Assembly: GCA_963924565.1 (NCBI GenBank)
Contig: OZ004610.1
Span: 1,178,001-1,242,000, forward strand
Length of the DNA: 64,000 bases
Source of the DNA: Ascidiella aspersa
Lineage: Eukaryota
Reading direction: 5' to 3'
Part shown: positions 1-64,000 of the stretch, piece after piece
Position numbering within the stretch: position 1 is the stretch's first letter
How the letters are laid out: every line of letters begins with the position of its first letter
Program-made: the position numbers and the translations under genes
Notes under the pieces: model-generated
What the model saw: only the letters and a program-made list of their open reading frames with translations
Databases searched by the model: none
What the model was told of the DNA's origin: nothing

Positions 1-6
1 GCGTAG

Positions 7-144
7 AGCAACTACACTGAAGTGCACAACGCCAACCTCAGCATCGCTACTTTCATCAAAAGTTGCTTCACTTACATTGACCGAGGCTTCGTGTTCAAAC
101 TTATCAACCAGTACATGGACAACATTAACCCTGATGACTGCAAG
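7..144 (+). CDS. DOCK9: DOCK9-like exon ([46 protein letters not shown])
   Basis: tag at 4-6 (an in-frame stop, so taken as the acceptor); AAG|gtaaaa donor; phase 0/0. Confidence 0.9.
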
Positions 145-3100
145 GTAAAAAAAATCTGTGTAATAAAGGCTGTACATCAAAAATCATTAAAATATTAGAA
201 CTATTAAGTTTCATTGTATGTAAACTATGCAATTTACTAAAAATTGCCTTTAAACTTTTAAAGCGAATTTAAACAAGCGCCGCTTAAAACATTTAAACCT
301 CATTTTTTTAAATATTATTCCACATTTCCACTCTTTGATACGGGCTTTTAATTTTGCAATTTTATGCAGAGTTAAACCCAAATCAATAATATCAGTTTTT
401 GTCGTATGTTCTACAAAAATGGCAAATCCAAAAAAGGGGAAATGCTTCTTAAAAAGCAAGTACCGAACAGATTACCTGAGCCATATCCTCTCTCTCCCAT
501 TTTATATTTTGGTCAAGTTGCGTTAAAAAGTTTTAACGTCAATATTTTTCCCTAGGTGCTGTACGAGTTCAAGTTCGAGTTTCTGCGCATAGTTTGTTAC
601 CACGAACATTACATCCCACTCAACCTACCACTCGCCTGCAACGCAAAAAGCTCGAAGAACGGTAAGACCCTAAACTATTAATTATAGCATTATTGTGTTT
701 TTGATTTTCTTAGTGTCTCGTTGAGGAATTTTATTTGGTTTACGGTGGCCCAAAAAATAATAAATAGATTGCGACGCCGCATGTGTTAGTGAGACGATGG
801 AAAAAATGTTTATTACCAATAAAACATGCACACACATATATGTGTTAACAACGGTGATCTAGCCCTTCTGAAGCTGCTTTTTGCCCAACAATTACGGCTT
901 ACGTATCATTAGTACTCCGAAAGCCATCGCAGACTCGTTGAATCTGTCGATCAATGATATAAAAAACTTTCGGTTTTTGTTGGTTGCCTTCCATCATTGA
1001 TCTACAGATTCGGTGAAGAGTCTGCGATGGCTTTCGATGTACTAAATATATGTAAGCCATAAACGTGGGTCAAAAAGCAGCTTCAGATGGGCTAGATTAC
1101 AGTTGTTACGCACATATGTGTGTGTGTCTTTCATTGAATAACACCACAAGCTTATATTGTTATGGCAATATAACATGCGGTGCTTCCGGTGGGCCTGGCT
1201 TTTTTTGAAAACAAAGTAATTCAAAAAGTTTAAAAATCACTGGGTTACATTGTGAGCCAACCCGCTGCCTCAGAAGGAAGTTTGAAACTTTAAATAGTCA
1301 TAAATCTTCGGCCGGATACGATAGGCTTTGAACAAATCCCAAAATACGAAAATTGTAGCTTGTCAAAGTCACTTGTATGTTTTTTATACGCACATCGCCT
1401 TACGTAATGTATAGCTGCTTATCTCAGTCATTAGATCCGACATCATAACGATTTCTACGTAACGCTATCCGCACCAAGACTAGGTATCTAAGATATGGTT
1501 TATTACTTTATAAAGCCGCGGTGTTGCTGGAATGCATGCAAATTATGGCTGCGTGCATATCTTAACGATGTAAGGCCGATAGCTATGCTTGTGAGATTCC
1601 TAAAATTCTTGTATCGTTTTGTAGACATACCCATGCACCTTTGAATACAATTCCCTTGAAATAATCGAAACTAAAGAAATAAAATTATAATAGTGGTTCT
1701 TATTTGATTAGCATTTTGTATAAAAGTAGACATTGATATGTCTAAGGAATATTTTGTTCGAGTCAGTTGATATCCAGACTGTAATTGAAATATGTACAAA
1801 ATAAATATTTTTGTCTCAGAATAATTATGTATATTTCGCTAGATAAAATCAAGCATCCTTAGATTTGTAAAAAAAGCAATGTTGAACTAAAATGCTGGCA
1901 GTTGCCAAATGCAATGTAGTTAAAAAATATAAAATGGTAAAACCGTCTTTAAAAGTGGCGCATTCGCAAAAAAATTCTCCCAACACAACCAGAGCATGAT
2001 ATTTAATGATTTCATTTAAGCTCCGTTGGGCAAGTGTAATGTATTTTACAGAAATACGATATTTTTTTATTTGCGTCACTTCGTAAGGAGAAAATACAAC
2101 ATTGGGTCATAAATCTTTCCAAGGCAAAAATGCGAGCTGCGCATTAACCACACGTACTTATAACCAATCTTCGTGGATTACCTTAGGTTTGTGGCGCCCG
2201 CAAAGGTTTCCAATAAACACCGGAACCACCCACGACGTACAAACCACCCATAGACCAATAACCACTTCCCATCTTTCCAAGCCTTTAGCGCCAACCAACA
2301 GCATGTGTCTGGCATACTTGGTCAGTTTGCCAGAAGCACATTTTTGTACTTGTTTCGTAACATTTTAAAAGGATAGTACAAAAAAAAAATAAAAAATGAA
2401 AATTAAGGAAGTATCTGATAAAATGCCTAAACCAATGCAAATGGTGAAAAAATGCTCTAAGACGATGTTTTTTACGAAGCAACCATATTGGCTTTTGGCC
2501 CACCAGCTTATATCTATTCTCTAGATAATCGTAAAGCGTTTTAAGCTTAGAAAAAGCCCAAGATGAGTCGACATGTTGGCCTATATGACGTGGTTCTAAT
2601 GTTTGAATCGCTTTGAACTGTTGGTGATATGTTTGAAGTTAATCTTGTGTTGTTTAATATCTCTAAATGGCTGCAATATTCCCAAATAGGCGTTTGAATT
2701 CAGAAGTGATTTTACTTTTTTTTCATTGCATTGTCTATTTTCAAAATCAATTAATCATTGTTTTGAAGTGAGAGCATATTATTGATTTGAGTTTCTAGTT
2801 AAAATCAAATGTCTAATCACAACTTTAAGTTTCACCACAATTTTGGCTGATTGCTTATTTTTTAATCATTAATTATGCTTTTTGCCTTATTTACTATTTT
2901 GCAACCTCGTTTACGCCTTTTGGACATTTAATTAGGTTTTTATATGAAGCTTTTCATAAACATTATTGGAAATACGATAAAAACAGTTATTTTTAATCAT
3001 GAAAATGATTGTCATCACTATAGCTTAATTTCATCGAGGTTTCATAGCAATATCGCATGCGCGCCTTTTTTGCGGGTGATTCCCCCAATCTGATAGTGTT

Positions 3101-6100
3101 TGTGTTTTGCCGCTTGCTGCTCCAAGACGACACCTGGTGGATAAAGCGAGGAGAAAAAATCAAGGTTGCGCGTCCTTCCGCTAGAGGTCAGGCAAGCGCT
3201 TGGAATGAGTCCCTTTTAACATTCGTTTGCATCATACATTTATTATCACCCTTATTCATGCGCTGGAAGCTTTTAATCACTTGCCTTTCTAACACTTTTG
3301 CACTAATCGGTGTGACTGAGTCGAAACGATCTTTTTTCGTGTAAATTTGACGCTGATTTGCCAACAACCAAGCGTAAGGTACATTTAATGGTACAATAGT
3401 TTTTTTTTAAATTGTCGATAACGCTTAATTGTAAAAACGCATAATTAAGATTAACGTTATGCAAATCAAAAATCGATTTTTCGTTAAAAACTGAAATACC
3501 TTCTTCTAAATCAAAACTTTTTCAAAAAAATATTTTAAGACATTGGTGTTTTAGGAAATTTAACTTTTTATTGTACTATTGTTGTTAGTTTTTGTGCGTT
3601 AAGAACTCAAATATTTATTACCTTTCACTAAAATAAAATGTTTAACTCCTTTAATCCAAATGGTACCATGCCGTTTAAAGTATTAGGTTTCAGATTCTTT
3701 CAACTTCTAAATTTCATCAAAATATTATTAGAATTTCTTATTTAGACTAAAGAAACAAAAAATAAACTTCCCTTATTGAAACATAACCCATGCCAAACTA
3801 ATCCCCGCTTGGTGCAAAAGTGTTGGAAAGTCTTGCCGCTAGTGGGCGTCACCACCTTTCTCGCTTCTCATTGGCCGCCACATCATCACGTGACATTTGT
3901 GTGACCTGTGGTAACCCCGTGGTTTGTGACAAAACATTGTGTGGCGATGTTTTGTGGCTGAACTAATTTACGTTTGTCCTGTTCTTACTTAAGCACGGTT
4001 CGTTTATACTTTACAAGAAGAATGTTATTATTATGCTCTTTCTGAATGCCTAAAGTTATCTAGGAACACATATTGATAATTTTTATGTTTTTTAAGGTAA
4101 TGTAAATTAAGAAGATGGTTGGCATATTTAGTTGAAAAACGCTTTATTTGCAAATCCACCATCATAAGTGTTCAAACTTAATACCACAGCCTCACAATTC
4201 CCTAAAAAATATATAATATTGTTTACTGCTATACTTGAAAGCCCAATTTATATTGCTATTACTTCGTTTTAAACTTTTTTTATTTTTGATATTTCTCTTT
4301 TATTAAGTTGGTAGTAAAGTGTTTATAGTTGTTGCACTGAGGATGCAATAGTTTAATCAAAGTTTATAATGCTTTTTTAAATTTTGTTTTAAGTCATACT
4401 TTGTAGCAAAGTAGAAACGCCTTGTTTTCTGAACAAGAAAATACATTTTCTTTGGCGTCGTAAGCTTTAATATTTAAAAAATATTTCCTGATAGGAAATT
4501 TTTATTTCTTATTTGAAAAATATTTTTGAATGAGTTTGAGTTTGTAATTGAATATTTCAGGAAAGAAATGTTTAAAATATGGATTTTGTTTGTTTTCTGA
4601 TTTATACATGTTGTAAGTAATAAATTACCAAGGAATTGGGTTTATTTAATTCACACTGTAATGTCCATTTGTTGTACGTTGTCCCAATAAGTTTTTGTTG
4701 TGGATAAAATCACCATTGTTTATAGTTCGACGTATACGGCAAAGAAGCGTAAATTTTATAAGGTCCTGTGTTAATACACGAGTCTAATTAAATACAATGG
4801 CTGTCGAACTCATATCTTAAATTTAAACATTATAGAGTACACAGCAAGCCTTGTGGTTTTAAATAGGTTGAATTACTATATCTAAATACCTTCACACCGG
4901 CGTTAGATTTTCCTCTTACACCTTGCTTTCTATATTTGCCAGTAACCTTCTAATTTAACACAATACATAAACGCCCGCCAAAAAATAAAAATATTAAAAG
5001 CTGAAAGCACTCTTCATTCACCCCTTCTCTTGTATATTGTTACACATTTTAACAGCTACTATGTAACCGGCTTTTCATATTTGTAATTACCTCCTACAAA
5101 CTCTCTCAACAGTTTTAAACCACTGCTCTGGCATAACCTCACACATGAGCATGAAACAATAGATTTGTCTTGACGATAACGATCCCTTTGATGGCGGAAT
5201 ACATACACATATATATTTTTAAACATCTATAAATAGTGTCTGACCTGAATTACTAGCTTAGCTAGACTATTCTACTGTCCTTTAAAACCAACCTTTAAAC
5301 TTGTAAAACCAACTTTTTATCAAACGCAAAACAATGCGACCTAGACGACCTGTAATTACAATATCTCTCTCCAACACAACATTTCACAGCTATATTTCAC
5401 AAATATACAAATATTTCACCAAACTATAGCTACAGCCTAGCCTATTTTCTATCCCTGTCTAACTTTCCACTTTCTTACATACTACATGTAATTGTTTCTT
5501 CTAACAACCAACTTGGTCAAACAATGTCTTCCTGTTATTATGTCATCTCACACACACAATTCTACAGCTAAATTTTAAACAAATGTTCCACCTAACTGTA
5601 GCTACAACCTAACCTATTGTCCAGCCCTTTAACCTTCCACCTGTTCTCAGACTACAGCTACTGTCTTACTGACGACTACTGCCGCCTCCACTTCCTCACC
5701 TCCCTTCTACTGAAGAACCTCTGCACCGCCATGTTCGAGTGTCCTGATGTGAGAAACATCGCCATCGAGACGTTCAGGAACCTTCTCGCTAAACACGTGT
5801 TCGACGACAGGTGAGATGTAAAAAAATTCCACACGGGGTGAACTCAGATGTTTTATGGCAATGGTTCTCAACCGGTGGACAGTCCGATTGGACACATAAC
5901 TTTTTATTATAGTAAAAAAATTAAATTAGACATGAAAATGCCAATTTTTAATTTTCCACTATTTTTATTCATCCACTTGAATGTAAAAACTGCTTCACTA
6001 TAAATGAGCTAGAACAGAAACATAATCTAACTTTATATATTTACCATATCCTAAACCTGTATTAACCTACCATCTCTACCATTAAACTAATGTCCAATGT

Positions 6101-9100
6101 TCCTAATTACACTTGTTATGTCTAGTCCTGTGATCTGCGGTTGAAATAAGAACTTAGTGTAAATTGTATATAGTTACCTAACTTTACAAGTAATGGTATT
6201 GAACCGAAAGCTATAAACCGTTTGGTAATTTATTGAGGTCAAACTTTGTGTGTGTATAACCATTAAGCAAGCATAACAACATATTATCCTTCTTCCTCTT
6301 CAGATACCGGAGCCGCCAGCAGCAATCCCGCATCGCCTCTCTTTATCTTCCTTTCCTCAGGATCTTGGTCGAGAACGTTGCTAGGCTGGCCCTGGAGCCG
6401 GAGGCTAACAACAGGGATGGATCACACGTGAGTTTAATATTCTGTTGTCAAACGGTTTGTTTATTCTTGTATATATTATGTCATTCTGATAACGTTTCGC
6501 CACATTTCACATTATAGCAAGGGGTAGCAAACACGTCGATCGCCACATTTCACCTGGTCGCGTCCGATATATGTTTTTTTTTTTTGGTGTCTGGACAAGC
6601 CTTATAAAGCGTTCTTTGACGTAACAAATTAACCTCCATCGCTGGCTTGGAATGCAATTAACGCTCAAAATGTTTAATAAGTGTTTTTGTGACTTTTTTA
6701 CCGAACCAGTCGATCGAGGGTCTAAAAAAAAAATTCAGTCAAAAAAAAAAAAAAAAAGTTGGCTACACCTGTTGCATATATATGTAGTCCAAATGTTGGA
6801 TAAAATAGTATATTTATATAAGCATGTTGTTACAACGCATTATTTTTACCCCAGTCTTCCCGTGATGACCTTACTGAACCGGGGACTCCCCTCAGGGGTG
6901 CGGGTGAAAGTTCACCCTCCCTCACAAACGTATTCTCTGTCCCCCCCATCGGGGATAAGACGGGAAGTCTGAGATCAAGGATCGCTGATCCATCGGTCAT
7001 GAGCGCTATCGGTGAGATATTAAAGTTTTACTTGTTTTGTTTATTGAATTTTAAATGCATTCCTAAAATCTAATTTTTTTTAGCTTTAATCTAAATTAAT
7101 TATAATTATTATTTATTTTATTTACAATATGGGCATTTAAATGATATTTTATTGTTTGATGAGATACTTACACTTTTTGGTTTGTTTGTTAAAACCTATG
7201 CATTTTATCGGTTGTAAATGTATTACGACTGCTTTGTGTTTCGCTAACTTTTTAAGCTTTAAAACAGGGCTTAACTTTAAGGTGCAATTTACTTTTTATT
7301 TTATTATTTGAAATAAATCGCTACAAACTAGTCTTCCGCAAGTTAAACGTGAAAGAAAACAGAATACACCCTCGTCTACTTGTGTGTTTGGTTAAAATTG
7401 TACGATAAATAACATATAACTCGTGGAACCCATAAAACTGCTTTACCCAGTCCCATTTTAATAACTAGTAAACTATGTTCAGCCAACCAACCTATATTTT
7501 GAATAACGCACCCATTGTCTTGTCTCAGCCAATCCGGGCAGCAGCTTGTTGTCACGTGGTGCACGTAGTTCAGTGGCAGTAAACGACAGCTCCAATAACT
7601 TGGTCAATAACAGCTCTACCGACAAACTGGAAAAGCACCTAGACAAGGTAAGTGGGATTACTGGAGATATTTTCAGTATTGCTGTATGATCCGATAGCAT
7701 ATGAAGACATCCCTACATGACAAAATAACCAAATTGATAACAAAGTCACCTACGTACGTACCATGTTTAGAAAAATTTTATTTGAAAGGTTGGAAAACCT
7801 CTGTAGGATAGCAAACCTTGGCTGAAATGTACAAATTTATTTAGCATATGATTGGCACCGATACCCTCTTAACGTAGGACAAGTAGAAGTAGCAATACTA
7901 TGTCACTTGAGGTTGTTCATCGGTTTCGATCCGATATTATCGGACATCATCCTCAGTACCAGCCTGATAAATTAAAGGGAAAATTACGAAATATCTTAAG
8001 TTAAACTTCTAATAGCAAATTAGGTATGGTTACACCAACAAATTATTGTTTAATCTTGTTACTAACAATTAACTAGGACGCGCCCAAATGTGCAGTAGAG
8101 ATATTAAAAGCCCAACAGCTTGCTGTTTTAAAAGTCAGGTATATTATAAAGAAAAACAATCGGAAATAAGTAAAACATGTTTAGAAATGAGTTAAAAATA
8201 GGTTTACAATACTTACTAAGTTAACTAACAATATCTAGATCAAAAGGTTATCTCAACAAGCAACTATTACATCAATTACAAATGCACAATACACTCTTCT
8301 TATTTGTTGTAGACACGTGAGCGTTTTTTTAAGACCCAGTTTCGAAACTATATCCATTTAAAAAAATGTAAAAATGGTATCTTAACAAGCAAGGAACCCT
8401 TGCGTTAACTGCTGCACATGCAAAATACACTCTTCTTATTTGTTATAGACCCTTAGCGTTGCCAGCGCTACAAGATTCGGATCAGGAGATCGACTCGACG
8501 TCTCAGAGATCCGGAGTCTGCTCCTCTGCTTCCTCCAGATCGTGTCCAACCTCCCGAGTGATGCAATGCACGGGTTCTGGAGAGATTCCACAACAGAAGA
8601 ACAAATCGATTTCTTTGACGTGCTAGAGTAAGTTGTTCAGTTTAGAATGTTTTAAGGGTTAATTGAACTACCAATTAAAATATCGACATCAGTTGACGGG
8701 ATAGGAAAATTGTGCCAGCTGTAGGTATTGATAGCCTACTTTCCTAGTTCAGATTAACGGTTAATTTTCCTAGTTTCAGATTACAGGTTAATTATAGCCT
8801 AGTCTAGCCTATTGATTTTTTATCGTTCAGTGTCGGTAACTGAAGCTTCGCTAATTGATCTCTTAGTTACTTCATTGCTACGTTATTCGCTGTTTGAAAT
8901 CATCAGCTTTTTCGGCAGTTATGGCATAGATTTAGGTAACGTGTCGGCGAGCAGGCAGTGTGTTTTAAATTTAATTTTTGTGCAGTTTAGGCTTAGAAAG
9001 TTCATTGATAGCGGGTATTAAGTGATTTATTAATTACTAGTGATAACTGTAAGGTTAAGTACACCTTTTGAAATGTCAGTGCTGGTGATTAATGTGATTA

Positions 9101-12100
9101 CCTACTTTTTGTCACGGGGTACGGCCTAACTTTTTAACCCGGTGATTAAGGCTTTTATTGGTAAACTAATTGGTTGATTAATATATTCTGTTAAAGTAAC
9201 TTCAATAAATGAGCACCATTTTATATATTGGGGTAAATCTGATATTTATCTTTGCAAAAAGGGTAAAACATACGAAAAGGTCAGGAACCCCTGCCTTATC
9301 CGTTGAAAATGAAATCGACTTAAATCATTTCAGTACTATTTAGTTTCTACGGGCTTTCATGTTAATTCTACGTCCTATTTGACTTCTAATTGTAAGATAA
9401 GGGAAATATTTTACTTCACTTTTTTCTCCTTTCCAGATTGTCGTTACGCCACTTCCGTTACACTGGGAAGAAACAGCAGTTCCAAGGAATCAGGTAATTG
9501 CTGGGTATTTTAAATTTACATTCGTGTAGTTTAGGATAGGGATGCCTGATACCCGATATTTTTGACATAAAAAATGCTATCTTATATTAAATGACGTCAT
9601 TACTATGGTGAAATAACGCTGATAAGTGCAATGGTAGTGATATACAGGTTATTATGGCGAAATATGCTTTAGAGCAAGGGTCTCAAACACGCGGCCCGCG
9701 AGATAATTTTGTGCGGCCCGTGGATTTTCAAGTGTTTGAAAATATCCAAGTGCCACATATCTTTTTGCAGATTTAAAAAGTTAAAATTCCCGTTGATATT
9801 TCATTGTGAATTGCGGCCCTTAGGCATTTTACACGTCCTCATTTGGCCCTCAGAGCAATTTGAGTTTGAGACCCTTGATTTAGAGTAATATTTTGTGAGA
9901 AATTAACTTTTTAAGTCGAAATTCTGCGTTGGATTGCAAACATCATGCCTGGAATCCTTACATTGATTTGGTAGCGGATCGGCACCGATACCACCCTAGT
10001 ATCGGACCATTACCGATACTACCACTTGGTATCGGGTATCAGCCCCGATCGATATTATTGGACATCCCTACCTAAATGCAGTATTGCCGCCTAATATGCA
10101 CCAGTTTGTCGTTATAAAGGTTTTTGTTAAATATACGCTTCGCATCCGATTGTTGGCACTAGCTTACTTGGTTAAACGTGCTTTGCAGCAATGTTGTTAG
10201 ATTTGTGCTTCTTCTGTGTTCAAGTTGTTGTGAGCGAAAGATGACGAATCAATTTCTACAACAGTTTACGTTTTTGTCGAATCTAAGAATTTAGTTTATG
10301 GAGAATACTTTATTTACACAAAAAATAATAATATATAAAATATTGCTTATCTAGAAATTGAATTGTTTACGATTCACAGATTTGTAGCAATTTTACTAAA
10401 ATCTAAAAGTCATACCATTTACTAAAATTGACATATTCTTTTTATAAACGTCTCGCAATAACTCATGCTATCATTAGTGTTGTTAATATTCTTTGACAAT
10501 ATCCTAGTATGTTTTACCATTTATATTTTTCCTGTCTGTCAAAAAAGTTAACACTATTACCTCGGTTCTATAATACTGTTCATCAAAGTGCGACATAAGG
10601 TCTCTTTAATACCAAGTAGTATAACAAAAAAGTATCCTTCATCATTTCTTTCCACGTGTAGGTCGATTAGACACAGCGGAATGAGGTTTGTTCTTAGGTT
10701 TGAAGTTTGCCGTGTTTTTAAGTTTCCCAAATTTGTTTGTATGGTACACCACCAAACGAAATATTTTGGTTGTCAAATCTTAACCGCTGCTATAAAAGCG
10801 TTTCTTTCTATTTAAAGTGATTTTTAAGTTTGATTTTGTCCGTTCGGACATTTTGTTTAGATCTTTGAAAAGATTTTCTGAATAACTTGCCACTAGAAAA
10901 AATAACTCATTTTTGATCGATATTACCATCTTTGAAAGAACATGGTTTAACCTGTTTTTTTACTGTTTGTTAATCTTATATTTCACACACATACGTGTTC
11001 AATCAATGTCATCTAGCCCTTCTGGAGTTATTTTTTGACCAACGATTACGGCTTATCATAGTACACTGGGACCCATCACAGATTAACCGAATCTGTCAAA
11101 TGAAATTTATTTTTAAACAACAGAATATAATTAACGAACGATGAATGTTTGCAAAATTATTACCAAACGCTCATCACTCAATGTAAATGAAAAATTCTGG
11201 CTTATTTAATAAAGAAGTTCATGTATTACTGGACACTTATAATATCGACACATCTTCATTCTAGCAGAAAGTTAAGCGCATTTTAACCCGCCTTCTCTTT
11301 TTCATGCACCTTCTTCTTCTTCTTTGGCTCCTTGGTAATATTTCCTCGCCATTATTTTATCGGGTAAGCAAAACGCCATCCATCCAACAACAACAACTGC
11401 ACGGTTATTATCAGCGGTGTCCGTTCGCCTCTTGCATGCTACAATTCGTAAAAAGTGCAAATTCTTAACTTGAAAATAACAGTCACCTTTGACCTATTTC
11501 ATAAATATTATATCGACAATTTGTCGTGTATTTTTATCCCCTTTTTCTTAGCATTAAAACTAATGGTCACAATATTGTCCTATTTTTATCTTCTTTTTTT
11601 AGAAATAAAAAATATATGATTTGACAATATTGTTTTGAATATTTATCTTTTACTTTCCTTAGTCTTACAAAATTCTTTTTCACAATGTTGTCTAACCTTT
11701 TTTTATTTTTTTAAGCAAAAAAATATTTTTCAGACATAAAAAAAAATTTCTAGGGGGTAGGGCTGTTATTTTCGTTATGAGAAGTTGCAAAGTCCCGTGT
11801 TTATTCCCAAATGCTGCTTGTTGTACTTTTAGCTGTCTTTAGTTGTTATTTCTGCTCTTCGCATCTTGCCATAATTTATTTTGAAACGTTTCTTAAAAAG
11901 TTTCAATTTTTACATTTTAATTTTCAACTTTTGTTTGTCGTAAAAAAAAAGAGTAGCCAAAGTTTTCAGAAATTTCAGGAAAGTTTATCAAGCTTACTTG
12001 CATAATAAGTTTGTCAATGAAAAGTTACCCAATTTTTTTTCACGTTTTTATTTTGCCGCCACGAATATCGAGCATTTATGTTTCGGGACATAATTGCTAT

Positions 12101-15100
12101 TAACAAAATACACACGTTCATATATTTTTTGGTGTAGGTTTAACATTTAGGTGTGCAACGAGCCTTATGGTGTTTTTAACATTCCCTTACACTGTTTTTT
12201 ACTAACTTGAATTTTTTACACATTTCTTTAACTTTTAAACTAATTTATTCTACGTTCACCATTTTCAAGTTTCTAACATTTTAACATATTTTTATCGTTT
12301 TTAAACTTTTCAGTTGGGATCTTAATGGCCAACATGAGTAAGACTTTATCAAAATTAAAAATATTTTATTTAATTCAATACAATTTGTGTTGTTGCGAAC
12401 CATGATGCTTATTGTGAACTCTGATTAAAACCTTCAGTCACAGATATTCGAAAAATAATCAATTTTCTGTCGCTAATTCGTGTTTACGCCAATCTCTTTC
12501 ATGTAATTTTATGTAGTTTTCTCTGAAAATCATGCGTTTTTCACTAATTCATCCTTACTATTTTTTATCAACCCACATTATTTAAACAACTTGCAATCTC
12601 ATACATTTTAAAATGATAGCCATATCGCACTGACTAATTTTACAATAATTGAAAACATACTTAATTGAAAGTTATCATCTAATAATGTCATTCACAAGCA
12701 AATCCCGCCATTCAATTTTACATTTTACATAATTCATGCATAAATTATTTGGTTCTATATTTTCGTATTGTAAAAAAATACACTTAAATATTTTATATTA
12801 AACATAGTCTTTCTCTCCACCAACCAGTTTTATTTACCAGTATTTGAAAACTATACACCCTTTTTCATACATTTTTTTTAACAATTTATCCACCTATATA
12901 ACCCCTGCTTTACCCTATAAGTTAGCAAATGTTGGTGATAAGTTTTATATATTTTATTGTTTTATGTACGTCTAACGAACATTCCACTATTTCCAGATTC
13001 GGATCTTTGTCGAAAATCTCCAACAGCAACAAGTTTAAATCCCTCCCCGTACGAATCCGTCCATCCACCGCCCAACATTACAAGCATGTCAGTATAGTTG
13101 CTGAACCGATGGTCACTCGTAAGTAAACAACATACTGTATCTGGCATTTTATTCCAATACCGATACCCGATAATTTGGACAAAAAATATCGCGATTCGAT
13201 CCGCTACCAAATGACGTCATTAACTCATTACTATTCGCAAAAAGCATATTAGATGAAATTGAAACGCCTAAAAAACCTATTTCCAGGTCATTACGCCTAA
13301 AGTTGCTGTAGTGTTAGGAAGTTTAGTTAGCTCAAATTGCTATACTTCCATTATTTGATAAATTAAATTTCGTATTTTACCATTAGATTTTTTCTTGTTT
13401 TAACGGTGTCACTGTTTATACATGTTGGTTCAAAAATATGAATAATTAAAAGTAATAACTTTTGTTTTTTATCAAATTACATAAAAAGTTTAAAGATAAG
13501 GCTCATTCTTCAACGTATTTAGATTTTTTAATATTTATTTTTTTAACAAGCGATATTGGAGGTTTGATAAAATGTGAAAGAAATGATTTACAGCAGATAA
13601 ACTCATATGTGGCCTGTGCATCACATTATTGCACGGCACAATAATCTTTATGACACGTACTAACGATTGTGACGTAACACGCAGAAGCGTCACACATGGT
13701 TGACGACGCGGAGTTGAGTCAACAATCTTTACTTGAAGCAAATCTTTCAACCGAGGTTGGGATGATTGTGCTCGATATGATGTCAGAGTTCATGAGACAA
13801 TACAAGGTACAGTAGCAAACATACATGACATAGTACAAGGTACAGTAGCAAACATACATGACATAGTACAAGGTACAGTAGCAAACATACATGACATAGT
13901 ACAAGGTACAGTAGCAAACATACATGACATAGTACAAGGTACAGTAGCAAACATACATGACATTGTACAAGGCACAGTAGCAAACATACATGACATAGTA
14001 CAAGGTACAGTAGCAAACATACATGACATAGTACAAGGTACAGTAGCAAACATACATGACATAGTACAAGGTACAGTAGCAAACATACATGACATAGTAC
14101 AAGGTACAGTAGCAAACATACATGACATAGTACAAAATGTCCGATAAAATCGGATCGGAGCCGATACCTGATACCAAGTGGTAGTATCGGTACTCGACCG
14201 ATACTAGGGTGGTATCGGTGACGATCCGATATTGATATGGAAATTTTATCCATTATTTTGCGATCGAAGCAGTTTCATTTACATTAAAAGGTAAATACAG
14301 TAACAAATATAAAATTAGCAACTGGTGATATTTTAAATGTGCCTGCGCGTTTTTTCGTTTTGGAACTTTCTCCACCATTAGTTGTATATCAGCTTGTCTT
14401 ACACTCAATATACACTTACGTATTAGCAAATTAATTATCTGCAACATCGCCAAATACGTAGCGATGAATAGCGGCAAACTTTACCTAAAATGAACTTATT
14501 TTTATTTATTTGGGAAAGGTTACCCCAAGAATATCAAACTAAGAACTCAATAAGTAAACTGAATAACTAAACTAAATGGCAGAAATGAATAAATATAATG
14601 ACAAAACACAGTTCATTTGTTGATGGGCTCGTATATTACTTACAGCTAAAAACACGAGTGTGCTTGGTGTTACTCTGAATTTCTTGGATTAGTGAATTAA
14701 GTTGTATTGAATGGCATAACGCTGTGGACCCTATTCCGTTGTTGCTTTTACTTTCCAAAAAAGTGGAAACAACTTGAGTACCACATTCCATAGTAAATAA
14801 CTTGACTCTACATTTCATAGAACAGTTTTTGTAAATGATACATTTTATACAAAAAAATAATTTTCAGCATTAATTTAAAAAGTAAAATATATAGTTACAA
14901 AAATGACAAGACTTTAACCACTTGTAGTTCGAATTGAACTAAAAATAAAACAATATAATAAGTACATGTTAACAAAACTTCCCGTTATAATATCATTATT
15001 AAAGCAATGCGAATTCGTCAACGTTCTTGCTTTTTGTTAGACGGAAGTAGAAATCCAAGTCTCCCTTTATCACATTCAAGTCACGTTTTTTCGAAATAAC

Positions 15101-18100
15101 CTGAAATGTGTCGGCTGCAGCCAGACAACCCAGTTAACTGTTGTACCGCGTGCATATCAACGCACAGACGCCGATATAATGAAAAATATTGCACTTTTTC
15201 TGGTTTTAATATTCGCTACTTTCATAGGGATCGCCTAGTAATAAAGATTTTGGCAAAATTGAGACTTCTCCGTACAGTTTACTTTCAGTTTCATTACGTC
15301 ATTTTGCTGATACAAAGCACCATTTGTTTCTTGTTGTTGGTTTTTAAAGAAAATAGTCAAAAAATATAGAAAAAATTTAAAAAAAGGACTAAGTTATTTT
15401 TTAAGTAAACGTTAAAAAGAGTGTTTCAGAATGTTATTTGATTTCCCAATTGAAATTAAAAAATGGCTTTCAATTTAACAAAACCTTTTCCTTGCTCTCC
15501 ACTTTTGATGTTTGCTTTAACAAATATTCCACTATTAAATAATTCCAAAAATTATAAAAAATAACTGGTGAAAAGGTAAATTAATCTACACGCAATTAAA
15601 TCCCTTTATTTTGGTTTTCATTAATTTTAACCGGATAATTTTGCCAGAAATAACTAAAAAAAAGAAGTAAGCACAGTCTTTACCTTGTTTTTACTTTAAC
15701 CAGAATTTTATTTCACAGAAACAACTTCAAGCCCGTGACGGCGACAGTCCACTCATGCAGAAAATATTTGACGTCATGCTGACGTTTCTACAGATCAGCC
15801 AATCAGAGCACGTCCTCAAGCACGCCTTCGCATCACTACGACTTTTCCTTTGCAAGGTGGGTCACGTGATTGTTGACCTTTGTGAGGGGTCAGAGGTCAG
15901 GGATTAAGATGTTGCACCAGTGATTCCCAAAGTGTGTCGCGGCAGACTCGTGTGACTCGCGAGATTGTCAAGTGTGCCGCGAAACTTTTTGTAATTTGGG
16001 AAAATTAGGTTACCAAAATTACCAATAGGAATTTCAGACCTAAATATGCACTATACATTACAAATTAATAATATTGAGAAATTTAAATATAGTTTGTCGT
16101 GTGTTAAGGGCGATTGTAAAATGACTCTATTGTTTTCTGTTGAAAATGTGCCACGAAATAGTAAAGTTTTTTGTAGTGTGCCGCGAGCCAAAAAAGTTTG
16201 GGAACCACTGTGTAATGTCTGTACCTTAAACCGCCAAAACGATAAATTGAAGCATGGCTGGGGTGAGACAAAGCTTAAGTAACTTGATTTGCTGGTAAAT
16301 GTGGTAAATATTTGTTGTTCTTTCATTTTAAGCTAATGGAAACAATATTGCTTTTCTCTAACCCAACTCACACTAGTAAAATATAACTTCTTGTTTATAT
16401 AAGGGTTGGGTTTGACTGATTAACTTGAATATTGTTAATGAGAAAATTTAAATAATTATTTAATAAAATAAATAAGCGCTTATTAAAATTGTCGCTTGAT
16501 TTAAGTTGTTATTAAAGTTTAGTTTGGAATTGCATCCGACGACGTTTCATCTGTGTTTTATCTTTATTGGCCAATATTCCGCGGGCCGGAGTTTAGTAAC
16601 CTGTCTAGACTGTCATGTCCACCAGTGACATTGATTCACAGTTTTCTTAACTAGTTTTATTGAATAACTAAAGAATTCCTACTAAGGATTAACCAGATAT
16701 TTTAAAGCAGTATTTTTTATGTGTTATATTACTTCATTTTTTTTAGAATGATTCAAGTGAGGAAAAGTTGTTACAAATGATTTAATCTCGTATTAATGTT
16801 GCTTCAGTTTCCTAACGTGTTGTTCCGTGGATCTGCGGACAAGTGTGCTTCCATCATCTACCACTCGTTGCGATGTTGCAACTCGAAGCTTGCGTCCACG
16901 AGATCTGAGGCGTGCGCTTTACTTTACCTCCTGATGAGGAACAACTTCGAACATGGACCTGGCAGGAATTTTGTCAGGTCACATCTACAAGTAAGTTGCA
17001 AGCTGTGTGTGGAGTATTTGGAACCAAAAAAAATCAATGTTGTGGGTACATTTATGTAAACTTAGTTTTGGCTTTAAGTTTTATGTTTTTAACCAAACAT
17101 CTGTAATGTCATATCTATAAGTGCGTTTCAAGCTATACGTAGAATATTTAAACTTAAAAAGCAATACTCGGTTATACATTATGCCTGACAGCAATGACTT
17201 ATTTTAAAAAAGCAATGTTGTGGCTTGGCTGCAAGCGTTTTATTATTTTGCCAACTTCTGTAATGTAGAAATCACATCGATTTGATATTTAACGAAGTTT
17301 TAATCTGTGGAATATGTGGACTGAAAAATAATGTTTGGGCGCCTCTAACTTCTGTAATGTGTCACGATGCTTTGGTATTTGAATGAAGAAACGTACATAT
17401 ATACAATGTGTATTCTGTGACCAAGCCCTTCTGTAGTCGTAGTTTCCAATGATAACGGCACACATATATAGTATACTTTTTTTTCTTTAAATGTATATTT
17501 ACCGCTATTCGGGCAATCTTTTCCAGGGCAATATAATTTGCAACTATTGGCGTGTAAAATGATGTAGCTTTTTCGCCTATAATTGCAATAATATTGCCCT
17601 GAAGAAACTGCCCGAATAAGTCATCAAAACGTTGGCATTTTAATTTTGCCCGAAGAACAATTGTACAATTGAAACAATGTCTGGCAGCAAAATAACATTC
17701 ATGAAATTAGCCCTTTTAAATAATGTTTAAAACACCTTCTTAGTAGGTTAAACGTGAAAAACCCAGTAGTTTTCCAAGAATTCGAGATTGCGTCCCGAAA
17801 TGTCGCCTATTTCCATCAGTCTGTTGTGTTTCCACTCGGCACAACATTCTAATTATAGCCTTTTGTGGAAAACGACCCAGACATGTAATGACTACGCTGA
17901 CTTTGTTGTCATGTGCGATGGTGCAAACAGGTCAATACATGTCACTTAATTACTGAATTAAATCCACAAACCTTTGCGCAATACAGTATTAATTCTCTGC
18001 GAAAATTTCTGTTCTTTAACATAGATTTACAAAAAAATATTTCTGTACTAATTAAGTATTGTTACATTTTAATATACTTCAGTGTAAAAGGTCTGTATCT

Positions 18101-21100
18101 TTAAAAACAAACTGTTAAAAACAAATTTTACAATTCAAATTTCTCATGTTTTGCTTGTAATTGTCGTTTGGCATTTTTAAATTATACATTTTTCATCTTT
18201 GAGCGCACGAATGTTGACGTCTTTGCTGTTACGGCAAACATATTGTGCTTGACAAACAAATACTGTGATAATAAACCGAATGGAAACTCCCAGCTAATGG
18301 CGCTAGCTGTAAAATTTAATTGTTCCAAATTTTCCAGCTATAAAATGTACATTATGGATAATTTTTTTTTGCGAGGTAATTTCCAAAATCTAAATGGCGC
18401 AAATTCTGGCTTTTCTGCAAATTTAAGTTTTTGTTTTGTATTTACGGATAAAACATGTTCGAAATTTATTTTATTACGTTTGATACTTTAGTGTCTTTAA
18501 ATTCTTTAATTTTGTTGACTAATAAATTATAAGTCACAGAGGCCAGAGCCCATCCTTCTTTATAAGTTGTAACGATACAATAAGTCATTTGACAAAAAGT
18601 CGGATGCAATTCTGATTTGAATGCTAAATTAATTATTTCCAGTGTAGAGTAACTTTTATTTTTTAGTTAAATAGGTTACTAGGGTCCTCCATTATTTAAA
18701 AGTATAAAATAAGGTGCACGAAAAAGTTTGAGAACCACTGCTTAAGCGTAATTAGCACAATGTTTAAACTTGTCTGACCAATAGAAACGACCATACAACA
18801 TACTCTGGCTAAATAGGTTGGTACGATTTTATTTAAAACATTAAGAAAAGGCCATACAATTACGAGATGTTTGATGCTCAGGGGGTAGCGAAAGACCGTA
18901 AGGTTAGATTCGTCGCATACCTGAAGCTTACTGCCGTCATAGGCACGAATTTCAGTCTTAAAAAACGCCCTCCCATGCAAAAACCAAAACCCGGGCCAGT
19001 TGTTCCACATTTTTAGATTCTGTCGTGCAATAAATAAATTTAACCGACATTTTGCAAATAACCGGCAAGTTAAAAAATATTGTTATAAATAAAGTTTTAT
19101 TCAATTATGGTTCAAAAACATCGTTTAAAACTTAACGCGGTGTAATATTTAAAATACTAATTCCTCTGGTTAGATTTATTGCATCTCTAAAGCTCACTTA
19201 ACTGTGTTATAACCTTATGTTCAGATGATCAAGTCAGTTTCCCAGCTGATCAGCGATGAGGTTGGAATCGGAAGTTCCAGGTTCCAACATTCGCTCTCTG
19301 TAATCAACACTTACGCCATCAGTGATAAGGGAATGCAGGTGAGAGCTTGTGTTTAATCATGTTAAGTAAACCTGGGCATTTGTACGTGCTGCTTGCGAAT
19401 TTTGGCAGTGTTTAATTTTTTTTTCAACTCCTTTAAACCCTGATAAATATTCTCATAATCACAAAAACAATAGATTTTGTGTAAAAAAAATGTGCACTTT
19501 CAGTAATCAACACTTACGCCATCAGTGATAAGGGAATGCAGGTGAGAGCTTGTGTTTAATCATGTTCAGCAAACCTGGGCATTGTACGTGCTGCTTGCGA
19601 ATTTTGACAGTGTTTAATATTTTCAACTTATCTTGTCCCAATTAATATTGTCAGCATAACAAAACAGAAAATTTGGGCGAAATATTCCGGATAAAATATG
19701 TGCTTATGACAGTTTTTTAAAATTACTTAAGGTCATTGTAGAAATAAATTAAGTCCAAATCTAGTCATTAAGTCACAGCATTGGCGTCAAAAACAAATGT
19801 TAAACTTATAGAATTGATGAACGTGTTCCTTCAAACGTAAACAAATAGCAAGTTAACATTTACAACATTTAATATGTCAAGTCATTTGTGTAAACGACAT
19901 TGGTTTAGAAAATATCAGAAACTTAACAAAATCACTTAAAACAATTTGAATCAGCGAACTTAGGAAACTATTTAGCGGATTGTCTTTCATACTTAATTCC
20001 TTATCTAAAGCTATGGAGTGCAGCATATTTGAACACGTATTTGTGCTTGCTTTGCGATAACGGACATTAGAGTAAGATAGTAGCTAACATAACGTTAGAT
20101 AAACGCACTGTATAGTGCTGAGATATAAACCAATAAATTGCTGGCCAATATCTTAAGTTGATTCTATAGAAATGACAGACCATCTTGGCAAGTTCAGGTT
20201 ATTTATAAATACGTTGCTGTGTTGCTATTTGCTATTCTTTTAACTGAGATTTAAAAGGTAAGTTCAAATTCGTATTTTGTTCGTGTTTTGTGGATTTTGT
20301 TAAACTTGGCCAATATTGGTTTTAAATTTAATAATCCCCAGGGAAAGTAGCTTCTGCATTAGAGAAATTAAGTCATCAGTGTAAATTTTTTGTATAAAGC
20401 AGGTTATTGAGACAACAGGAATTTCTCTACCAATACTTAGATTTTAGATGCAAGAATTTGAGCTTTTGTATAGTTATATCTTGTAAGCATTCGGCTTTGT
20501 TGGTCGTTGTCAATTATTAATTTTCTGGTTTTATGCCCATCATTGGGATATAACAACTTATGGTGGCGTCACTGGCGTGTAACATAACTCATCACCATTT
20601 GCGTCTTAACGAATCAATTGCTTTGAAAACATCAGTGTAAATGTTAATGCGTACAGCAAAGTATTGGGACAACAGGAATTTCCTCTTTCACTACTTTAGA
20701 TGTAGGAACTTTGACTTTTATGCAGTTATTTTTATTAACGTTCAGGTTTGTGTATTGTTGAGTAAAACAAATATTCATTTTTTTGGTGTATGGCTTGCAT
20801 TGACTATAACAACTTTAGATTGCTTGTAACATTCCTTTCAGAAAAATAACACGTCATCAATTGCCCAGGTCATTATTAGAGCAAGGCAACTTCAAGTCAA
20901 AACATTAATTTTAAGATAAACGATAAACTATGAAAGTTGGTAAACTCGCCTGAATTTATGAGCAATAACTCAGCTGCAAAATACCGAAAAAAAAATGTAG
21001 ATACCAAATCGTTTTAAGTGTAAAAATTGAGATAAATAGCTTAGTTTTATAATAAAATGTTAAATAAAAGTCTAATTTTAACCCATATTTTTTAACTTAC

Positions 21101-24100
21101 CACCATTTGCGTTTTAACCTACTAATCAATACAAAGACATTCGTTTGCAAGAAGCACATAAATATCGTTGGTTGTCTTTATTTCATCACCAGGCGTTTGG
21201 TAAGATAGATTGAACTCACATTACAATCAACACTATGGTGAACAACCTGGTGTCATAAAGCGCATATACTTATTCGAATAAACTCAACAAAAACATAAAA
21301 AACAAGTGAAAAATAACATTTGCTCGCTTTTGCAGTTACGAAACATGTTACAACCATACCGACAAGCAAATTGTTGTCTGCTTGGGACTGCGATGGCAAT
21401 TAGGGAATCATTTTGTGATGTTGTAATTGCGATTCTTAAATAGGTGTAATTAAATAATGAATGCGGTTATTAAGTGACGTGTTCGATCTGATCAACGCAA
21501 TAATCACAAGCATCACAATTTAACTCAATAACACGCAAAAAACAACGTAACTTTCTGCAAAACAACAAAATGTAGGAAATAAACAACAACAGGCGATGGA
21601 AGATGTAAATAAGGGCAACAAAACGACTTTGTTGTGTAGAAGGAAAGTTAAAGATATCTCTGCACGATGTAAAAGTAAAAGGCTGCCAAAAAACGTAAAC
21701 GCAAAAAATCGTGAAAAGTCATTTTCCGGGCTTTTTCGTCGCAATTATCTCACCACGAAGTCCATGTCGCAATTCGCGTCTCGCGATCGACAATGCTCGC
21801 CGTTCAACGTCACAATGGCGCCGCTATCACGTGACTTTAAGCGCAGGGATGACAATCGAACGCCGCGCGTCTTTTCTGCTGCTGCTGTTATTGTTCTGGT
21901 TCTCCTTGTTGTTGCATTCGTTCAGCACAGTTGCTTTGTAGAGCGCCTTGAGAGGAGATTCCTCCTTGCTCCTCCCACTCCCTGCTCCCACTCCTCCCGA
22001 GGAGCGCTCGTTCTCCGAGAGACCGAGGATCTTTGCGAAGCTGCTCGACCTGAAAATTCCCGCCATTCCGTTGTCGTTTTTCGCGCCAATCTTGCCCACG
22101 TGACGTGCCGGTGATACGTACTGGTACTCATGCTTCACTTCACCGTCCACCATCACGGGAGGAGCGATCATATGAGCGTCACGAGCGCTCACGGTTGCGC
22201 TTCTCGCGCGGTGAACACCGGCTCCTTTCTTCCCACCCGGAGATATCGGAGGTTTTGAGACCTTTCCTGGAGCTGAGAGTGCCACAGAACAAGATGCGCT
22301 CTCCACCTGGTCGTAAGCCATCGGGAGCGGGTAGTCAGGGCTCTTCCCGTTGCTAGGCAACTTTGCCTGGTGGTTGCTAGGCAACTTCTGATACTGGTTG
22401 CTAGGCATTTCGTCCTCGCTATGAGCTTTAACTTCTTCGCTGTTTAAACTTGAGCTGTCTTCGTTCTTTCTCGGCATAAGCGGCGAACTTCGCTGTGCGT
22501 TTGATCGGTTCGAGAACCTTCGCTTGATGCTTCGGAACGAGTTCTTGATCCCACCCACACTGCTGCTGCTGCTTGTGTGCTTGCTGAGCGACGACTGGCC
22601 GTTGCTTGCCTCGCTAGAAGCTGGGCTGGCTGGGCGCCCTTCTTCTTCTTGTATAGCTGATTCTTGTGGGGAGAACGACTTGAGTCGGGACTTCTGTAAT
22701 GCGACAGAAATAGCAGCAATTAGCCACGTCGTTGTCGCGCTGGTTGTGGGAGATTAATGAGATGTCAGAAACCAAAGCACGAACTTATACATTAGCGACT
22801 TGTCGGTTTGGAAATACGAGACAAAAATAGGGTGTCATGCGCCTTGAAGTTAAAGTGTAATAGTTGCAGTTTTTAATTAACTAAATTTAACACATGTTAG
22901 GAATTTAAATCGACACACGAATAAGACAAAAATAGGGTTTTATGTTGCATTTTTCAACTTACTACATTTAGTTTATTACGACTTTAAATTTACCCAGGAA
23001 TAAACCCACGCGATGCCAGTTTGGGAAAAAACACGACACGAAAATAGGGCGTAATACCTCCTAAAGTAAATGTGCGCAGATGGATTTTTACAGTATTGTA
23101 TCAAGAAACACTTATGTATGGTTAGCTTGGAAAAATTTTAAACCGTCAAAAACTTGGATGAAACCCTTTAAAAATTTTGGATTACACCTGTTTAGAAAGT
23201 TATGTTATGTATTTTATAAAACAAGACGCATTTGTGTGATTTCTGCATAGTCTCTCTGTTGTTATAAAGGTCATAAACTTGCACTTAGCTTGTTATATTT
23301 GTTTGTTTCTATATTTGCACACAAAGCACTTCCGTGTGTTTTATTTTACACGAGCTGTTAAGTCGCTATTTAAAGCTGCATTTTTAAAATAACTCTCGTT
23401 TTTACCGTTTACAGAAATACACGCGTAATTTCACAAAAATAGGTTTGCTGACCCGCTTTACATATTACTTACACGCAAACTAACTCACGTGCGGGCGATT
23501 TTACAATTGTCCGGTAAAATGGAAAAAAATGGAAAAAGCACTATTTTTAGACGTGTTTGAAATAAACACCGCGCTTCATTATAATACCACTTCGTTCATT
23601 CAGCACCTAACAGCGCGCGGTAAAAATTTAAACCACGTTAATGTTTTTTTTCAGCATTTACAATTGACTGAACATGCATTTATAATATTATTTTAAACGT
23701 TTAGTAGTTGTGTCAAACCAAAATACATTTTAAGGGGTGGATTATTGGCACAAAACAGGCCAATTTTTTAGGCCGGCCCTGTTTAAAACGGCCACAATAA
23801 CTGGCCAATTGAACATATAATCCGCTAATCGCCCCGCTATAGTGTCGCGTGTCGGTGATTACACGAACTAACACGACTTTTAAACGCCTTCCAATTAAGG
23901 ACTCGTGTCGCTTATAAACGCAATGATGGATTATCACTTGCTGTCAGCATTCTGTCGAAATCGGAAGCGAATTACTTCTAACTATGCAAATTGAATCTTT
24001 ACGTTCCGATAATCGTATGCAAGTGCTTACTGCACAATTCGTGACCGTAGCGCAGCTAATTACAACACGAACCTTCGGTTATTTCGATGCTAAATGTATT

Positions 24101-27100
24101 TTTTTCGCTAATTGCCGCAAACTAACTAATATTTCCGGAATATTGACAGACAGTAGCAAACTTATTAAATTCCTATTTTAAAAATAACGTCCTTTTGGAA
24201 TAAACTAAAAAATGTATGCATTTATAGCGGACTTCTGCCATAACGACACATTTTTAAATGGATAAAAAGTTTTACTTTTTTGTACACTTGCTTATTCTCG
24301 CTTTTTTAAATCGATAAATCTGGTAATGCACAAAAATTGAGACCCCTTTTATTAAATGAACCAATACCGCGTTTTATGACCTTAAAACGACCCTAAAAAT
24401 TGACCCCTGGTCGTAGATTAAAGCCAACTTCTACCAATCTACCTTAATCCAAGCCAGACTGCGAACGCCAGGTTATATACGTTTAACCCGCAACCACACA
24501 CTAACACCTACACATTAACACATGCGCGAAGTGACCCGATGAATTCGGACGTCCCATATAGCCTATGCTTTTAATTCAAGCAATTCCTATCTTTGAAAGC
24601 ACAACGCTCAACTTTTGTAAAAGGTTTTTGAAAAACTTACAGAAAAAAAACTATTGGAGGTTGATATAAGACCCCAAATATCCATCACACAAAATACATT
24701 ATTAAATGCCTCCGAAAAGCATGTGGGACAATGCTGTTTAAAATTTTAAAACAAATTTGCCCACTTGTATGCTTGTATGCGAGTTGTTCGAGATCTTTCT
24801 ACAACATTAATATGTTCAGTTACATAACTGTTGTTAATACCCGATTTATTTTTAAACATCTAGTTTCCCCTGAAAATATCCTTAGGTGTTGCGGACTGGA
24901 AAAAAACTTGGACTACTATGAGGTGTCGAAATAAAATGCAACTTATCGGGTAACCCCCCCCCCCAGTTCCCACCCTTAACCTCACACGACAATCACGCAC
25001 TCCCCACTTGAAATAACTGGCTCTCTTACGCCACCTGGTGCTCGAGGTCGGTCATCAGTTGGTCGAACTCCTGCCCGAGCTCCTCCAAACTCTCCCCAAC
25101 TTCCTCACCGAAGTGGAGGAGCAAAGAGCCTCTCCAAACTCTTCTCTGATGATAAGGTCTTCTTGCGACTCCGGATGTTGTCTCCATTATGATGATATGT
25201 GTGAAAGGGTGGTTACTCCGTATATCCGATGATTTAGAATCTTGTGCTGTTCCAGTAGGCTAAGTTTTGACTCTTTGTCTTTTCTGCTTTTTTCCAGTTC
25301 AAATTAGGTATTTAAACAAAAATTTACAAACAGAAAACTGCTGCTGAAAACACGGCATTATTTGAGATTGCTACGCCAAATATTCAAATTATTTATAATG
25401 GCAGTATTCAGTATAGCTTCCTTGTCTTTTTGGCATTCTTTGACGACATTTCTACAATTAAATATTTATAAAAAAATTCAAAAAGCACGTAATCTGTGTT
25501 CGAGTACAGTTTAAGATGTGTTACCCAAAGTCCATCTCATGCAAATGAGTTCAGTATAAATCCGTTGTTTTTCGGCTTTTTTGATGATATTTTCACTTTA
25601 AATTAATTATTATTCAAAAAAAAAATCAACAAAACAAAACCTAATTTTATGCTGAAAGTACAGTAAAGTGTGGATTGTTAAGATCGCAGTTGTTTTCCAA
25701 AACGTTTTAAAAATTGTTACATTTACTGCGCTAACTTGATCGATAGTGGGTAAGTTCTTTCAGAACAACGCTGCAGACCAATAGCTTATTTCAGTCCGAC
25801 AAATTTACTCTCTGCGTTTGCCAACAAACTGTTCTACAACTAAAGAAACTCCGATCTTGAAGTTAGTTTTTAGGCCTTAACACATGATCTTAATTACCAA
25901 AAACCGAAAAACCTCAGATGTGCATTTGTTCTGCTCACTCCTATTTACATAAACAAACCACAAAGTTAAAACTGCCGTGCAGTACTTAAACCACATGTTG
26001 CCACACATAAATTATTCAGCGAACTGCAGATAACTCTACTGCGCAGTGACAACAAACAGCAAAGTCTCCTGCAAAGCACCTGTATAATGTTTCAACTGAT
26101 AGCTGCCCACGCAACACTATCAGTAGCACACACAGCTGGTGAAACAGCTTTCTAGCACAAACTAAGCCGGGTATGACGATATGCACCCACCTAATCACAC
26201 ACACATCATACTATCGCGTAATAACTCTCTATAAGTCATTTTTTTTCTGGGTTTTTCTGATACCTTCTGACTTTGGTCAGTTGAAAATGCAGTTTTGAAT
26301 AACTTACGCCAAAGCTACTATGGGATAGTCAACTTTAAAACATCCCGGTTTTCATTTTATATTTAATTCAATACAAAGGTAAAAAAGGTGGAAATGACTA
26401 CTTTAAAGTAACTTAATGCGGCTCATTCGTATGGACACCTCTAAACCACGAGTCACACTTTATGTTTTCCTAAATTAACAACTTTTCGTCTTTACACGAA
26501 TTCTTCGTGAAAAGTCAGGTTATCATTTGCAACTCTGCCTTTTGGGTTATTGTCTATCACATTATTTGTCAAAATACTCAATTTTTAACCACGTTTCTGC
26601 AAACTTGGTTCCATAGCTACTCTACAAAACGCAAAGTAACCTTTATAAGCAGGCATTGGAATCCTGTCTCTATCTTATTGTCAATTCTTGGCTGTTTAAC
26701 ATATTTACTTTGGAAGTAACTCAGTTTTAAACCACAATTCTGCATGCCTAGTTTACATAGCTACCGTAAAGTCACCTTATCAAGCAGGCGATTTCGTATT
26801 TTTAAGAACTAATATCCCCCTATTCCCTCCGCTATTTTCTTGCCAAATACGCACCTTGTATAAAAAGCAACCTCTTTCAAGCAACCACACATACACAGAT
26901 TGCAAAGCGACCTAGTAAGCTAGCCGACTAGCACATTACGCCTTATGCTTGTTGCTGTATTATACGTGGTGCAATACGAGAGCTGACACATTTTGAAGCG
27001 GAATTGTACAGAGACGTCTGGCCTAATGCGCCGCAACAACTAGCTGGTTTTAATTCGTGTCATAACTGACACTTTCTCAGCCTTGCTCAACTAGGGATTT

Positions 27101-30100
27101 GACCCTCGTGTTATGCATTCAAGGAAGTTTCAGTTATGTTCTGTGTTTCGAGGTTCAACTGATTACAAAATCACTTAAAAACTTAGTAAGGATATCAAAT
27201 CCCATACAGAAGTGGGTATAATTTTGAACTCTTTATTCATTTTTAACAAAATGCTGCCGACTTCTGTATTGGCTCAGATATTCTTACTACGTCTTACTAC
27301 AACCTCCAGCCATGTTCCATAACTTAAAAACCTAATTTAAAAAGTAAATATATACAATATCTAAAAACCAATAATTGTTTTAGTATAGTTAATAACCAAT
27401 CATTCCAGTTAATGGCAAGCGTCACTAAAGCTGATTATTACCAATCCTTAACTCTAAAAACAAACCACCGATCAACTCAGAAAGTAAAACTTTTGATATT
27501 AGCTTTCCGTTTTTGTGTACTGCATGGTTTTGAGAGAATTTAAATTTGATTGTGTCAGCTGAAGTTTATCAACGCTAAACGTGACACACACAGTCACGTC
27601 TCCACCCAGCATTGTTCATTTCCACCCGTAGTACGATGACGTCACATTAGCAGTGACGTCATATCGATATTGTTGACGCGGATGACGAAAAAGCGAAAAG
27701 AGGAAATAACATCACTTTGTGAAACGAAAGCGGTTTATCTGATTTCTAATTTTATCTTTTTTAAAGCGCCAACACAAGATTTGCGCAAAAGTTGTTCACT
27801 ATGGTTTTGCAAGCGTTTTTTTTTTGACGTTCACATACTGTGAATTCCTGAACCCACTATCACTCCTTCGTTTCCAAAACATCTTAAATTCCTAAAACAT
27901 GCGCACTATGTCGTAATTTACCAGTCCTAGTTGGCACAGGTCAATATCACGCGATATTATAGATATAAAGATAATATAAAAAAGCACATGGCAAAATAAT
28001 TAACTTTTACTGTTTTTACTGAAAAGGCTCCAAATCAAGAAAAAAAAACCTTGCTGAATCGAGATATACAGACACAAGCTTTGCATAAGTTCTGCTCTAC
28101 ACCTTTAAATAAACCTCACTTAACTTTCGCGAAGAGGCTACAACACAACGCCACCTCCATTGTTTGGCGACAGTAGATTTCCTGAGCTACACACTGGTTC
28201 CAATCTGTTCGCATAGCCCAGTGGTTCTCAACCTTTATAGCCAACCGACTAATTTTCTATTAGCATAGGTATTTGCGGACATTAAGGTATTTGGAATAAT
28301 AAGTAATTCATTGAACACTATAGCAGCAAGTTGAAATGCAAAAGCGATTTATTTGTGAGCACACTTGCAATTTTATGTAAGTTTTAAATGCATAAAAACC
28401 TGCTTTGTACACAAAGTTAGTTTCCTAAGCTACGTACTGGTTCCCATCTGTTGTATAAGGATTCAATTTATTTTTGTGCTTCTTTGCAAACATTGAAAAA
28501 AACAGCATAAAGAATAACACAAGAACAGCGAAAGAACTTTACGGTCTTCAAGTCGAGCTGCCCCTTACAGCATAAGCATAAGCACAGCATAAGCGGTTGC
28601 AAGTGCTGTACATCTGAATGGCGTGCAACTCTGTCTCACAAACATCGACACTCCGTTAAAACACAACTGCCTTGGCACGCATTGTGACGTTGGCATCACG
28701 CCAGGTCATTATCTCGCATCTTAATGACGTCATTATAACCTCGATTAATTGCACCGTTCCAAGATACACAGTATCCTGCTGTGCAAACGCGAAAATTTTG
28801 AAAAATACGCAAAATCATATTTGCTATTGTTTTGTAACAATCGCATTGTCACAATTACAAAGGTTCGATTTCTCGAACGTTTCGTTGAAAGGACGCGCCG
28901 GAAACAATGACAAGCGCGATATGGTTGTAAGTTACAATGAGTGATGCATATTTAGTAGTCAGCATTTCGAGCTACAATCATCGCATTATACAGGTCACTG
29001 GTCTACGCAAAATCTAGCACACGTGAAGTGCAGTGAATATTTAAAGTTGCATTTGTGGATTTTCCATGATTTACAGATAAACTTAAATAAAATAAAAATT
29101 ATTATTTTTCTTTGATCGATGCGTTTTTAATATGAAATTGTCTCTTACGAATTATATGACATTTGTCAGTGCTTACTATATTGATTTAACAAGTAATATC
29201 ATGTCGTTGTAAAGTAATTTCACACATAAACCTTAAACACTGTTAAGTAATTTTTATTAATAGCCAAAATAAATCTACATTTTGTAGCGCTTACGAACGA
29301 ACGAACCAACTCACTAGTTCAGTGCGACTTCTGGTGTAATATAAGCTGAGGCAAAAAAAATATCCTATCAACAAAGGATATTTTTTTTGCCTTTAAAAGT
29401 TATTAATGTGCGTTAATAAATTCGACGCGTAAAAAATATTTAGCGCTGAATACACCAAGTTAAATTCTTAGCTTGTTTTAATATATAAACAGCATCGTTT
29501 TGCAAGTCTCAAGATATAGAGATCCTTCGTGCAAATATTTTGGTAATTCTGAACATACATATACTGTTCACTTTTTAATTCAAATTTTTGGTCTATTGCT
29601 TGATTTAAGTCTATTTTTCTCTTGGAAACAATCCTACATACTGTTCACTTATTAAAATAAAAAAAAAACTAACAAGTATTTTCGATTTCTTAAGGTCGTT
29701 AGCAGCTTTCCTTTCATTTCCTCACGATGAGTAATTTTGGTTTATTTCCAAAATATTCTTCCAAATTCGCAAGCCGCAACTTTTGGCTTCTAATCAGCTT
29801 CCGATATTACGTCACAGCATTTAAAGTGCCAAGCTGATAATCGCCATTAATGCAAAATGCCGACTTTACTATAAATCTTGTGCCAGGTCGTGATTATGCT
29901 GGTAAATGTCAACTTTCAGCTTTTAAAACGGTATTTTAACAACCACACTCCCGTATAACACATTAAAGTATGCAAAGAACACCATAAAGGAACTAAATGT
30001 TCCCGCGCCGTTCGGTATAAATTTTGTTTACATTTGAATTTATTGATGCATTACAGCTTTTACGATTTTTATAATAATAAAAACCAGCAAAAAAAGATTT

Positions 30101-33100
30101 TATGTATGTGACTAAAACTGAGATTGGATTATATAAATTCAAATTTAAATCCCTACCGACAAAGAGCAGTGGACTCTACCATTTTTATTAACCACCCAAA
30201 ATTACATATAAAATGAAACCAGCATTTACGTGCGACCCCAGTTTGTCTTCATAAGTAATTTTTGAACTTATAACACAGGCGATTGAATACTATGCTTGAG
30301 TTACTGTGGCTACACGACCATAGAAGAAATTTGAATTACCACATGCATTTAAAGTTTACACATGAAACACTCCCTGTTTATTTGTTTTATCATTTTCAAT
30401 ATACCCATTACGCAGCACAAGGGTAATAAATCACTAAAACTGCAGGAATTGGCGAGTGATCGCGACCCCATAAATCTCTAGGCGACCCCTTTCGGTCCTT
30501 AACAATTTTTTTCTTTACGACAAAATTACGTACATCCAGGTTTTTTTTAAGGTTTGGTTTGGGTGACCGCTAAGTAGTTTTAAGAGACCGCAAGTGTTCA
30601 TTTAAATACCAAAAAGTTACAAGTCCAAAATTTGGGAAACCGCTGGAGAAATTTGGGGGACCGTTTCGGTTATTTGTTTCTTTATATGTGTCTTTTTAAC
30701 AGATTTTCTAACATTGCTGATTTAATAAATTGCATTAAGCCCTTAAGTGACTCAGCCTTGCTTTAAATTACGGAGAAAATCGAAACTAGTTGATACGTAA
30801 CGGAAGTTCAACATGTGATAACGGTGTTCGATGCATTTGCTGTTTCAGTCGCTAGAAATTAATAAAAAAACATCGCAAACCACTGTCACCTTGTGAAATT
30901 AACCTAAAATACAAACAACACTAACTTCAAAGTAGCTTATATAAATCAAAAAACAGCTCCTCTGGTAATCTGGTGAAAAAAAGTTTCAAAGTAGCTTGCC
31001 CAAATATAGCAAACTTAAAAGCTAAATGAAAGATATACAAACATATGTGTTCGACAACTGAGATCTAGCCCTTCTGAAGCTGCTTTTTGACCAACAATTA
31101 CGGCTTACGTATTATTTGTACACCGAAATCCATTGCAGACTCACCAAATCTGACTTTCTGTGCAACTTAAAAGTTACGTCGATTTCATCTCTTATTCTAG
31201 CTATAGATTTCCTACGTATATTTCTCAGCGTAAAGTAAAAAGCAAACTCTGTTTAGTTGGTTCAGTTTTTTAACATTGCACACATGTCAGCATTGTGTGA
31301 TGTGCGCATTCTAAGCGTCCTGTACTTCATGATGAATAATGCATCTCAGCCCGGCACCAAACTTGGCCAGATTAAGCGGCCTAAAGAACAAAAGGAAACC
31401 TCTATAAGCGTTTTCATACTTTTTGCCGGGCCATTGCGGTTCAATAATATACCTATATTTCAAACTGTTTGTTTTATAAAACACTTTTTGTGTTTTTAAT
31501 TTATAGAATAGTTATCGGAAAAAAATGTGGTTATAATAATGCCATGATTGTTGCTTGACTCGCCCCCCCTATGTAGCACAGTTGGAAATAATGTGTCTAA
31601 CTACCATGGCTCTAAAAACTAGCCAAAAGCCTTAAAAACAGTCGCAATTTGGAGCCGACTAGTCTTAAAAGAGCCACCTACGACTAGTCGACTACCCATG
31701 CACCAGCTGTCAAAGTGACATTCTGAATATCGCATAAGCGCTGCATTGCGGCAATTAAACAACCACATTTTCGTGCCATGTTTTGCGATATATTTATGCA
31801 CTTTGTGGAACAAATTATTGAGTGCAAATTTTGTCTGTATATTTTTTTATTAATAAGTAACACCTGCTTCTCAAATTCCAACTTTAAAACGCCGATTCAA
31901 ATTAAGAAGACAAAAAAGTCTAAAACATTTTGATTTGTTGCACAGCTGACTTAAACAACTAAACATTTTTTTTTCAACAAAATAATATATTATTTTCTGG
32001 ACATATACCGTTATGTAATTTGACCCTGATTGGTATCAATATTCGAATTTGTGCAAACACATGAAAACATATTGATAACCGTTCAACAACTTCCTTTTCA
32101 AATAGGTTGGCGATATTGCAAAACCATGTCAATCACTAGTTTCTTATGGCAAGAGGCACACCTATATCTCTCGATTTGATTCCCTGATATGAACGTTAAT
32201 ATTCAAACTATATCTAGCATATCTTTGAAACATCGTTCAACGCTTTGCTAACTTTACTTTATAATGGTCAAACTGTGGAAGAAATTAACGTCCTAAAATA
32301 CAAACCATCACCTGTAAAGCTTCCTACCCACGCCAATCCCATATCTGATGCTAAATAAGCGCCCTAAACATCACTTGTAATTTGCCCAGCAAGCCAGCAG
32401 CAATTAAAGGCTTATTATTAGACCGCGCTACACTTGGCTGGTGGAAAATGAAGGCATTGAATGCTGCATTAGTGACAATACTGTTTCCTGACTCTAGGCT
32501 TTGTATACCGGCTGTGTATTTATTATAGAAAATAGAAAACAATGAATTCTTGCGGCTTGTTAGCAGCGATATATTTATAACGTCTAGCAAAGGCGTTATT
32601 GTAAAGGTTCAATACTTTGTACGTCTGCAAAACGTTCTTAGAATATAAAAATCCAACTTTTTCCTCAATGTTAAATATGACTGCCACATATTCACGTCTG
32701 CAAAACATTGTTAAGATTTATAAAACACAGCTTTTTTGCACCAGTTAAGTATAACTGGATCTCTACATTCATCTCTGCAAAACAATACTTAAAACGTCGG
32801 ATTTTTGTGAGGGTTAACATTCTTTACATTTATACTTTTCTTTACATTTATACTTTGCAAAACATTATTAGGCCTTTCTTTTTTTACATTGACCTGCAGC
32901 AATCTCTATACAACTACTCCTGTTGCAAAAACAAATAAATAAAATCGCTCTAATGGCGGCGGTAAAGCGTTTATCTTAAGCGCGCAAACGTTTTACTTCC
33001 CTTAATGTAGCGATAGAACAAATTATCGGCCCACAAAACAGTAAAAACGCCAAGTTAAATGCTTTATTTGCTCTGTGCGTCCATAACAGCTATAATGGCT

Positions 33101-36100
33101 CCCTCCGCCAGCCAGAAGCTTTAATTAGCTGCGGTCTGCGTCACAACACTTTCACTCGCTTCAAAATTTCCACTGAACTTCACAAGGCTTTCACAGACCT
33201 CTTGCTAACCACTTGTCCACGATATCAACCTTATTCAGCTTTATGGAGGACCTTAACTCGAATATTTTCTGTTTTGTCCAATCGTGAACTTAAGTTTAAT
33301 TCAATCAGCACACTTCGTGATTACGCATTGTTATGAAATTATGAAAAGGTAGCCTTAAAAGTTTAAATGACACTGTTTAGTAATCAGTCGTTTCCTAATA
33401 TAAACCCTGTCTACGTGTCTGTTTTTTAAACAAAAACTTAAAAATTCCAAACGAGATTTTCAAGTAGAATACCTTTTCATTTGACGAAAAGCTTTTCTTA
33501 AACAAAAAGTTTCTGAGTTAAACTATGTCCAGTTTAAAATAACAAATCTGCCTAGTACCCGGAACTTGCAAAGGTGGCCTCAAAGTTTTAAATACACTAA
33601 CATATATCTAAACATGCTTTTTTTGAAACAGAAATCAACTTTTAACATTTTAAATGCTCTTTAGATTTAAAAGTAAATCCGTTATATCTTCCCTTCTCTG
33701 CCCTTTACTTGCGCATAAAATTGAACGAATTCTTCAGTTTGAAGCCAGCGCAATTAATCGAAACGCGTTGAGTTTACAATAACAGACGTCGTAGTAGTTG
33801 GTACCCTGGCCCTGAAACAACATATTTGGAAACCTGCTTCCTTTGAACAAGGAAACAGAACCGTGCTTGTCTTGGAGTGCAAATGACGTTTCTATAAACA
33901 ATACTGGGAACCCTAATTGCTAATCACTTCAAGCCATGAATCAATCAAACCCAGTAACAATGAATTTAAAAAGTCAACTTATATTAATAGGATGCCTTTC
34001 CTTAGAGATTGAATGCCTCAATGTTCGTTAGTCATTTACCACCGCGTTTTTACCTACAGCTAGCCTGAATAACTTGATTTTTTTGTCGATTTAAACAAAA
34101 ATAAAGGCATTTTTCGGGACTTAGCAATTAAGGCTCAAATTTAGTTAAATATTTGAATGAAGGGTTGGCTGAAGCAGGTTTCTTGTAATTACTTGTTTTA
34201 CGAAGCCTTGTTATAAATGTAACGAATATTCATACCACACCGTGCTCTGTAGACCGACACAACAAATAATTTTTACTATGCCACAGCGACTGAGACTTTG
34301 AGCTTCCTTACAGTTTAATACAAGTGAAACACGCAACCGAAAAAGAAAGCCAAATTAATTATTTTTAGCCACAACAACTCCTTTGCAACCTGAGAATTTG
34401 TCGAGTTTTCACCTCTAAAAACTGCAAACTTTAGCCCATTTTACTAGTTTAGCTTACTTGCATTCCACATTGATTTGTTGCTATTATAACAACCGATTCA
34501 TCTCCACAACATTGGTGAGGATTTGAAGCAAGACTTATGAAGCAAAACGTTCCAAATGATTACGCTATTTACATTCTATATTGCACTATAGCAGTAAAAA
34601 AAACACAGCATTAAGAGTTTAAACTCAGGAATTTCAAAATACAGTAGTAACGCTACTCGACCAATTAGACCAAATGTTGCATATTCTTAAACTAAATGTT
34701 TCATATTCTAAATTTACATTTGGCTATAGCTGTCATACCAATCAATTACATCTTAACAACATCGGTTAGGAATTGCCTGTATTTTATAATACTAAAAAAC
34801 TTTAAGCTCAATGTTGATATAGTTAGTATATTTACATTCAACATTGCGCTATTGCGGTATAACTCTCAGAACAATGAACTACTGCCCCATGAACCACAGC
34901 GGTTAGGACTTTGAGCTTGCTGTGATTTCCTTCCCTTGCCAATTGCTTTCTTTCCGGTGAAACTTCGCCTCAACCGAGTCACAACAGTTCAACAAATTGC
35001 ACAGAAAGCAATAACTCCAGTCCTGATGACCACTTCGCTATGCACGGATCTGTAATCTAGCTTGTTAATGATGAACTCAAAGCAAAAAGGTCGAGCAAAT
35101 GGACATCGTCTTGATTAAGACGTTTCGATACGAACTTGTATTATCATCAGTTATTGTGATGTTAATGTGATGACGACTTGTTTTGCTGCATACTTAAAAG
35201 ATTTTCATAACAAACCAGGCAGGGTCTCTGTTGTTTTTGATGGAATAGGTTTGGCGTCGATTTTTATACAAGGCTAAATACGCGGATTTAATTTCTACAT
35301 TCATTGTGCAAAACAAAAACAACAAACAAATAAGTCCACTAACAAAATGTGATTAATATAGGCTAAAACAAATCTTCAAAATTCACCCCAAAACTAAATT
35401 GCTCAGAAAATTGATTGCAATACAAAACGCTTAATGAAACGGCTAAATGGAACAATTACACATCAGTCTCATCTAGCCAATACTCTGTTTTTACAGTTTA
35501 ATTATATCTAAGCTTTTTTAAATTTGTTGTGTCGCAAATTGCGAATTACGTTTTCACAATTCCAGCGAAACATCATTACTTATATAACCGTGCAATTGGA
35601 CTTAACATTGCTATGTAAAGCATGCGTGAAATGATGATCTGTACAGAGCAGCGGAATATCACATGACCTTTGGCCCGGTGAAACCTCAAAGCGCCACTTA
35701 TATCATTATCGCCTCGCACGAACCAGTTATACAGGCTCGAGTTTCTCAACCACAGCACGCCCAGCACCATACGCTCGTTGACAATCCGCAAATTGCTCTT
35801 TGACCGACGCTAAAAGAGCTTTTAGCCCAATTATATCGCATCTCGGCAAGCTGTGGTGCGGCCTATGGGAACACTTTGTAAAACTTATATTTTATGGACA
35901 GGTTAAATGCTTGTTTTGCGCTGCCTAAGTTATGAAACCTAATAAAACAATCTCTAAATAGTTCTCGAATAGAAATTTTGCGCCGGTGAATATGATTGTT
36001 TTGTAAAATCAGATTGTGTGTTTTTTTTTCCGATTTGTTCAATTTCTAAGATATAAAAATCCCAATTTTTCAAATTAACCCACCCCCAAAATTTTCGCTT

Positions 36101-39100
36101 TAAAATCCTTCAAAACTTCTCTTTTTGTTAACATGTTTACAATATAACTTCTTATGGAGTACAAAAAATGTTAATTTCTTTAAAAATCCCTTCCTAAAAT
36201 CCATTTTTCAGAAATTATACTACCCAAAAAAATTCCTCTACTTCAAAATCCTCCAAAAATCCACTGTTTCTCTTCAGAGCACTTCGTTCCCAGTTGAGGT
36301 GAAGGACCTCTGTAAGAAGATCCGCACTGTTCTGATGGCCACAGCAGCGATGAAGGAGCACAAGGATGACCCTGAGATGTTGGTTGACCTCCAGTGTTCC
36401 CTGGCAAAGTCGTACGCAGCTACACCCGAGCTGAGGAAAACATGGCTGGAGTCGATGGCAAGGGTTCATCAGAAGCACGGGAACTACTCAGAGGTAAGAT
36501 ATTCTGTGTGGCCCAGAACGTGCGTCAATCCAGGGTTTTCGTTTGACGGGGACATGGCTCTTTTCAGGAGTAACTTCACAAAGTTATGTCAAAACTTGAC
36601 GTCAAAAAGTTCAAAGCCCAAACCTCAAAAGGTTTTTTTGTGTAACCCACGACGCTAGGTGCGTTTTCAGGCTATTTGTTTTTTTGTGGAAGGGGACGGT
36701 GGTTGTATTTTTCTGGTTGTTTTCTTGTTTTTGCTGCGATATTTTGAATTCTTTGACCTAAAGGACCACTGTTTGGCGAATACATTTACTTGTTTACTTG
36801 CACTAAACACAGAAGGAAGCTGTTAATTTTTTTCTGTAGCCAAGACCAGGCTCGGATCCAGGATTTTTGTTTGATTTTTTTGGAATTTTTTTAGACCTAA
36901 CTTCACAAACATACGTCAAAACCTGACGTAACAAAGTTACTTTGAACGCCGAAACCGTTATTTTTCGAGGATGCGTTGAGACTCACAACGCCTTTGGTTA
37001 AGAAAATTTACAAAATACATACTCGAATCATAGTTCAGATTCGACCGGTGCGCGTGTGAATATTTTATTAAGTCCATCAAGACATTTTTTACCTTTCAGT
37101 TTTAATTGTTTGTATTGTAAGGCTTTTTATCGGTCTCTAAAACAAATTACCGTGAAATCTTCCCCGAGATTTAAATATTCATGCTATGATTTTAGAAGTT
37201 TTATTTGCGTTTTTTTAACTCATTAATCCTAACTTTTAAAACATATAATCCAAGTTTTTTTGCCATGACAAAAATCCAAACCACTGTTTGCAAGAAGCGC
37301 AAAAAACCTCACGAGTATGAAAACAAACCTTCTACCGCTTGAACATTTTCTCCGTGCGTCATTTACCCTCTATTGACGTTGAAGTGGCGAATATTGCGCC
37401 AATACTGGCTCCGTATTGTTTTGTTTGTGTCCTTGAGTGTGTTGACGTGTCTGGAGTAAAGTTTGCGCATATAGCGGTTTGATTGGAGATATAATATATT
37501 TGCAAAGTTAAATAACGATAAAAAACTAATTCAAGCAATAATGGGTTTAAAATGCAAAACAAACAAACTCTTCAAAGCGTCATTGTCACAAATTTAAACT
37601 GCAAATTTCTGACAATAAATTGGGTGGTAAATTGATGGGAAAAAATTATTCAAAGATTTTTTGTTAAATTAAACTTTAATTTCTGTCCCATTGGCTTATA
37701 TTTAGATCAGGGTTGTCCAACTCAAACATGCCGGCGTGCCAATTTTTATCCTATAACTTCTTCCCGTGCCAAGTTTAGTAATATAATTCTTTCTAATAAT
37801 AAAAGCGTTTTTTTACAAATAATAAAACGTGGAGTTAGCAGGCTGACTTTTGCTTTTTGTTTCTTCACACCAAACTTTATAGTTATGTGAATGCTAGCCT
37901 CCACTACAATATAATGTTATAGTATTAGAAGTAATTGTTAGTTGTCGTGATTGCAGCGACTTTTTTTACCATTTTTTATTTGATTGCGTGCCACATTTGG
38001 CCACGCGTGCCGCTTGTTGGACACCCCTGATTTAGTTGAAGACAGTTTGTTCGTATATAATGTCGAACATATGTACAGATACTAACACATTTAAAAGTGC
38101 CTTCCTTAACTAATTGAAACATCTTGCCTTCTACACGGGGCTTACAGCATTTTAAATCCGTCCACTTAAAATTGTAGAGGTAAAAAAACTTTTTCACGAG
38201 TTTTTTTTCAAACGCTAGGTTTTGCAAACTCATTCTACGAAACATTAAAGGTCTATGAATAAATGAATACACTGTAGTGGTGGGTTTGGTGTAAAAAAGT
38301 AAATTTTTTATGGATCTTGTAAACTTGTTTTTGTTGTCTGGTAAAAATACCTAATCTACCAACATTTTTCCAGAAAACAATGTTAAAAACAGTCTTTCCA
38401 TAGTTTGGCTTATTTTTTTCCACCCATTAACCATTAATTTATCTTATGTATTGTTTTCAGGCTGCCATGTGCTACGTTCATATTGCTGCTTTGGTTGCGG
38501 AGTATTTGAAGAGAAAAGGTAAATACTGAGTCTTGGTTGGCGTGTTATATGTATAAAGTAGAAATTTTAAATTTTTTCTGAAAAATATATTGGAAACTTC
38601 AGACTAGAAATAAGAATGTTAAAATGGTTTTAATTTTTTTTTTAAATTTAATATAGAAAAGGAATATAACACCATTTTCGGTATTATGAACAAGACACAT
38701 TGTTATAGTCAGCGTTTTTTTTTTTTTATAATCTTTAAGGTTGTATTTAACAACACCCCCAAAAAGGCGTGTCTTGCTTTTCTGGGACTTTTAATAGATA
38801 AAACATACGGATTAAGCAAATGCCACCTCAGGGTTTCACCTTTGGATGCAACAGAAATGCAAAATTCGAAAAAAATATCTACGTCTGTCTTAATTGGCAA
38901 TATTCCAATTATGAAGTATTCAATTTATGTCCACTTTAACCTTTCGCTTATATCCAACGAAATTCAGGTTAACAAATCCCAAATTACAAAAAGCACCCAG
39001 CAATAAGAATTTGAATAGTTTCTATTTGCTTATTTTTCTCGTTTTGTTCGAAAAACGAAATAGGATTGTCGGATGATAACCAACTAGCATCATTTCGTTA

Positions 39101-42100
39101 TATAGAGTTTAAATGCACACTTCAGGGAATATTATATCTAGAATCATTTTATTAGAAAATTTACGTTTCTATACTGAATTATTGTGCGCGCCCTTCGAAG
39201 ATTTAAACCCACCAGGCCGTCGTTACACACAGTTTAACAACCAGTGATTTAGCTTATTGAGCCAACAAACACCCTTTTAAGCTTTGATAACGTTTAAGTC
39301 GCGAAATAAGCAACTGATCTATACTTGCAATAAAACATGTAAACAAACCAGGCCTTGCGGTTGGTTAAAAACAATTTGTTGTCTACGAACAACCTTTGAG
39401 CATTAATAACGTTTAAGTCTTGAAACTAACTTGACCTTTGATCGCTCCCGGATCAGAGATTTGGGATTCATCCTCGTCTGACTCTTCCTCCGTTTATTCC
39501 GGACTCTCCTCCGCTTTTGTCAACCACGTTCTTGGCTCCAGTGATCCGGAAGCTACTTCTTCCCAGGAAGAAAACACAAACTCGACCACTTGCTATCAGA
39601 GTGAGAGTGAGAGAATAATTTGCCCCACTGACACGGATGTTTTTGAGCCTGAGATGACCCGGATTGCGTTGCATGCGATTTGACTTTTGATTAAAGCAAG
39701 AAATTGATGTTTTGAATCTTTCGAGAATTTCTTTGATAATTTTGTTAACAAATTATTTCGAGCCGTTTTCAGTTCAACTAATGCAAATATTTAACCAGTT
39801 GAGTCGCACGAAACAGCCAAATTTTTTTTTAAATTAACATGCAGGTATATAAAAAACAATGATAATTTTGCAACATATGGATGCTGTAAATCCTGATGTT
39901 TATCGTGCCCACAGGTTCTGAATTGAATTAGGTCAATGACTAATTGTTCTTTAGTTAGCCTTACATTCTTACATTTGTGCACATCTTACTTTTAACTCAA
40001 TCGTTGCTGTTTAATTGATCAAACTTAGGTCGCTTAAAAAATGCTGTAAAAACGATACTAATAAGGTACACCGAAAGTCATCGCAGACTTAGCGAATCTT
40101 TTTGATCAATTATGCAAATGCAAGCAAGGCAGGCTAGAAAAACAACTCGCAGTGTACTTTGTTAGCTTTCTATTTTTAGTCACACAAAGAGATTATACTC
40201 AATCAGATTTCAACCTAAAATCAGTATAAAGCGTTTTGACTTATAATCTGAAGGTTGTCCGAAAAGCTATATTGATCGAAAAAAATAAAAATAAAAGTTT
40301 TTTGAAAAATGCCATAAGTTTTTTTAGTATAGAACTACTTGCCGCTCGTTTAGTAAAGTATCTTGATTTGTTGAACTAATTTGATTTCCAACAAATTTAA
40401 GAACTTTTTGATTTTGCATTTAGTTGGTTTTCATTTCATGTTCCTTTCAAAATCCGAGAATGAACTTGCAACAATTTTAATTTTACAATTTTGTCCGTAA
40501 AACCTCAGTTAAATAACTGAACGGAAAATGTTTAGTAAAATGTGACCTTTTTTATTCAAGAAACCCGATGCACTATTCAACAGCATTTGTTGATTAACCC
40601 AAAGGAAATTTGTTATAATTTAAGATTATGTGTAAAAAATATGCATAATCCCGCGATTATGCGTCTAACAATACTTGTTTTGCGTTGTGTTTGTGATCTG
40701 GAACATTTAATTTCTTTAATTTTTCGTCGTTGCTTGTCTGTGTATATCTACTGTATAAAGCAACTGTGGCTAAACTTTAGCTGACTAATGCTACATAAGT
40801 ATCTACCTTTAGTTAAACAAAAATTCAACATATAGTTTTATAAAGTCCGGTGGACAAAAAGACTTAGCGTAGCCTGAAGATTTATTTAATTTAAGTGTTT
40901 CAAGACCAATTGAAGACCTATCCAACAAATCACTGTTTTTACCAGGCGATTGCATACTTTGTGCTGGTTTAGACCTATGTACCACTTATTTTCCTCACAA
41001 TAGTTGTCCGTCTTTCAAAAAAATATCCGCTGCTTAAACATATAACGTTGTTTCCTAACCCATTTATTATTGTTATCCTTTAAAAAAACTTGGCGTTTTT
41101 ATTTCGTCTGTTTTCAAAAAGTATCAAAACACGTCTTGCAATTATAGTGAAAGCTACATAAAAACGCTTTTTTTTCATTGTGCTTGTCGGTCACTGTTTC
41201 GCTGACGCAGAATGAACAATAAAACTCAAAGTTTAAAAAATCGAGTGAAACCAGAATCATACATCAATTACGGAACTGACGATGCCAAAAAGGCGAAATA
41301 TTTTTTTCTTAAAAAATGTCTTATTCCGTTTTTACTCTGATTTTTAAATTTATGTTTTATTGTTAATCCTACAATATAGTTTTTCACCAGGTATACAGTT
41401 TAGAAACTACTAACCATAAGACATACAAGGCATTAAACATTGAGTTAATTTACACTGCTATTCCTTAGGTGTGATCGCCAAAGGTTGTTCTGCCTTCCGA
41501 GCAATCTCACCAAACGTTGAGAAGGAGGAATCCGCTCTCAAGGAAGATGTTGGGATGCAAGATGTGCAATATGACGAGGTAAGCTTATTCATCAACTCGT
41601 GTTTTGCCACCTTTTTGGCTCGCGGCACCCTTGCTCGTATTTTTGCTAAGTGGTTAACTGTAACGTTACAATAAACGAGATTAAAACAGCATAATAACTG
41701 TTGAAAGAAGGACAAAGGTTAAAACTACCTTTTTATTTTTGGCACTTTTATCGTACACAAAAAATTGTATCAAGAAACTTACCGATAGTCTCAAAGTTCA
41801 AAAGAGTAAAGACTTATTCGAAAATGTTCAAAATGCTACCTACTTATATATGGGCTTTGATATTCACTGTACGTCTATCTACAACCTCCAGCCATTAGCT
41901 TAAGATTTATTCAAAACGTCAAAATGACACATACTTCTCTGCATGGGCTTAGCTATTCTTACTACCACCTCCAACCATTATGCTCTTACTATTTGGCTTG
42001 CACCAACTCCTACTATGTGATTTTATTTCATGGCCAGGTATTATTAAAGAAATTTAATAGATAAGATTTCTATTTGAATTTAGGTTTAACAACAGAACAG

Positions 42101-45100
42101 ATAAAACGAAATAAAAGTTGATAATTGTTTTGCACTGATTGCAATCAACACTATTTCTTTCTCTTTCAGGATGTTCTCACCAGAATGCTCCACCACTGCG
42201 TTGAATATTTACAAAAAGCTGAACGATATGAGCTTATGGTCTACGTATACAACCTGGTAATCCCCTACTACGAGAAGAGGCGAGATTATGAGGTAAGAAC
42301 GCGATTGTTACGTCACACAAAGAACATGTTTAAAACAAGCTACATCGATGAAGTAGAATTGTGCAATATGTCACCTTAAAAATGTTAGTGACATTTTATT
42401 TTTATTACCTTTTCGCTTGCGTCTGAATTTTCGACGTTAACAGTGTGTTTATGATTAAGGCAAAAACCATTCACGAACAACATTTGATGATTAAATTGAA
42501 TCATGTGCTTAAGCCGTGTAATATTGTTAGTATGCAATTTATTTCACATTACTTGCTGATTGAGTACTGTTCAAAATAAAAGCTACAAGGCAGTGGTTCT
42601 CAACTCATTTTGCTGACTTGCGATAACTTTGAGCCCTTCAAGTATTTTAAAGAAATATTCTTGTAATTACCCTTAAACACTCCAACATTCGAAGCAGTTA
42701 TTATACGAACCACTTACTGTGCATAATATTCTGTTAAATGGTTTATTATTATTGAAACTTAATGATGTGCTCCGGCTTCATAATATATCTCAATGGAGTT
42801 AAAATATGTCGGATAAAGTTTTACTGGCTGAAGGTTTATATTGGTTTGCAAATATATTGCATTCCACTACGCATTCGGTTTCAAAGTGCTTTCCAAGCAT
42901 AAACCAAACACATTTTTCTTCCATTCGAAGAAAAGGTAAAGAAATTGTTTTAAAGATTGCCAATAATATCCAACAATATCTAAACATCATTTATTTTCAT
43001 TTCGCAAAAAAAATTATGGCAAAGTTCTTATATGTGACCGTTAATACCTACACTTCTATACTTCAGTCGCTGATCGGCATCTACAGCACGTTGAAGCAAG
43101 GTTACGAGAAGGTCACGGAAGTGAACCGGAACGGCAAGCGAATGCTGGGAACTTACTTCCGGGTTGCCTTATATGGGCAGAACTTCTTCGACGATGAAGA
43201 TGGCAAACAGTACATATACAAGGTAGATTTGCCTTGAATGGGGCGTTATTGTCAGTTTGAACCATGTTGGTTTGTGATATCGCTTAACGTTTTTTAAGAA
43301 TAGCATCATCGTCGAAATAAAACACAGTTTGAAATAAGAGAGCCGGGGCCTTATCCCTAAAGTTTAAGGTCTTATTTCGGTGAGTTTTGGACCTATTCTG
43401 ACGAATTTAGGACTTATTCCGTCGTTGCAATGTAATAGACTTTATTTCATAAACTATATGGTAGCCCTGAGCATCTTTCACTCCTGCTACAAATTTAAGT
43501 TACATCTAAAAGCTTCAACAATAATAATTTTACCCCCAGGAGCCAAAACTTACCCAGCTTTCCGAGATCTCCCAACGACTTCAGCGAATGTACGGGCGAA
43601 AATACGGGCAGGAAGCGGTCAAGCTTATCCAGGAATCCGGGAAGGTAAAAATATTTGCTTGTATTAAGCTTGGGAAAAAATATTCTACTTGTGAACACTG
43701 CCTGGGTTCGACTTAAACAGTAAAATATCGCAGCCAAGTCAATTTCACCAAAAATAAACACATTGAGAACAACTAATGTTAAAATTATTTGAACAAACTT
43801 CAGCCAATTTGTAGGCAAACTTAACACCCTAAGGCTAAGCATTTGTTTTTTTAATCTACGGGTCGCGACCCAAAATTAATACTTTTTTTCCTTTTTTCCC
43901 GCTTTAATGTTAACAAAACACTTTAATCTTTTAGGTGAACCGCAAGGAGTTGGACCCGAAGTTCGCTTACATCCAGGTCACCTACGTTCAACCTTACTTC
44001 GATGAACAGGAGAGAGAACAACGTAAGAACTACTTCGAGCAGCAACACAACATCAGGAACTTCGTGTTCGAGACGCCCTTCACACCACAGGGGCGCGCTA
44101 GAGGGGACATAGAGGAGCAATGGAAAAGAAAAACTATTCTTACAAGTGGGTTTCAGCTAATTACAAAAGAAAGATCGTTCTTACATGTGATTTTCGATTA
44201 AGAGTCTTGCTCCGCGCAAAGGTATATCTTTGCGGTATTTTTGTCCACAGATTTTCTCTCTAAGGGCCTATCTGTCGATGTTTCAACCACGACTCCGTGC
44301 ATAATATTTACAAAAGCTAAGTTAAATCATTACAAAAATACTAACCCATTAGGTGTCAATCCTTTGTTTTGACCGGAGGTTGTGAGTTCGAACCTCACCG
44401 CAGGCTAGTTGTTTTCTAAGCCTGACTTCTTGCACGGAAATCCTGATCAGGCTGATTGATTTCGGTAAAGTTTCTACTTGTCGCCTGTAAAGAAAAGATT
44501 AAATATTTGAAGTATCTTTAACCACTTCTGTGACATTTCTTTTTAGAAAATTTGCCACCTTTCAACCTCAAATAAAACCAATTTCGTTTTTTTCTTTGTT
44601 TTTTTACGATTTGCCATTTTGTACCTTATTTTAATTTCCTCGTGTGAACCTGCCGGGCTTTAAAATGTGACGGCCAGAACCCGTCAAAAAAAAAATAGTC
44701 TTGTCACTCTTGAAGCGGTCTAATTTATGTTTATGACGTCATTCAGCGGCCCACAGTTTCCCATACATCAAGAAGCGCATCCCTGTGACGACAACACGAA
44801 GCTTCGAACTCAAGCCAATAGAGGTCGCCCTTGATGAGATGACGTCAAAGTGCAACGAACTGGAACAGCTGGTCACGGCTGAGCGCGTCGACCTGAAAAA
44901 GCTCCAACTTCGTTTGCAAGGATCCGTTAATGTTCAGGTAAACATGAAGGCCCAAAATGTTCAGGTAAACATGAAGGCAATTTTCATAAAAAAATGTATT
45001 TATTATAAAAAAGGCTTTGGCGCCTTCTCTTAAATGTAGTTAGACTCGATTTCAGTTTGGCATTTTTTGGAGTAAAAACAACAGGCTTAGGATCTGATAA

Positions 45101-47220
45101 TGTTCAAGTTGCTTTGGCAAATAGTTTGTCTAAAACTAGCCGAAAGTCAATGGTGTTGAATGTCAAGTCAATTTTACCGGGAAACTAAGCTTTTACCTCT
45201 TAAAATATAAAAAAACATATTTCTTATAGCAAATACAATATTCTGAAAATTAAGAAAAAAAACTGTTTATGTATGTGAACAAAGATTAATGAGGCAAACA
45301 AGTCTAGACATTTTTTAAACGAGATTTCTTCACTGACAAGTAAATGAAATGAAACTCGTAATTTTTCATTGTTACGTTTCTATATTTGAAACTGGGTGTC
45401 AGCATTTTTGTGAAAGCGCTTTCAGGAGCAAGAATTGATAACTTCTATGTCATATCAACATTAATTAATGAAAGTTAAACGGTTTTTCCAAACTACGACA
45501 AATAGCTGCTTTCGTAGGATTAAATTGTTTTATGACGTGATCTCTAAATATTTTTTGCCGACCCTGGCCCACACAAACCGAATGTTTTTTATGGGTCCGC
45601 GCCAAAAGATTTAAGAATCCTTGTCTTCGATTTATCCGGCTTTTTATGGAAAAAGTTTGGTGATCGTGCCAGGATAACGATTAATCCATCGCTAATTAAC
45701 TATAATGATATTTTTTAACTTTAAAGGTCAACGCTGGTCCTCTTGCTTACGCTAAGGCTTTCCTGGAAGATGACAAGATCTCAAAGCACGCCGCAAACAC
45801 GACAGAGATGCTGCGCAAAGTTTACAGGTAACACTCGTCATAAGATCTCATCGAAACTGCGAGAGACCTGCATTTTGTCGGGCCAAAATGCTTTATAAAA
45901 ATTGAAAAAATTCGTGGCTAAAATTTCTAAATTTTATTGGTAATTTTTAGTTAAAAAAAAAATTATTCTTAACTGACATCTTGATAAAGACGTTCGATTT
46001 GAACTTGTACCGTTTTCAGTTAGTGTGACTCAAACTTCACTTTAGGCTTTGAAATTTATTATAAAGCTTCATTACATGCCCGTGCATAGTGTTCCAAAAT
46101 GATAACAAGACTTTGTATGTTGTTATATTTTTTTTACAACTCAGCCTATACCTCAGCTACTTTAGAACTGGATTTTAAATAGTTTATCGTAGTTTTGAAA
46201 ATGATAAAAAAAAACAGTCAAGTAAGTTAAAAACTCACGACTTATCCGCAGCTAACTCAAAAATCTCGCAAAAATTTGAAAAATCTCTTCACACAGGCTG
46301 CAATAAATAGTTAGTCAAGAATCTTATCTGATTGTTACCTCACAGGCGATTCGTGAACTTGTGCGGACGAGCGCTGGACATCAACGAGCAGATGGTGACC
46401 GCCAATCAGCAAGTCTACCACGAATCGCTGCAAACCTGTTACGTCACAATGGCAGGCGAGCTGTCGCAGATTCTACACGAGCAGGTTTGTGACGAATTAA
46501 TGTGAAATGATGTTTTACGAGACGCGTTATGTTTTTGAAATGTGTTAAAGACTGCAGGCAATCCTAAACTCTGTATAACCTTGCAATTTTGAAAATTGTA
46601 ATAAAATTCCCGTAAATGGTTTCCATTCTTAACCTGTCTTGGAAATTACATTGGAAGCAGAAGTTCATCGCAACATATACAGAGTTGGCACCATGTCTTT
46701 ATTTATGTTTAGCTTAAGATTTGTGTTTTTTTAAAATATGTTTTTTGTCGTTAAAAATTTATTTTTAAGCATTTTTAATGGTGTTGATCCATGTCATTTA
46801 TACTGTTTTCGAAAGGTCTTTAAAAACGTATAAATTTACTTTTTCAAAAAGTCTTTGAATTTTCTTCATAAATTTATTTGACAATTCCTGATTTGCACAT
46901 TCTAAACTTTTTCTCCGTCTTACTACAAAAAAATATTGTTATTTAAGATTTTTTTCAAAAGTTTTTAAATGTCTTTAAATTGAATTTTTTATAAATTTGT
47001 GTTGCGACCCTGATTTATCCATCCTGAGCTTTTCCCCCTAAATTTAATTGTTATTAAAAAAAAAAAATTTCAGCTTCTCCAAGATGACGATGACACGTTG
47101 AGCGTTGCGACATCCAGTGGTGGGTACGATATGGAATCGGTCCAAAGCCCCCAGCCCTCATCCAGTTTCACCCCCAAACGGCTCGTGGTCGGCTCCGTGT
47201 CCGACGCTTCCATTGTGTGA
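7..47220 (+). CDS. DOCK9: DOCK-D family (DOCK9/10/11, zizimin) guanine nucleotide exchange factor, 3' portion; 24 exons, ~1091 aa; 5' end lies upstream of the window
   Basis: GT-AG exons join in frame (3276 nt including stop). They give DOCK9-like motifs: [120 protein letters not shown]. Probably a co-ortholog of vertebrate DOCK9/10/11. Confidence 0.95.
556..661 (+). CDS. DOCK9: DOCK9-like exon ([35 protein letters not shown])
   Basis: ccctag acceptor, G|gtaaga donor; phase 0/1. Confidence 0.93.
829..1127. mobile_element. palindromic MITE with ~130-bp imperfect inverted arms; single-arm copies at ~10985-11100, 31038-31153 and 40066-40115
   Basis: ctagcccttctgaagctgctttttg...gaaagccatcgcagactc is mirrored by gagtctgcgatggctttc...caaaaagcagcttcagatgggctag. 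Confidence 0.85.
5651..5810 (+). CDS. DOCK9: DOCK9-like exon ([16 protein letters not shown]...KHVFDDR)
   Basis: ttctcag acceptor, AG|gtgaga donor; phase 1/2. Confidence 0.93.
6304..6427 (+). CDS. DOCK9: DOCK9-like exon ([28 protein letters not shown]...)
   Basis: cttcag acceptor, |gtgagt donor; phase 2/0. Confidence 0.92.
6518..6771. mobile_element. hAT-type MITE (degenerate)
   Basis: caaggggtagcaaac...gttggctacacctg termini; gtcgatcg subterminal motifs. Confidence 0.6.
6855..7011 (+). CDS. DOCK9: DOCK9-like exon, low-complexity linker ([15 protein letters not shown]...SVMSAI)
   Basis: ccccag acceptor, G|gtgaga donor; phase 0/1; open frame. Confidence 0.85.
7529..7647 (+). CDS. DOCK9: DOCK9-like exon ([11 protein letters not shown]...DKLEKHLDK)
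   Basis: tctcag acceptor, AAG|gtaagt donor; phase 1/0. Confidence 0.85.
8449..8627 (+). CDS. DOCK9: DOCK9-like exon (TLSVAS...[19 protein letters not shown]...IDFFDVL)
   Basis: ttatag acceptor, |gtaagt donor; phase 0/2. Confidence 0.92.
9437..9493 (+). CDS. DOCK9: DOCK9-like exon ([18 protein letters not shown])
   Basis: ttccag acceptor, AG|gtaatt donor; phase 2/2; matches the DOCK FxYxGK motif. Confidence 0.9.
9537..10070. mobile_element. MITE with tagggatg...catcccta termini and a ccgata-rich body; fragments at ~7690-7950, 13135-13215, 14137-14230 and 54026-54090
   Basis: Terminal inverted repeat and several dispersed copies in both orientations. Confidence 0.75.
9675..9877. mobile_element. 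hAT-type MITE nested in the preceding element
   Basis: TIR caagggtctcaaac/gtttgagacccttg; 8-bp TSD ctttagag/atttagag. Confidence 0.88.
10662..10685 (+). CDS. DOCK9: candidate 24-nt cassette microexon of the DOCK9-like gene (SIRHSGM)
   Basis: ttctttccacgtgtag acceptor, AG|gtttgt donor; symmetric phase 2, no stop. Confidence 0.5.
12314..12337 (+). CDS. DOCK9: candidate 24-nt cassette microexon of the DOCK9-like gene (WDLNGQH)
   Basis: aacttttcag acceptor after a long pyrimidine-rich tract, |gtaaga donor; symmetric phase 2, no stop. Confidence 0.55.
12997..13118 (+). CDS. DOCK9: DOCK9-like exon ([22 protein letters not shown]...MVT)
   Basis: ttccag acceptor, |gtaagt donor; phase 2/1. Confidence 0.88.
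13685..13806 (+). CDS. DOCK9: DOCK9-like exon ([40 protein letters not shown])
   Basis: acgcag acceptor, AAG|gtacag donor; phase 1/0. Confidence 0.92.
13801..14135. repeat. 33-bp minisatellite, 10 full copies (tacaaggtacagtagcaaacatacatgacatag)
   Basis: Direct inspection; only two substitutions seen (13961-13977); explains the three repetitive minus-strand ORFs. Confidence 0.98.
15719..15856 (+). CDS. DOCK9: DOCK9-like exon ([19 protein letters not shown]...LRLFLCK)
   Basis: tcacag acceptor, AAG|gtgggt donor; phase 0/0. Confidence 0.93.
15918..16210. mobile_element. hAT (Charlie-like) MITE
   Basis: TIR cagtgattcccaaa/tttgggaaccactg; gtgtgccgcg subterminal repeats; related ends at ~18720-18740, 28220, 41600-41630, 42591 and 47374-47641. 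Confidence 0.8.
16808..16990 (+). CDS. DOCK9: DOCK9-like exon (FPNVLFRG...YLLMRNNFE...RSHLQ)
   Basis: cttcag acceptor, |gtaagt donor; phase 0/0. Confidence 0.95.
19225..19338 (+). CDS. DOCK9: DOCK9-like exon ([38 protein letters not shown])
   Basis: gttcag acceptor, CAG|gtgaga donor; phase 0/0. Confidence 0.93.
19503..19628 (+). repeat. local duplication of an exon 3' end plus donor and intron start (copy of ~19300-19429)
   Basis: Near-identical ~125 bp. Confidence 0.95.
21827..22693 (-). CDS. nested antisense gene, large terminal coding exon (288 aa, [11 protein letters not shown]...[12 protein letters not shown]); uncharacterised disordered Ser/Lys/Arg-rich protein
   Basis: Open frame of 867 nt in a GC-enriched island. 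The ORF-track call 21827-22558 extends 45 codons upstream to an acceptor (gctaat...tttctgtcgcattacag). Confidence 0.75.
   Translation of the reverse strand, partial: KSRLKSFSPQESAIQEEEGRPASPASSEASNGQSSLSKHTSSSSSVGGIKNSFRSIKRRFSNRSNAQRSSPLMPRKNEDSSSLNSEEVKAHSEDEMPSNQYQKLPSNHQAKLPSNGKSPDYPLPMAYDQVESASCSVALSAPGKVSKPPISPGGKKGAGVHRARSATVSARDAHMIAPPVMVDGEVKHEYQYVSPARHVGKIGAKNDNGMAGIFRSSSFAKILGLSENERSSGGVGAGSGRSKEESPLKALYKATVLNECNNKENQNNNSSSRKDARRSIVIPALKVT
25035..25187 (-). CDS. nested antisense gene, probable first coding exon ([51 protein letters not shown])
   Basis: ATG at 25187 in a coding-like island. The phase-0 donor CAG|gtggcg joins in frame to 22693; a competing gtaaga donor lies 5 nt further on. 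An upstream acceptor ttttcag sits at 25350-25344. Confidence 0.6.
36278..36493 (+). CDS. DOCK9: DOCK9-like exon, start of the DHR2 region ([11 protein letters not shown]...[12 protein letters not shown]...YSE)
   Basis: cttcag acceptor, GAG|gtaaga donor; phase 0/0. Confidence 0.95.
37708..38029. mobile_element. hAT-type MITE
   Basis: TIR cagggttgtccaac/gttggacacccctg; TSD atttagat/atttagtt. Confidence 0.85.
38461..38518 (+). CDS. DOCK9: DOCK9-like exon ([19 protein letters not shown])
   Basis: ttttcag acceptor, AAG|gtaaat donor; phase 0/1. Confidence 0.95.
39457..39600 (+). CDS. DOCK9: candidate 144-nt Ser/acidic cassette exon inside DHR2 ([16 protein letters not shown]...TTCYQ); read-through would stop at 39683
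   Basis: actaac branch point at 39425, gatcag acceptor, A|gtgaga donor; symmetric phase 1; coding-like island within an AT-rich intron. Confidence 0.6.
41469..41578 (+). CDS. DOCK9: DOCK9-like exon ([21 protein letters not shown]...QYDE)
   Basis: ccttag acceptor, GAG|gtaagc donor; phase 1/0. Confidence 0.94.
42170..42292 (+). CDS. DOCK9: DOCK9-like exon (DVLTRML...KAERYE...EKRRDYE)
   Basis: tttcag acceptor, GAG|gtaaga donor; phase 0/0. Confidence 0.95.
43067..43222 (+). CDS. DOCK9: DOCK9-like exon (SLIGIY...[11 protein letters not shown]...YIYK)
   Basis: cttcag acceptor, AAG|gtagat donor; phase 0/0. Confidence 0.95.
43540..43644 (+). CDS. DOCK9: DOCK9-like exon ([35 protein letters not shown])
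   Basis: ccccag acceptor, AAG|gtaaaa donor; phase 0/0. Confidence 0.95.
43935..44145 (+). CDS. DOCK9: DOCK9-like exon ([22 protein letters not shown]...KRKTILT)
   Basis: ttttag acceptor, A|gtgggt donor; phase 0/1. Confidence 0.95.
44747..44937 (+). CDS. DOCK9: DOCK9-like exon ([14 protein letters not shown]...[12 protein letters not shown])
   Basis: attcag acceptor, CAG|gtaaac donor; phase 1/0. Confidence 0.95.
45727..45827 (+). CDS. DOCK9: DOCK9-like exon carrying the nucleotide-sensor Val ([13 protein letters not shown]...)
   Basis: ttaaag acceptor, AG|gtaaca donor; phase 0/2. Confidence 0.94.
46346..46484 (+). CDS. DOCK9: DOCK9-like exon ([15 protein letters not shown]...LSQILHEQ)
   Basis: tcacag acceptor, CAG|gtttgt donor; phase 2/0. 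Confidence 0.94.
47074..47220 (+). CDS. DOCK9: DOCK9-like terminal coding exon, ends ...SVSDASIV* (class I PDZ-ligand-like)
   Basis: tttcag acceptor, phase 0, TGA at 47218-47220; AATAAA hexamers downstream near 47663, 48528 and 48707. Confidence 0.88.
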   Translation, partial: LLQDDDDTLSVATSSGGYDMESVQSPQPSSSFTPKRLVVGSVSDASIV

Positions 47221-50200
47221 CGTCACTATAGACTATTACGTCACCCTGTCGTATGACGTCACTCATTGTGGGCGGGATTAGGACGCGTCTGTGGTTAAAG
47301 GGCGCGTTTCGTCAAGGAAAAAGCGAGAAGTTTCTATTTCACATTATGACGTGAATATTGCAATTGTTGTAAACAGCGGTTCTGAAACTTTTTCTCATGT
47401 GTGAGAAATAGCAAAAAAACGCGTCACAATTTTTTATAAATGAAATCATGACAATCACGCAAACCACATAGCAAGGCGATTGGCAAATACCTTATTATCA
47501 TTTAGCTAATATATATTGTACATTCAGGTCTCACATGCTTGTCTGAATGATTTGTGATACAAATGGGTTATTAACCACAATAAGTTTTACACTTATGCGC
47601 TAAATTAAAGCGGTTGTCATGGTACAGTTTGAGAACCACTGTTTATGAACGACCCAACATTAAATAAAATCACATCTTTATTTGGTTCGACCGCAAGGCT
47701 CAAAATGTTGGAGTTGGTCGCAAACTACAAACTTCGAGCTCTGCGTCTGACCCACAATATTGCACCCGCAAAAAGATTTATTAACGTCCTTAATATATCA
47801 TTTTCTAATTAAAATATTAATATCAAGTCTGAATGTTATTGAAATATCGCTCTTTGTCCAGCTTGGCGAGCCTGGGTGTTCCGCGTTACTTTTTCGATTA
47901 TTTTCTTCGTTTTTTTGTAAGAAGCCGATTTTTAACGAAAAAAATGTTCAATTGTTCTTGCAAATTTTGGTTAATACTGAAATCCGCTATTTCGGTTAAG
48001 AGTTGCCGCGTTAGTTACTGCCGCAACTTTTCAACAACAATCGTAGCGCGTCTCTCTACTGTTACGTCACAATATAACGCCGCTTTTTTACCGATATGCA
48101 CTCGTCTTGTAGTTTACGTGTTTCGAGCAAAGCAAACAATGTGTACACATTTTTAGTGACGTCATAGATCGAGTTTTACGCTGGTGTGACGTCATACTCG
48201 TCTGACATAATCATGACGTCATTTTTGTAAGCATGGTGATTGGAGAACTCGCGGGAATAACGATGTTAGCACAAATGAATCACTACGAATTCCGAGGGTT
48301 TTGAGTTCGATCCAGCTGCTGTATCATTAGACAAATTCAGCGTTTTTCGTTTTTTGATAGCTCTAAAAAAGCTAGAATGAAATATGAACGTTCAAACCAT
48401 TCACAATTAAAAAAAAACATAATCTTCAAGATAATAAACAAAATGTGCATATTAGGCAACTATATTTATTATATAACAGTTTCGTTATACTTTGGCCCAC
48501 ATAACTATTTATTTATGTTGAAAAATGAATAAAGAGATATTCGAATGGAGCTTTGATGTATTAAAGTATGAGCTTTGATATTCTTACTACGTCTTACTAC
48601 AACCTTCAACCATTATGCTTCAAAGTTAATCCTAATTTTACCATACTTGATATAAAGAAAAACAAACCGTTTTTGTGTCGCTAAAACACATTTACTATAA
48701 TCACACAATAAAATTCAAGTGAAGCACTCATGTTATGCAATCCAACAGGTGAATTCATCATTAAAACTGTCGCATTCAAGTTTTCCACGTCAATGTCGCA
48801 CATTGCTTTTCGATGGACCCATCGTTTTTTTGTTTTCCAGTGTAGAAGAATTACAAAGTGTTGTTATTTCCGACCTTTTTTGCGTTTTTTCTTGGTTCCG
48901 TTTCTTTGTGTCCTAACCTGCTGTTATTAAATATCGCGCTTGAAATGAAATATTTACTGTAGTCCAAGTGTTGTCTGATAAACACAAAACATCTTGACCC
49001 ATTCATTCTAAAAAAATTAAAAAGTAGGAAAGTATAAATTACATAACACACAAGATTGACAAAGTGATGTGTTGTGTCAAAACACAATTACCGCAACTTG
49101 CAACTTCGATTATTTTCGAACACTGCTCAAAAAGATCACATTTTCTGGCGTTTTAGATATATCGAATACATCTTAGGCCTGTAAGTCTGTTGACATATAA
49201 CATTCAGCCTTGCATTATTATCATTTGCTCCAGATTGATTTGTTTTTTGTCGCAGAGCGCTGTTTGGAACGATCTTGTTCTTATTGAGATTTATTAAATG
49301 CAGCTTTCTTCCAATTGTGCTGTTTTGTTTGTAGTTGTACAGCTATAACGGTTGTACAAACAGTTGTAGAGAGCGTCAATATCGAATTGGCGGTACTCGT
49401 CCGATAAACAGTAATATAGGTTTTTCAGCCATGATTTGCGATCAAACACAACGATTTCTACGACGAAAGATTGATTTATCAATAACATTAATGGGAGGTA
49501 ACTTGGATTCTGTAAACTCTTTAACGCTAAGCTAAGTTGGAGCAAAATAATCGACTTTGTAAATTTACACGTTTATTTTATTTTTTTTTTTGCTTGTTTG
49601 TGTCATTTTAAAACAGTAACCTGCGCTTATATCAAAGCTTTTCACGTAACTGTGGCAAATGATAGCTTTAAGGCGTAATAATGTAAACCTTCTTTGACTT
49701 CAGCGATTTTGTTTCTGGTTGGAAACAATGTAAGTTGATTGCAGTTCGCGCCTGAATAGATCGGTTAAAAAACAAAAGGTAACTTCGAACTTAACAGATT
49801 AACGTATTGTTGGATTTATTGGAACTCATCCAACTATAAAACCTGAAGAGTCTCGAACGACTGATGCGAGTTAAACGCCCAAACCAAGCTAAAATATTAA
49901 GTTTTCACATGACTGAAAATTGTCAGTGGCAACAACATTGTTGTCACCTGCCAGTGACCGGCGAGAGGGTTCCGGCCTGCCAATGTAATTCATTGGGGAC
50001 GTCACTATATTACAAACTGGCCCAAGGGCCATTTCACACTAATTTAAAACTTTTGCGATTTTCGTATATCGTGGTGCATTTTCCTGCCTTTATCTTAATA
50101 AAATTAGACTGATTTAGGATTGCAAAAAAACTAGTTCTGCCCCTGATTGACAGTGGTTATACTGGTGCCGACCGCCAGCGGAAACTACTAGGAAGTAAAC

Positions 50201-53200
50201 TATCCGCACGGGAGCGGTAGAGCAACTCTATAATGTCAAAAGTTACGGTTTTATTTATAATTGTGTCCCTTAAAAATAATTTATTTGCACCCCTATATTG
50301 TTAGGTATACCGACAGTCAACTTAGGATTTAAAAAACACAAATGCGAACCAAAATATATTTTTACTTTGTTTGTTTTGTTTTTTTGTTTAATAACACTCG
50401 GTTGCAGATTAGAGGTCAGTGTTGTGGGACGCGAGGTTGTAGGTTACAGGTTACAATGTGTTTTGATTTAACGAAAATTTAGACTGGAATCAGTGAACTG
50501 AGTAAACAAGCATTTTCGTTTTTTTGCTAAGAGTATGTTTGTTGGATAACTCAAGCAAGTTCAATGTTTATGTGACAATTTGGCTTTGATCTAGAATCAT
50601 ACCATAACAAACATTATTTGGGTTGGGGTGTGGTTTTGGGTAGGTTAAGAAATAATATTAAACAATAAATATAATAATATTTGACGCACCCTCACGGCCC
50701 TCACCTAAATATTGTGCATCTAAAGCGAAACGTACTTCTTAGTTGCAATCTAATTCTATATAGCTGTTAACCGAACTTTAAATTTCACACCTCAGGAACC
50801 GGCTTATTCTTCCATAAATGGAAAATGGATTGGTTGCCCTACTTTGAGTTTCAAATTTTGGTAACAGGTTGGCGGCAAATAGCCTTTTTCTAATTTTTAA
50901 AAGTGTGTAAAAATTCGGATGCATGTTTATTTTTGGGGAATAAAAAAATAAATAATTGCTGGCCTGGCGCACCTGCCTTATAATTCACATTTATTTTCTA
51001 GACTACAGGTTGTATTATAGCAAGGTTTTAAGTTGACCCACTTGGCTGTTTAGCTGCAACAAATACAACCAAACAATTAATTTCCACTTCTGGACAACTC
51101 AACTTAAAGATGAAAACAAGAATAGAACACAGGATCAGAGGTATGTAAATATATTGAGTTTCTGTAACATTAAACGCATTTTAAAAACGGCTTGCAACAG
51201 AAAGGTTTGTCTCTGTTCTAGAATCCTACCACATTTTCGTCCAGGGTTTTATATTGCTAAGAATTAGTGGTTCTGGTTCAAGTGGATGGAGTATTATTAT
51301 TATATTTGTTCTACCATTTTTATTTCTTCTTTGCAATTTTCAATTTGACAACTCAGTCATTTCGTTGCTGTAAAAAAGTGTTAGGAATCTAGACCAGACG
51401 TCAAAGTACCAGCTACCTGGCTAACAAATGAGTTTAATTCAATGATGTATGCATTCCTGAGAAAGCCACTTCAAAATTAATTCAAACATACAAGCTTTCA
51501 TGTATTGTATACTATCTGTGTACTGGAGCTGATAAATGCAGTAACACATGCCTGCTAAGATGTAGGTTTGGGCACCAAGAGGTAGTCAACCTACAGAATC
51601 GTTTCGCGCTTGACCAGCTTACTTTGCACCGGATATTAAATATTCCGATAACGATATTAATTTTCTAATACATGCCCTGGTTTCTACGTTGTTGCACGGT
51701 CATTTCACCAAATTTTTTTTCATGACATGCCTTTTTAAAATTACCTGGATTGATAACAAGTTGACATCTTTAGGAAACAACGATAACAACCGGTGATTAA
51801 AATGTGGCCGCGTTAAACACCAGCAGGTTTTCAATTCCAGGTGCAATGTTGCACGCAGCAATGACGTTTTGAGTTTTTGTGATCCATATTTACTGAGATT
51901 TTAAAGGGGGTGACAACTGTCAAGACTTCAAGACCCTCCTGGGCAGAAAATCATTGATAAACGATATTCATGTTTGTGACCTATCGCAGTAATATTCTTA
52001 ACTCATCAAGATAATTTTTATATGCCTGTAGCATTCTCAATTAGAGTTAGAATTAGACAAAATTTCTACACAGCGTTTTACCTAGCATACTTGGCAAAAA
52101 AAAAATAACTAGGCTTTCATGAACCCCTGCTTTATAATTAAGCTGAACCACTGATTTGTAAACGAATAGCCTCAGGGATGATCTCTCCAAGCTCTCCGAC
52201 CTAACGATGTTCGTCGAAGAGAATTTCAGACTCTTTCCAACTGTTGCCATCGTTTCCAGATGTTTGGAACATCTGCTTCAAGTCTAAGGTACAAAAAACT
52301 TGTTGGAAGGGAATAGTGATGTTCATAGGACAATCATTGTCAGACATTTTTTAATAATTCCAGTCAAACCATTCGCAAAATAATCACAGTCCACATAAAT
52401 TAATATTCGAAAAATTAACCAGATCAAGGTCAAGTCAAGTTACTGGCATCAAAATTAAATGTTTTAAGCTTATAAATTGACAATATTTTACGTAGCAACT
52501 TTCCGTTGGATTATAAGTTAAAACTTTTCATGTTGTTCTGTTAAAATGTTAAATGTTGTGTAGCACTCGTTCAGCTTGATATCAGGGGCAGATCCAGAGG
52601 GTACAGTAATAAGTATTTTAAGAGATTTAATTATATACAAGCATACTGTTAGAACTATAATGAATGTGTGTTACTACTTTTTCATGTTAAATCTACAGAA
52701 TGCAAACTCTGTCCGAAACCAAAATCATCTTGATAAATGACACTTTATTGCAAGTAGGTTTCAACAAATGCACAACCTTTGTTAAGATTTTTTAGCTTTG
52801 ACCTACTCCGCACAACTTTTAGCTGTTTTTTTATTTATTAAAGCCAGTTTGGTGCTCGTTATATTTCGGTATATTTCACAGTTCTGTGAAAATGTATATA
52901 ATCTTCCGCGTAGTATTTAATGGCTCCGGTAATAAGTTTAAAAATTACTTATCTGAAAACAAACTTGGGTCGCATGTAAATGCTGATTTCATTATGTAAT
53001 TTGGGGTCGGTTAATAAAAAGGTTGGTGACCTGGTATAACATATCATGATTTTTTTAGTTTTTTATTTACATTTAATAAATTTTGTATGTTTGTTTTGTT
53101 TCCGTGTATTTCAGCTTCATGATTCAACCTTTAGGTTGAGAATCAACATCTCTTTAGTGAGAAGCAGCGGAAATAAAGTCTTCAGCTTTAAATGTCGGCA

Positions 53201-53742
53201 AACTTCATTTGAGATGGAGAGCACATGTTAAACTAGATTCTAGAAGAAGAATTACCTTTGCTTGTATTTTAATTACAAATGACTCGTTTTTTGTTGCAAA
53301 TAGAAACCTTTTCATTTGTGTGTTGTTCAACTTGATTTTCTCATTCATTTTTAACCAAACTCAAGGTGGCTACATTTCTCTTGTTAAAAAACTACTCTTT
53401 TCAAAAAAATACGTTTTAAATACTGGCTCATTTTTCAGAAGTTTCCAAATTTATTACCATGCATTTTATTAAAGTCTTAAAAACTCTTCTAAAGTTTAAA
53501 ATTTTTTTACTTATTTGGTTTTGTGTAAATATATTTCTTCCGAAAATTGTCCACATTTAATGTTTACAATGGTAAAATGTTTGGAACTTTTGGTATGTAG
53601 CCACCCTGTGTCCAATATATTGTTTCGTTATGATAACGATATCGGATCTTTGCTCGTTTTTCGTTTCGTTGTTGCAGAAAGCAACCTTTTCATGTGTGTG
53701 TTGTTCAACTTGATTTTCCTGTTGCTAATCGTCAAGCAAACT

Positions 53743-54013
53743 CAGGGTGGCTACGATCTTGAACTTTACAGAAATGCCTTAAAGATCTAAACGCTAACTT
53801 TTTTTCTAATGTGAGCATTATTAACATTAATCCTTTGCTATTTCCTTGTATTATGTACATTAAAGTAAATCTGAGAGTTAAAAACTAAAACATCTCGGGT
53901 TTTTTTACAGTAAAGACGTTTTTTAATATCAAAGTTGTTCAAATTTCATGTTTACTTTAGTAAACTATTTAGATAAAACAAAACCAGGAGTTACTGGTCT
54001 CGTAGCCACCCTG
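53743..54013. mobile_element. MITE with cagggtggctac TIRs; second copy at ~53362-53608 within a tandem duplication
   Basis: actcagggtggctacga/tcgtagccaccctgagt inverted ends; flanking sequence duplicated (53283-53372 vs 53653-53754). Confidence 0.75.
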
Positions 54014-54790
54014 AGTGTTACTTATTAGGAATGTCCAGTATATCGTTTCATTCCGATAACGATGCCCGATATTTTACGCAAAAAGCTTGGACGTCTTATT
54101 CGATACAAAAAGACGTCAATACTGTGTAGTAAATTAGACAAATTAAAGGCAATCATAATGTAAAACAAAAAATTGATTCAATTTTTCTTTTTTGAAATTC
54201 ACCTTTAAAAAAATAGCATTTACATTTTGGCTAAGCTTGGATTCAAACATTTGCGTATCGAATATCTTCCTTCCAATACGGGACATTTCTACAACACGAA
54301 TTAGTGTAAGTTGGGAGTTTTTGGTACAGGGGTTGTGCAAAACCCCTGCAAAGTCGAAGTAACAAGGGTAAAAAAGATTAGCGTTATAAAGTATGTATAA
54401 ACCGGATGCCATCAAGCTAATTGATAGTTTAACTATAAACTGCGAAATAGTATAAATTATATAACCCAAAACATCGCTATTGGTTGATAACATTGATTCT
54501 GTTGTCTCATTCCGGTTAGCGATTCCAACGTAAATGGAAGGAACTTCCGCTGCACTTTACAAACCTGTAACGGAAATTTTGCATGCGCTGGCTTCACTAC
54601 TTCGTCTTTATCCTGTTTATTATTGTGTTGTTTGCATTTTAGTCGCAGTTTGCCTTTGTTGTGCTTCTGTTTTTCGTTGTGTACTTAGCGCCAAATAAAG
54701 CAATAAGATCGGAACTCTACTTAGTAATGAAATACTTATAAATCTCCAACACTTTACTTAATCCTAGAAAATAGAAATTTTAAGCAAAAG

Positions 54791-55081
54791 GTATGTTCGG
54801 GAACCCTAACGGGTTCCCTGCCGATTGGGGCCCTGCGGGCCCCGGAGGGGCCCTTCGGGCCCTATTACACTTTGACGGGCGGGATGGCGTGGGGGCCCTT
54901 CGGGCCCCTTGCTGTCCTGTTGGGTGGCTCTGGATGGTTTGGGGGGCTGTTGGGGCCCGAACGGCCCCGGTGAGTTGCTGATGGGGACCGCGGGGCCTGC
55001 GGGCGGCCTACTATACCCGGGATTTGATCCGGAACCCTACCGACTCGGAGTCAGGACTCTTATCCGGCGCGCCGCGGGCCC
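54791..55081 (-). mobile_element. GC-rich element: tRNA-Arg-like head (55081-55016) followed by multiple hairpins; SINE-like
   Basis: GGGCCCGCGGCGCGCCGGATAAGAGTCCTGACTCCGAGTCGGTAGGGTTCCGGATCAAATCCCGG resembles tRNA D, anticodon and T arms but has no acceptor stem; a T-run follows the 3' end. Confidence 0.55.
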
Positions 55082-56249
55082 GTTTCACTTTAAGGCAGTA
55101 AAATCAAATATGAATTAAAGTTAGGGTAGTTCCCTATATGTACTATAATACAGTACTAACCATGGGTCGTTATAAGTAGTTTTTGACGGGCTTGATTCCA
55201 TCGGTCAACTTAGGGTTGCGGTTAGGGATTAGGATTGCGGTTAGGTAGGTGCAGGTTCGAATCTAGGCGTGGCAGGCAGGATAACCTTCTTCTCTCTCCC
55301 ACAGATCACTGGAAACCATGGAAAAAGTATGGAAAATAAGTGATATCGCAAACCCACTCAAATAATGTAGTAACTGCTCTCTATGAAGGTGTGGAAAACA
55401 TTAATAAAAACTACATCATACGTGGAGAAAAAAACAAAAAACCTCAAGAATTTAAAAGTGACGAAAATTTTTTACACTACCCACTACTACACATACATAT
55501 CAGAGCGACTAATAGAGCGACAAAAAGGTTTTTCGCGTGACGCAGCAGTTTATTTAATAAATTTTAGAATTCTCATTACGTTACACAAGCAAGTTTATAA
55601 TAATGGGCGAATAGCCTATACTCGTTCGATATTTTGGAGAGGTGTATCGACGTCTAACAGACGTATTATTTAATGTATTTATTTAGTAACCAAAAACAGC
55701 ATTTGCCTACTGCATTTAACGCAAAAACAATACTGGCCTAAATTAATAATGTTCCTGTCAGATTATTGGTAATACCTCGACAAAACATACAAAAACGAAA
55801 AACGCAAAAATAGTAACCCAATTTTGAGCATTCGCCACAATATTATATGTACGCTAGTTAACCTATTCTAATTCATAGAGTTGTAACAGCTAATATCACC
55901 TAACATATTTAATCACTGATATGGGGCATAAGGGTTTAAATCACCGATCACCTGTTTTAATATTCCTACCAGATCGCGATAATTTTTAAACGCCTGTATC
56001 TTGCAACCTTTAAATTAAATGAAGATTTCCAGTATAGGTTATCGAAACGTCGGTGAATGTAATAAAAAACAATATTGCTGTAATAACAATTTCACAACCG
56101 ATTTGCACCTTTTTAGGAATATTCGCGACGTTTCTGTGGTTTCGGGACAACTTTCCACTCAAAAAGCTCCTGCTGTGAATCAATTTTTAATCTGTAAAAT
56201 ATTACACTGAGAGCACTCCAGCAAAATATAGAAAAAATAAATTGACATT

Positions 56250-56435
56250 GTTACCGTGAAGAATTCGTAAGACTAGAATTAGAATGAACTTACACAAGCG
56301 TTATATAGAAGGTGTCTCGTTGATTTTTGAAGAACTTCAAATAGTTTGACAAGATATAGTTACCGTGTAGAATGTTACAGACATAGGATTAATAGGTACT
56401 TACACAAGCCTTATATAGAAGTTGTCTCGTTGATT
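56250..56435. repeat. direct duplication of ~77 bp (gttaccgtg...acttacacaagc...tgtctcgttgatt)
   Basis: Two copies starting near 56250 and 56358. Confidence 0.85.
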
Positions 56436-59029
56436 GCTTGGGCCCGAGCCGATCAGCGGTTGATATACCGGCCAAACACAAATAGATTTTCATAAATACG
56501 AATAAATTCTTTTCTAACTTTAACATTTTTTTAAAATTTTGTGTCCCAATGTAGCATATAGCCTACTTTTACGTCACTATACACGTGACCATTGTCCACT
56601 GACGTGTGACCGCCGCACCTAGCGAATTGCTTTTCCGCATTTGACAATTCATTCTATTTTATACGTCTTACTGATTAGCGGCTTGAATCACCGCTCTGTT
56701 TATCGCTGTATTTCTGAGATTTGTGAATATACTCTATGAGCAACTATCTACTGAGTGGATTGTCTTTGCTTAGAGTACAAGAAGTTAAGGACAGGTATTC
56801 TAGCGGCCTGCTCCTTTGGAGTCGGATTAAGAACTTGTAAGAGACTTAGGCAGCCGTCGGCCCTCGTCTATAGGGTCAGCAGCCTTCTTATAGCTCCCAA
56901 CAACCCCTCTACGCTTCACCCAAATGCTTTGTTGAAGTGTCTTGTAAAAAAAACCTTTTGATTTTTCAGTTTGAATTGCACAAGCTTCAGGCGTTTATAT
57001 ATGACGGAGAGCGGTTATGAATCTTGTCAAATAACTTAGTTGAAATTAAGTGCATGGGCTGCCAACCTAAGTTGAACGGCTATACTTTTAATAAACCGAA
57101 CAAATTGTCGAAATGTTGGCCTTTTAGTAAGACAATTTTAAAGAGCCATGTATGCAGAGGCGTAGCGATGGTATTTGGCGCCCCTCCATGTTTAATCACA
57201 TTTTCTATTACAATAACATAATATACCTTACTTTATACGAAAAAACGGTTCAAATTGTAATACAACATTGTATTTAAGGGAAGAAGCAGCCTCATTTTGG
57301 CGCCCCTGTACCTTGGCGCCCGGGGACATATGTACCCCACATATCGCTTTGCAAGGTTTTTAAACAACGCTGTTTTACCACAAACCCTTTTAAGTGCTAC
57401 AAGTCTAAAGTTAAAACAGCTTTTCGGAAGACTGTAACGTTTAATTCCGCCGATTTTACATTACTTTGATGATACATTCCGCAATCCATAAAAATTACTT
57501 TCTTCGATGGGTTAAATGAATTATTTGGTGACGGGTTAAATGAATTATTTGGTGAATAATCATAAGCTTACGAGTTTCAATTTACTTTTATGCATCTTTG
57601 CAATCGTGAAAAAGAGAGCTTAAAGAATACCATAAGGACAGCGAATGGACCTTACGGTCATCCAGTCGAGCTGCCATAAACTATAAACAATTAGCTAAAA
57701 GCCTGATCGAAAACAACAAACTTACCGGAGAGTGCAGTTGTTCAGTAAGAACGATCTTTCCACCTTGGCACCATTCCAGCACTGACACGTTTTTCCTTTT
57801 TTCCATTTTGCAATCTGCCGAAAAAGGAATTTCATTCCGCGCTGATTAGGTCACGTGACGGCTTCAGCAGCCTTAAGCATCGACACTGTTTGTTATTTAT
57901 GTGAAAATGTAAAAGCAATGCAGTGTTTACCAATATTACTGTACTGGTACTACAAGTATATACATTGGTACCAGGCTTTAAGTTCACGTCCAGCTAAAAT
58001 CTATATGAACTTTGTTGTGCAATCTCAAGCGCATATAAGCTTCCGGTTTCTAATAAATCGTAACCTATAGTTCCTTTCCTTTAGTATGCGCCACAATTCG
58101 TTGTACTTTTCGTCGCCGTGACATGCATTGGCTGTCGCTTAAATCACATCACTGCAATTCGTACGCTGCTTAAACAGAAATCAGATTGCAAGACGCGTTT
58201 TTTTTTCTAGCTTGCCAAGAAAGCTAGTCGTGGAATTTACAGCTAATCAAATAACATCCAGCTGCCAACCCCGTAGTTTGAAACACTTACAACCGGTTTA
58301 CTATGCCGGTTCAGGTTCGGTTTGGATTCAAAGGTTTATTGGAATTCCATGGGTCCCGCACTTTCCGTACAACCGTTTTAACTAACTTTGTTGAAAACGA
58401 ATAAAAAAAATTCGAAACGTTCAAAATGTTACCTACTGCTATATGAGCTTTCATATTTATTCAATGTCTAACTAAAACCTTCAGCCATCATCTTAAGATT
58501 TATTCCAAACTTTCACTAAATGCTTCCTACTTCTTTATGGGCTTTGATATCCAGTGCGGTTGGCTGGAAGCGTCAACGAAAATGCTTTGTAAATTAGCCG
58601 GTTCAAGTTCGCTTCGGGTCCAAGGATTTATTTGGAATCCGGTTCGAAGTAACTTAAAAGTTCCGGTTTGGATACACTTGACTATGAGGTGCGTTTCACC
58701 TCAAATACGGGTCAATAAATATAGAGAATAGCCGAATTATTGAATTGTAACTTATATTTAATTAAAGTTTTGTGACGTATTCAAAACAGGCAGCTCGTTA
58801 TTGAAATATCTAAAAAAAAACAAAAAAACTTTTTATTAAATGAATAGTCATTTTCACTTAAATTGCGAAAATGGCATAACTTGACCCTGTATTGACAGAT
58901 GCGGGTTGAAGCGAAGTCGCCCAAAACCGGTTCATAAAGTTCGGTTTTGGTTTTAATTCGACTCCCTGGTTTTAAATAGACTCGTTTACAAATGAATCAA
59001 TTCAGTTTTGTCTAAAATGTAGTAAAATT

Positions 59030-59305
59030 ATCGAAGTCCATACAGAAGTAGTTATCATTTTGAAGATTTCGAATTTCTCTTTATTTATTTTCAGCATATT
59101 TTTGAATAGATGTATTTCAACGTTCACAAAATGATACCTACTTCTGATGGACTTTGATATCCATTCTACGTCTTACTACACCCTCCAGCTATAAGTCCAA
59201 CTACAACCTCAAATTATTATCGAAGATTTATTTGTAACGTTTAAAATGTTACCTACTTCTGTATGGGCTTTTGATATTCATTCTTACTGCAACCTCCAGC
59301 TATTA
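59030..59305. repeat. dispersed repeat family (cctacttctgtatgggctttgatatt...ctacgtcttactacaacctccagccat); copies at ~27190-27315, 41835-41985, 48545-48620 and 58430-58550
   Basis: At least five recognisable copies, some tandem or head-to-head. Confidence 0.8.
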
Positions 59306-59949
59306 TGTGCCAAGGCAAAAATGTACTTTTATATTTTGCACAGAATGCATGATGCTCGCGATCCCATTGTCACTTCATGCTTAACTATTCCGCCACAATC
59401 AGTTTATGTCCCGTGCCTGAAGCCCATGTTAATCGCTGCAAGTTTGATGCTCGATGCTCGTTGGACACTTATTGTGAAAAGGACACCAGACGGTTCATCC
59501 TTGCCCAGAGAACATCCAAAAAAAAACCTAAAATGTAGTGACGTCATCGTTTTTGCTCTTTGTAGCTGTCGACTCCTATTTAGTTTTCTATTGAATTTTC
59601 TTTTAAAATTAAACAATATTAACCATAGATAATTACGTAGAAACATTGGGGATTTAGTTGTATTCAAGTTAACTATTTTATTTTAGGTTATTTTTTTTAA
59701 TTTTAGCAATAATACCAGAAGATAATTTTCTAGAAACATTGCGGATTTGTTTTTATTCAAAATCAATTCTGAATAGTTGCATTGTTTTTCATCAACACTT
59801 TCTGATGTTTTTATGGAATTATTTTGACCTTCGTCCAGGGAAAAACATAATGGTGGTTGGTTTATTTCTTAGATAAATGTCCCAACAAACCACAATCTAC
59901 CCTCTCTACCCCAACGCGTAAGCATAAATATAAACATTATCACAAGTTT

Positions 59950-60033
59950 ATGTTTCTGGTTGTTTTATTGATGATCACACGAATAAACAACGGATCCATG
60001 AAGATACTTCGTTGTTACTTCTCGGTGATTCAT
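59950..60033 (-). other. 3' non-coding exon of the peptide gene with AATAAA (59969-59964)
   Basis: tcttttcag acceptor at 60035-60034; sequence conserved in a second copy at 63900-63971. Confidence 0.7.
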
Positions 60034-60195
60034 CTGAAAAGATATAAAAGTTTAATGAATTATAAATAGACCCCCCCCCCACCCAAAAAAAGTTCGTTTA
60101 GTATCAATAAGTTTTGTAATACTGGTAAGACGAAATTAGTTTCTAAAAAACATTGCAAAGCGAAAAGTATTTTTTTAAATAAAACTAACCTTAAT

Positions 60196-60248
60196 TTATT
60201 CTTGCTCGTCTTGGTTTGTATCGAGCTCTTGTATTTCGGAGTTTTGAG
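60196..60248 (-). CDS. same precursor, coding exon 2: acidic propiece AQNSEIQELDTNQDEQE*
   Basis: ctttctttctag acceptor, phase 1 compatible, TAA at 60198-60196; donor AAG|gttagt after 60190. Confidence 0.82.
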
Positions 60249-60367
60249 CTAGAAAGAAAGTCAAATTGTTTAGCATGATTTTTTTAATTGAAATAAAGCA
60301 TATATTATGAAAACTACGCTCATAAAATTACACAATTAGGTTCTTGAAGAACTTCATTCAAACCTAC

Positions 60368-60560
60368 CTTCTTGATCATAAACTCCATGCGGATGGCAAT
60401 AAGGAATTGAATACTTGCATTTGCAATAATTACCACCGTGCTTGCATTGGCAAAAAAAACCAATGGATTTGAGAACCTTGACTTTTTTCCAGTAACCCTC
60501 GCTCTGATCAACTAGAAGTAGGAGGCCAAGTAGAAGCGCCATCATAACAAACTTGTTCAT
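60368..60560 (-). CDS. secreted cationic Cys-rich peptide precursor (putative antimicrobial peptide), coding exon 1: MNKFVMMALLLGLLLLVDQSEG-YWKKVKVLKSIGFFCQCKHGGNYCKCKYSIPYCHPHGVYDQE
   Basis: Acceptor tttttcag directly before the ATG; hydrophobic signal peptide ending SEG; donor AAG|gtaggt, phase 1. Confidence 0.85.
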
Positions 60561-60643
60561 CTGAAAAACATACAAGAATTTGCGCAAAATATTTGAATGA
60601 TATATGCTAGAACCACTAACATATGTTGATTACTGACACTTAC

Positions 60644-60680
60644 CTTGTTGTTTCAACTTGTCAGTTGTGTCAATCCAATA
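60644..60680 (-). other. 5' non-coding exon of the peptide gene (start approximate)
   Basis: AAG|gtaagt donor at 60643; 83-nt intron ends at the ATG. Confidence 0.65.
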
Positions 60681-60839
60681 TAAAACTGTGTGCCAACTGA
60701 GATATTTCAGCTCAATTTAAAGGTTTTAAACAATAAGCTGACTTTTGGTTCATGGAAATATTTGGAGAATCGTGGTTATTGTTTGATTAAACGCAGAAAA
60801 TTAACTGGGAATATTGCGGATTTTTTAAAAAATAAAATT

Positions 60840-61580
60840 ACCTTTGAATAGTTGAATTATTTTATATTATTCCTTTCTTTGAAATCTAAACAAAAATATC
60901 AGCGGATTATTTCTGAGAAACATTTCGGATTTGTTTTTATTCAAAGTCAATTTCAAATATGTGCAAATTTAACATTATTTTCTTTCTTTATATTGAACAT
61001 TAAATCAGCAGATAATTTCATTGAAACAAACCCGCAAACTTTCTATTTAAAGTTGATTTTGAATAAAGACAAATCCGTAATGTTTCTCAGTAATAATCCG
61101 CCGAAATTTTTGCTCAGATTTCAAAAAAAGGAAATAATGTAAAATAATGCAGCTATTCAAAATTAATTTTGAATAAAACAAATCCGTAATGTTTCTCAGA
61201 AATAATCCGCTGATATTTTTGTTTAGATTTCAAAGAAAAAAAAATGCAACTATTCAAAGTTGACTTTGAATAAAAATAAATCCGCAACGTTTCTTAGTAA
61301 ATTATCTGCTGATATTTTTGTTTAGATTTCAAAGAAAGAAAAAATGGAACTATTCAAAGTTGACTTTGAATAAAAGCAAATCCGCAACGTTTCAAGTAAA
61401 CTATTCTTATATTACTGTTGAGATTTCAAAGAAGGAAAATAATATAAAAGATTGCAACAATTCAAACTAGACTTTGAAAAACAAAAACAAACTCACAATT
61501 ATGCTAATATTATTGTTTAGATTTCAAAGAATAAAAATAATTTAAAACAGTGCAATTATTCAAAGTCCACTTTGAATACC
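60840..61580. repeat. foldback-type satellite of ~100-bp units (core palindrome tattcaaagttgactttgaata); orientation flips near 61025; more units at 59620-59790
   Basis: About 5-6 tandem units at 61040-61580 and reverse-complement units at 60840-61020 and 59620-59790. Confidence 0.85.
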
Positions 61581-61959
61581 CACTTTCAATTCCGCCATGT
61601 TTTTCTCTTTTTAATTAAATTCCATATTAAACGCAAAACAACGCAAGAAAAACGATAGAATTTACAGTTAACTAACATGATAAAACAAAAGTTCGTTCTA
61701 CAAAAAATATTCATGAAAGGGATGATCCAATCACGTAACGATGACCTTTGTGATTTGAATAGTTTTGCAGGATGACGTCATCACTTCCTTAGACACGTGG
61801 TTGCTGACGTCATAAAACGCGTTAATTAAATGCTCACAAAACAGAGGGAAAGTGGTTGTTAGAAGTTTGCTGAAGCTTTCATATTCTGAGCTGCCAGAAA
61901 GAGAGATTTAGTATGAGCATTTGACCATCAATGAATATACTGTTGCTGTGAGGCATTAT

Positions 61960-62106
61960 ATCAATTTTAAAGAGGGTTCTTCTGACAAATATTTATTCTG
62001 TTGCAAGGTTACAAGTTAATTTGCCCTGAAGAAGATTACCTGGATAGGTTATCGAAACGTCGTCACAGAATAAATATTTGTCTGAAGAACCCTGTTTAAA
62101 ATTGAT
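61960..62106 (+). other. inverted repeat (~42-bp arms) enclosing a hammerhead-ribozyme-like core of Penelope-element style
   Basis: CUGAAGA (62026-62032), stem GAUUACCU/AGGUUAUC, GAAAC (62054-62058), then GUC; related degenerate copy at 56015-56055. Confidence 0.5.
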
Positions 62107-63889
62107 TTTACTATCCTTCCTTCTTTTGGTGAAACTGGCCTGTTGTGCTTTCCCAAAGGGCAAAAATGACTTTAATCTCGGTTCTTTTCTTTTCTGCATG
62201 ATTTGAATCAAGGTGCGTTTTACAAAGCTTGGCTTCGTGACCGCGTTGGAAAGAGTTTAGATGCAAACCAGACCCTGCGGCAAACCCTCTCCTTCGTGTT
62301 CGATTACGAAGTGGTTGTTACCAGTGTGTTGAACTGTTTTTTTACTCTGGGCCTAGATTATACATCTTAATCTCTAGTTCCTATTTGCCCTAACACCCTA
62401 ATAACCCTAGACGTTATGTACCTTAAGCCCTAGAAACCTATTCTTATCCTTGGTGAACCCTTCGTTATCTTATTTTCATTTTATAAAAACACTTACAGTA
62501 CCTTACGCATTTGGGTATCTGAAAAACACCTGAAAGTCAAAGATTAAGGATTTGTTAGCTCCTGTAAAAAAAGGTTTTCCAAAATCACTGACTTCTTTGC
62601 TGACTTAACAGTCCAAACCAATCAAATATTCGGCAAATACAAAAGTGCAAACTGCCTCAAATGTTTCAATTTAGGGTTGTTTGGTTTTAGTTGGTTTAAT
62701 TTTTGTGGTTATGTATCAGACAAGTAAATAACACAAGACACAATTCTTTCGTGGGGGAAAAATTCCATCGTCTCATCGCATCGTGGTTATATTGCAATTT
62801 CTTAATGCAAAAAAAAACAGAATCAAAGAAGAAATGAAATCTCCAAGTAAATTAAGGGGTTTTATTTGGTTCTCTAAACTGGAGTTTTTGCACAAAGCGA
62901 GTTCGATAGAATAAAGTTCGAAGCCACTTTGGTCAACAACTTATAGTAGGAATGCAAATTGCCACAAACACACATGCTTGCCGACACTGTTCTGTTGGTC
63001 CAGAGCGGTGCAGTGTGCTTACAAGAATAAAGTGCAGTTTTAGGTGAAAAAGCTCTGAACCAACCCAAACACTTCACTACTTTCAAAATAAAAAATAAAA
63101 AGTGCAAAACATCTATAATAATAGAAGGCGTGGCTGTCACGCGAATAAGTTGATTGCGAATTTCGAATACAAGTTTTAAACTTCCAATACATTTAGAACA
63201 AGTTTGCAATAAACAACGTTAACTTCAGCCGTGGAGTAATATGGCAAAGTCCTGCAAAAATTGAACTTTAAAGAAGCTTTTGACCAAACGAGAGCTTCGG
63301 CAGGGAGACATCTCGTGTTTGGGTGAATTTATAAAAGTAAAAATTTGTTTTTAACTCGAAGCGCTCCTATCATAAAGCATTATAAAGTTATCCGTTCAGA
63401 TTCCAGTGGTTTTCAAGCGGTTGCCTTGCCTGGCATTTTATTGCTGCATATTCACGGGGGAAGGAAGAGAAGTAATGTGGGAATAAACTGCAAGGCAAGG
63501 CCTGGTTCTGCAACAAGCAAATCTCAATTACATCGGGCTTATCCCGATCGCAATCCGCCTGGAATTTCGCGCATAAACCTAATGCTGGTAACCGCCCTTT
63601 AAGGTAAGTTTACTTTAAAAATGAATTATATTTTTGGGAGTTTTGTGAAAATCTGTATCAGGGGTTTGCTAGGTGTTCACATTGACCGAAAGGTGAGGTG
63701 ATTTAAAAGTCTACTTTTCAATGTAAGTTGCATATTATGTTATTAAATTGACTTGTTAAATGATGGCGCTACAAGGTTCATCTTATATTTTACTTCCAGG
63801 TTTGGTTTTGTTTAAAGTCAAACTAGACAAGTTGCATTATTATTATTCATTCTCTTTTACATTTTAATAATACCAAAAGTACAATTCTA

Positions 63890-63971
63890 TTTTTTAGCTG
63901 TTTTATTGATCGGCACACGAATAAACAACGAATACACGAAGATACTTTGTTGTTGTTTCTCGTTGATTAGT
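63890..63971 (-). other. 3' non-coding exon of a paralogous peptide gene that continues beyond the window
   Basis: Colinear and highly similar to 59961-60067, including acceptor, AATAAA (63907-63902) and adjacent intron sequence (aatgaattataaat). Confidence 0.7.
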
Positions 63972-64000
63972 CTGAAACAAAATAAATGAATTATAAATTA

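What the first reader, a model, noticed from the sequence alone, without database searches (positions are those of the whole stretch)
21827..25350. Nested antisense protein-coding gene in the 17-kb DOCK intron
Seen: two coding-like islands on the minus strand splice in frame to ~339 aa with no recognisable domain. It has an N-terminal acidic amphipathic segment ([16 protein letters not shown]), basophilic kinase-type sites (KRRFS, RARSAT, RSSS, RRS), a Tyr motif (HEYQYV), three 8-residue [L/M]PSN repeats and a C-terminal PALKVT resembling a calcineurin PxIxIT docking motif. Known: vertebrate DOCK7 and DOCK6 host antisense ANGPTL3 and ANGPTL8, but this is a DOCK-D gene with an unrelated guest. 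Inference: a lineage-specific disordered signalling adaptor.
Basis: partly seen in the sequence, partly recalled or inferred. Interest (0 to 1): 0.72.

Follow-up and report, generated by a model that had tools for sequence, protein, structure and literature searches.

The report
Conserved sea-squirt gene inside DOCK intron
A real, spliced, conserved two-exon gene lies backwards inside an intron of a DOCK cell-signalling gene; it is the counterpart of the long-named but uncharacterised sea-squirt gene CsENDO-2, and its mostly unstructured predicted protein likely works as a phosphorylation-switched docking adaptor.

Summary
Confirmed. A minus-strand gene (exon 1 CDS 25187-25035, intron 2,341 nt, exon 2 CDS 22693-21827; 339 aa) lies in the 16,939-nt intron of a DOCK9/10/11-type gene. 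A public run shows the exact splice joint, and stranded reads put the 3' UTR on the minus strand. It is no orphan: it matches Phallusia LOC100176279 (50%) and Ciona savignyi CsENDO-2 (39%). A second genome has it antisense in the same DOCK intron with the same splice (dN/dS about 0.28). No Pfam, PDB or named non-tunicate relative was found. Conserved instead are an acidic amphipathic N-terminal helix, a basic KR[KR][LF]S cluster, a predicted beta-hairpin PPVx[VI]DG...Y with an invariant Tyr, and SPL[KR]x[LM]YxxT. Best reading: a disordered adaptor whose fold-on-binding elements are likely switched by CDK1/ERK- and RSK/Akt-type kinases; partners untested. The resemblance to the MIG6 hairpin was not supported statistically. 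The nesting arose separately from ANGPTL3/8 in DOCK7/6 (different intron). Modest interest.

The parts
19225..19338 (+). Host DOCK-D exon before the guest (start inferred from the reading frame)
   Evidence: 93% identity to the matching exon in L002-L004; donor ATGCAG|GTGAGA
19339..36277 (+). Host intron, 16,939 nt, holding the guest gene
   Evidence: the matching intron in L002 is 7,688 nt and holds the ortholog
36278..36496 (+). Host exon after the guest, start of DHR-2 lobe A (end inferred)
   Evidence: Pfam PF06920 E 3.5e-10; DOCK10 E 3.4e-21, DOCK6 residues 1552-1619
25035..25187 (-). Guest coding exon 1 (51 aa): WRGSLL..FG..VG.SL and the acidic amphipathic helix
   Evidence: in-frame stop upstream of the ATG; helical moment above 4,833-5,000 of 5,000 shuffles in four species
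22694..25034 (-). Guest intron, 2,341 nt, GT..AG, phase 0
   Evidence: joint in X3 contig; same position and phase in L002-L004; Phallusia and Ciona proteins run through the same junction (alignment)
21827..22693 (-). Guest coding exon 2 (288 aa + stop)
21163..21826 (-). 3' UTR with AATAAA at 21182
   Evidence: X3 contig ends at 21163; X4 stranded reads; motif position
22511..22525 (-). Basic cluster KRRFS (possible nuclear-import signal or basophilic kinase site)
   Evidence: [KR]3[LF][ST] in 7 of 12 sequences, shuffled mean 0.19
22193..22255 (-). PxSP site followed by RxRxxT site
   Evidence: PxSP 7 of 12, RxRxx[ST] 5 of 12 within 40 aa before the core
22106..22174 (-). Core: H[VLM][IL]xPPVx[VI]DG...[YF]xY[LV][ST], predicted beta-hairpin, second Tyr invariant
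   Evidence: 12 of 12; AlphaFold2 strands at Phallusia residues 224-226 and 229-231, block pLDDT 74
22037..22051 (-). RSSSF start of a short predicted helix (FAKILG)
   Evidence: RS[SG]SF 5 of 12; helix 259-264 in the Phallusia model
21929..21958 (-). [10 protein letters not shown]: SPx[KR] site capping a short predicted helix
   Evidence: 12 of 12; helix 286-296 in the Phallusia model
21890..21907 (-). KENQNN, KEN-box-like
   Evidence: KENxxN 4 of 12, absent in C. savignyi
22352..22408 (-). Three [LM]PSN repeats, species-specific
   Evidence: 1 of 12
21830..21847 (-). C-terminal PALKVT, species-specific
   Evidence: no other family sequence ends so

Best explanation
This is a spliced, transcribed, selectively constrained two-exon gene, the ortholog of ascidian CsENDO-2/LOC100176279, held antisense in the same DOCK-D intron in two genomes, and its predicted mostly disordered protein likely acts as a phosphorylation-switched docking adaptor. 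Shown: gene structure, minus-strand RNA, orthology by similarity and single copy, shared nesting in a second genome, constraint on the protein. Predicted: one long N-terminal helix, a small Tyr-bearing hairpin and two short helices in a disordered chain. Inferred: these elements fold on binding partner proteins, and proline-directed kinases (CDK1 or ERK at the invariant SPL[KR] and at PxSP) together with RSK/Akt-type kinases (RxRxxT) turn the binding on and off, probably in egg and embryo. The nesting is likely a stable accident of genome layout, with no functional tie to DOCK required.
For: Splice joint and strand. Orthologs: Phallusia E 8e-55, C. savignyi E 1e-37, named CsENDO-2 BAA76284.1; one match in the own genome. 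Same intron, strand and splice in L002-L004, which are near-identical copies of one other genome; the two guest exons are the only conserved coding pieces in that intron. 298 codons: pN 0.41, pS 0.70, corrected dN/dS about 0.28; pN is 0.28-0.30 in the helix and core, 0.52 in the linker. Of the 13 coding SNPs shown, 9 are silent and the 4 others lie in the linker. Conserved blocks sit as islands in a variable Ser-rich chain; AlphaFold2 pTM 0.20-0.22 with confidence only in the N-terminal helix and short elements. Motif counts. That PxSP, SPx[KR] and RxRxx[ST] are ERK, CDK and RSK/Akt consensus sites is recalled knowledge.
Against: No partner, phosphosite or protein product was observed; kinase motifs are short and common. 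The 12 sequences are not independent (three close pairs) and the distant ones were found with a profile holding these motifs, so 12 of 12 is partly selection. PxSP and RxRxxT are missing from the most distant members. RNA evidence is thin: 18 read pairs of X4, about one pair over the coding part in the opposite orientation, strand calibration from two weak host bins, and X3's library type is not on record. Between alleles L002 and L003, 4 of 6 codon differences change the residue, two in exon 1. dS is near saturation. Low pLDDT from 5-11 sequences can also mean a fold that was missed.
Confidence: 0.55

Rival explanations
1. A nuclear protein: the basic cluster is an import signal and the acidic amphipathic helix is an activation-type surface, so it works as a transcriptional cofactor rather than a cytoplasmic adaptor.
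For: Helix net charge -8 in two species, strongly amphipathic; [KR]3[LF][ST] in all 7 sequences that include the N-terminal helix. I recall, unverified, that the 1999 CsEndo paper noted nuclear localisation signals.
Against: No DNA-binding domain; helix charge only -2 to -4 in Ciona and Phallusia; activation domains rarely keep an invariant F/VG/L/L pattern over 25% identity (recalled); the paper could not be read.
Confidence: 0.2
2. A cell-cycle-timed maternal regulator: a CDK1 substrate destroyed through its KEN box by APC/C.
For: SPL[KR] in 12 of 12, a second SPx[KR] in 5 of 12; KENxxN in 4 of 12 against a shuffled mean of 0.07; the name CsENDO-2 is recalled as a maternal egg mRNA.
Against: KENxxN is missing in C. 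savignyi and the distant members; the four carriers are close relatives; SP may only cap the helix; Ciona larvae still express the gene at metamorphosis (PMC8495957 Table 5).
Confidence: 0.15
3. A MIG6/SPRED-like feedback regulator of receptor tyrosine kinase-ERK signalling: the Tyr hairpin plugs a kinase substrate site and a [DE]x?VF motif docks RSK.
For: Invariant Tyr in a predicted hairpin; MIG6 segment 2 forms a phospho-Tyr hairpin in the EGFR substrate cleft (PMC6530890, passages); 9 of 12 sequences carry [DE]x?VF 61-93 aa before the core, within the broadened RSK-docking pattern of PMC11984722 (passages).
Against: No MIG6 chain among PDB hits at E up to 10 for either profile; PF11555 not hit; YxY rather than YY, first position Phe in 4 of 12; no CRIB (0 of 12); this window's protein has no VF at all; the broad pattern matches 1,526 human proteins.
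Confidence: 0.12
4. A calcineurin-docking protein, through the C-terminal PALKVT or the internal PPVx[VI]D / HxLxPP.
For: A loose PxIxIT pattern (recalled) matches PPVx[VI]D in 11 of 12; HxLxPP, like the recalled RCAN LxxP, in 6 of 12.
Against: PALKVT in 1 of 12; Pro at position 2 and Ile/Met in place of Leu depart from the recalled consensus; the two internal candidates overlap and lie in a predicted hairpin.
Confidence: 0.08
5. The nesting itself is functional: guest transcription tunes DOCK-D output or the two share enhancers.
For: Same intron kept in two genomes with saturated silent sites; inverse host-guest expression is reported for ANGPTL3/DOCK7 and ANGPTL8/DOCK6 in liver (PMC6371847, passages).
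Against: Nested genes stay in place by default; no conserved non-coding block above chance between the two introns (best E 0.11); no expression series was available.
Confidence: 0.1

Closest known systems
Ciona savignyi CsENDO-2 (BAA76284.1 / Q9XY05), Ciona LOC100176279 = KH.C1.568, Phallusia CAB3260921.1
   Same: Full-length similarity (39% and 50%), all main blocks in the same order, same junction between exon-1 and exon-2 blocks.
   Different: This species adds PSN repeats and a PALKVT tail and lacks the S[DE]VF motif. Whether the Ciona and Phallusia genes sit in the DOCK intron could not be tested. No function is attached to any of these records.
ANGPTL3 in DOCK7 and ANGPTL8 in DOCK6
   Same: Small antisense coding gene in an intron of a DOCK gene (PMC6371847, passages).
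   Different: Those lie in intron 14 of DOCK-C genes; this intron is just before DHR-2 (next exon aligns to DOCK6 residues 1552-1619 of 2053) of a DOCK-D gene. The guest has no ANGPTL domain and no hydrophobic leader in its sequence. Likely an independent origin.
MIG6/ERRFI1 and the ACK1 MHR (segment 2)
   Same: Disordered chain with a Tyr-bearing hairpin after Pro-rich and basic sites; the sequence likeness is recalled.
   Different: No statistical match, YxY not YY, no CRIB, no kinase domain.
RSK-docking DDVF/DSVF proteins (SPRED2, GAB3, FGFR1, CNKSR2)
   Same: 9 of 12 relatives carry [DE]x?VF in a disordered linker; 2 carry DSVF.
   Different: The window's own protein lacks the motif; none has strict [DE][DE]VF.

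Membership tests
Nested antisense protein-coding gene | Whole coding region inside one intron of a host on the other strand | tested here: met
Nested antisense protein-coding gene | Own spliced transcript from the opposite strand | tested here: met
   joint with GT..AG on minus; stranded reads, few in number
Nested antisense protein-coding gene | Reading frame under purifying selection | tested here: met
CsENDO-2 / LOC100176279 orthogroup | Full-length similarity with blocks in the same order | tested here: met
CsENDO-2 / LOC100176279 orthogroup | Only copy in its genome | tested here: met
   1 match by DNA and by the 115-aa core; diverged paralogs could be missed
CsENDO-2 / LOC100176279 orthogroup | Same DOCK-intron position in Ciona and Phallusia | not testable with these tools
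CsENDO-2 / LOC100176279 orthogroup | Maternal mRNA that segregates with the endoplasm (recalled) | not testable with these tools
   paper not held; no staged RNA
ANGPTL guests of DOCK6/7 | ANGPTL-type secreted protein | tested here: not met
   no Pfam match; charged N-terminus by reading, no signal-peptide program run
ANGPTL guests of DOCK6/7 | Intron 14 of a DOCK-C gene | tested here: not met
   PMC6371847
Calcineurin PxIxIT proteins | Conserved PxIxIT at the C-terminal PALKVT | tested here: not met
   1 of 12
Calcineurin PxIxIT proteins | Binding to calcineurin A | not testable with these tools
MIG6/ACK1 MHR | Match to PF11555 or to MIG6 chains in PDB | tested here: not met
   HMMER filters can drop short weak matches
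MIG6/ACK1 MHR | Tandem YY in segment 2 | tested here: not met
   [YF]xY in 12 of 12; YY described in PMC6530890 and PMC10047419
MIG6/ACK1 MHR | CRIB motif | tested here: not met
   0 of 12, recalled pattern
RSK-docking DDVF proteins | [DE]x?VF in a disordered region | tested here: inconclusive
   absent from the window's protein, present in 9 of 12 family sequences
APC/C KEN-box substrates | Conserved KENxxN | tested here: inconclusive
   4 of 12, lost in C. savignyi

The most novel reading that the evidence does not exclude
CsENDO-2 defines an undescribed tunicate family of kinase-feedback adaptors: a convergent MIG6-like phospho-Tyr hairpin plus RSK-docking and CDK/ERK sites that damp FGF/EGF-ERK signalling in the egg and embryo, lodged in a DOCK gene independently of the vertebrate ANGPTL-DOCK pairs and kept there through ascidian evolution.
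Probability: 0.1. Interest if true: 0.68.

Novelty: new member of a known kind. Interest (0 to 1): 0.36.

Why it matters
It ties an old, function-less ascidian gene name (CsENDO-2) to a genomic position, a wider protein family and a short list of conserved residues that can be mutated. It adds a case of a small gene nested in a DOCK gene that arose apart from ANGPTL3/8. For experimenters: knockouts or reporters in this DOCK-D intron touch two genes. Nested antisense genes as such are common, and no mechanism is shown, so the surprise is modest.

Tried and rejected
Pfam: no family above cut-off for the window's two exon products or for 10 relatives, nor for the 10 core pieces. PDB sequence search with the full and core profiles: only ribosomal L32, eS4 and a thioredoxin at E 0.07-3.7, taken as chance. 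ESM Atlas: no usable hit by features in two searches; structure hits for residues 1-70 are generic long helices. PF11555 in the own genome: no match, but nothing rang in the controls either, so uninformative. Homodimer of the N-terminal helix: no verdict, score 0.01. Run search: no RNA holder listed. Fold search not run, since the models are low-confidence. Alternative splice GC|GTAAGA to an acceptor near 22738 (longer protein): not seen in reads, orthologs run EQQ|K directly, and X1 shows a 4-nt deletion at 22738. The 187-aa plus-strand frame 21551-22111 is the shadow of exon 2 (no Pfam). Strict LD motif and CRIB: 0 of 12. Conserved non-coding blocks between the two host introns: none above chance. 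Literature: 'CsEndo-2' 0 papers, 'segregated with the endoplasm' 0, four-term search 0, 'CsEndo' only unrelated papers among the 20 listed of 42, 'Endo-2' in none of the 20 listed of 59, nested-gene/DOCK1/FAM196A search 0; LOC100176279 and KH.C1.568 each gave the same single paper. The library lacks most subscription journals; supplements were not read.
Full report
Observation. The window holds a multi-exon DOCK gene on the + strand. A DHR-2 exon matches DOCK10 (E 2.5e-24) and DOCK9 (3e-23) ahead of DOCK7, DOCK8 and DOCK6, and the exon after the large intron matches DOCK10 best, so the host is DOCK-D type; the margins are small but agree. The large intron runs 19339-36277, 16,939 nt, GT..AG. 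On the minus strand inside it lie a 153-nt coding exon (ATG at 25187, with an in-frame stop upstream) and an 867-nt exon ending in a stop at 21827. A phase-0 intron of 2,341 nt joins them into 339 codons. Only 3 of 10,000 shuffles of exon 2 gave an open frame that long, and third-position GC is 0.63 against 0.36 for the host intron.

Transcription. Four runs were laid. One contig of X3 covers 21163-22693 at depth 75.9, against 3-9 in the guest intron, and carries 30 further letters that continue at 25035: the predicted joint, CT..AC on +. X1, whose depth is flat like DNA, has no such joint listed. X3's library type is not on record; I infer RNA from this pattern and from raised depth on a host exon (33.3 at 19242-19266). 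X4, a stranded RNA run from another study, gave 18 pairs on 21060-26780: first mate on + at depth 3.6-6.9 over 21251-21823 and none on the other side, which in the usual library type means minus-strand RNA; bins holding host exons had first mates only on - (0.14, 0.40), a thin internal check. About one pair over 21824-22205 has the opposite orientation, as host pre-mRNA would. AATAAA lies at 21182, just inside the contig end. The 5' end was not resolved.

Identity. Exon 2 finds Phallusia mammillata CAB3260921.1 'LOC100176279' (E 8e-55), whose N-terminus also matches exon 1 (19 of 39 identical). A profile adds Ciona savignyi H2YGH3, whose cluster partner is named CsENDO-2, BAA76284.1. Full-length identity is 50% to Phallusia and 39% to C. 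savignyi. The own genome gives one match. I recall CsEndo-2 as one of three maternal mRNAs reported in 1999 to segregate with egg endoplasm; I saw nothing of that paper. The Ciona gene KH.C1.568 appears in Table 5 of PMC8495957 (section 5 read) as raised about threefold by a caspase inhibitor at mid tail regression, without comment in what I read. The window is therefore most likely from an ascidian (inference from these hits).

Conserved nesting. A metagenome scan gave 4 loci from 188 pattern matches. L002-L004 are near-identical copies of one other genome; L005 is too short for context. In all three long loci the ortholog lies antisense between the same two DOCK exons (93% and 85-91% identical to the window's), with the same phase-0 intron; the host intron there is 7,688 nt, and the guest's two exons are the only coding pieces shared by the two introns. 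Over 298 aligned codons pN is 0.41 and pS 0.70; corrected dN/dS is about 0.28 with dS near saturation; the bootstrap range of pN/pS is 0.50-0.68; pN is 0.30 in the N-terminal block, 0.28 in the core and 0.52 in the linker. Of the 13 coding SNPs visible (67 rows were not shown), 9 are silent and 4 lie in the linker; both listed coding indels are 3 nt. Against: alleles L002 and L003 differ at 6 codons, 4 of them changing the residue, and L004 has a frameshift near the 3' end.

Wider family. A search of 1.84 billion representatives gave 9 hits at E up to 0.001, six of them new and 20-39% identical to the named members; a last word-based search added one. All new ones are unnamed; their taxa are unknown, and no named non-tunicate protein appeared. 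Motifs were counted in 12 sequences; near-duplicates P0005, P0006, P0007, P0015-P0017, L003 and L004 were left out; three close pairs remain, and five sequences lack exon 1. Results: PPVxx[DN]G-x5-[YF]xY[LV][ST] 12 of 12; SPL[KR]x[LM]YxxT 12 of 12; the helix VGx[ST]LxxLxx[ED][YF][DE] 7 of 12 (all that reach the N-terminus); [KR]3[LF][ST] 7; PxSP before the core 7; RxRxx[ST] 5; RS[SG]SF 5; [DE]x?VF 9, not in the window's protein; KENxxN 4; [LM]PSN 1; PALKVT 1. Selection by the profile inflates the first two counts.

Structure. AlphaFold2 on the Phallusia protein with 5 and 11 sequences gave pTM 0.20 and 0.22, with pLDDT 86-96 only over residues 21-50 (one helix), a small hairpin at 224-231 (block pLDDT 74 with 11 sequences) and short helices at 259-264 and 286-296. 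The helix is amphipathic in four species and acidic, strongly so in two. No Pfam family or solved relative was found.

Mechanism. Short invariant blocks in a fast-changing Ser-rich chain are the usual signature of a disordered protein that binds partners through elements that fold on contact (established knowledge). Here each element has kinase-type sites beside it: SPL[KR] caps the last helix, and PxSP and RxRxxT precede the Tyr hairpin in the closer members. I therefore favour a phosphorylation-switched adaptor under CDK1/ERK and RSK/Akt-type control (0.55 for this general mechanism). None of the partners or sites is shown. Rivals, not all exclusive: nuclear cofactor (0.2), APC/C-timed cell-cycle regulator (0.15), MIG6/SPRED-like ERK feedback regulator (0.12), calcineurin docking (0.08), functional nesting (0.1). 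The MIG6 lead came from recall; passages of PMC6530890 and PMC10047419 confirm the YY hairpin in MIG6, but no search linked the families. Passages of PMC11984722 give the RSK-docking pattern that most relatives fit and this protein does not.

Comparison and novelty. ANGPTL3 and ANGPTL8 are antisense in intron 14 of DOCK7 and DOCK6 (PMC6371847, passages). The present intron lies just before DHR-2 of a DOCK-D gene and the guest is unrelated, so the arrangement likely arose separately. The gene is a new ortholog of a named but uncharacterised ascidian gene. My searches found no paper on its nesting, family or motifs, but the library lacks most subscription journals, supplements were not read, and genome browsers would show the nesting. 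Verdict: real, conserved, already named, function open; interest 0.36.

Noticed in passing
window about 60390-60560, minus strand: Small frame with a signal-peptide-like start followed by a cationic, Cys-rich stretch; could be a secreted defence peptide.
   Followed up: no
window 39435-39680, plus strand: GC-rich, Ser-rich 82-codon frame in a later DOCK intron, with no match in L002.
   Followed up: partly
L004 about 5418-5421: One-base frameshift near the 3' end of the ortholog, cutting it to 287 aa before the SPLKALY block; allele or assembly error.
   Followed up: no
window 22265-22341: Run X1 lists a joint skipping 75 nt (25 codons) in the linker after the PSN repeats; an in-frame deletion allele or an assembly bubble.
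   Followed up: no
window about 25341-25350 and L002 about 8093-8097: Acceptor-like pyrimidine-AG sites upstream of the guest ATG in both genomes; an upstream non-coding exon or spliced-leader trans-splicing is possible.
   Followed up: no
window about 27277-27313, 30537-31112, 35038-35153: Very high-copy short repeats inside the host intron, depth up to about 100,000 in bins of DNA-like runs.
   Followed up: no
window about 13790-14140: Tandem repeat with a unit of about 33 nt in a DOCK intron, seen as repeating translations.
   Followed up: no
window 54731-55115: GC-rich (0.6-0.7) island open in several frames, downstream of the DOCK gene.
   Followed up: no

Follow-up and report, generated by a model that had tools for sequence, protein, structure and literature searches.

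The window analyzed here, a stretch of 64,000 nucleotides of the ascidian Ascidiella aspersa (contig OZ004610.1 of assembly GCA_963924565.1, positions 1,178,001 to 1,242,000 of the forward strand), contains on its minus strand a gene of four exons that is both real and transcribed, and whose product is a small, secreted, strongly cationic peptide with five cysteines (Table 1). Reading and translating that strand reproduced exactly a gene model that had been proposed from the DNA letters, including its junction coordinates and its 81-aa precursor, which comprises a 22-aa signal, a 36-aa peptide, a Gly and a 22-aa tail. The residue counts in this original prediction were also borne out: the signal ends in DQSEG, the 36-mer is free of acidic residues and contains 5 Cys besides 7 Lys, 4 Tyr, 3 His and 1 Trp (net charge +7), and the 22 residues past the Gly include 8 Asp/Glu (charge -8). 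The precursor is encoded by exons 2 and 3, with the untranslated exons 1 and 4 on either side of them; its ATG, at 60560, is the first base of exon 2, which holds 64 codons plus 1 nt, and all three introns have GT..AG borders. A splice leading from exon 2 to exon 4 was also considered, since its frame (...SSWIRCLFV) would bring in a sixth Cys, but its joint was absent from the RNA reads reported. Exon 4 itself starts with an ATG, the first codon of an ORF of 22 codons.

Table 1. Features of the five-cysteine peptide gene and its surroundings, in window coordinates.
Feature	Position	Strand	Evidence or remark
Family-associated ~100-bp satellite copies	59578..59803	.	Downstream of gene
Exon 4, 3' UTR	59946..60033	-	AATAAA at 59968-59963; RNA depth ends near 59944
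Intron 3, GT..AG, inside 3' UTR	60034..60189	-	Joint 60033/60190 in RNA reads
Exon 3: remaining acidic tail AQNSEIQELDTNQDEQE, stop, 6 nt of 3' UTR	60190..60248	-	TAA at 60198-60196
Intron 2, GT..AG	60249..60367	-	RNA depth 0 in 60268-60339
Gly59, start of acidic tail (VYDQE), first base of split codon	60368..60386	-	Phase-1 donor AAG/GT
Predicted mature peptide, 36 codons, +7	60387..60494	-	Frame C-x-C-x6-C-x-C-x6-C
Signal peptide, 22 codons, ends DQSEG, h-region VMMALLLGLLLLV	60495..60560	-	Translation, paralogue identity
Intron 1, GT..AG	60561..60643	-	Zero RNA depth in bin 60592-60627
Exon 1, 5' UTR without ATG	60644..60700	-	5' end approximate; transcription start near 60690
TATA-like TTTAAAT, putative promoter element	60715..60721	-	Sequence; ~30 nt upstream of RNA coverage start
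Promoter-proximal block, opened by TTTAAAT			Conserved in three closest paralogues (trio alignment)
Satellite array, 97-110-bp units in both orientations	60793..61578	.	Directly upstream of promoter
Exon 4 (3' UTR) of neighbor L011, a His-rich peptide gene	63891..63968	-	Coding exon just past window end

The evidence for transcription came from a stranded RNA-seq run of the same species (X4), of which about 6% was read. Reads at the locus lay on one strand only, coverage began in the bin 60664-60699 and stopped near 59944, and depth was zero across all three introns. The original prediction had named three splice junctions to be sought in RNA, and two of them were found, i.e., the exon 1/2 joint (60560/60644) in 11 reads and the exon 3/4 joint (60033/60190) in 4 reads, together with 3 loose ends running into exon 4; the exon 2/exon 3 joint gave none at the reporting threshold in the ~6% of the run that was read. 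Since paralogues elsewhere in the genome have near-identical copies of exon 1, the signal, exon 3 and exon 4, many of the junction reads may stem from sister genes, and part of them speaks for the family and not for this gene in particular, because three of the seven exon-3 reads carry a variant that turns a Thr codon into Met, as in the paralogues of a tandem array. The only reads unique to the window's gene cover 60376-60447, at a depth of 1-2. Its mature-coding region was identical, with zero differences, in two DNA runs (X1 and X2) from two samples of the species. That the gene model goes beyond chance follows from the spliced RNA reads and from about 12 paralogues that repeat its exon structure, its intron phase and its splice sites.

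The single gene of the original prediction is thus real but has company: it is one of approximately 16 loci of a lineage-specific family. A search of its own 308.6-Mb assembly with exon 2 returned 17 matches, and DNA searches of the same assembly with the 65 nt that encode the signal and with exon 4 each led to 16 places. The family has four groups along the window's contig, situated at 362-366 kb (two genes head to head), 406-426 kb (a tandem array) and 551-556 kb (another pair), the fourth being made up of the window's gene at 1238 kb and a His-rich neighbor at 1242-1243.5 kb; loci on other contigs stand singly (one on C2, two on C3 and one on C5). The L003/L020 locus, 622 kb upstream on the window's contig, was confirmed as part of the family and likewise has the satellite described below. 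Every intact paralogue has nearly the same signal peptide, the phase-1 donor AAG/GTAAAG, and an acidic tail that is related throughout and sits on a separate exon. The mature parts are of several types. The five-cysteine type is found in the window's gene (L001), L002, L003, L005, L006, L008, L009 and the truncated L007, and the other types are His/Tyr/Cys-rich (L011), short and Pro-rich (L012 and L013), Lys-rich with Cys (L010), or have six Cys (L014 and L018). At least four loci of the family are damaged, having lost the Cys motif (L004), acquired a premature stop (L007) or a mutated acceptor (L008), or lacking a start codon (L019). Not all members of the family look like antimicrobial peptides, since the Pro-rich L012 and L013 have a charge of about -1 and the six-cysteine L014 a charge of 0.

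Conservation along these genes is patchy and mosaic-like. Exon 4 has an identity of 98-99% in all comparisons of paralogues, the signal is 91-98% and exon 1 89-95% identical at the nucleotide level, and the introns range from 28 to 87% (up to 96% inside the tandem array), whereas the identity of the mature part is 22-85%. The pattern is most extreme in the tandem array, where five-cysteine and Pro-rich genes are 96% identical in intron 3 and 98% in exon 3, yet 31% in the mature segment. By the Nei-Gojobori method, dN/dS of the mature part was 4.5-4.8 for L005/L006 versus L009, a ratio of small numbers (1 synonymous versus 16-17 non-synonymous differences); within the three closest genes it was 0.5-0.9. 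Synonymous divergence between subgroups was 0.07-0.13 in the signal as against 0.6-0.7 in the mature part, about a tenfold difference, which implies that the signal is constrained or homogenized at the nucleotide level. Compared with other systems, this arrangement of a constant frame and a fast-diverging or replaced mature segment has the signature of effector arsenals. Signs of diversifying selection, multigene loci that lie in clusters, conserved signal and pro regions, and hypervariable mature segments are shared by the frog dermaseptin superfamily, the conotoxins, and the mussel MgCRP-I and myticalin peptides; for the two mussel families, the reports describe arsenals in which the pre-pro region is conserved and the mature peptide hypervariable (PMC4558851; PMC5577615). 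The sequences of these arsenals are unrelated to those described here, which in addition have a near-invariant 3' UTR exon and a satellite of their own.

The five-cysteine frame noted in the original prediction proved to be a conserved scaffold. Nine residues (G12, C15, C17, K18, C24, C26, I30, P31 and C33) are invariant in the eight aligned paralogues, which share the frame G-x2-C-x-C-K-x3(5)-C-x-C-x3-I-P-x(1-2)-C. The core has the spacing C-x-C-x4-C-x-C in seven of the eight, the window's copy having x6 through a two-residue insertion in the turn, and in all of them the turn between the CxC pairs contains Gly or His. The odd number of cysteines is a conserved trait of the secreted product, since the signal and the tail are both devoid of Cys. 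The original prediction had also proposed a β-hairpin, and an AlphaFold2 model of the mature region (built with the eight paralogue sequences) is consistent with it, in that it has strands at 13-17 and 24-28 that coincide with the two CxC motifs, and no helix; the confidence of that model is low, with a mean pLDDT of 54. An antiparallel hairpin held by two disulfides, which in peptides of this class join C1 to C4 and C2 to C3, is plausible. The N-terminal 14 residues that precede it are weakly amphipathic (μH 0.19 at 100 degrees).

How the precursor would be processed can be proposed from its residues. Signal cleavage would occur after Gly22, as suggested by the h-region and by Ser at -3 and Gly at -1, both small, and the precursor has no dibasic cleavage sites. 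The Gly that follows the 36-mer had been put forward as an amidation donor; it is indeed there, but the H-G ahead of the acidic part is kept only in the three closest copies (L001, L002 and L003) and is not conserved in the tandem-array subfamily. A Tyr stands directly before D-Q/E-E in L001, L002, L003 and L014, and since this residue is equally conserved in the closest copies, the sequences lend equal support to cleavage after Tyr and to amidation directed by the Gly. The tandem-array subfamily has no such boundary Tyr. The calculated mass is 4287.08 Da for amidated residues 23-58 with two disulfides, 8572.14 Da for a covalent homodimer of that chain, and 4607.21 Da for a peptide that ends at Tyr61. 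Tyr-derived termini have precedents in ascidian peptides, since the last unit of plicatamide and of morulin Pm is a decarboxylated dehydro-DOPA/TOPA made from Tyr (PMC3039461).

The original prediction had not recognized the peptide as belonging to a described family, and the database searches agreed with that view. All protein searches were conducted exon by exon, with exon 2 as the query, which yielded no candidate in a word-indexed search of 5.8 billion proteins, nothing meaningful in Pfam, no match among the sequences of the PDB, and no usable match in the ESM Atlas. An HMM profile of 12 paralogues had 0 matches at E <= 0.001 among 1.84 billion representatives, a result that does not equate to absence from other ascidians, because a relative sharing only the 22-aa signal cannot reach significance in such a library. 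Recent reviews hold no ascidian peptide of the five-cysteine kind. At the RNA level, an Rfam search over 57000-64000 gave one sub-threshold, miRNA-like match only, which lies outside the gene.

Of the known ascidian systems, the one that the original prediction had invoked was the styelins and clavanins of Styela clava. Their precursors have the same layout of a signal, a cationic peptide, a Gly and an anionic C-terminal extension, and styelin signals end in QSEA, close to the DQSEG here. Their mature peptides, however, are Cys-free amphipathic helices, and that of the window's gene has five Cys, weak helical amphipathicity, and a model with strands in place of helices, so that the likeness holds for the layout and membership in the styelin/clavanin family is not supported; the genome, too, looks like that of a vanabin-bearing ascidian and not obviously like that of a Styela. 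On the side of the mature peptide, the nearest likeness is to protegrin, tachyplesin, arenicin and gomesin, which are also short and strongly cationic with a C-x-C...C-x-C frame, a resemblance of functional class and not of homology. The spacing in protegrin-1 is C-x-C-x4-C-x-C, i.e., that of seven of the eight five-cysteine paralogues. The precursors of these β-hairpin peptides are unrelated to the one described here, which has no cathelin domain and has both an additional N-terminal arm of 14 residues and an invariant fifth Cys after I-P-x; nothing in the sequences suggests common descent with protegrin.

The closest published layout and signal peptide appear to be those of the LCAMP family of Ciona intestinalis (KH.S921.1, KH.S921.3 and others), which is defined by a conserved 23-aa signal consensus (Ohtsuka & Inagaki 2020, PMC7387483), and one member of which, KH.S921.1, is lethal at less than 3.1 µM to E. 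coli, S. aureus and P. aeruginosa (PMC7387483). As in the window's gene, these are small ascidian precursors in the order signal, cationic, acidic, encoded by a multigene family with conserved signals and divergent mature parts, and they too are without dibasic sites (PMC7387483). A by-eye comparison of the LCAMP consensus with the signal here, in a region of low complexity, has 8 of 15 defined positions identical (MNK..LL..GL..L), 5 conservative and one gap, and the acidic tails have a loose common pattern, QN.E..(E/D)LD. The LCAMP peptides are Cys-free, linear, cationic amphipathic helices, which the window's peptide is not, and we regard the resemblance as a lead, short of homology. The Ciona screen dropped every Cys-containing candidate beforehand (PMC7387483), so that any Cys-rich relatives in Ciona would have escaped it.

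Cysteine-rich antimicrobial peptides from ascidians do have precedents. Turgencins A and B of Synoicum turgens, Lys-rich, amidated peptides of 35-36 aa, are, per their authors, the first such peptides isolated from ascidians (PMC7024374). Their frame, C-x3-C-x4-C-x7/8-C-x2-C-x3-C, differs from that of the window's peptide with its five Cys and CxC pairs, and is instead resembled by that of the six-cysteine paralogues L014 and L018 (C-x3-C-x3/4-C...C-x3-C-x3-C), a by-eye likeness of the Cys frame only, with L014 having no net positive charge. L014 is predicted to form a helix-loop-helix (pLDDT 82.5), for which a fold search returned helical hairpins, none of them significant, with VBP-8, a plant α-hairpinin, as the top match, and comparison of L014 and L018 with PDB sequences gave weak twin-CX3C matches only. 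As for the fifth Cys, halocidin and dicynthaurin, from the haemocytes of Halocynthia aurantium, are dimers joined covalently through an unpaired Cys (PMC10817596); these offer a precedent for the role proposed below, but are helical with a single Cys, unlike the window's peptide.

Considering these features together, we think it on balance probable that the gene encodes a host-defense peptide that is stored with a neutralizing acidic propiece and acts on membranes via a disulfide-stabilized cationic hairpin. Signal cleavage would release a chain whose ~36-residue peptide carries +7, and the -8 tail would keep that peptide inert until the tail is removed, after which the central C-x-C...C-x-C would form a two-disulfide β-hairpin that attacks microbial membranes, with the invariant fifth Cys left free for an inter-chain bond or some other modification. 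The order of signal, cationic and anionic parts, and the lack of dibasic sites, are those of published ascidian antimicrobial precursors (PMC7387483).

The main rival to host defense, which we rate as unlikely, is that these peptides belong to the tunic or to blood cells (morula cells) and work by chemistry instead of attacking membranes, i.e., through modified Tyr, Trp, Lys, His or Cys residues (DOPA/TOPA, bromo-Trp, cysteinyl-DOPA) or through metal binding. They would help to seal wounds, cross-link the tunic, carry out redox reactions or handle metals, roles that have been suggested for the tunichromes, plicatamide, ferreascidin and morulin Pm. Such roles would suit the Tyr-, Lys-, His- and Cys-rich composition of the peptide, the extreme His, Tyr and Cys content of the neighbor L011, the non-cationic members of the family, and the presence of vanabin genes in the genome. 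The boundary Tyr of L001, L002, L003 and L014 would be a possible site for a decarboxylated dehydro-DOPA/TOPA unit (PMC3039461), but its absence from the tandem-array subfamily counts against a general use of this kind, and modified peptides may also be antimicrobial, so that this explanation overlaps with defense.

Hypervariability could also arise from co-evolution with a receptor, if the products were secreted signaling or recognition peptides such as a hormone, a pheromone, or a gamete or allorecognition factor. A conserved signal ahead of a hypervariable, Cys-rich mature domain, with dN/dS > 1 in some pairs, is typical of recognition peptides too, and some members are not cationic, but we find this improbable given that dibasic processing sites are absent and that the strongly cationic peptide is paired with a charge-neutralizing acidic propiece. 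In addition, the mature folds differ radically within the family, and therefore an effector arsenal fits better than ligands of a single receptor class. An arsenal need not be aimed at microbes, and the combination of constant signal and UTRs with a hypervariable, Cys-rich mature part is the architecture of the conotoxins; toxins or deterrents against eukaryotes (predators, fouling organisms or competitors) would befit a sessile host dependent on chemical defense. There is a slim chance of this, as ascidians have no venom apparatus and the Pfam, profile and PDB searches revealed no likeness to a toxin family. Finally, it is very improbable that the window's gene is a duplicate in decay or without function, with an ORF that persists by chance, for although at least four family loci are broken and its gene-specific RNA depth is low, its ORF is intact, its splice sites are canonical, every invariant scaffold residue is kept, gene-specific reads are present, and its sequence is the same in both individuals, which were sequenced independently.

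A broader reading than host defense by this one peptide is possible, if rather doubtful: the family may be an undescribed tunicate defense-peptide superfamily in which a fixed frame carries an exchangeable mature segment of at least four unrelated peptide types, with the five-cysteine members being the first tunicate β-hairpin antimicrobial peptides, and disulfide-linked dimers. The fixed frame would consist of the upstream satellite, the 5' UTR exon, the signal, the acidic propiece and the ultra-conserved 3' UTR exon, and the four types would be the five-cysteine hairpin, the six-cysteine helical hairpin with its turgencin-like frame, the His-rich and the Pro-rich peptides. Helices devoid of Cys make up nearly all of the antimicrobial peptides known from tunicates, and the turgencins, the sole Cys-rich ones isolated so far, have no known gene. 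A family defined in the genome, with several peptide folds behind one signal peptide, would give access at the gene level to Cys-rich ascidian defense peptides. It would also mean that the closest invertebrate relatives of vertebrates share a strategy of constant frame and hypervariable effector with cone snails, frogs and mussels, and would provide peptide templates adapted to salt.

The DNA around these genes has features of its own. The satellite that flanks the window's gene is virtually confined to the family, with 86 of its 87 matches genome-wide at family loci; it adjoins nearly every paralogue locus checked and lies upstream of the gene wherever the extent of the gene is known. Together with the near-invariant 3' UTR exon, this locus-confined satellite could bear on the regulation and duplication of the arsenal. 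Every unit of the satellite contains a short palindrome (TTCAAAG-N4-CTTTGAA). Conservation of the 3' UTR exon goes far beyond that of neutral sequence, and exon 4 folds as an imperfect stem-loop (MFE -17.7 kcal/mol, z = -2.06). Three features elsewhere in the genome point to an ascidian host: two Vanabin-2 matches over the Pfam cut-off, which might suggest a phlebobranch, a GH6 domain just over that cut-off, and a mitochondrial COI that reads through TGA.

The clearest case of a mature segment that differs while the rest of the gene is shared came from two paralogues, L012 and L013. In both, all that the gene encodes between the family's signal and acidic tail is a short Pro-rich peptide that carries no charge. 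The adjacent 5-Cys genes share 96-98% identity with them in the introns and in exon 3, which suggests that the mature segment in these two loci was swapped as a cassette. The neighbouring paralogue (L011 and L021) likewise has the signal peptide of the studied gene, here attached to a peptide extremely rich in His, Tyr and Cys; its 3' UTR exon is the only part that lies inside the window (63891-63968, minus strand). A degenerate fragment resembling exon 4 was also noted at C4:1245701-1245770.

Features of the family and its surroundings (G000, the window's own assembly; C4, the window's contig; C2 and C3, other contigs of G000)
Feature	Location	Strand	Remark
L012	G000:C4:413563-414248		tandem-array member
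L013	G000:C4:425441-426121		tandem-array member
Exon 4, 3' UTR	window 59946-60033	minus	counterpart in all paralogues
L011 and L021	G000:C4:1241891-1243721		neighbouring paralogue
Satellite, 97-110-bp units	window 59578-59803 and 60793-61578		both flanks of studied gene
L014	G000:C4:365140-365872		six-Cys paralogue
L018	G000:C2:7710663-7711373		six-Cys paralogue
Two Vanabin-2 domain matches	G000:C3:25475213-25489114		above Pfam cut-off; 14 kb between them

A further arrangement of cysteines, C-x3-C-x3/4-C...C-x3-C-x3-C, was found in L014 and L018. By eye this frame, and the frame only, is near that of the turgencins, the genes of which are unknown. Structure prediction gave a helix-loop-helix for L014 (pLDDT 82.5), and a copy like L014, differing by one residue, was represented among the RNA reads of X4, a stranded run from the same species.

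Comparison of window positions 59963-60711 with the reads of X3, a run labelled as a different organism (B), revealed pieces of exon 1, the signal, exon 3 and exon 4, together with part of intron 2, all free of differences. The signal in X3 connects to mature sequences other than that of the studied gene, the mature region of which had zero coverage in this run. X3 may derive from this species or from a very closely related one, in which case the missing mature region would reflect either presence/absence variation or just shallow sequencing.

Exon 4 is 98-99% identical among paralogues, whereas introns of the same paralogues are only 28-81% identical. It has a predicted imperfect stem-loop of 62 nt (MFE -17.7 kcal/mol, z = -2.06), and an ATG at its start opens a 22-codon ORF that terminates in the poly(A) signal. 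Skipping of exon 3 would bring exon 4 into frame and add a sixth Cys; no exon 2-to-exon 4 junction was seen in the X4 RNA reads.

The satellite adjoins nearly all checked paralogue loci (L002-L006, L008-L014, L018, L020 and L021), upstream of the gene wherever gene extent is known, and in a genome-wide search 86 of its 87 matches were at family loci. Every unit contains the palindrome TTCAAAG-N4-CTTTGAA, which we take to resemble an HMG-box/TCF-type site. The satellite could be a regulatory array duplicated along with the genes, or a driver of unequal crossing-over.

Elsewhere in the window, an Rfam match to the plant miRNA family MIR6140 (61967-62099, minus strand) was sub-threshold, scoring 25 bits where the gathering cut-off is 140, and is almost certainly due to chance. 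The Vanabin-2 domain matches mark the host as a vanabin-bearing ascidian.

What the first reader, a model, noticed from the sequence alone, without database searches (positions are those of the whole stretch)
63890..64000. Second copy of the peptide gene's last exon: edge of a tandem gene cluster
The last ~100 bp align colinearly with 59961-60067 at an offset of about 3.94 kb. Polyadenylation signal, 3' UTR, splice acceptor and intron end are all kept, on the same strand. This implies a diverged paralogue whose coding exons lie just beyond position 64000. Conserved UTRs around variable mature peptides are typical of defence-peptide clusters (inference).
Basis: partly seen in the sequence, partly recalled or inferred. 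Interest (0 to 1): 0.75.

Follow-up and report, generated by a model that had tools for sequence, protein, structure and literature searches.

The report
Histidine-rich sea-squirt defence peptide gene
The window ends in the last exon of a second sea-squirt gene predicted to make a small secreted peptide; it belongs to an unnamed gene family whose members keep nearly the same signal sequence and untranslated ends but carry very different peptides, and this histidine- and cysteine-rich member is likely a metal-binding, acid-activated antimicrobial peptide.

Summary
Observation confirmed. Window 63890-63998 is the 3'-UTR exon and intron end of a paralogue (g2) of the peptide gene at 59.9-60.7 kb (g1): minus strand, offset 3,938 bp. 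In the genome beyond the window, g2's tail exon lies 0.1 kb on and its signal/mature exon 1.3-1.5 kb on. The host is an ascidian (CesA exon 94-96% identical to named ascidian CesA). g2 encodes a 22-residue signal, a predicted 35-36-residue peptide (14 His, 4 Cys, N-terminal Xaa-Xaa-His copper motif) and a short tail. The exon occurs 16 times, 14 in complete four-exon models on three contigs. Mature peptides are His-rich, Cys-hairpin, six-Cys or Pro/Gly. A 110-bp tandem repeat precedes 14 of 14 genes and hardly occurs elsewhere. A 23-gene Arg-rich sister family links the signal to a Ciona family with one tested antimicrobial member. Corrections: g2 is an old paralogue, not a recent twin of g1; the local array is two genes plus an orphan exon; positive selection is not generally shown. 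No database homologue, no activity test, expression untested. New variant of a known kind; interest 0.55.

The parts
63883..63971 (-). g2 exon 4 (non-coding 3'-UTR exon); true 3' end not known
63902..63907 (-). g2 polyadenylation signal AATAAA, 64 nt after the acceptor as in 13 of 14 gene models
63919..63930 (-). 12-mer invariant among the exon copies, shortly before AATAAA
   Evidence: permutation p 0.002 on 5 divergent copies
63914..63965 (-). predicted 3'-UTR hairpin just before the poly(A) signal; weak support
63972..64000 (-). 3' end of g2 intron 3 (127 nt in all, GT-AG). The rest of g2 lies outside the window on G000:C4, minus strand: exon 3 at 1242099-1242153 (tail and stop), intron 2 of 1,145 nt, exon 2 at 1243299-1243491 (signal and His/Cys-rich peptide, P0002), exon 1 at about 1243675-1243757, 110-bp repeat arrays at 1243884-1244431 and 1245031-1245254, and an orphan third exon-4 copy at 1245694-1245785
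60644..60738 (-). g1 exon 1 (5' UTR; start site not known)
60368..60560 (-). g1 exon 2: signal, Lys-rich five-Cys mature peptide, start of acidic tail (P0001)
60190..60248 (-). g1 exon 3: acidic tail and stop
59945..60033 (-). g1 exon 4 (3' UTR), AATAAA at 59969-59964
60844..61537 (.). 110-bp repeat arrays upstream of g1 (60844-60965 minus, 61043-61537 plus)
59596..59794 (-). 110-bp repeat units downstream of g1

Best explanation
The stretch is the predicted last exon of a four-exon ascidian gene (g2) predicted to encode a secreted pre-pro-peptide, and the released peptide is likely a histidine-rich, disulfide-bonded host-defence peptide that would bind copper or zinc and be switched on by acid. 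SHOWN: the gene anatomy in the DNA, the open frame, canonical splice sites, the family of 14 complete models, the sister family and the flanking repeat. INFERRED, in order: (1) the signal is cut after Ser-Glu-Gly, residue 22 (small residues at -3 and -1; no predictor was run); (2) the tail is removed before an Asp, as reported for styelins and clavanins, possibly with amidation at the last Gly; (3) the four Cys (Cx3C-x2-Cx3C) close a two-disulfide hairpin with His-rich arms; (4) the new N-terminus Tyr-Arg-His is an ATCUN copper site, and computed charge rises from about +2 at pH 7.8 to about +16 at pH 5, so the peptide would act in acidic compartments or tunic like clavanins. The family likely spreads and is reshuffled by unequal crossing-over and gene conversion between conserved exons and the 110-bp repeats, which keeps UTRs and signal alike while mature regions diverge.
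For: Gene models with GT-AG introns, intron 1 directly before ATG, phase-1 intron 2 and the stop in exon 3. Host is an ascidian: CesA exon 94-96% identical to CesA-type proteins of Ciona savignyi, Ciona intestinalis, Styela clava and Molgula. Signal / cationic / acidic order with Asp at the boundary is the Ciona, styelin and clavanin plan (PMC7387483). The signal matches the published consensus of the Ciona family that holds the active peptide KH.S921.1: g2 8 of 15 specified positions (17 of 2000 shuffles as good), two sister genes 10 of 15 (0-1 of 2000); the Ci-MAM and myticalin consensuses match g2 less well (116 and 240 of 2000). The 23 sister genes encode Arg-rich peptides, most followed by Gly-Asp and an acidic tail. 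Eight of 14 models have a predicted mature charge of +6 or more at pH 7.8. AlphaFold gives paralogue g9 a beta-hairpin at residues 11-16/19-24, whose register would pair C13-C22 and C15-C20 (pLDDT 76 over residues 11-20). Ascidian His-rich peptides are pH-dependent and metal-enhanced, and clavanin C has an ATCUN site (PMC5198042, PMC8424629). A second DNA run holds the g2 mature region with one listed change, which is synonymous. Mosaic genes: g6 and g10 differ from g5, g7, g8, g9 by 26-36% in intron 1, while g5-g6 differ by 5% in introns 2-3.
Against: No antimicrobial, metal-binding or processing data exist for any member. The link to the Ciona family rests on a short, Leu-rich signal consensus; the six Ciona sequences (Figure 1B) could not be seen, and g2's signal is 22, not 23, residues. 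g2's predicted mature peptide has no Phe or Trp and little charge at seawater pH, unlike membrane-lytic peptides. The AlphaFold model of g2 is uninformative (mean pLDDT 46), so its hairpin is read from Cys spacing only. g2's mature DNA shows no significant similarity to any of 9 paralogues tested (z from -0.8 to 1.3), so descent from the hairpin type is not shown. Its tail is short and barely acidic (-1.7). Seven Gly/Tyr-rich, structural-looking genes on C5 also begin Met-Asn-Lys after an acceptor, so that start alone does not mean defence. In the second run two of the five differences on the covering contig are not located.
Confidence: 0.6

Rival explanations
1. g2 makes a secreted metal-sequestering or cross-linking peptide (metal withholding, tunic or wound hardening through His-metal and oxidised-Tyr links) rather than a directly microbicidal one.
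For: 40% His and 5 Tyr in 35 residues, low charge at pH 7.8, no Phe or Trp. Ascidian phenoloxidase cells release DOPA-containing fragments that cross-link tunic (PMC5465252, passages). The family also holds nearly neutral Pro/Gly members that do not look antimicrobial.
Against: Most relatives are strongly cationic peptides with acidic tails. One small gene with a removable tail fits an effector better than a bulk structural protein (inference). In clavanins, activity does not follow complex stability and is not nutritional immunity (PMC8424629).
Confidence: 0.22
2. g2 is a decaying or silent paralogue, and its His-rich stretch grew by slippage after release from selection.
For: Long branch (0.4), tail stop five codons early, high-copy inserts in intron 2 and upstream, and many broken relatives: an exon-2-less gene, orphan exons, a truncated copy, frameshifted g12 and g14.
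Against: Open 64-codon exon, all six splice sites canonical, AATAAA at the family spacing, invariant 12-mer kept, signal with 1 replacement against g1 while introns differ at 40% of aligned sites. Synonymous-only listed change in a second run.
Confidence: 0.12
3. The repeated stretch is a dispersed repeat or mobile-element end, not an exon.
For: One copy is an orphan and copies lie on three contigs.
Against: 14 of 16 copies sit at the end of complete gene models and 1 more ends an exon-2-less gene; similarity falls upstream of the splice acceptor; contig depth over it is 58-115 against 10,000 or more for true repeats nearby.
Confidence: 0.02

Closest known systems
Ciona 'novel LCAMP family' with the 23-residue MNK signal, including KH.S921.1 (PMC7387483)
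   Same: Related signal consensus (8 of 15 positions for g2, 10 of 15 for two C1 sister genes); signal / mature / acidic order; Asp at the boundary and no dibasic site there; ascidian host.
   Different: The Ciona peptides were selected as Cys-free cationic helices. Here the mature peptides carry 4-6 Cys, or are His-rich or Pro/Gly-rich; the signal is 22 residues; Ciona gene structure was not seen.
Clavanins and clavaspirin of Styela clava (PMC10608444, PMC5198042, PMC8424629)
   Same: Ascidian, His-rich, predicted pH-dependent charge, His clusters, predicted ATCUN start as in clavanin C, tail beginning at an Asp.
   Different: Clavanins are 23-residue, Phe-rich helices; g2 is 35-36 residues, has four Cys, no Phe and 14 His. 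No sequence match found.
Myticalins of Mytilus (PMC5577615)
   Same: Nearly the same gene plan: UTR-only exon 1, intron right before ATG, exon 2 with signal, mature peptide and start of the anionic tail, phase-1 intron 2; hypervariable mature region; pseudogenes.
   Different: Mollusc; linear Arg-rich peptides; dibasic cleavage site; three exons (no 3'-UTR intron). Signal consensus match is not above shuffles (6 of 18, 240 of 2000), so analogy, not membership.
Beta-hairpin AMPs: protegrins, tachyplesins, polyphemusins (PMC13001179, PMC4410394)
   Same: Two nested Cys pairs; predicted hairpin in g9; g2's Cx3C strand spacing equals that of polyphemusin III (sequence seen in a search listing). 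The CxC-x4-CxC spacing of six paralogues equals protegrin-1 (recalled, not from a call).
   Different: Longer (35-45 against 11-25 residues), Lys or His instead of Arg, a fifth Cys in most, a two-residue loop in g2; no sequence or fold-search hit.
Sp185/333 (SpTransformer) genes of sea urchin (PMC5103432, abstract only)
   Same: Immune gene family whose members are each flanked by repeats proposed to drive duplication, deletion and conversion.
   Different: There the repeats are GA and GAT microsatellites; here a 110-bp unit nearly private to small peptide genes.

Membership tests
Ciona MNK-signal LCAMP family | 23-residue signal matching the published consensus | tested here: inconclusive
   g2 8 of 15 positions, 22 residues, 17 of 2000 shuffles; two C1 sister genes 10 of 15, 23 residues, 0-1 of 2000. 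Individual Ciona signals not seen.
Ciona MNK-signal LCAMP family | Cys-free, linear, cationic amphipathic helix as mature peptide | tested here: not met
   g2 has 4 Cys and computed charge +2.3 at pH 7.8.
Ciona MNK-signal LCAMP family | Signal, cationic region, anionic region in that order, Asp or Glu at the boundary | tested here: met
   the g2 tail is only weakly acidic (-1.7), g1 -8.7.
Ciona MNK-signal LCAMP family | Antimicrobial activity and haemocyte expression | not testable with these tools
   Needs peptide assays and RNA.
Beta-hairpin AMPs (definition of PMC13001179) | Single antiparallel hairpin closed by one or more disulfides | tested here: inconclusive
   g2 model unusable; g9 model shows a hairpin at moderate confidence; disulfides not measured.
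Beta-hairpin AMPs (definition of PMC13001179) | 11-25 residues, cationic, Arg-enriched, Cys pairs at least three residues apart | tested here: not met
   g2 predicted 35-36 residues, His-rich, inner Cys pair two residues apart.
Clavanins | 23-residue His- and Phe-rich alpha-helical peptide | tested here: not met
   No Phe, four Cys, longer (PMC10608444 table).
Clavanins | His-dependent pH switch and Cu or Zn binding | not testable with these tools
   Only computed: +2.3 at pH 7.8, +15.7 at pH 5; Xaa-Xaa-His start if cut after residue 22.
Myticalins | Exon plan with signal, mature peptide and start of tail in exon 2 and phase-1 intron 2 | tested here: met
   against PMC5577615 section 2.2 passages; an extra 3'-UTR intron here.
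Myticalins | Myticalin signal consensus, dibasic site, linear Arg-rich peptide, Mytiloida host | tested here: not met
Turgencins (for paralogues g3 and g14 only) | Six Cys in turgencin spacing with CXMAC and KKXGG motifs | tested here: not met
   g3 Cx3Cx4Cx10Cx3Cx3C and g14 Cx3Cx3Cx12Cx3Cx3C resemble but do not equal the spacing in PMC7024374; both motifs absent.

The most novel reading that the evidence does not exclude
One ascidian gene chassis (fixed signal, fixed UTR exons with a conserved hairpin at the poly(A) signal, and a private 110-bp flanking repeat) works as a recombination platform that mixes unrelated effector peptides. It carries the first disulfide beta-hairpin defence peptides of tunicates and, in g2, a copper-binding His-rich hairpin that joins the clavanin and tachyplesin modes in one peptide.
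Probability: 0.3. Interest if true: 0.75.

Novelty: new variant of a known kind. Interest (0 to 1): 0.55.

Why it matters
What is new is the content. Ascidian defence peptides in the passages read are helical peptides, covalent dimers, very short modified peptides or the six-Cys turgencins. This family adds predicted disulfide hairpins, a His-rich ATCUN-type peptide and Pro/Gly peptides on one chassis, none found in the protein databases searched, plus a 23-gene Arg-rich sister family (scanned only against Pfam, 2 of 23). A 2026 review counts only 25 natural beta-hairpin families, and the words tunicate, ascidian and sea squirt do not occur in it. The peptides are short enough to synthesise, so activity, salt tolerance and metal or pH dependence can be tested directly. 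The flanking repeat and mosaic genes make the family a small, tractable case of how invertebrate immune effectors diversify.

Tried and rejected
Homology: P0002 found no candidate among 5.8 billion proteins. The 15-sequence alignment gave 90 candidates, none at E 1 or better. The profile against 1.84 billion representatives gave 1 hit, a 406-aa repeat protein judged spurious. Pfam: no family at cut-off for 8 of 8 family members scanned or 2 of 2 sister genes. PDB sequences: 0. The ESM Atlas could not read the sequence. Structure: g2 model pLDDT 46; Foldseek with the g9 model gave no match at E 0.001 or better. Expression: no RNA holder listed, which is no evidence either way. Rfam on L016: 2 chance-level hits. 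A SECIS reading of the UTR hairpin was dropped by eye: no in-frame TGA in the open frames and no fitting helix. A hairpin that hides AATAAA was seen by eye but is the minimum-energy fold in only 1 of 6 copies folded. The UTR folds no better than shuffles in g2 (z 0.07) and three other divergent copies; only g1 and g3 reach z near -2. Descent of g2's peptide from the hairpin type by shifted Cys: not supported by DNA alignment. De novo cassette insertion for the Pro/Gly genes: no donor found (2 matches, themselves), and the divergent intron 1 favours an old 5' half joined to a recently shared 3' half. General positive selection: of 18 pairs computed, 10 align cleanly; mature replacement rate exceeded intron divergence at p below 0.01 in 2 (g5-g7, g5-g9, not independent, uncorrected), p 0.03 in g5-g8, and not in the other 7. 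NF-kB-like sites (recalled motif) within 1.5 kb: 2 of 14 genes, none for g1 or g2. Nesting in the DOCK gene: its last DHR-2 exon found is at 46.5 kb, so not supported (61 of 88 plus-strand ORFs scanned). Earlier notes of the scan: none near the finding or by sequence. Literature: nine searches showed no description of this family; the library lacks most subscription papers, and I did not see the original clavanin, styelin and Ci-MAM cloning papers.

Full report
1. Observation. The last 120 bases of the window match 59942-60067 at 79% identity (E 3e-23). The local score is 107; the best other place in the window scores 29. Read on the minus strand, both copies hold an intron end with TTTCAG, a non-coding exon and AATAAA 64 nt after the acceptor. 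The offset is 3,938 bp. The edge copy lacks 7 nt of the pyrimidine tract and differs at 12 of 70 exon positions.

2. The gene past the edge. The window is G000:C4:1178001-1242000. The neighbouring DNA holds the predicted gene, g2. In window coordinates extended past 64000: exon 1 about 65757-65675, exon 2 65491-65299, exon 3 64153-64099, exon 4 from 63971. All three introns are GT-AG. Exon 2 has the same length as in g1 (193 nt). It encodes a 22-residue signal that differs from g1's at one residue, then a wholly different peptide (P0002): 35 residues with 14 His, 5 Tyr and 4 Cys spaced Cx3C-x2-Cx3C. g1's peptide is Lys-rich with five Cys. g2's stop falls five codons earlier than g1's, 20 nt before the last junction. 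Its mature DNA has one match in the genome, itself. A second DNA run of the same organism code covers the mature region with one listed change, synonymous; two of the five differences on that contig are not located.

3. Host. A genome search found a cellulose synthase exon, 94-96% identical to CesA-type proteins of four named ascidians. The organism is therefore taken as an ascidian. The two genes lie between a DOCK gene (DHR-2 exons up to 46.5 kb) and a C2H2 zinc-finger-like ORF.

4. The family. The 3'-UTR exon has 16 copies. Fourteen end complete four-exon models on C2, C3 and C4; one ends a gene that lacks exon 2; one is an orphan 3.8 kb upstream of g2's copy. Three of the 14 show a lesion: g12 and g14 look frameshifted, and g8 has AA in place of AG before the ATG. 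A truncated copy lies on C5. Mature types among the 14: His/Cys (g2), five-Cys cationic (g1, g4, g5, g7, g8, g9, g11, and the Lys-rich g13), six-Cys (g3, g14), Pro/Gly without Cys (g6, g10) and the damaged g12. Median identity over 91 pairs is 0.97 for exon 4, 0.91 for the signal, 0.66 for the tail exon, 0.58-0.68 for the ends of introns 2 and 3 (null 0.53) and 0.48 for the mature region (null 0.49). In a tree of the non-mature parts g2 is a long branch; g1 groups with g4, g11 and g12 at other loci (95/96). The join of g2 with g13 may be a long-branch artefact. So g1 and g2 are neighbours but not recent twins.

5. How the family diversifies. A tandem unit of about 110 bp lies upstream of exon 1 in 14 of 14 models and downstream of exon 4 in 10 of 14; g2 has only a weak downstream remnant. 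Of 87 genome matches, 86 are at family loci (such counts are lower bounds). It is absent from the 40 kb of the C1 cluster examined (of about 210 kb) and from the first 59 kb of the window. The order orphan exon 4, repeats, g2 copies the spacer of the six-gene array at C4:408-426 kb, which suggests a lost upstream neighbour (inference). Genes g6 and g10 are mosaics: introns 2-3 of g6 differ from g5's at 16 of 318 sites, intron 1 of g6 and g10 differs from that of g5, g7, g8 and g9 by 26-36%, and the mature region does not align. Recombination or conversion with a breakpoint in the conserved end of exon 2 would explain this. It may also explain part of the UTR identity: g1 and g3 differ at 0 of 70 exon-4 sites while their introns differ at 47% of aligned sites. 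Selection likely also acts on the UTR: among five divergent copies a 12-nt run is invariant (permutation p 0.002), and a pattern built on it recovers the same 16 places as the similarity search. A consensus hairpin ends just before AATAAA: 95.7% of cells pair and 2 pairs change on both sides (9 of 500 shuffles), but the covariation score is not above shuffles (94 of 500) and g2 alone folds no better than chance. I count it as a weak lead. An excess of replacements in mature peptides appears in one comparison only (g5 against g7 and g9).

6. Link to known peptides. No database search found a homologue. A protein search of the genome gave two weak hits on C1. They belong to a sister family. A start-codon pattern gave 47 matches (control 0): 22 tandem genes on C1 plus one on C4, 12 of the family above, 7 Gly/Tyr-rich genes on C5 and 5 others (38 of 47 translated, six more were already modelled, three were not read). 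The sister genes have a 23-residue signal and Arg-rich peptides with no, one or two Cys, most followed by Gly-Asp and an acidic tail. The two read in full show, by eye, the same four-exon plan but an unrelated UTR. PMC7387483 describes six Ciona precursors with a 23-residue MNK-type signal; one, KH.S921.1, inhibited three bacteria and kept activity at 500 mM NaCl. Two sister signals match that consensus at 10 of 15 positions, g2's at 8 of 15. This makes common origin likely but not proven. The same paper states that styelins and clavanins are cut before Asp, which gives the tail boundary used here.

7. Mechanism. Shown: anatomy in the DNA, family, repeat, mosaicism. Inferred: splicing as modelled, secretion, removal of signal and tail, two disulfides, an ATCUN start, and a charge rise from +2.3 at pH 7.8 to +15.7 at pH 5. 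Clavanins are the precedent for His-dependent, acid- and metal-enhanced killing in ascidians. The hairpin is predicted only for g9; the g2 model failed. The weak tail fits a peptide that needs little charge masking at neutral pH (inference). Main rival: a metal-binding or cross-linking peptide without direct killing. Lesser rival: a decaying gene.

8. Verdict. g2 fails the defining tests for the Ciona LCAMP family (Cys-free helix), for beta-hairpin AMPs (length, composition) and for clavanins, so it is filed under none; it is likely a relative of the first and likely works like the third.

Papers seen: PMC7387483 (whole-text parts 1-2 of 5, Discussion, passages, supplement searched; Figure 1 alignment not visible, which bears on the signal comparison); PMC13001179 (part 1 of 8 and a term search; tables are images); passages only of PMC10608444, PMC7024374, PMC5465252, PMC9966394, PMC5198042, PMC5577615, PMC4410394, PMC8424629; abstract and outline of PMC5103432; listing only of PMC6315362. 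The botryllin gene-structure supplement was not read. Recalled, not from a call: protegrin-1 Cys spacing, the -3/-1 signal cleavage rule and the NF-kB motif. Gene labels g1-g15 are mine.

Noticed in passing
G000:C1:8892053-9103076 (L091-L112) and C4:27718748 (L128): Tandem array of 22 genes (plus one elsewhere) for Arg-rich pre-pro-peptides with a 23-residue MNK signal, most with a Gly-Asp boundary and acidic tail; eight encode the same mature peptide; six have two Cys. Strong antimicrobial candidates, no Pfam hit for the two scanned.
   Followed up: partly
G000:C5:20498816-20535951 (L121-L127): Seven genes for secreted Gly/Tyr/Ser-rich repeat proteins that also start Met-Asn-Lys after an acceptor; look structural (tunic-like).
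   Followed up: no
window 59596-59794, 60844-61537 and all family loci: 110-bp tandem repeat nearly private to this family; one stray patch at C3:1698808-1699004 with no family exon in the 8 kb read. Could be a promoter array or a recombination substrate.
   Followed up: partly
L024:3563-3694 and L025:5441-5572 (g6, g10): Pro/Gly-rich, nearly neutral mature peptides, 72-75% GC, on mosaic genes; no donor sequence found in the genome.
   Followed up: partly
L022:140-337 (g3), L031:5170-5373 (g14): Six-Cys members with turgencin-like but not identical spacing on the same chassis.
   Followed up: partly
window 60368-60560 (g1) and g4, g5, g7, g8, g9, g11, g13: Five Cys in the mature region; an odd Cys could form covalent dimers as in dicynthaurin and halocidin (PMC10608444).
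   Followed up: no
G000:C4:551181-552492; C4:406342; C4:366153, 411671, 423541, 1255900; C2:13934805; C5:33174963: Debris of birth-and-death evolution: a gene with exons 1, 3, 4 but no exon 2, a start-less signal exon, several orphan exon-1 pieces and a truncated copy.
   Followed up: partly
L016:5099-5153 (g2 exon 3) and L028 exon 3 (g11): Both genes stop at the same homologous codon, five codons early, and both have since lost the old stop.
   Followed up: no
window 36104-46502 (+); L017:629-1714 (+): Flanking genes: DOCK-family GEF with DHR-2 lobes A-C, and a 361-codon C2H2 zinc-finger-like ORF about 6 kb past the window.
   Followed up: partly
window 13737-14147: Tandem repeat of about 33 bp that is open in several frames.
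   Followed up: no
L016:7431-8025: Very high-copy element (summed contig depth above 100,000) inserted in the repeat array upstream of g2.
   Followed up: no
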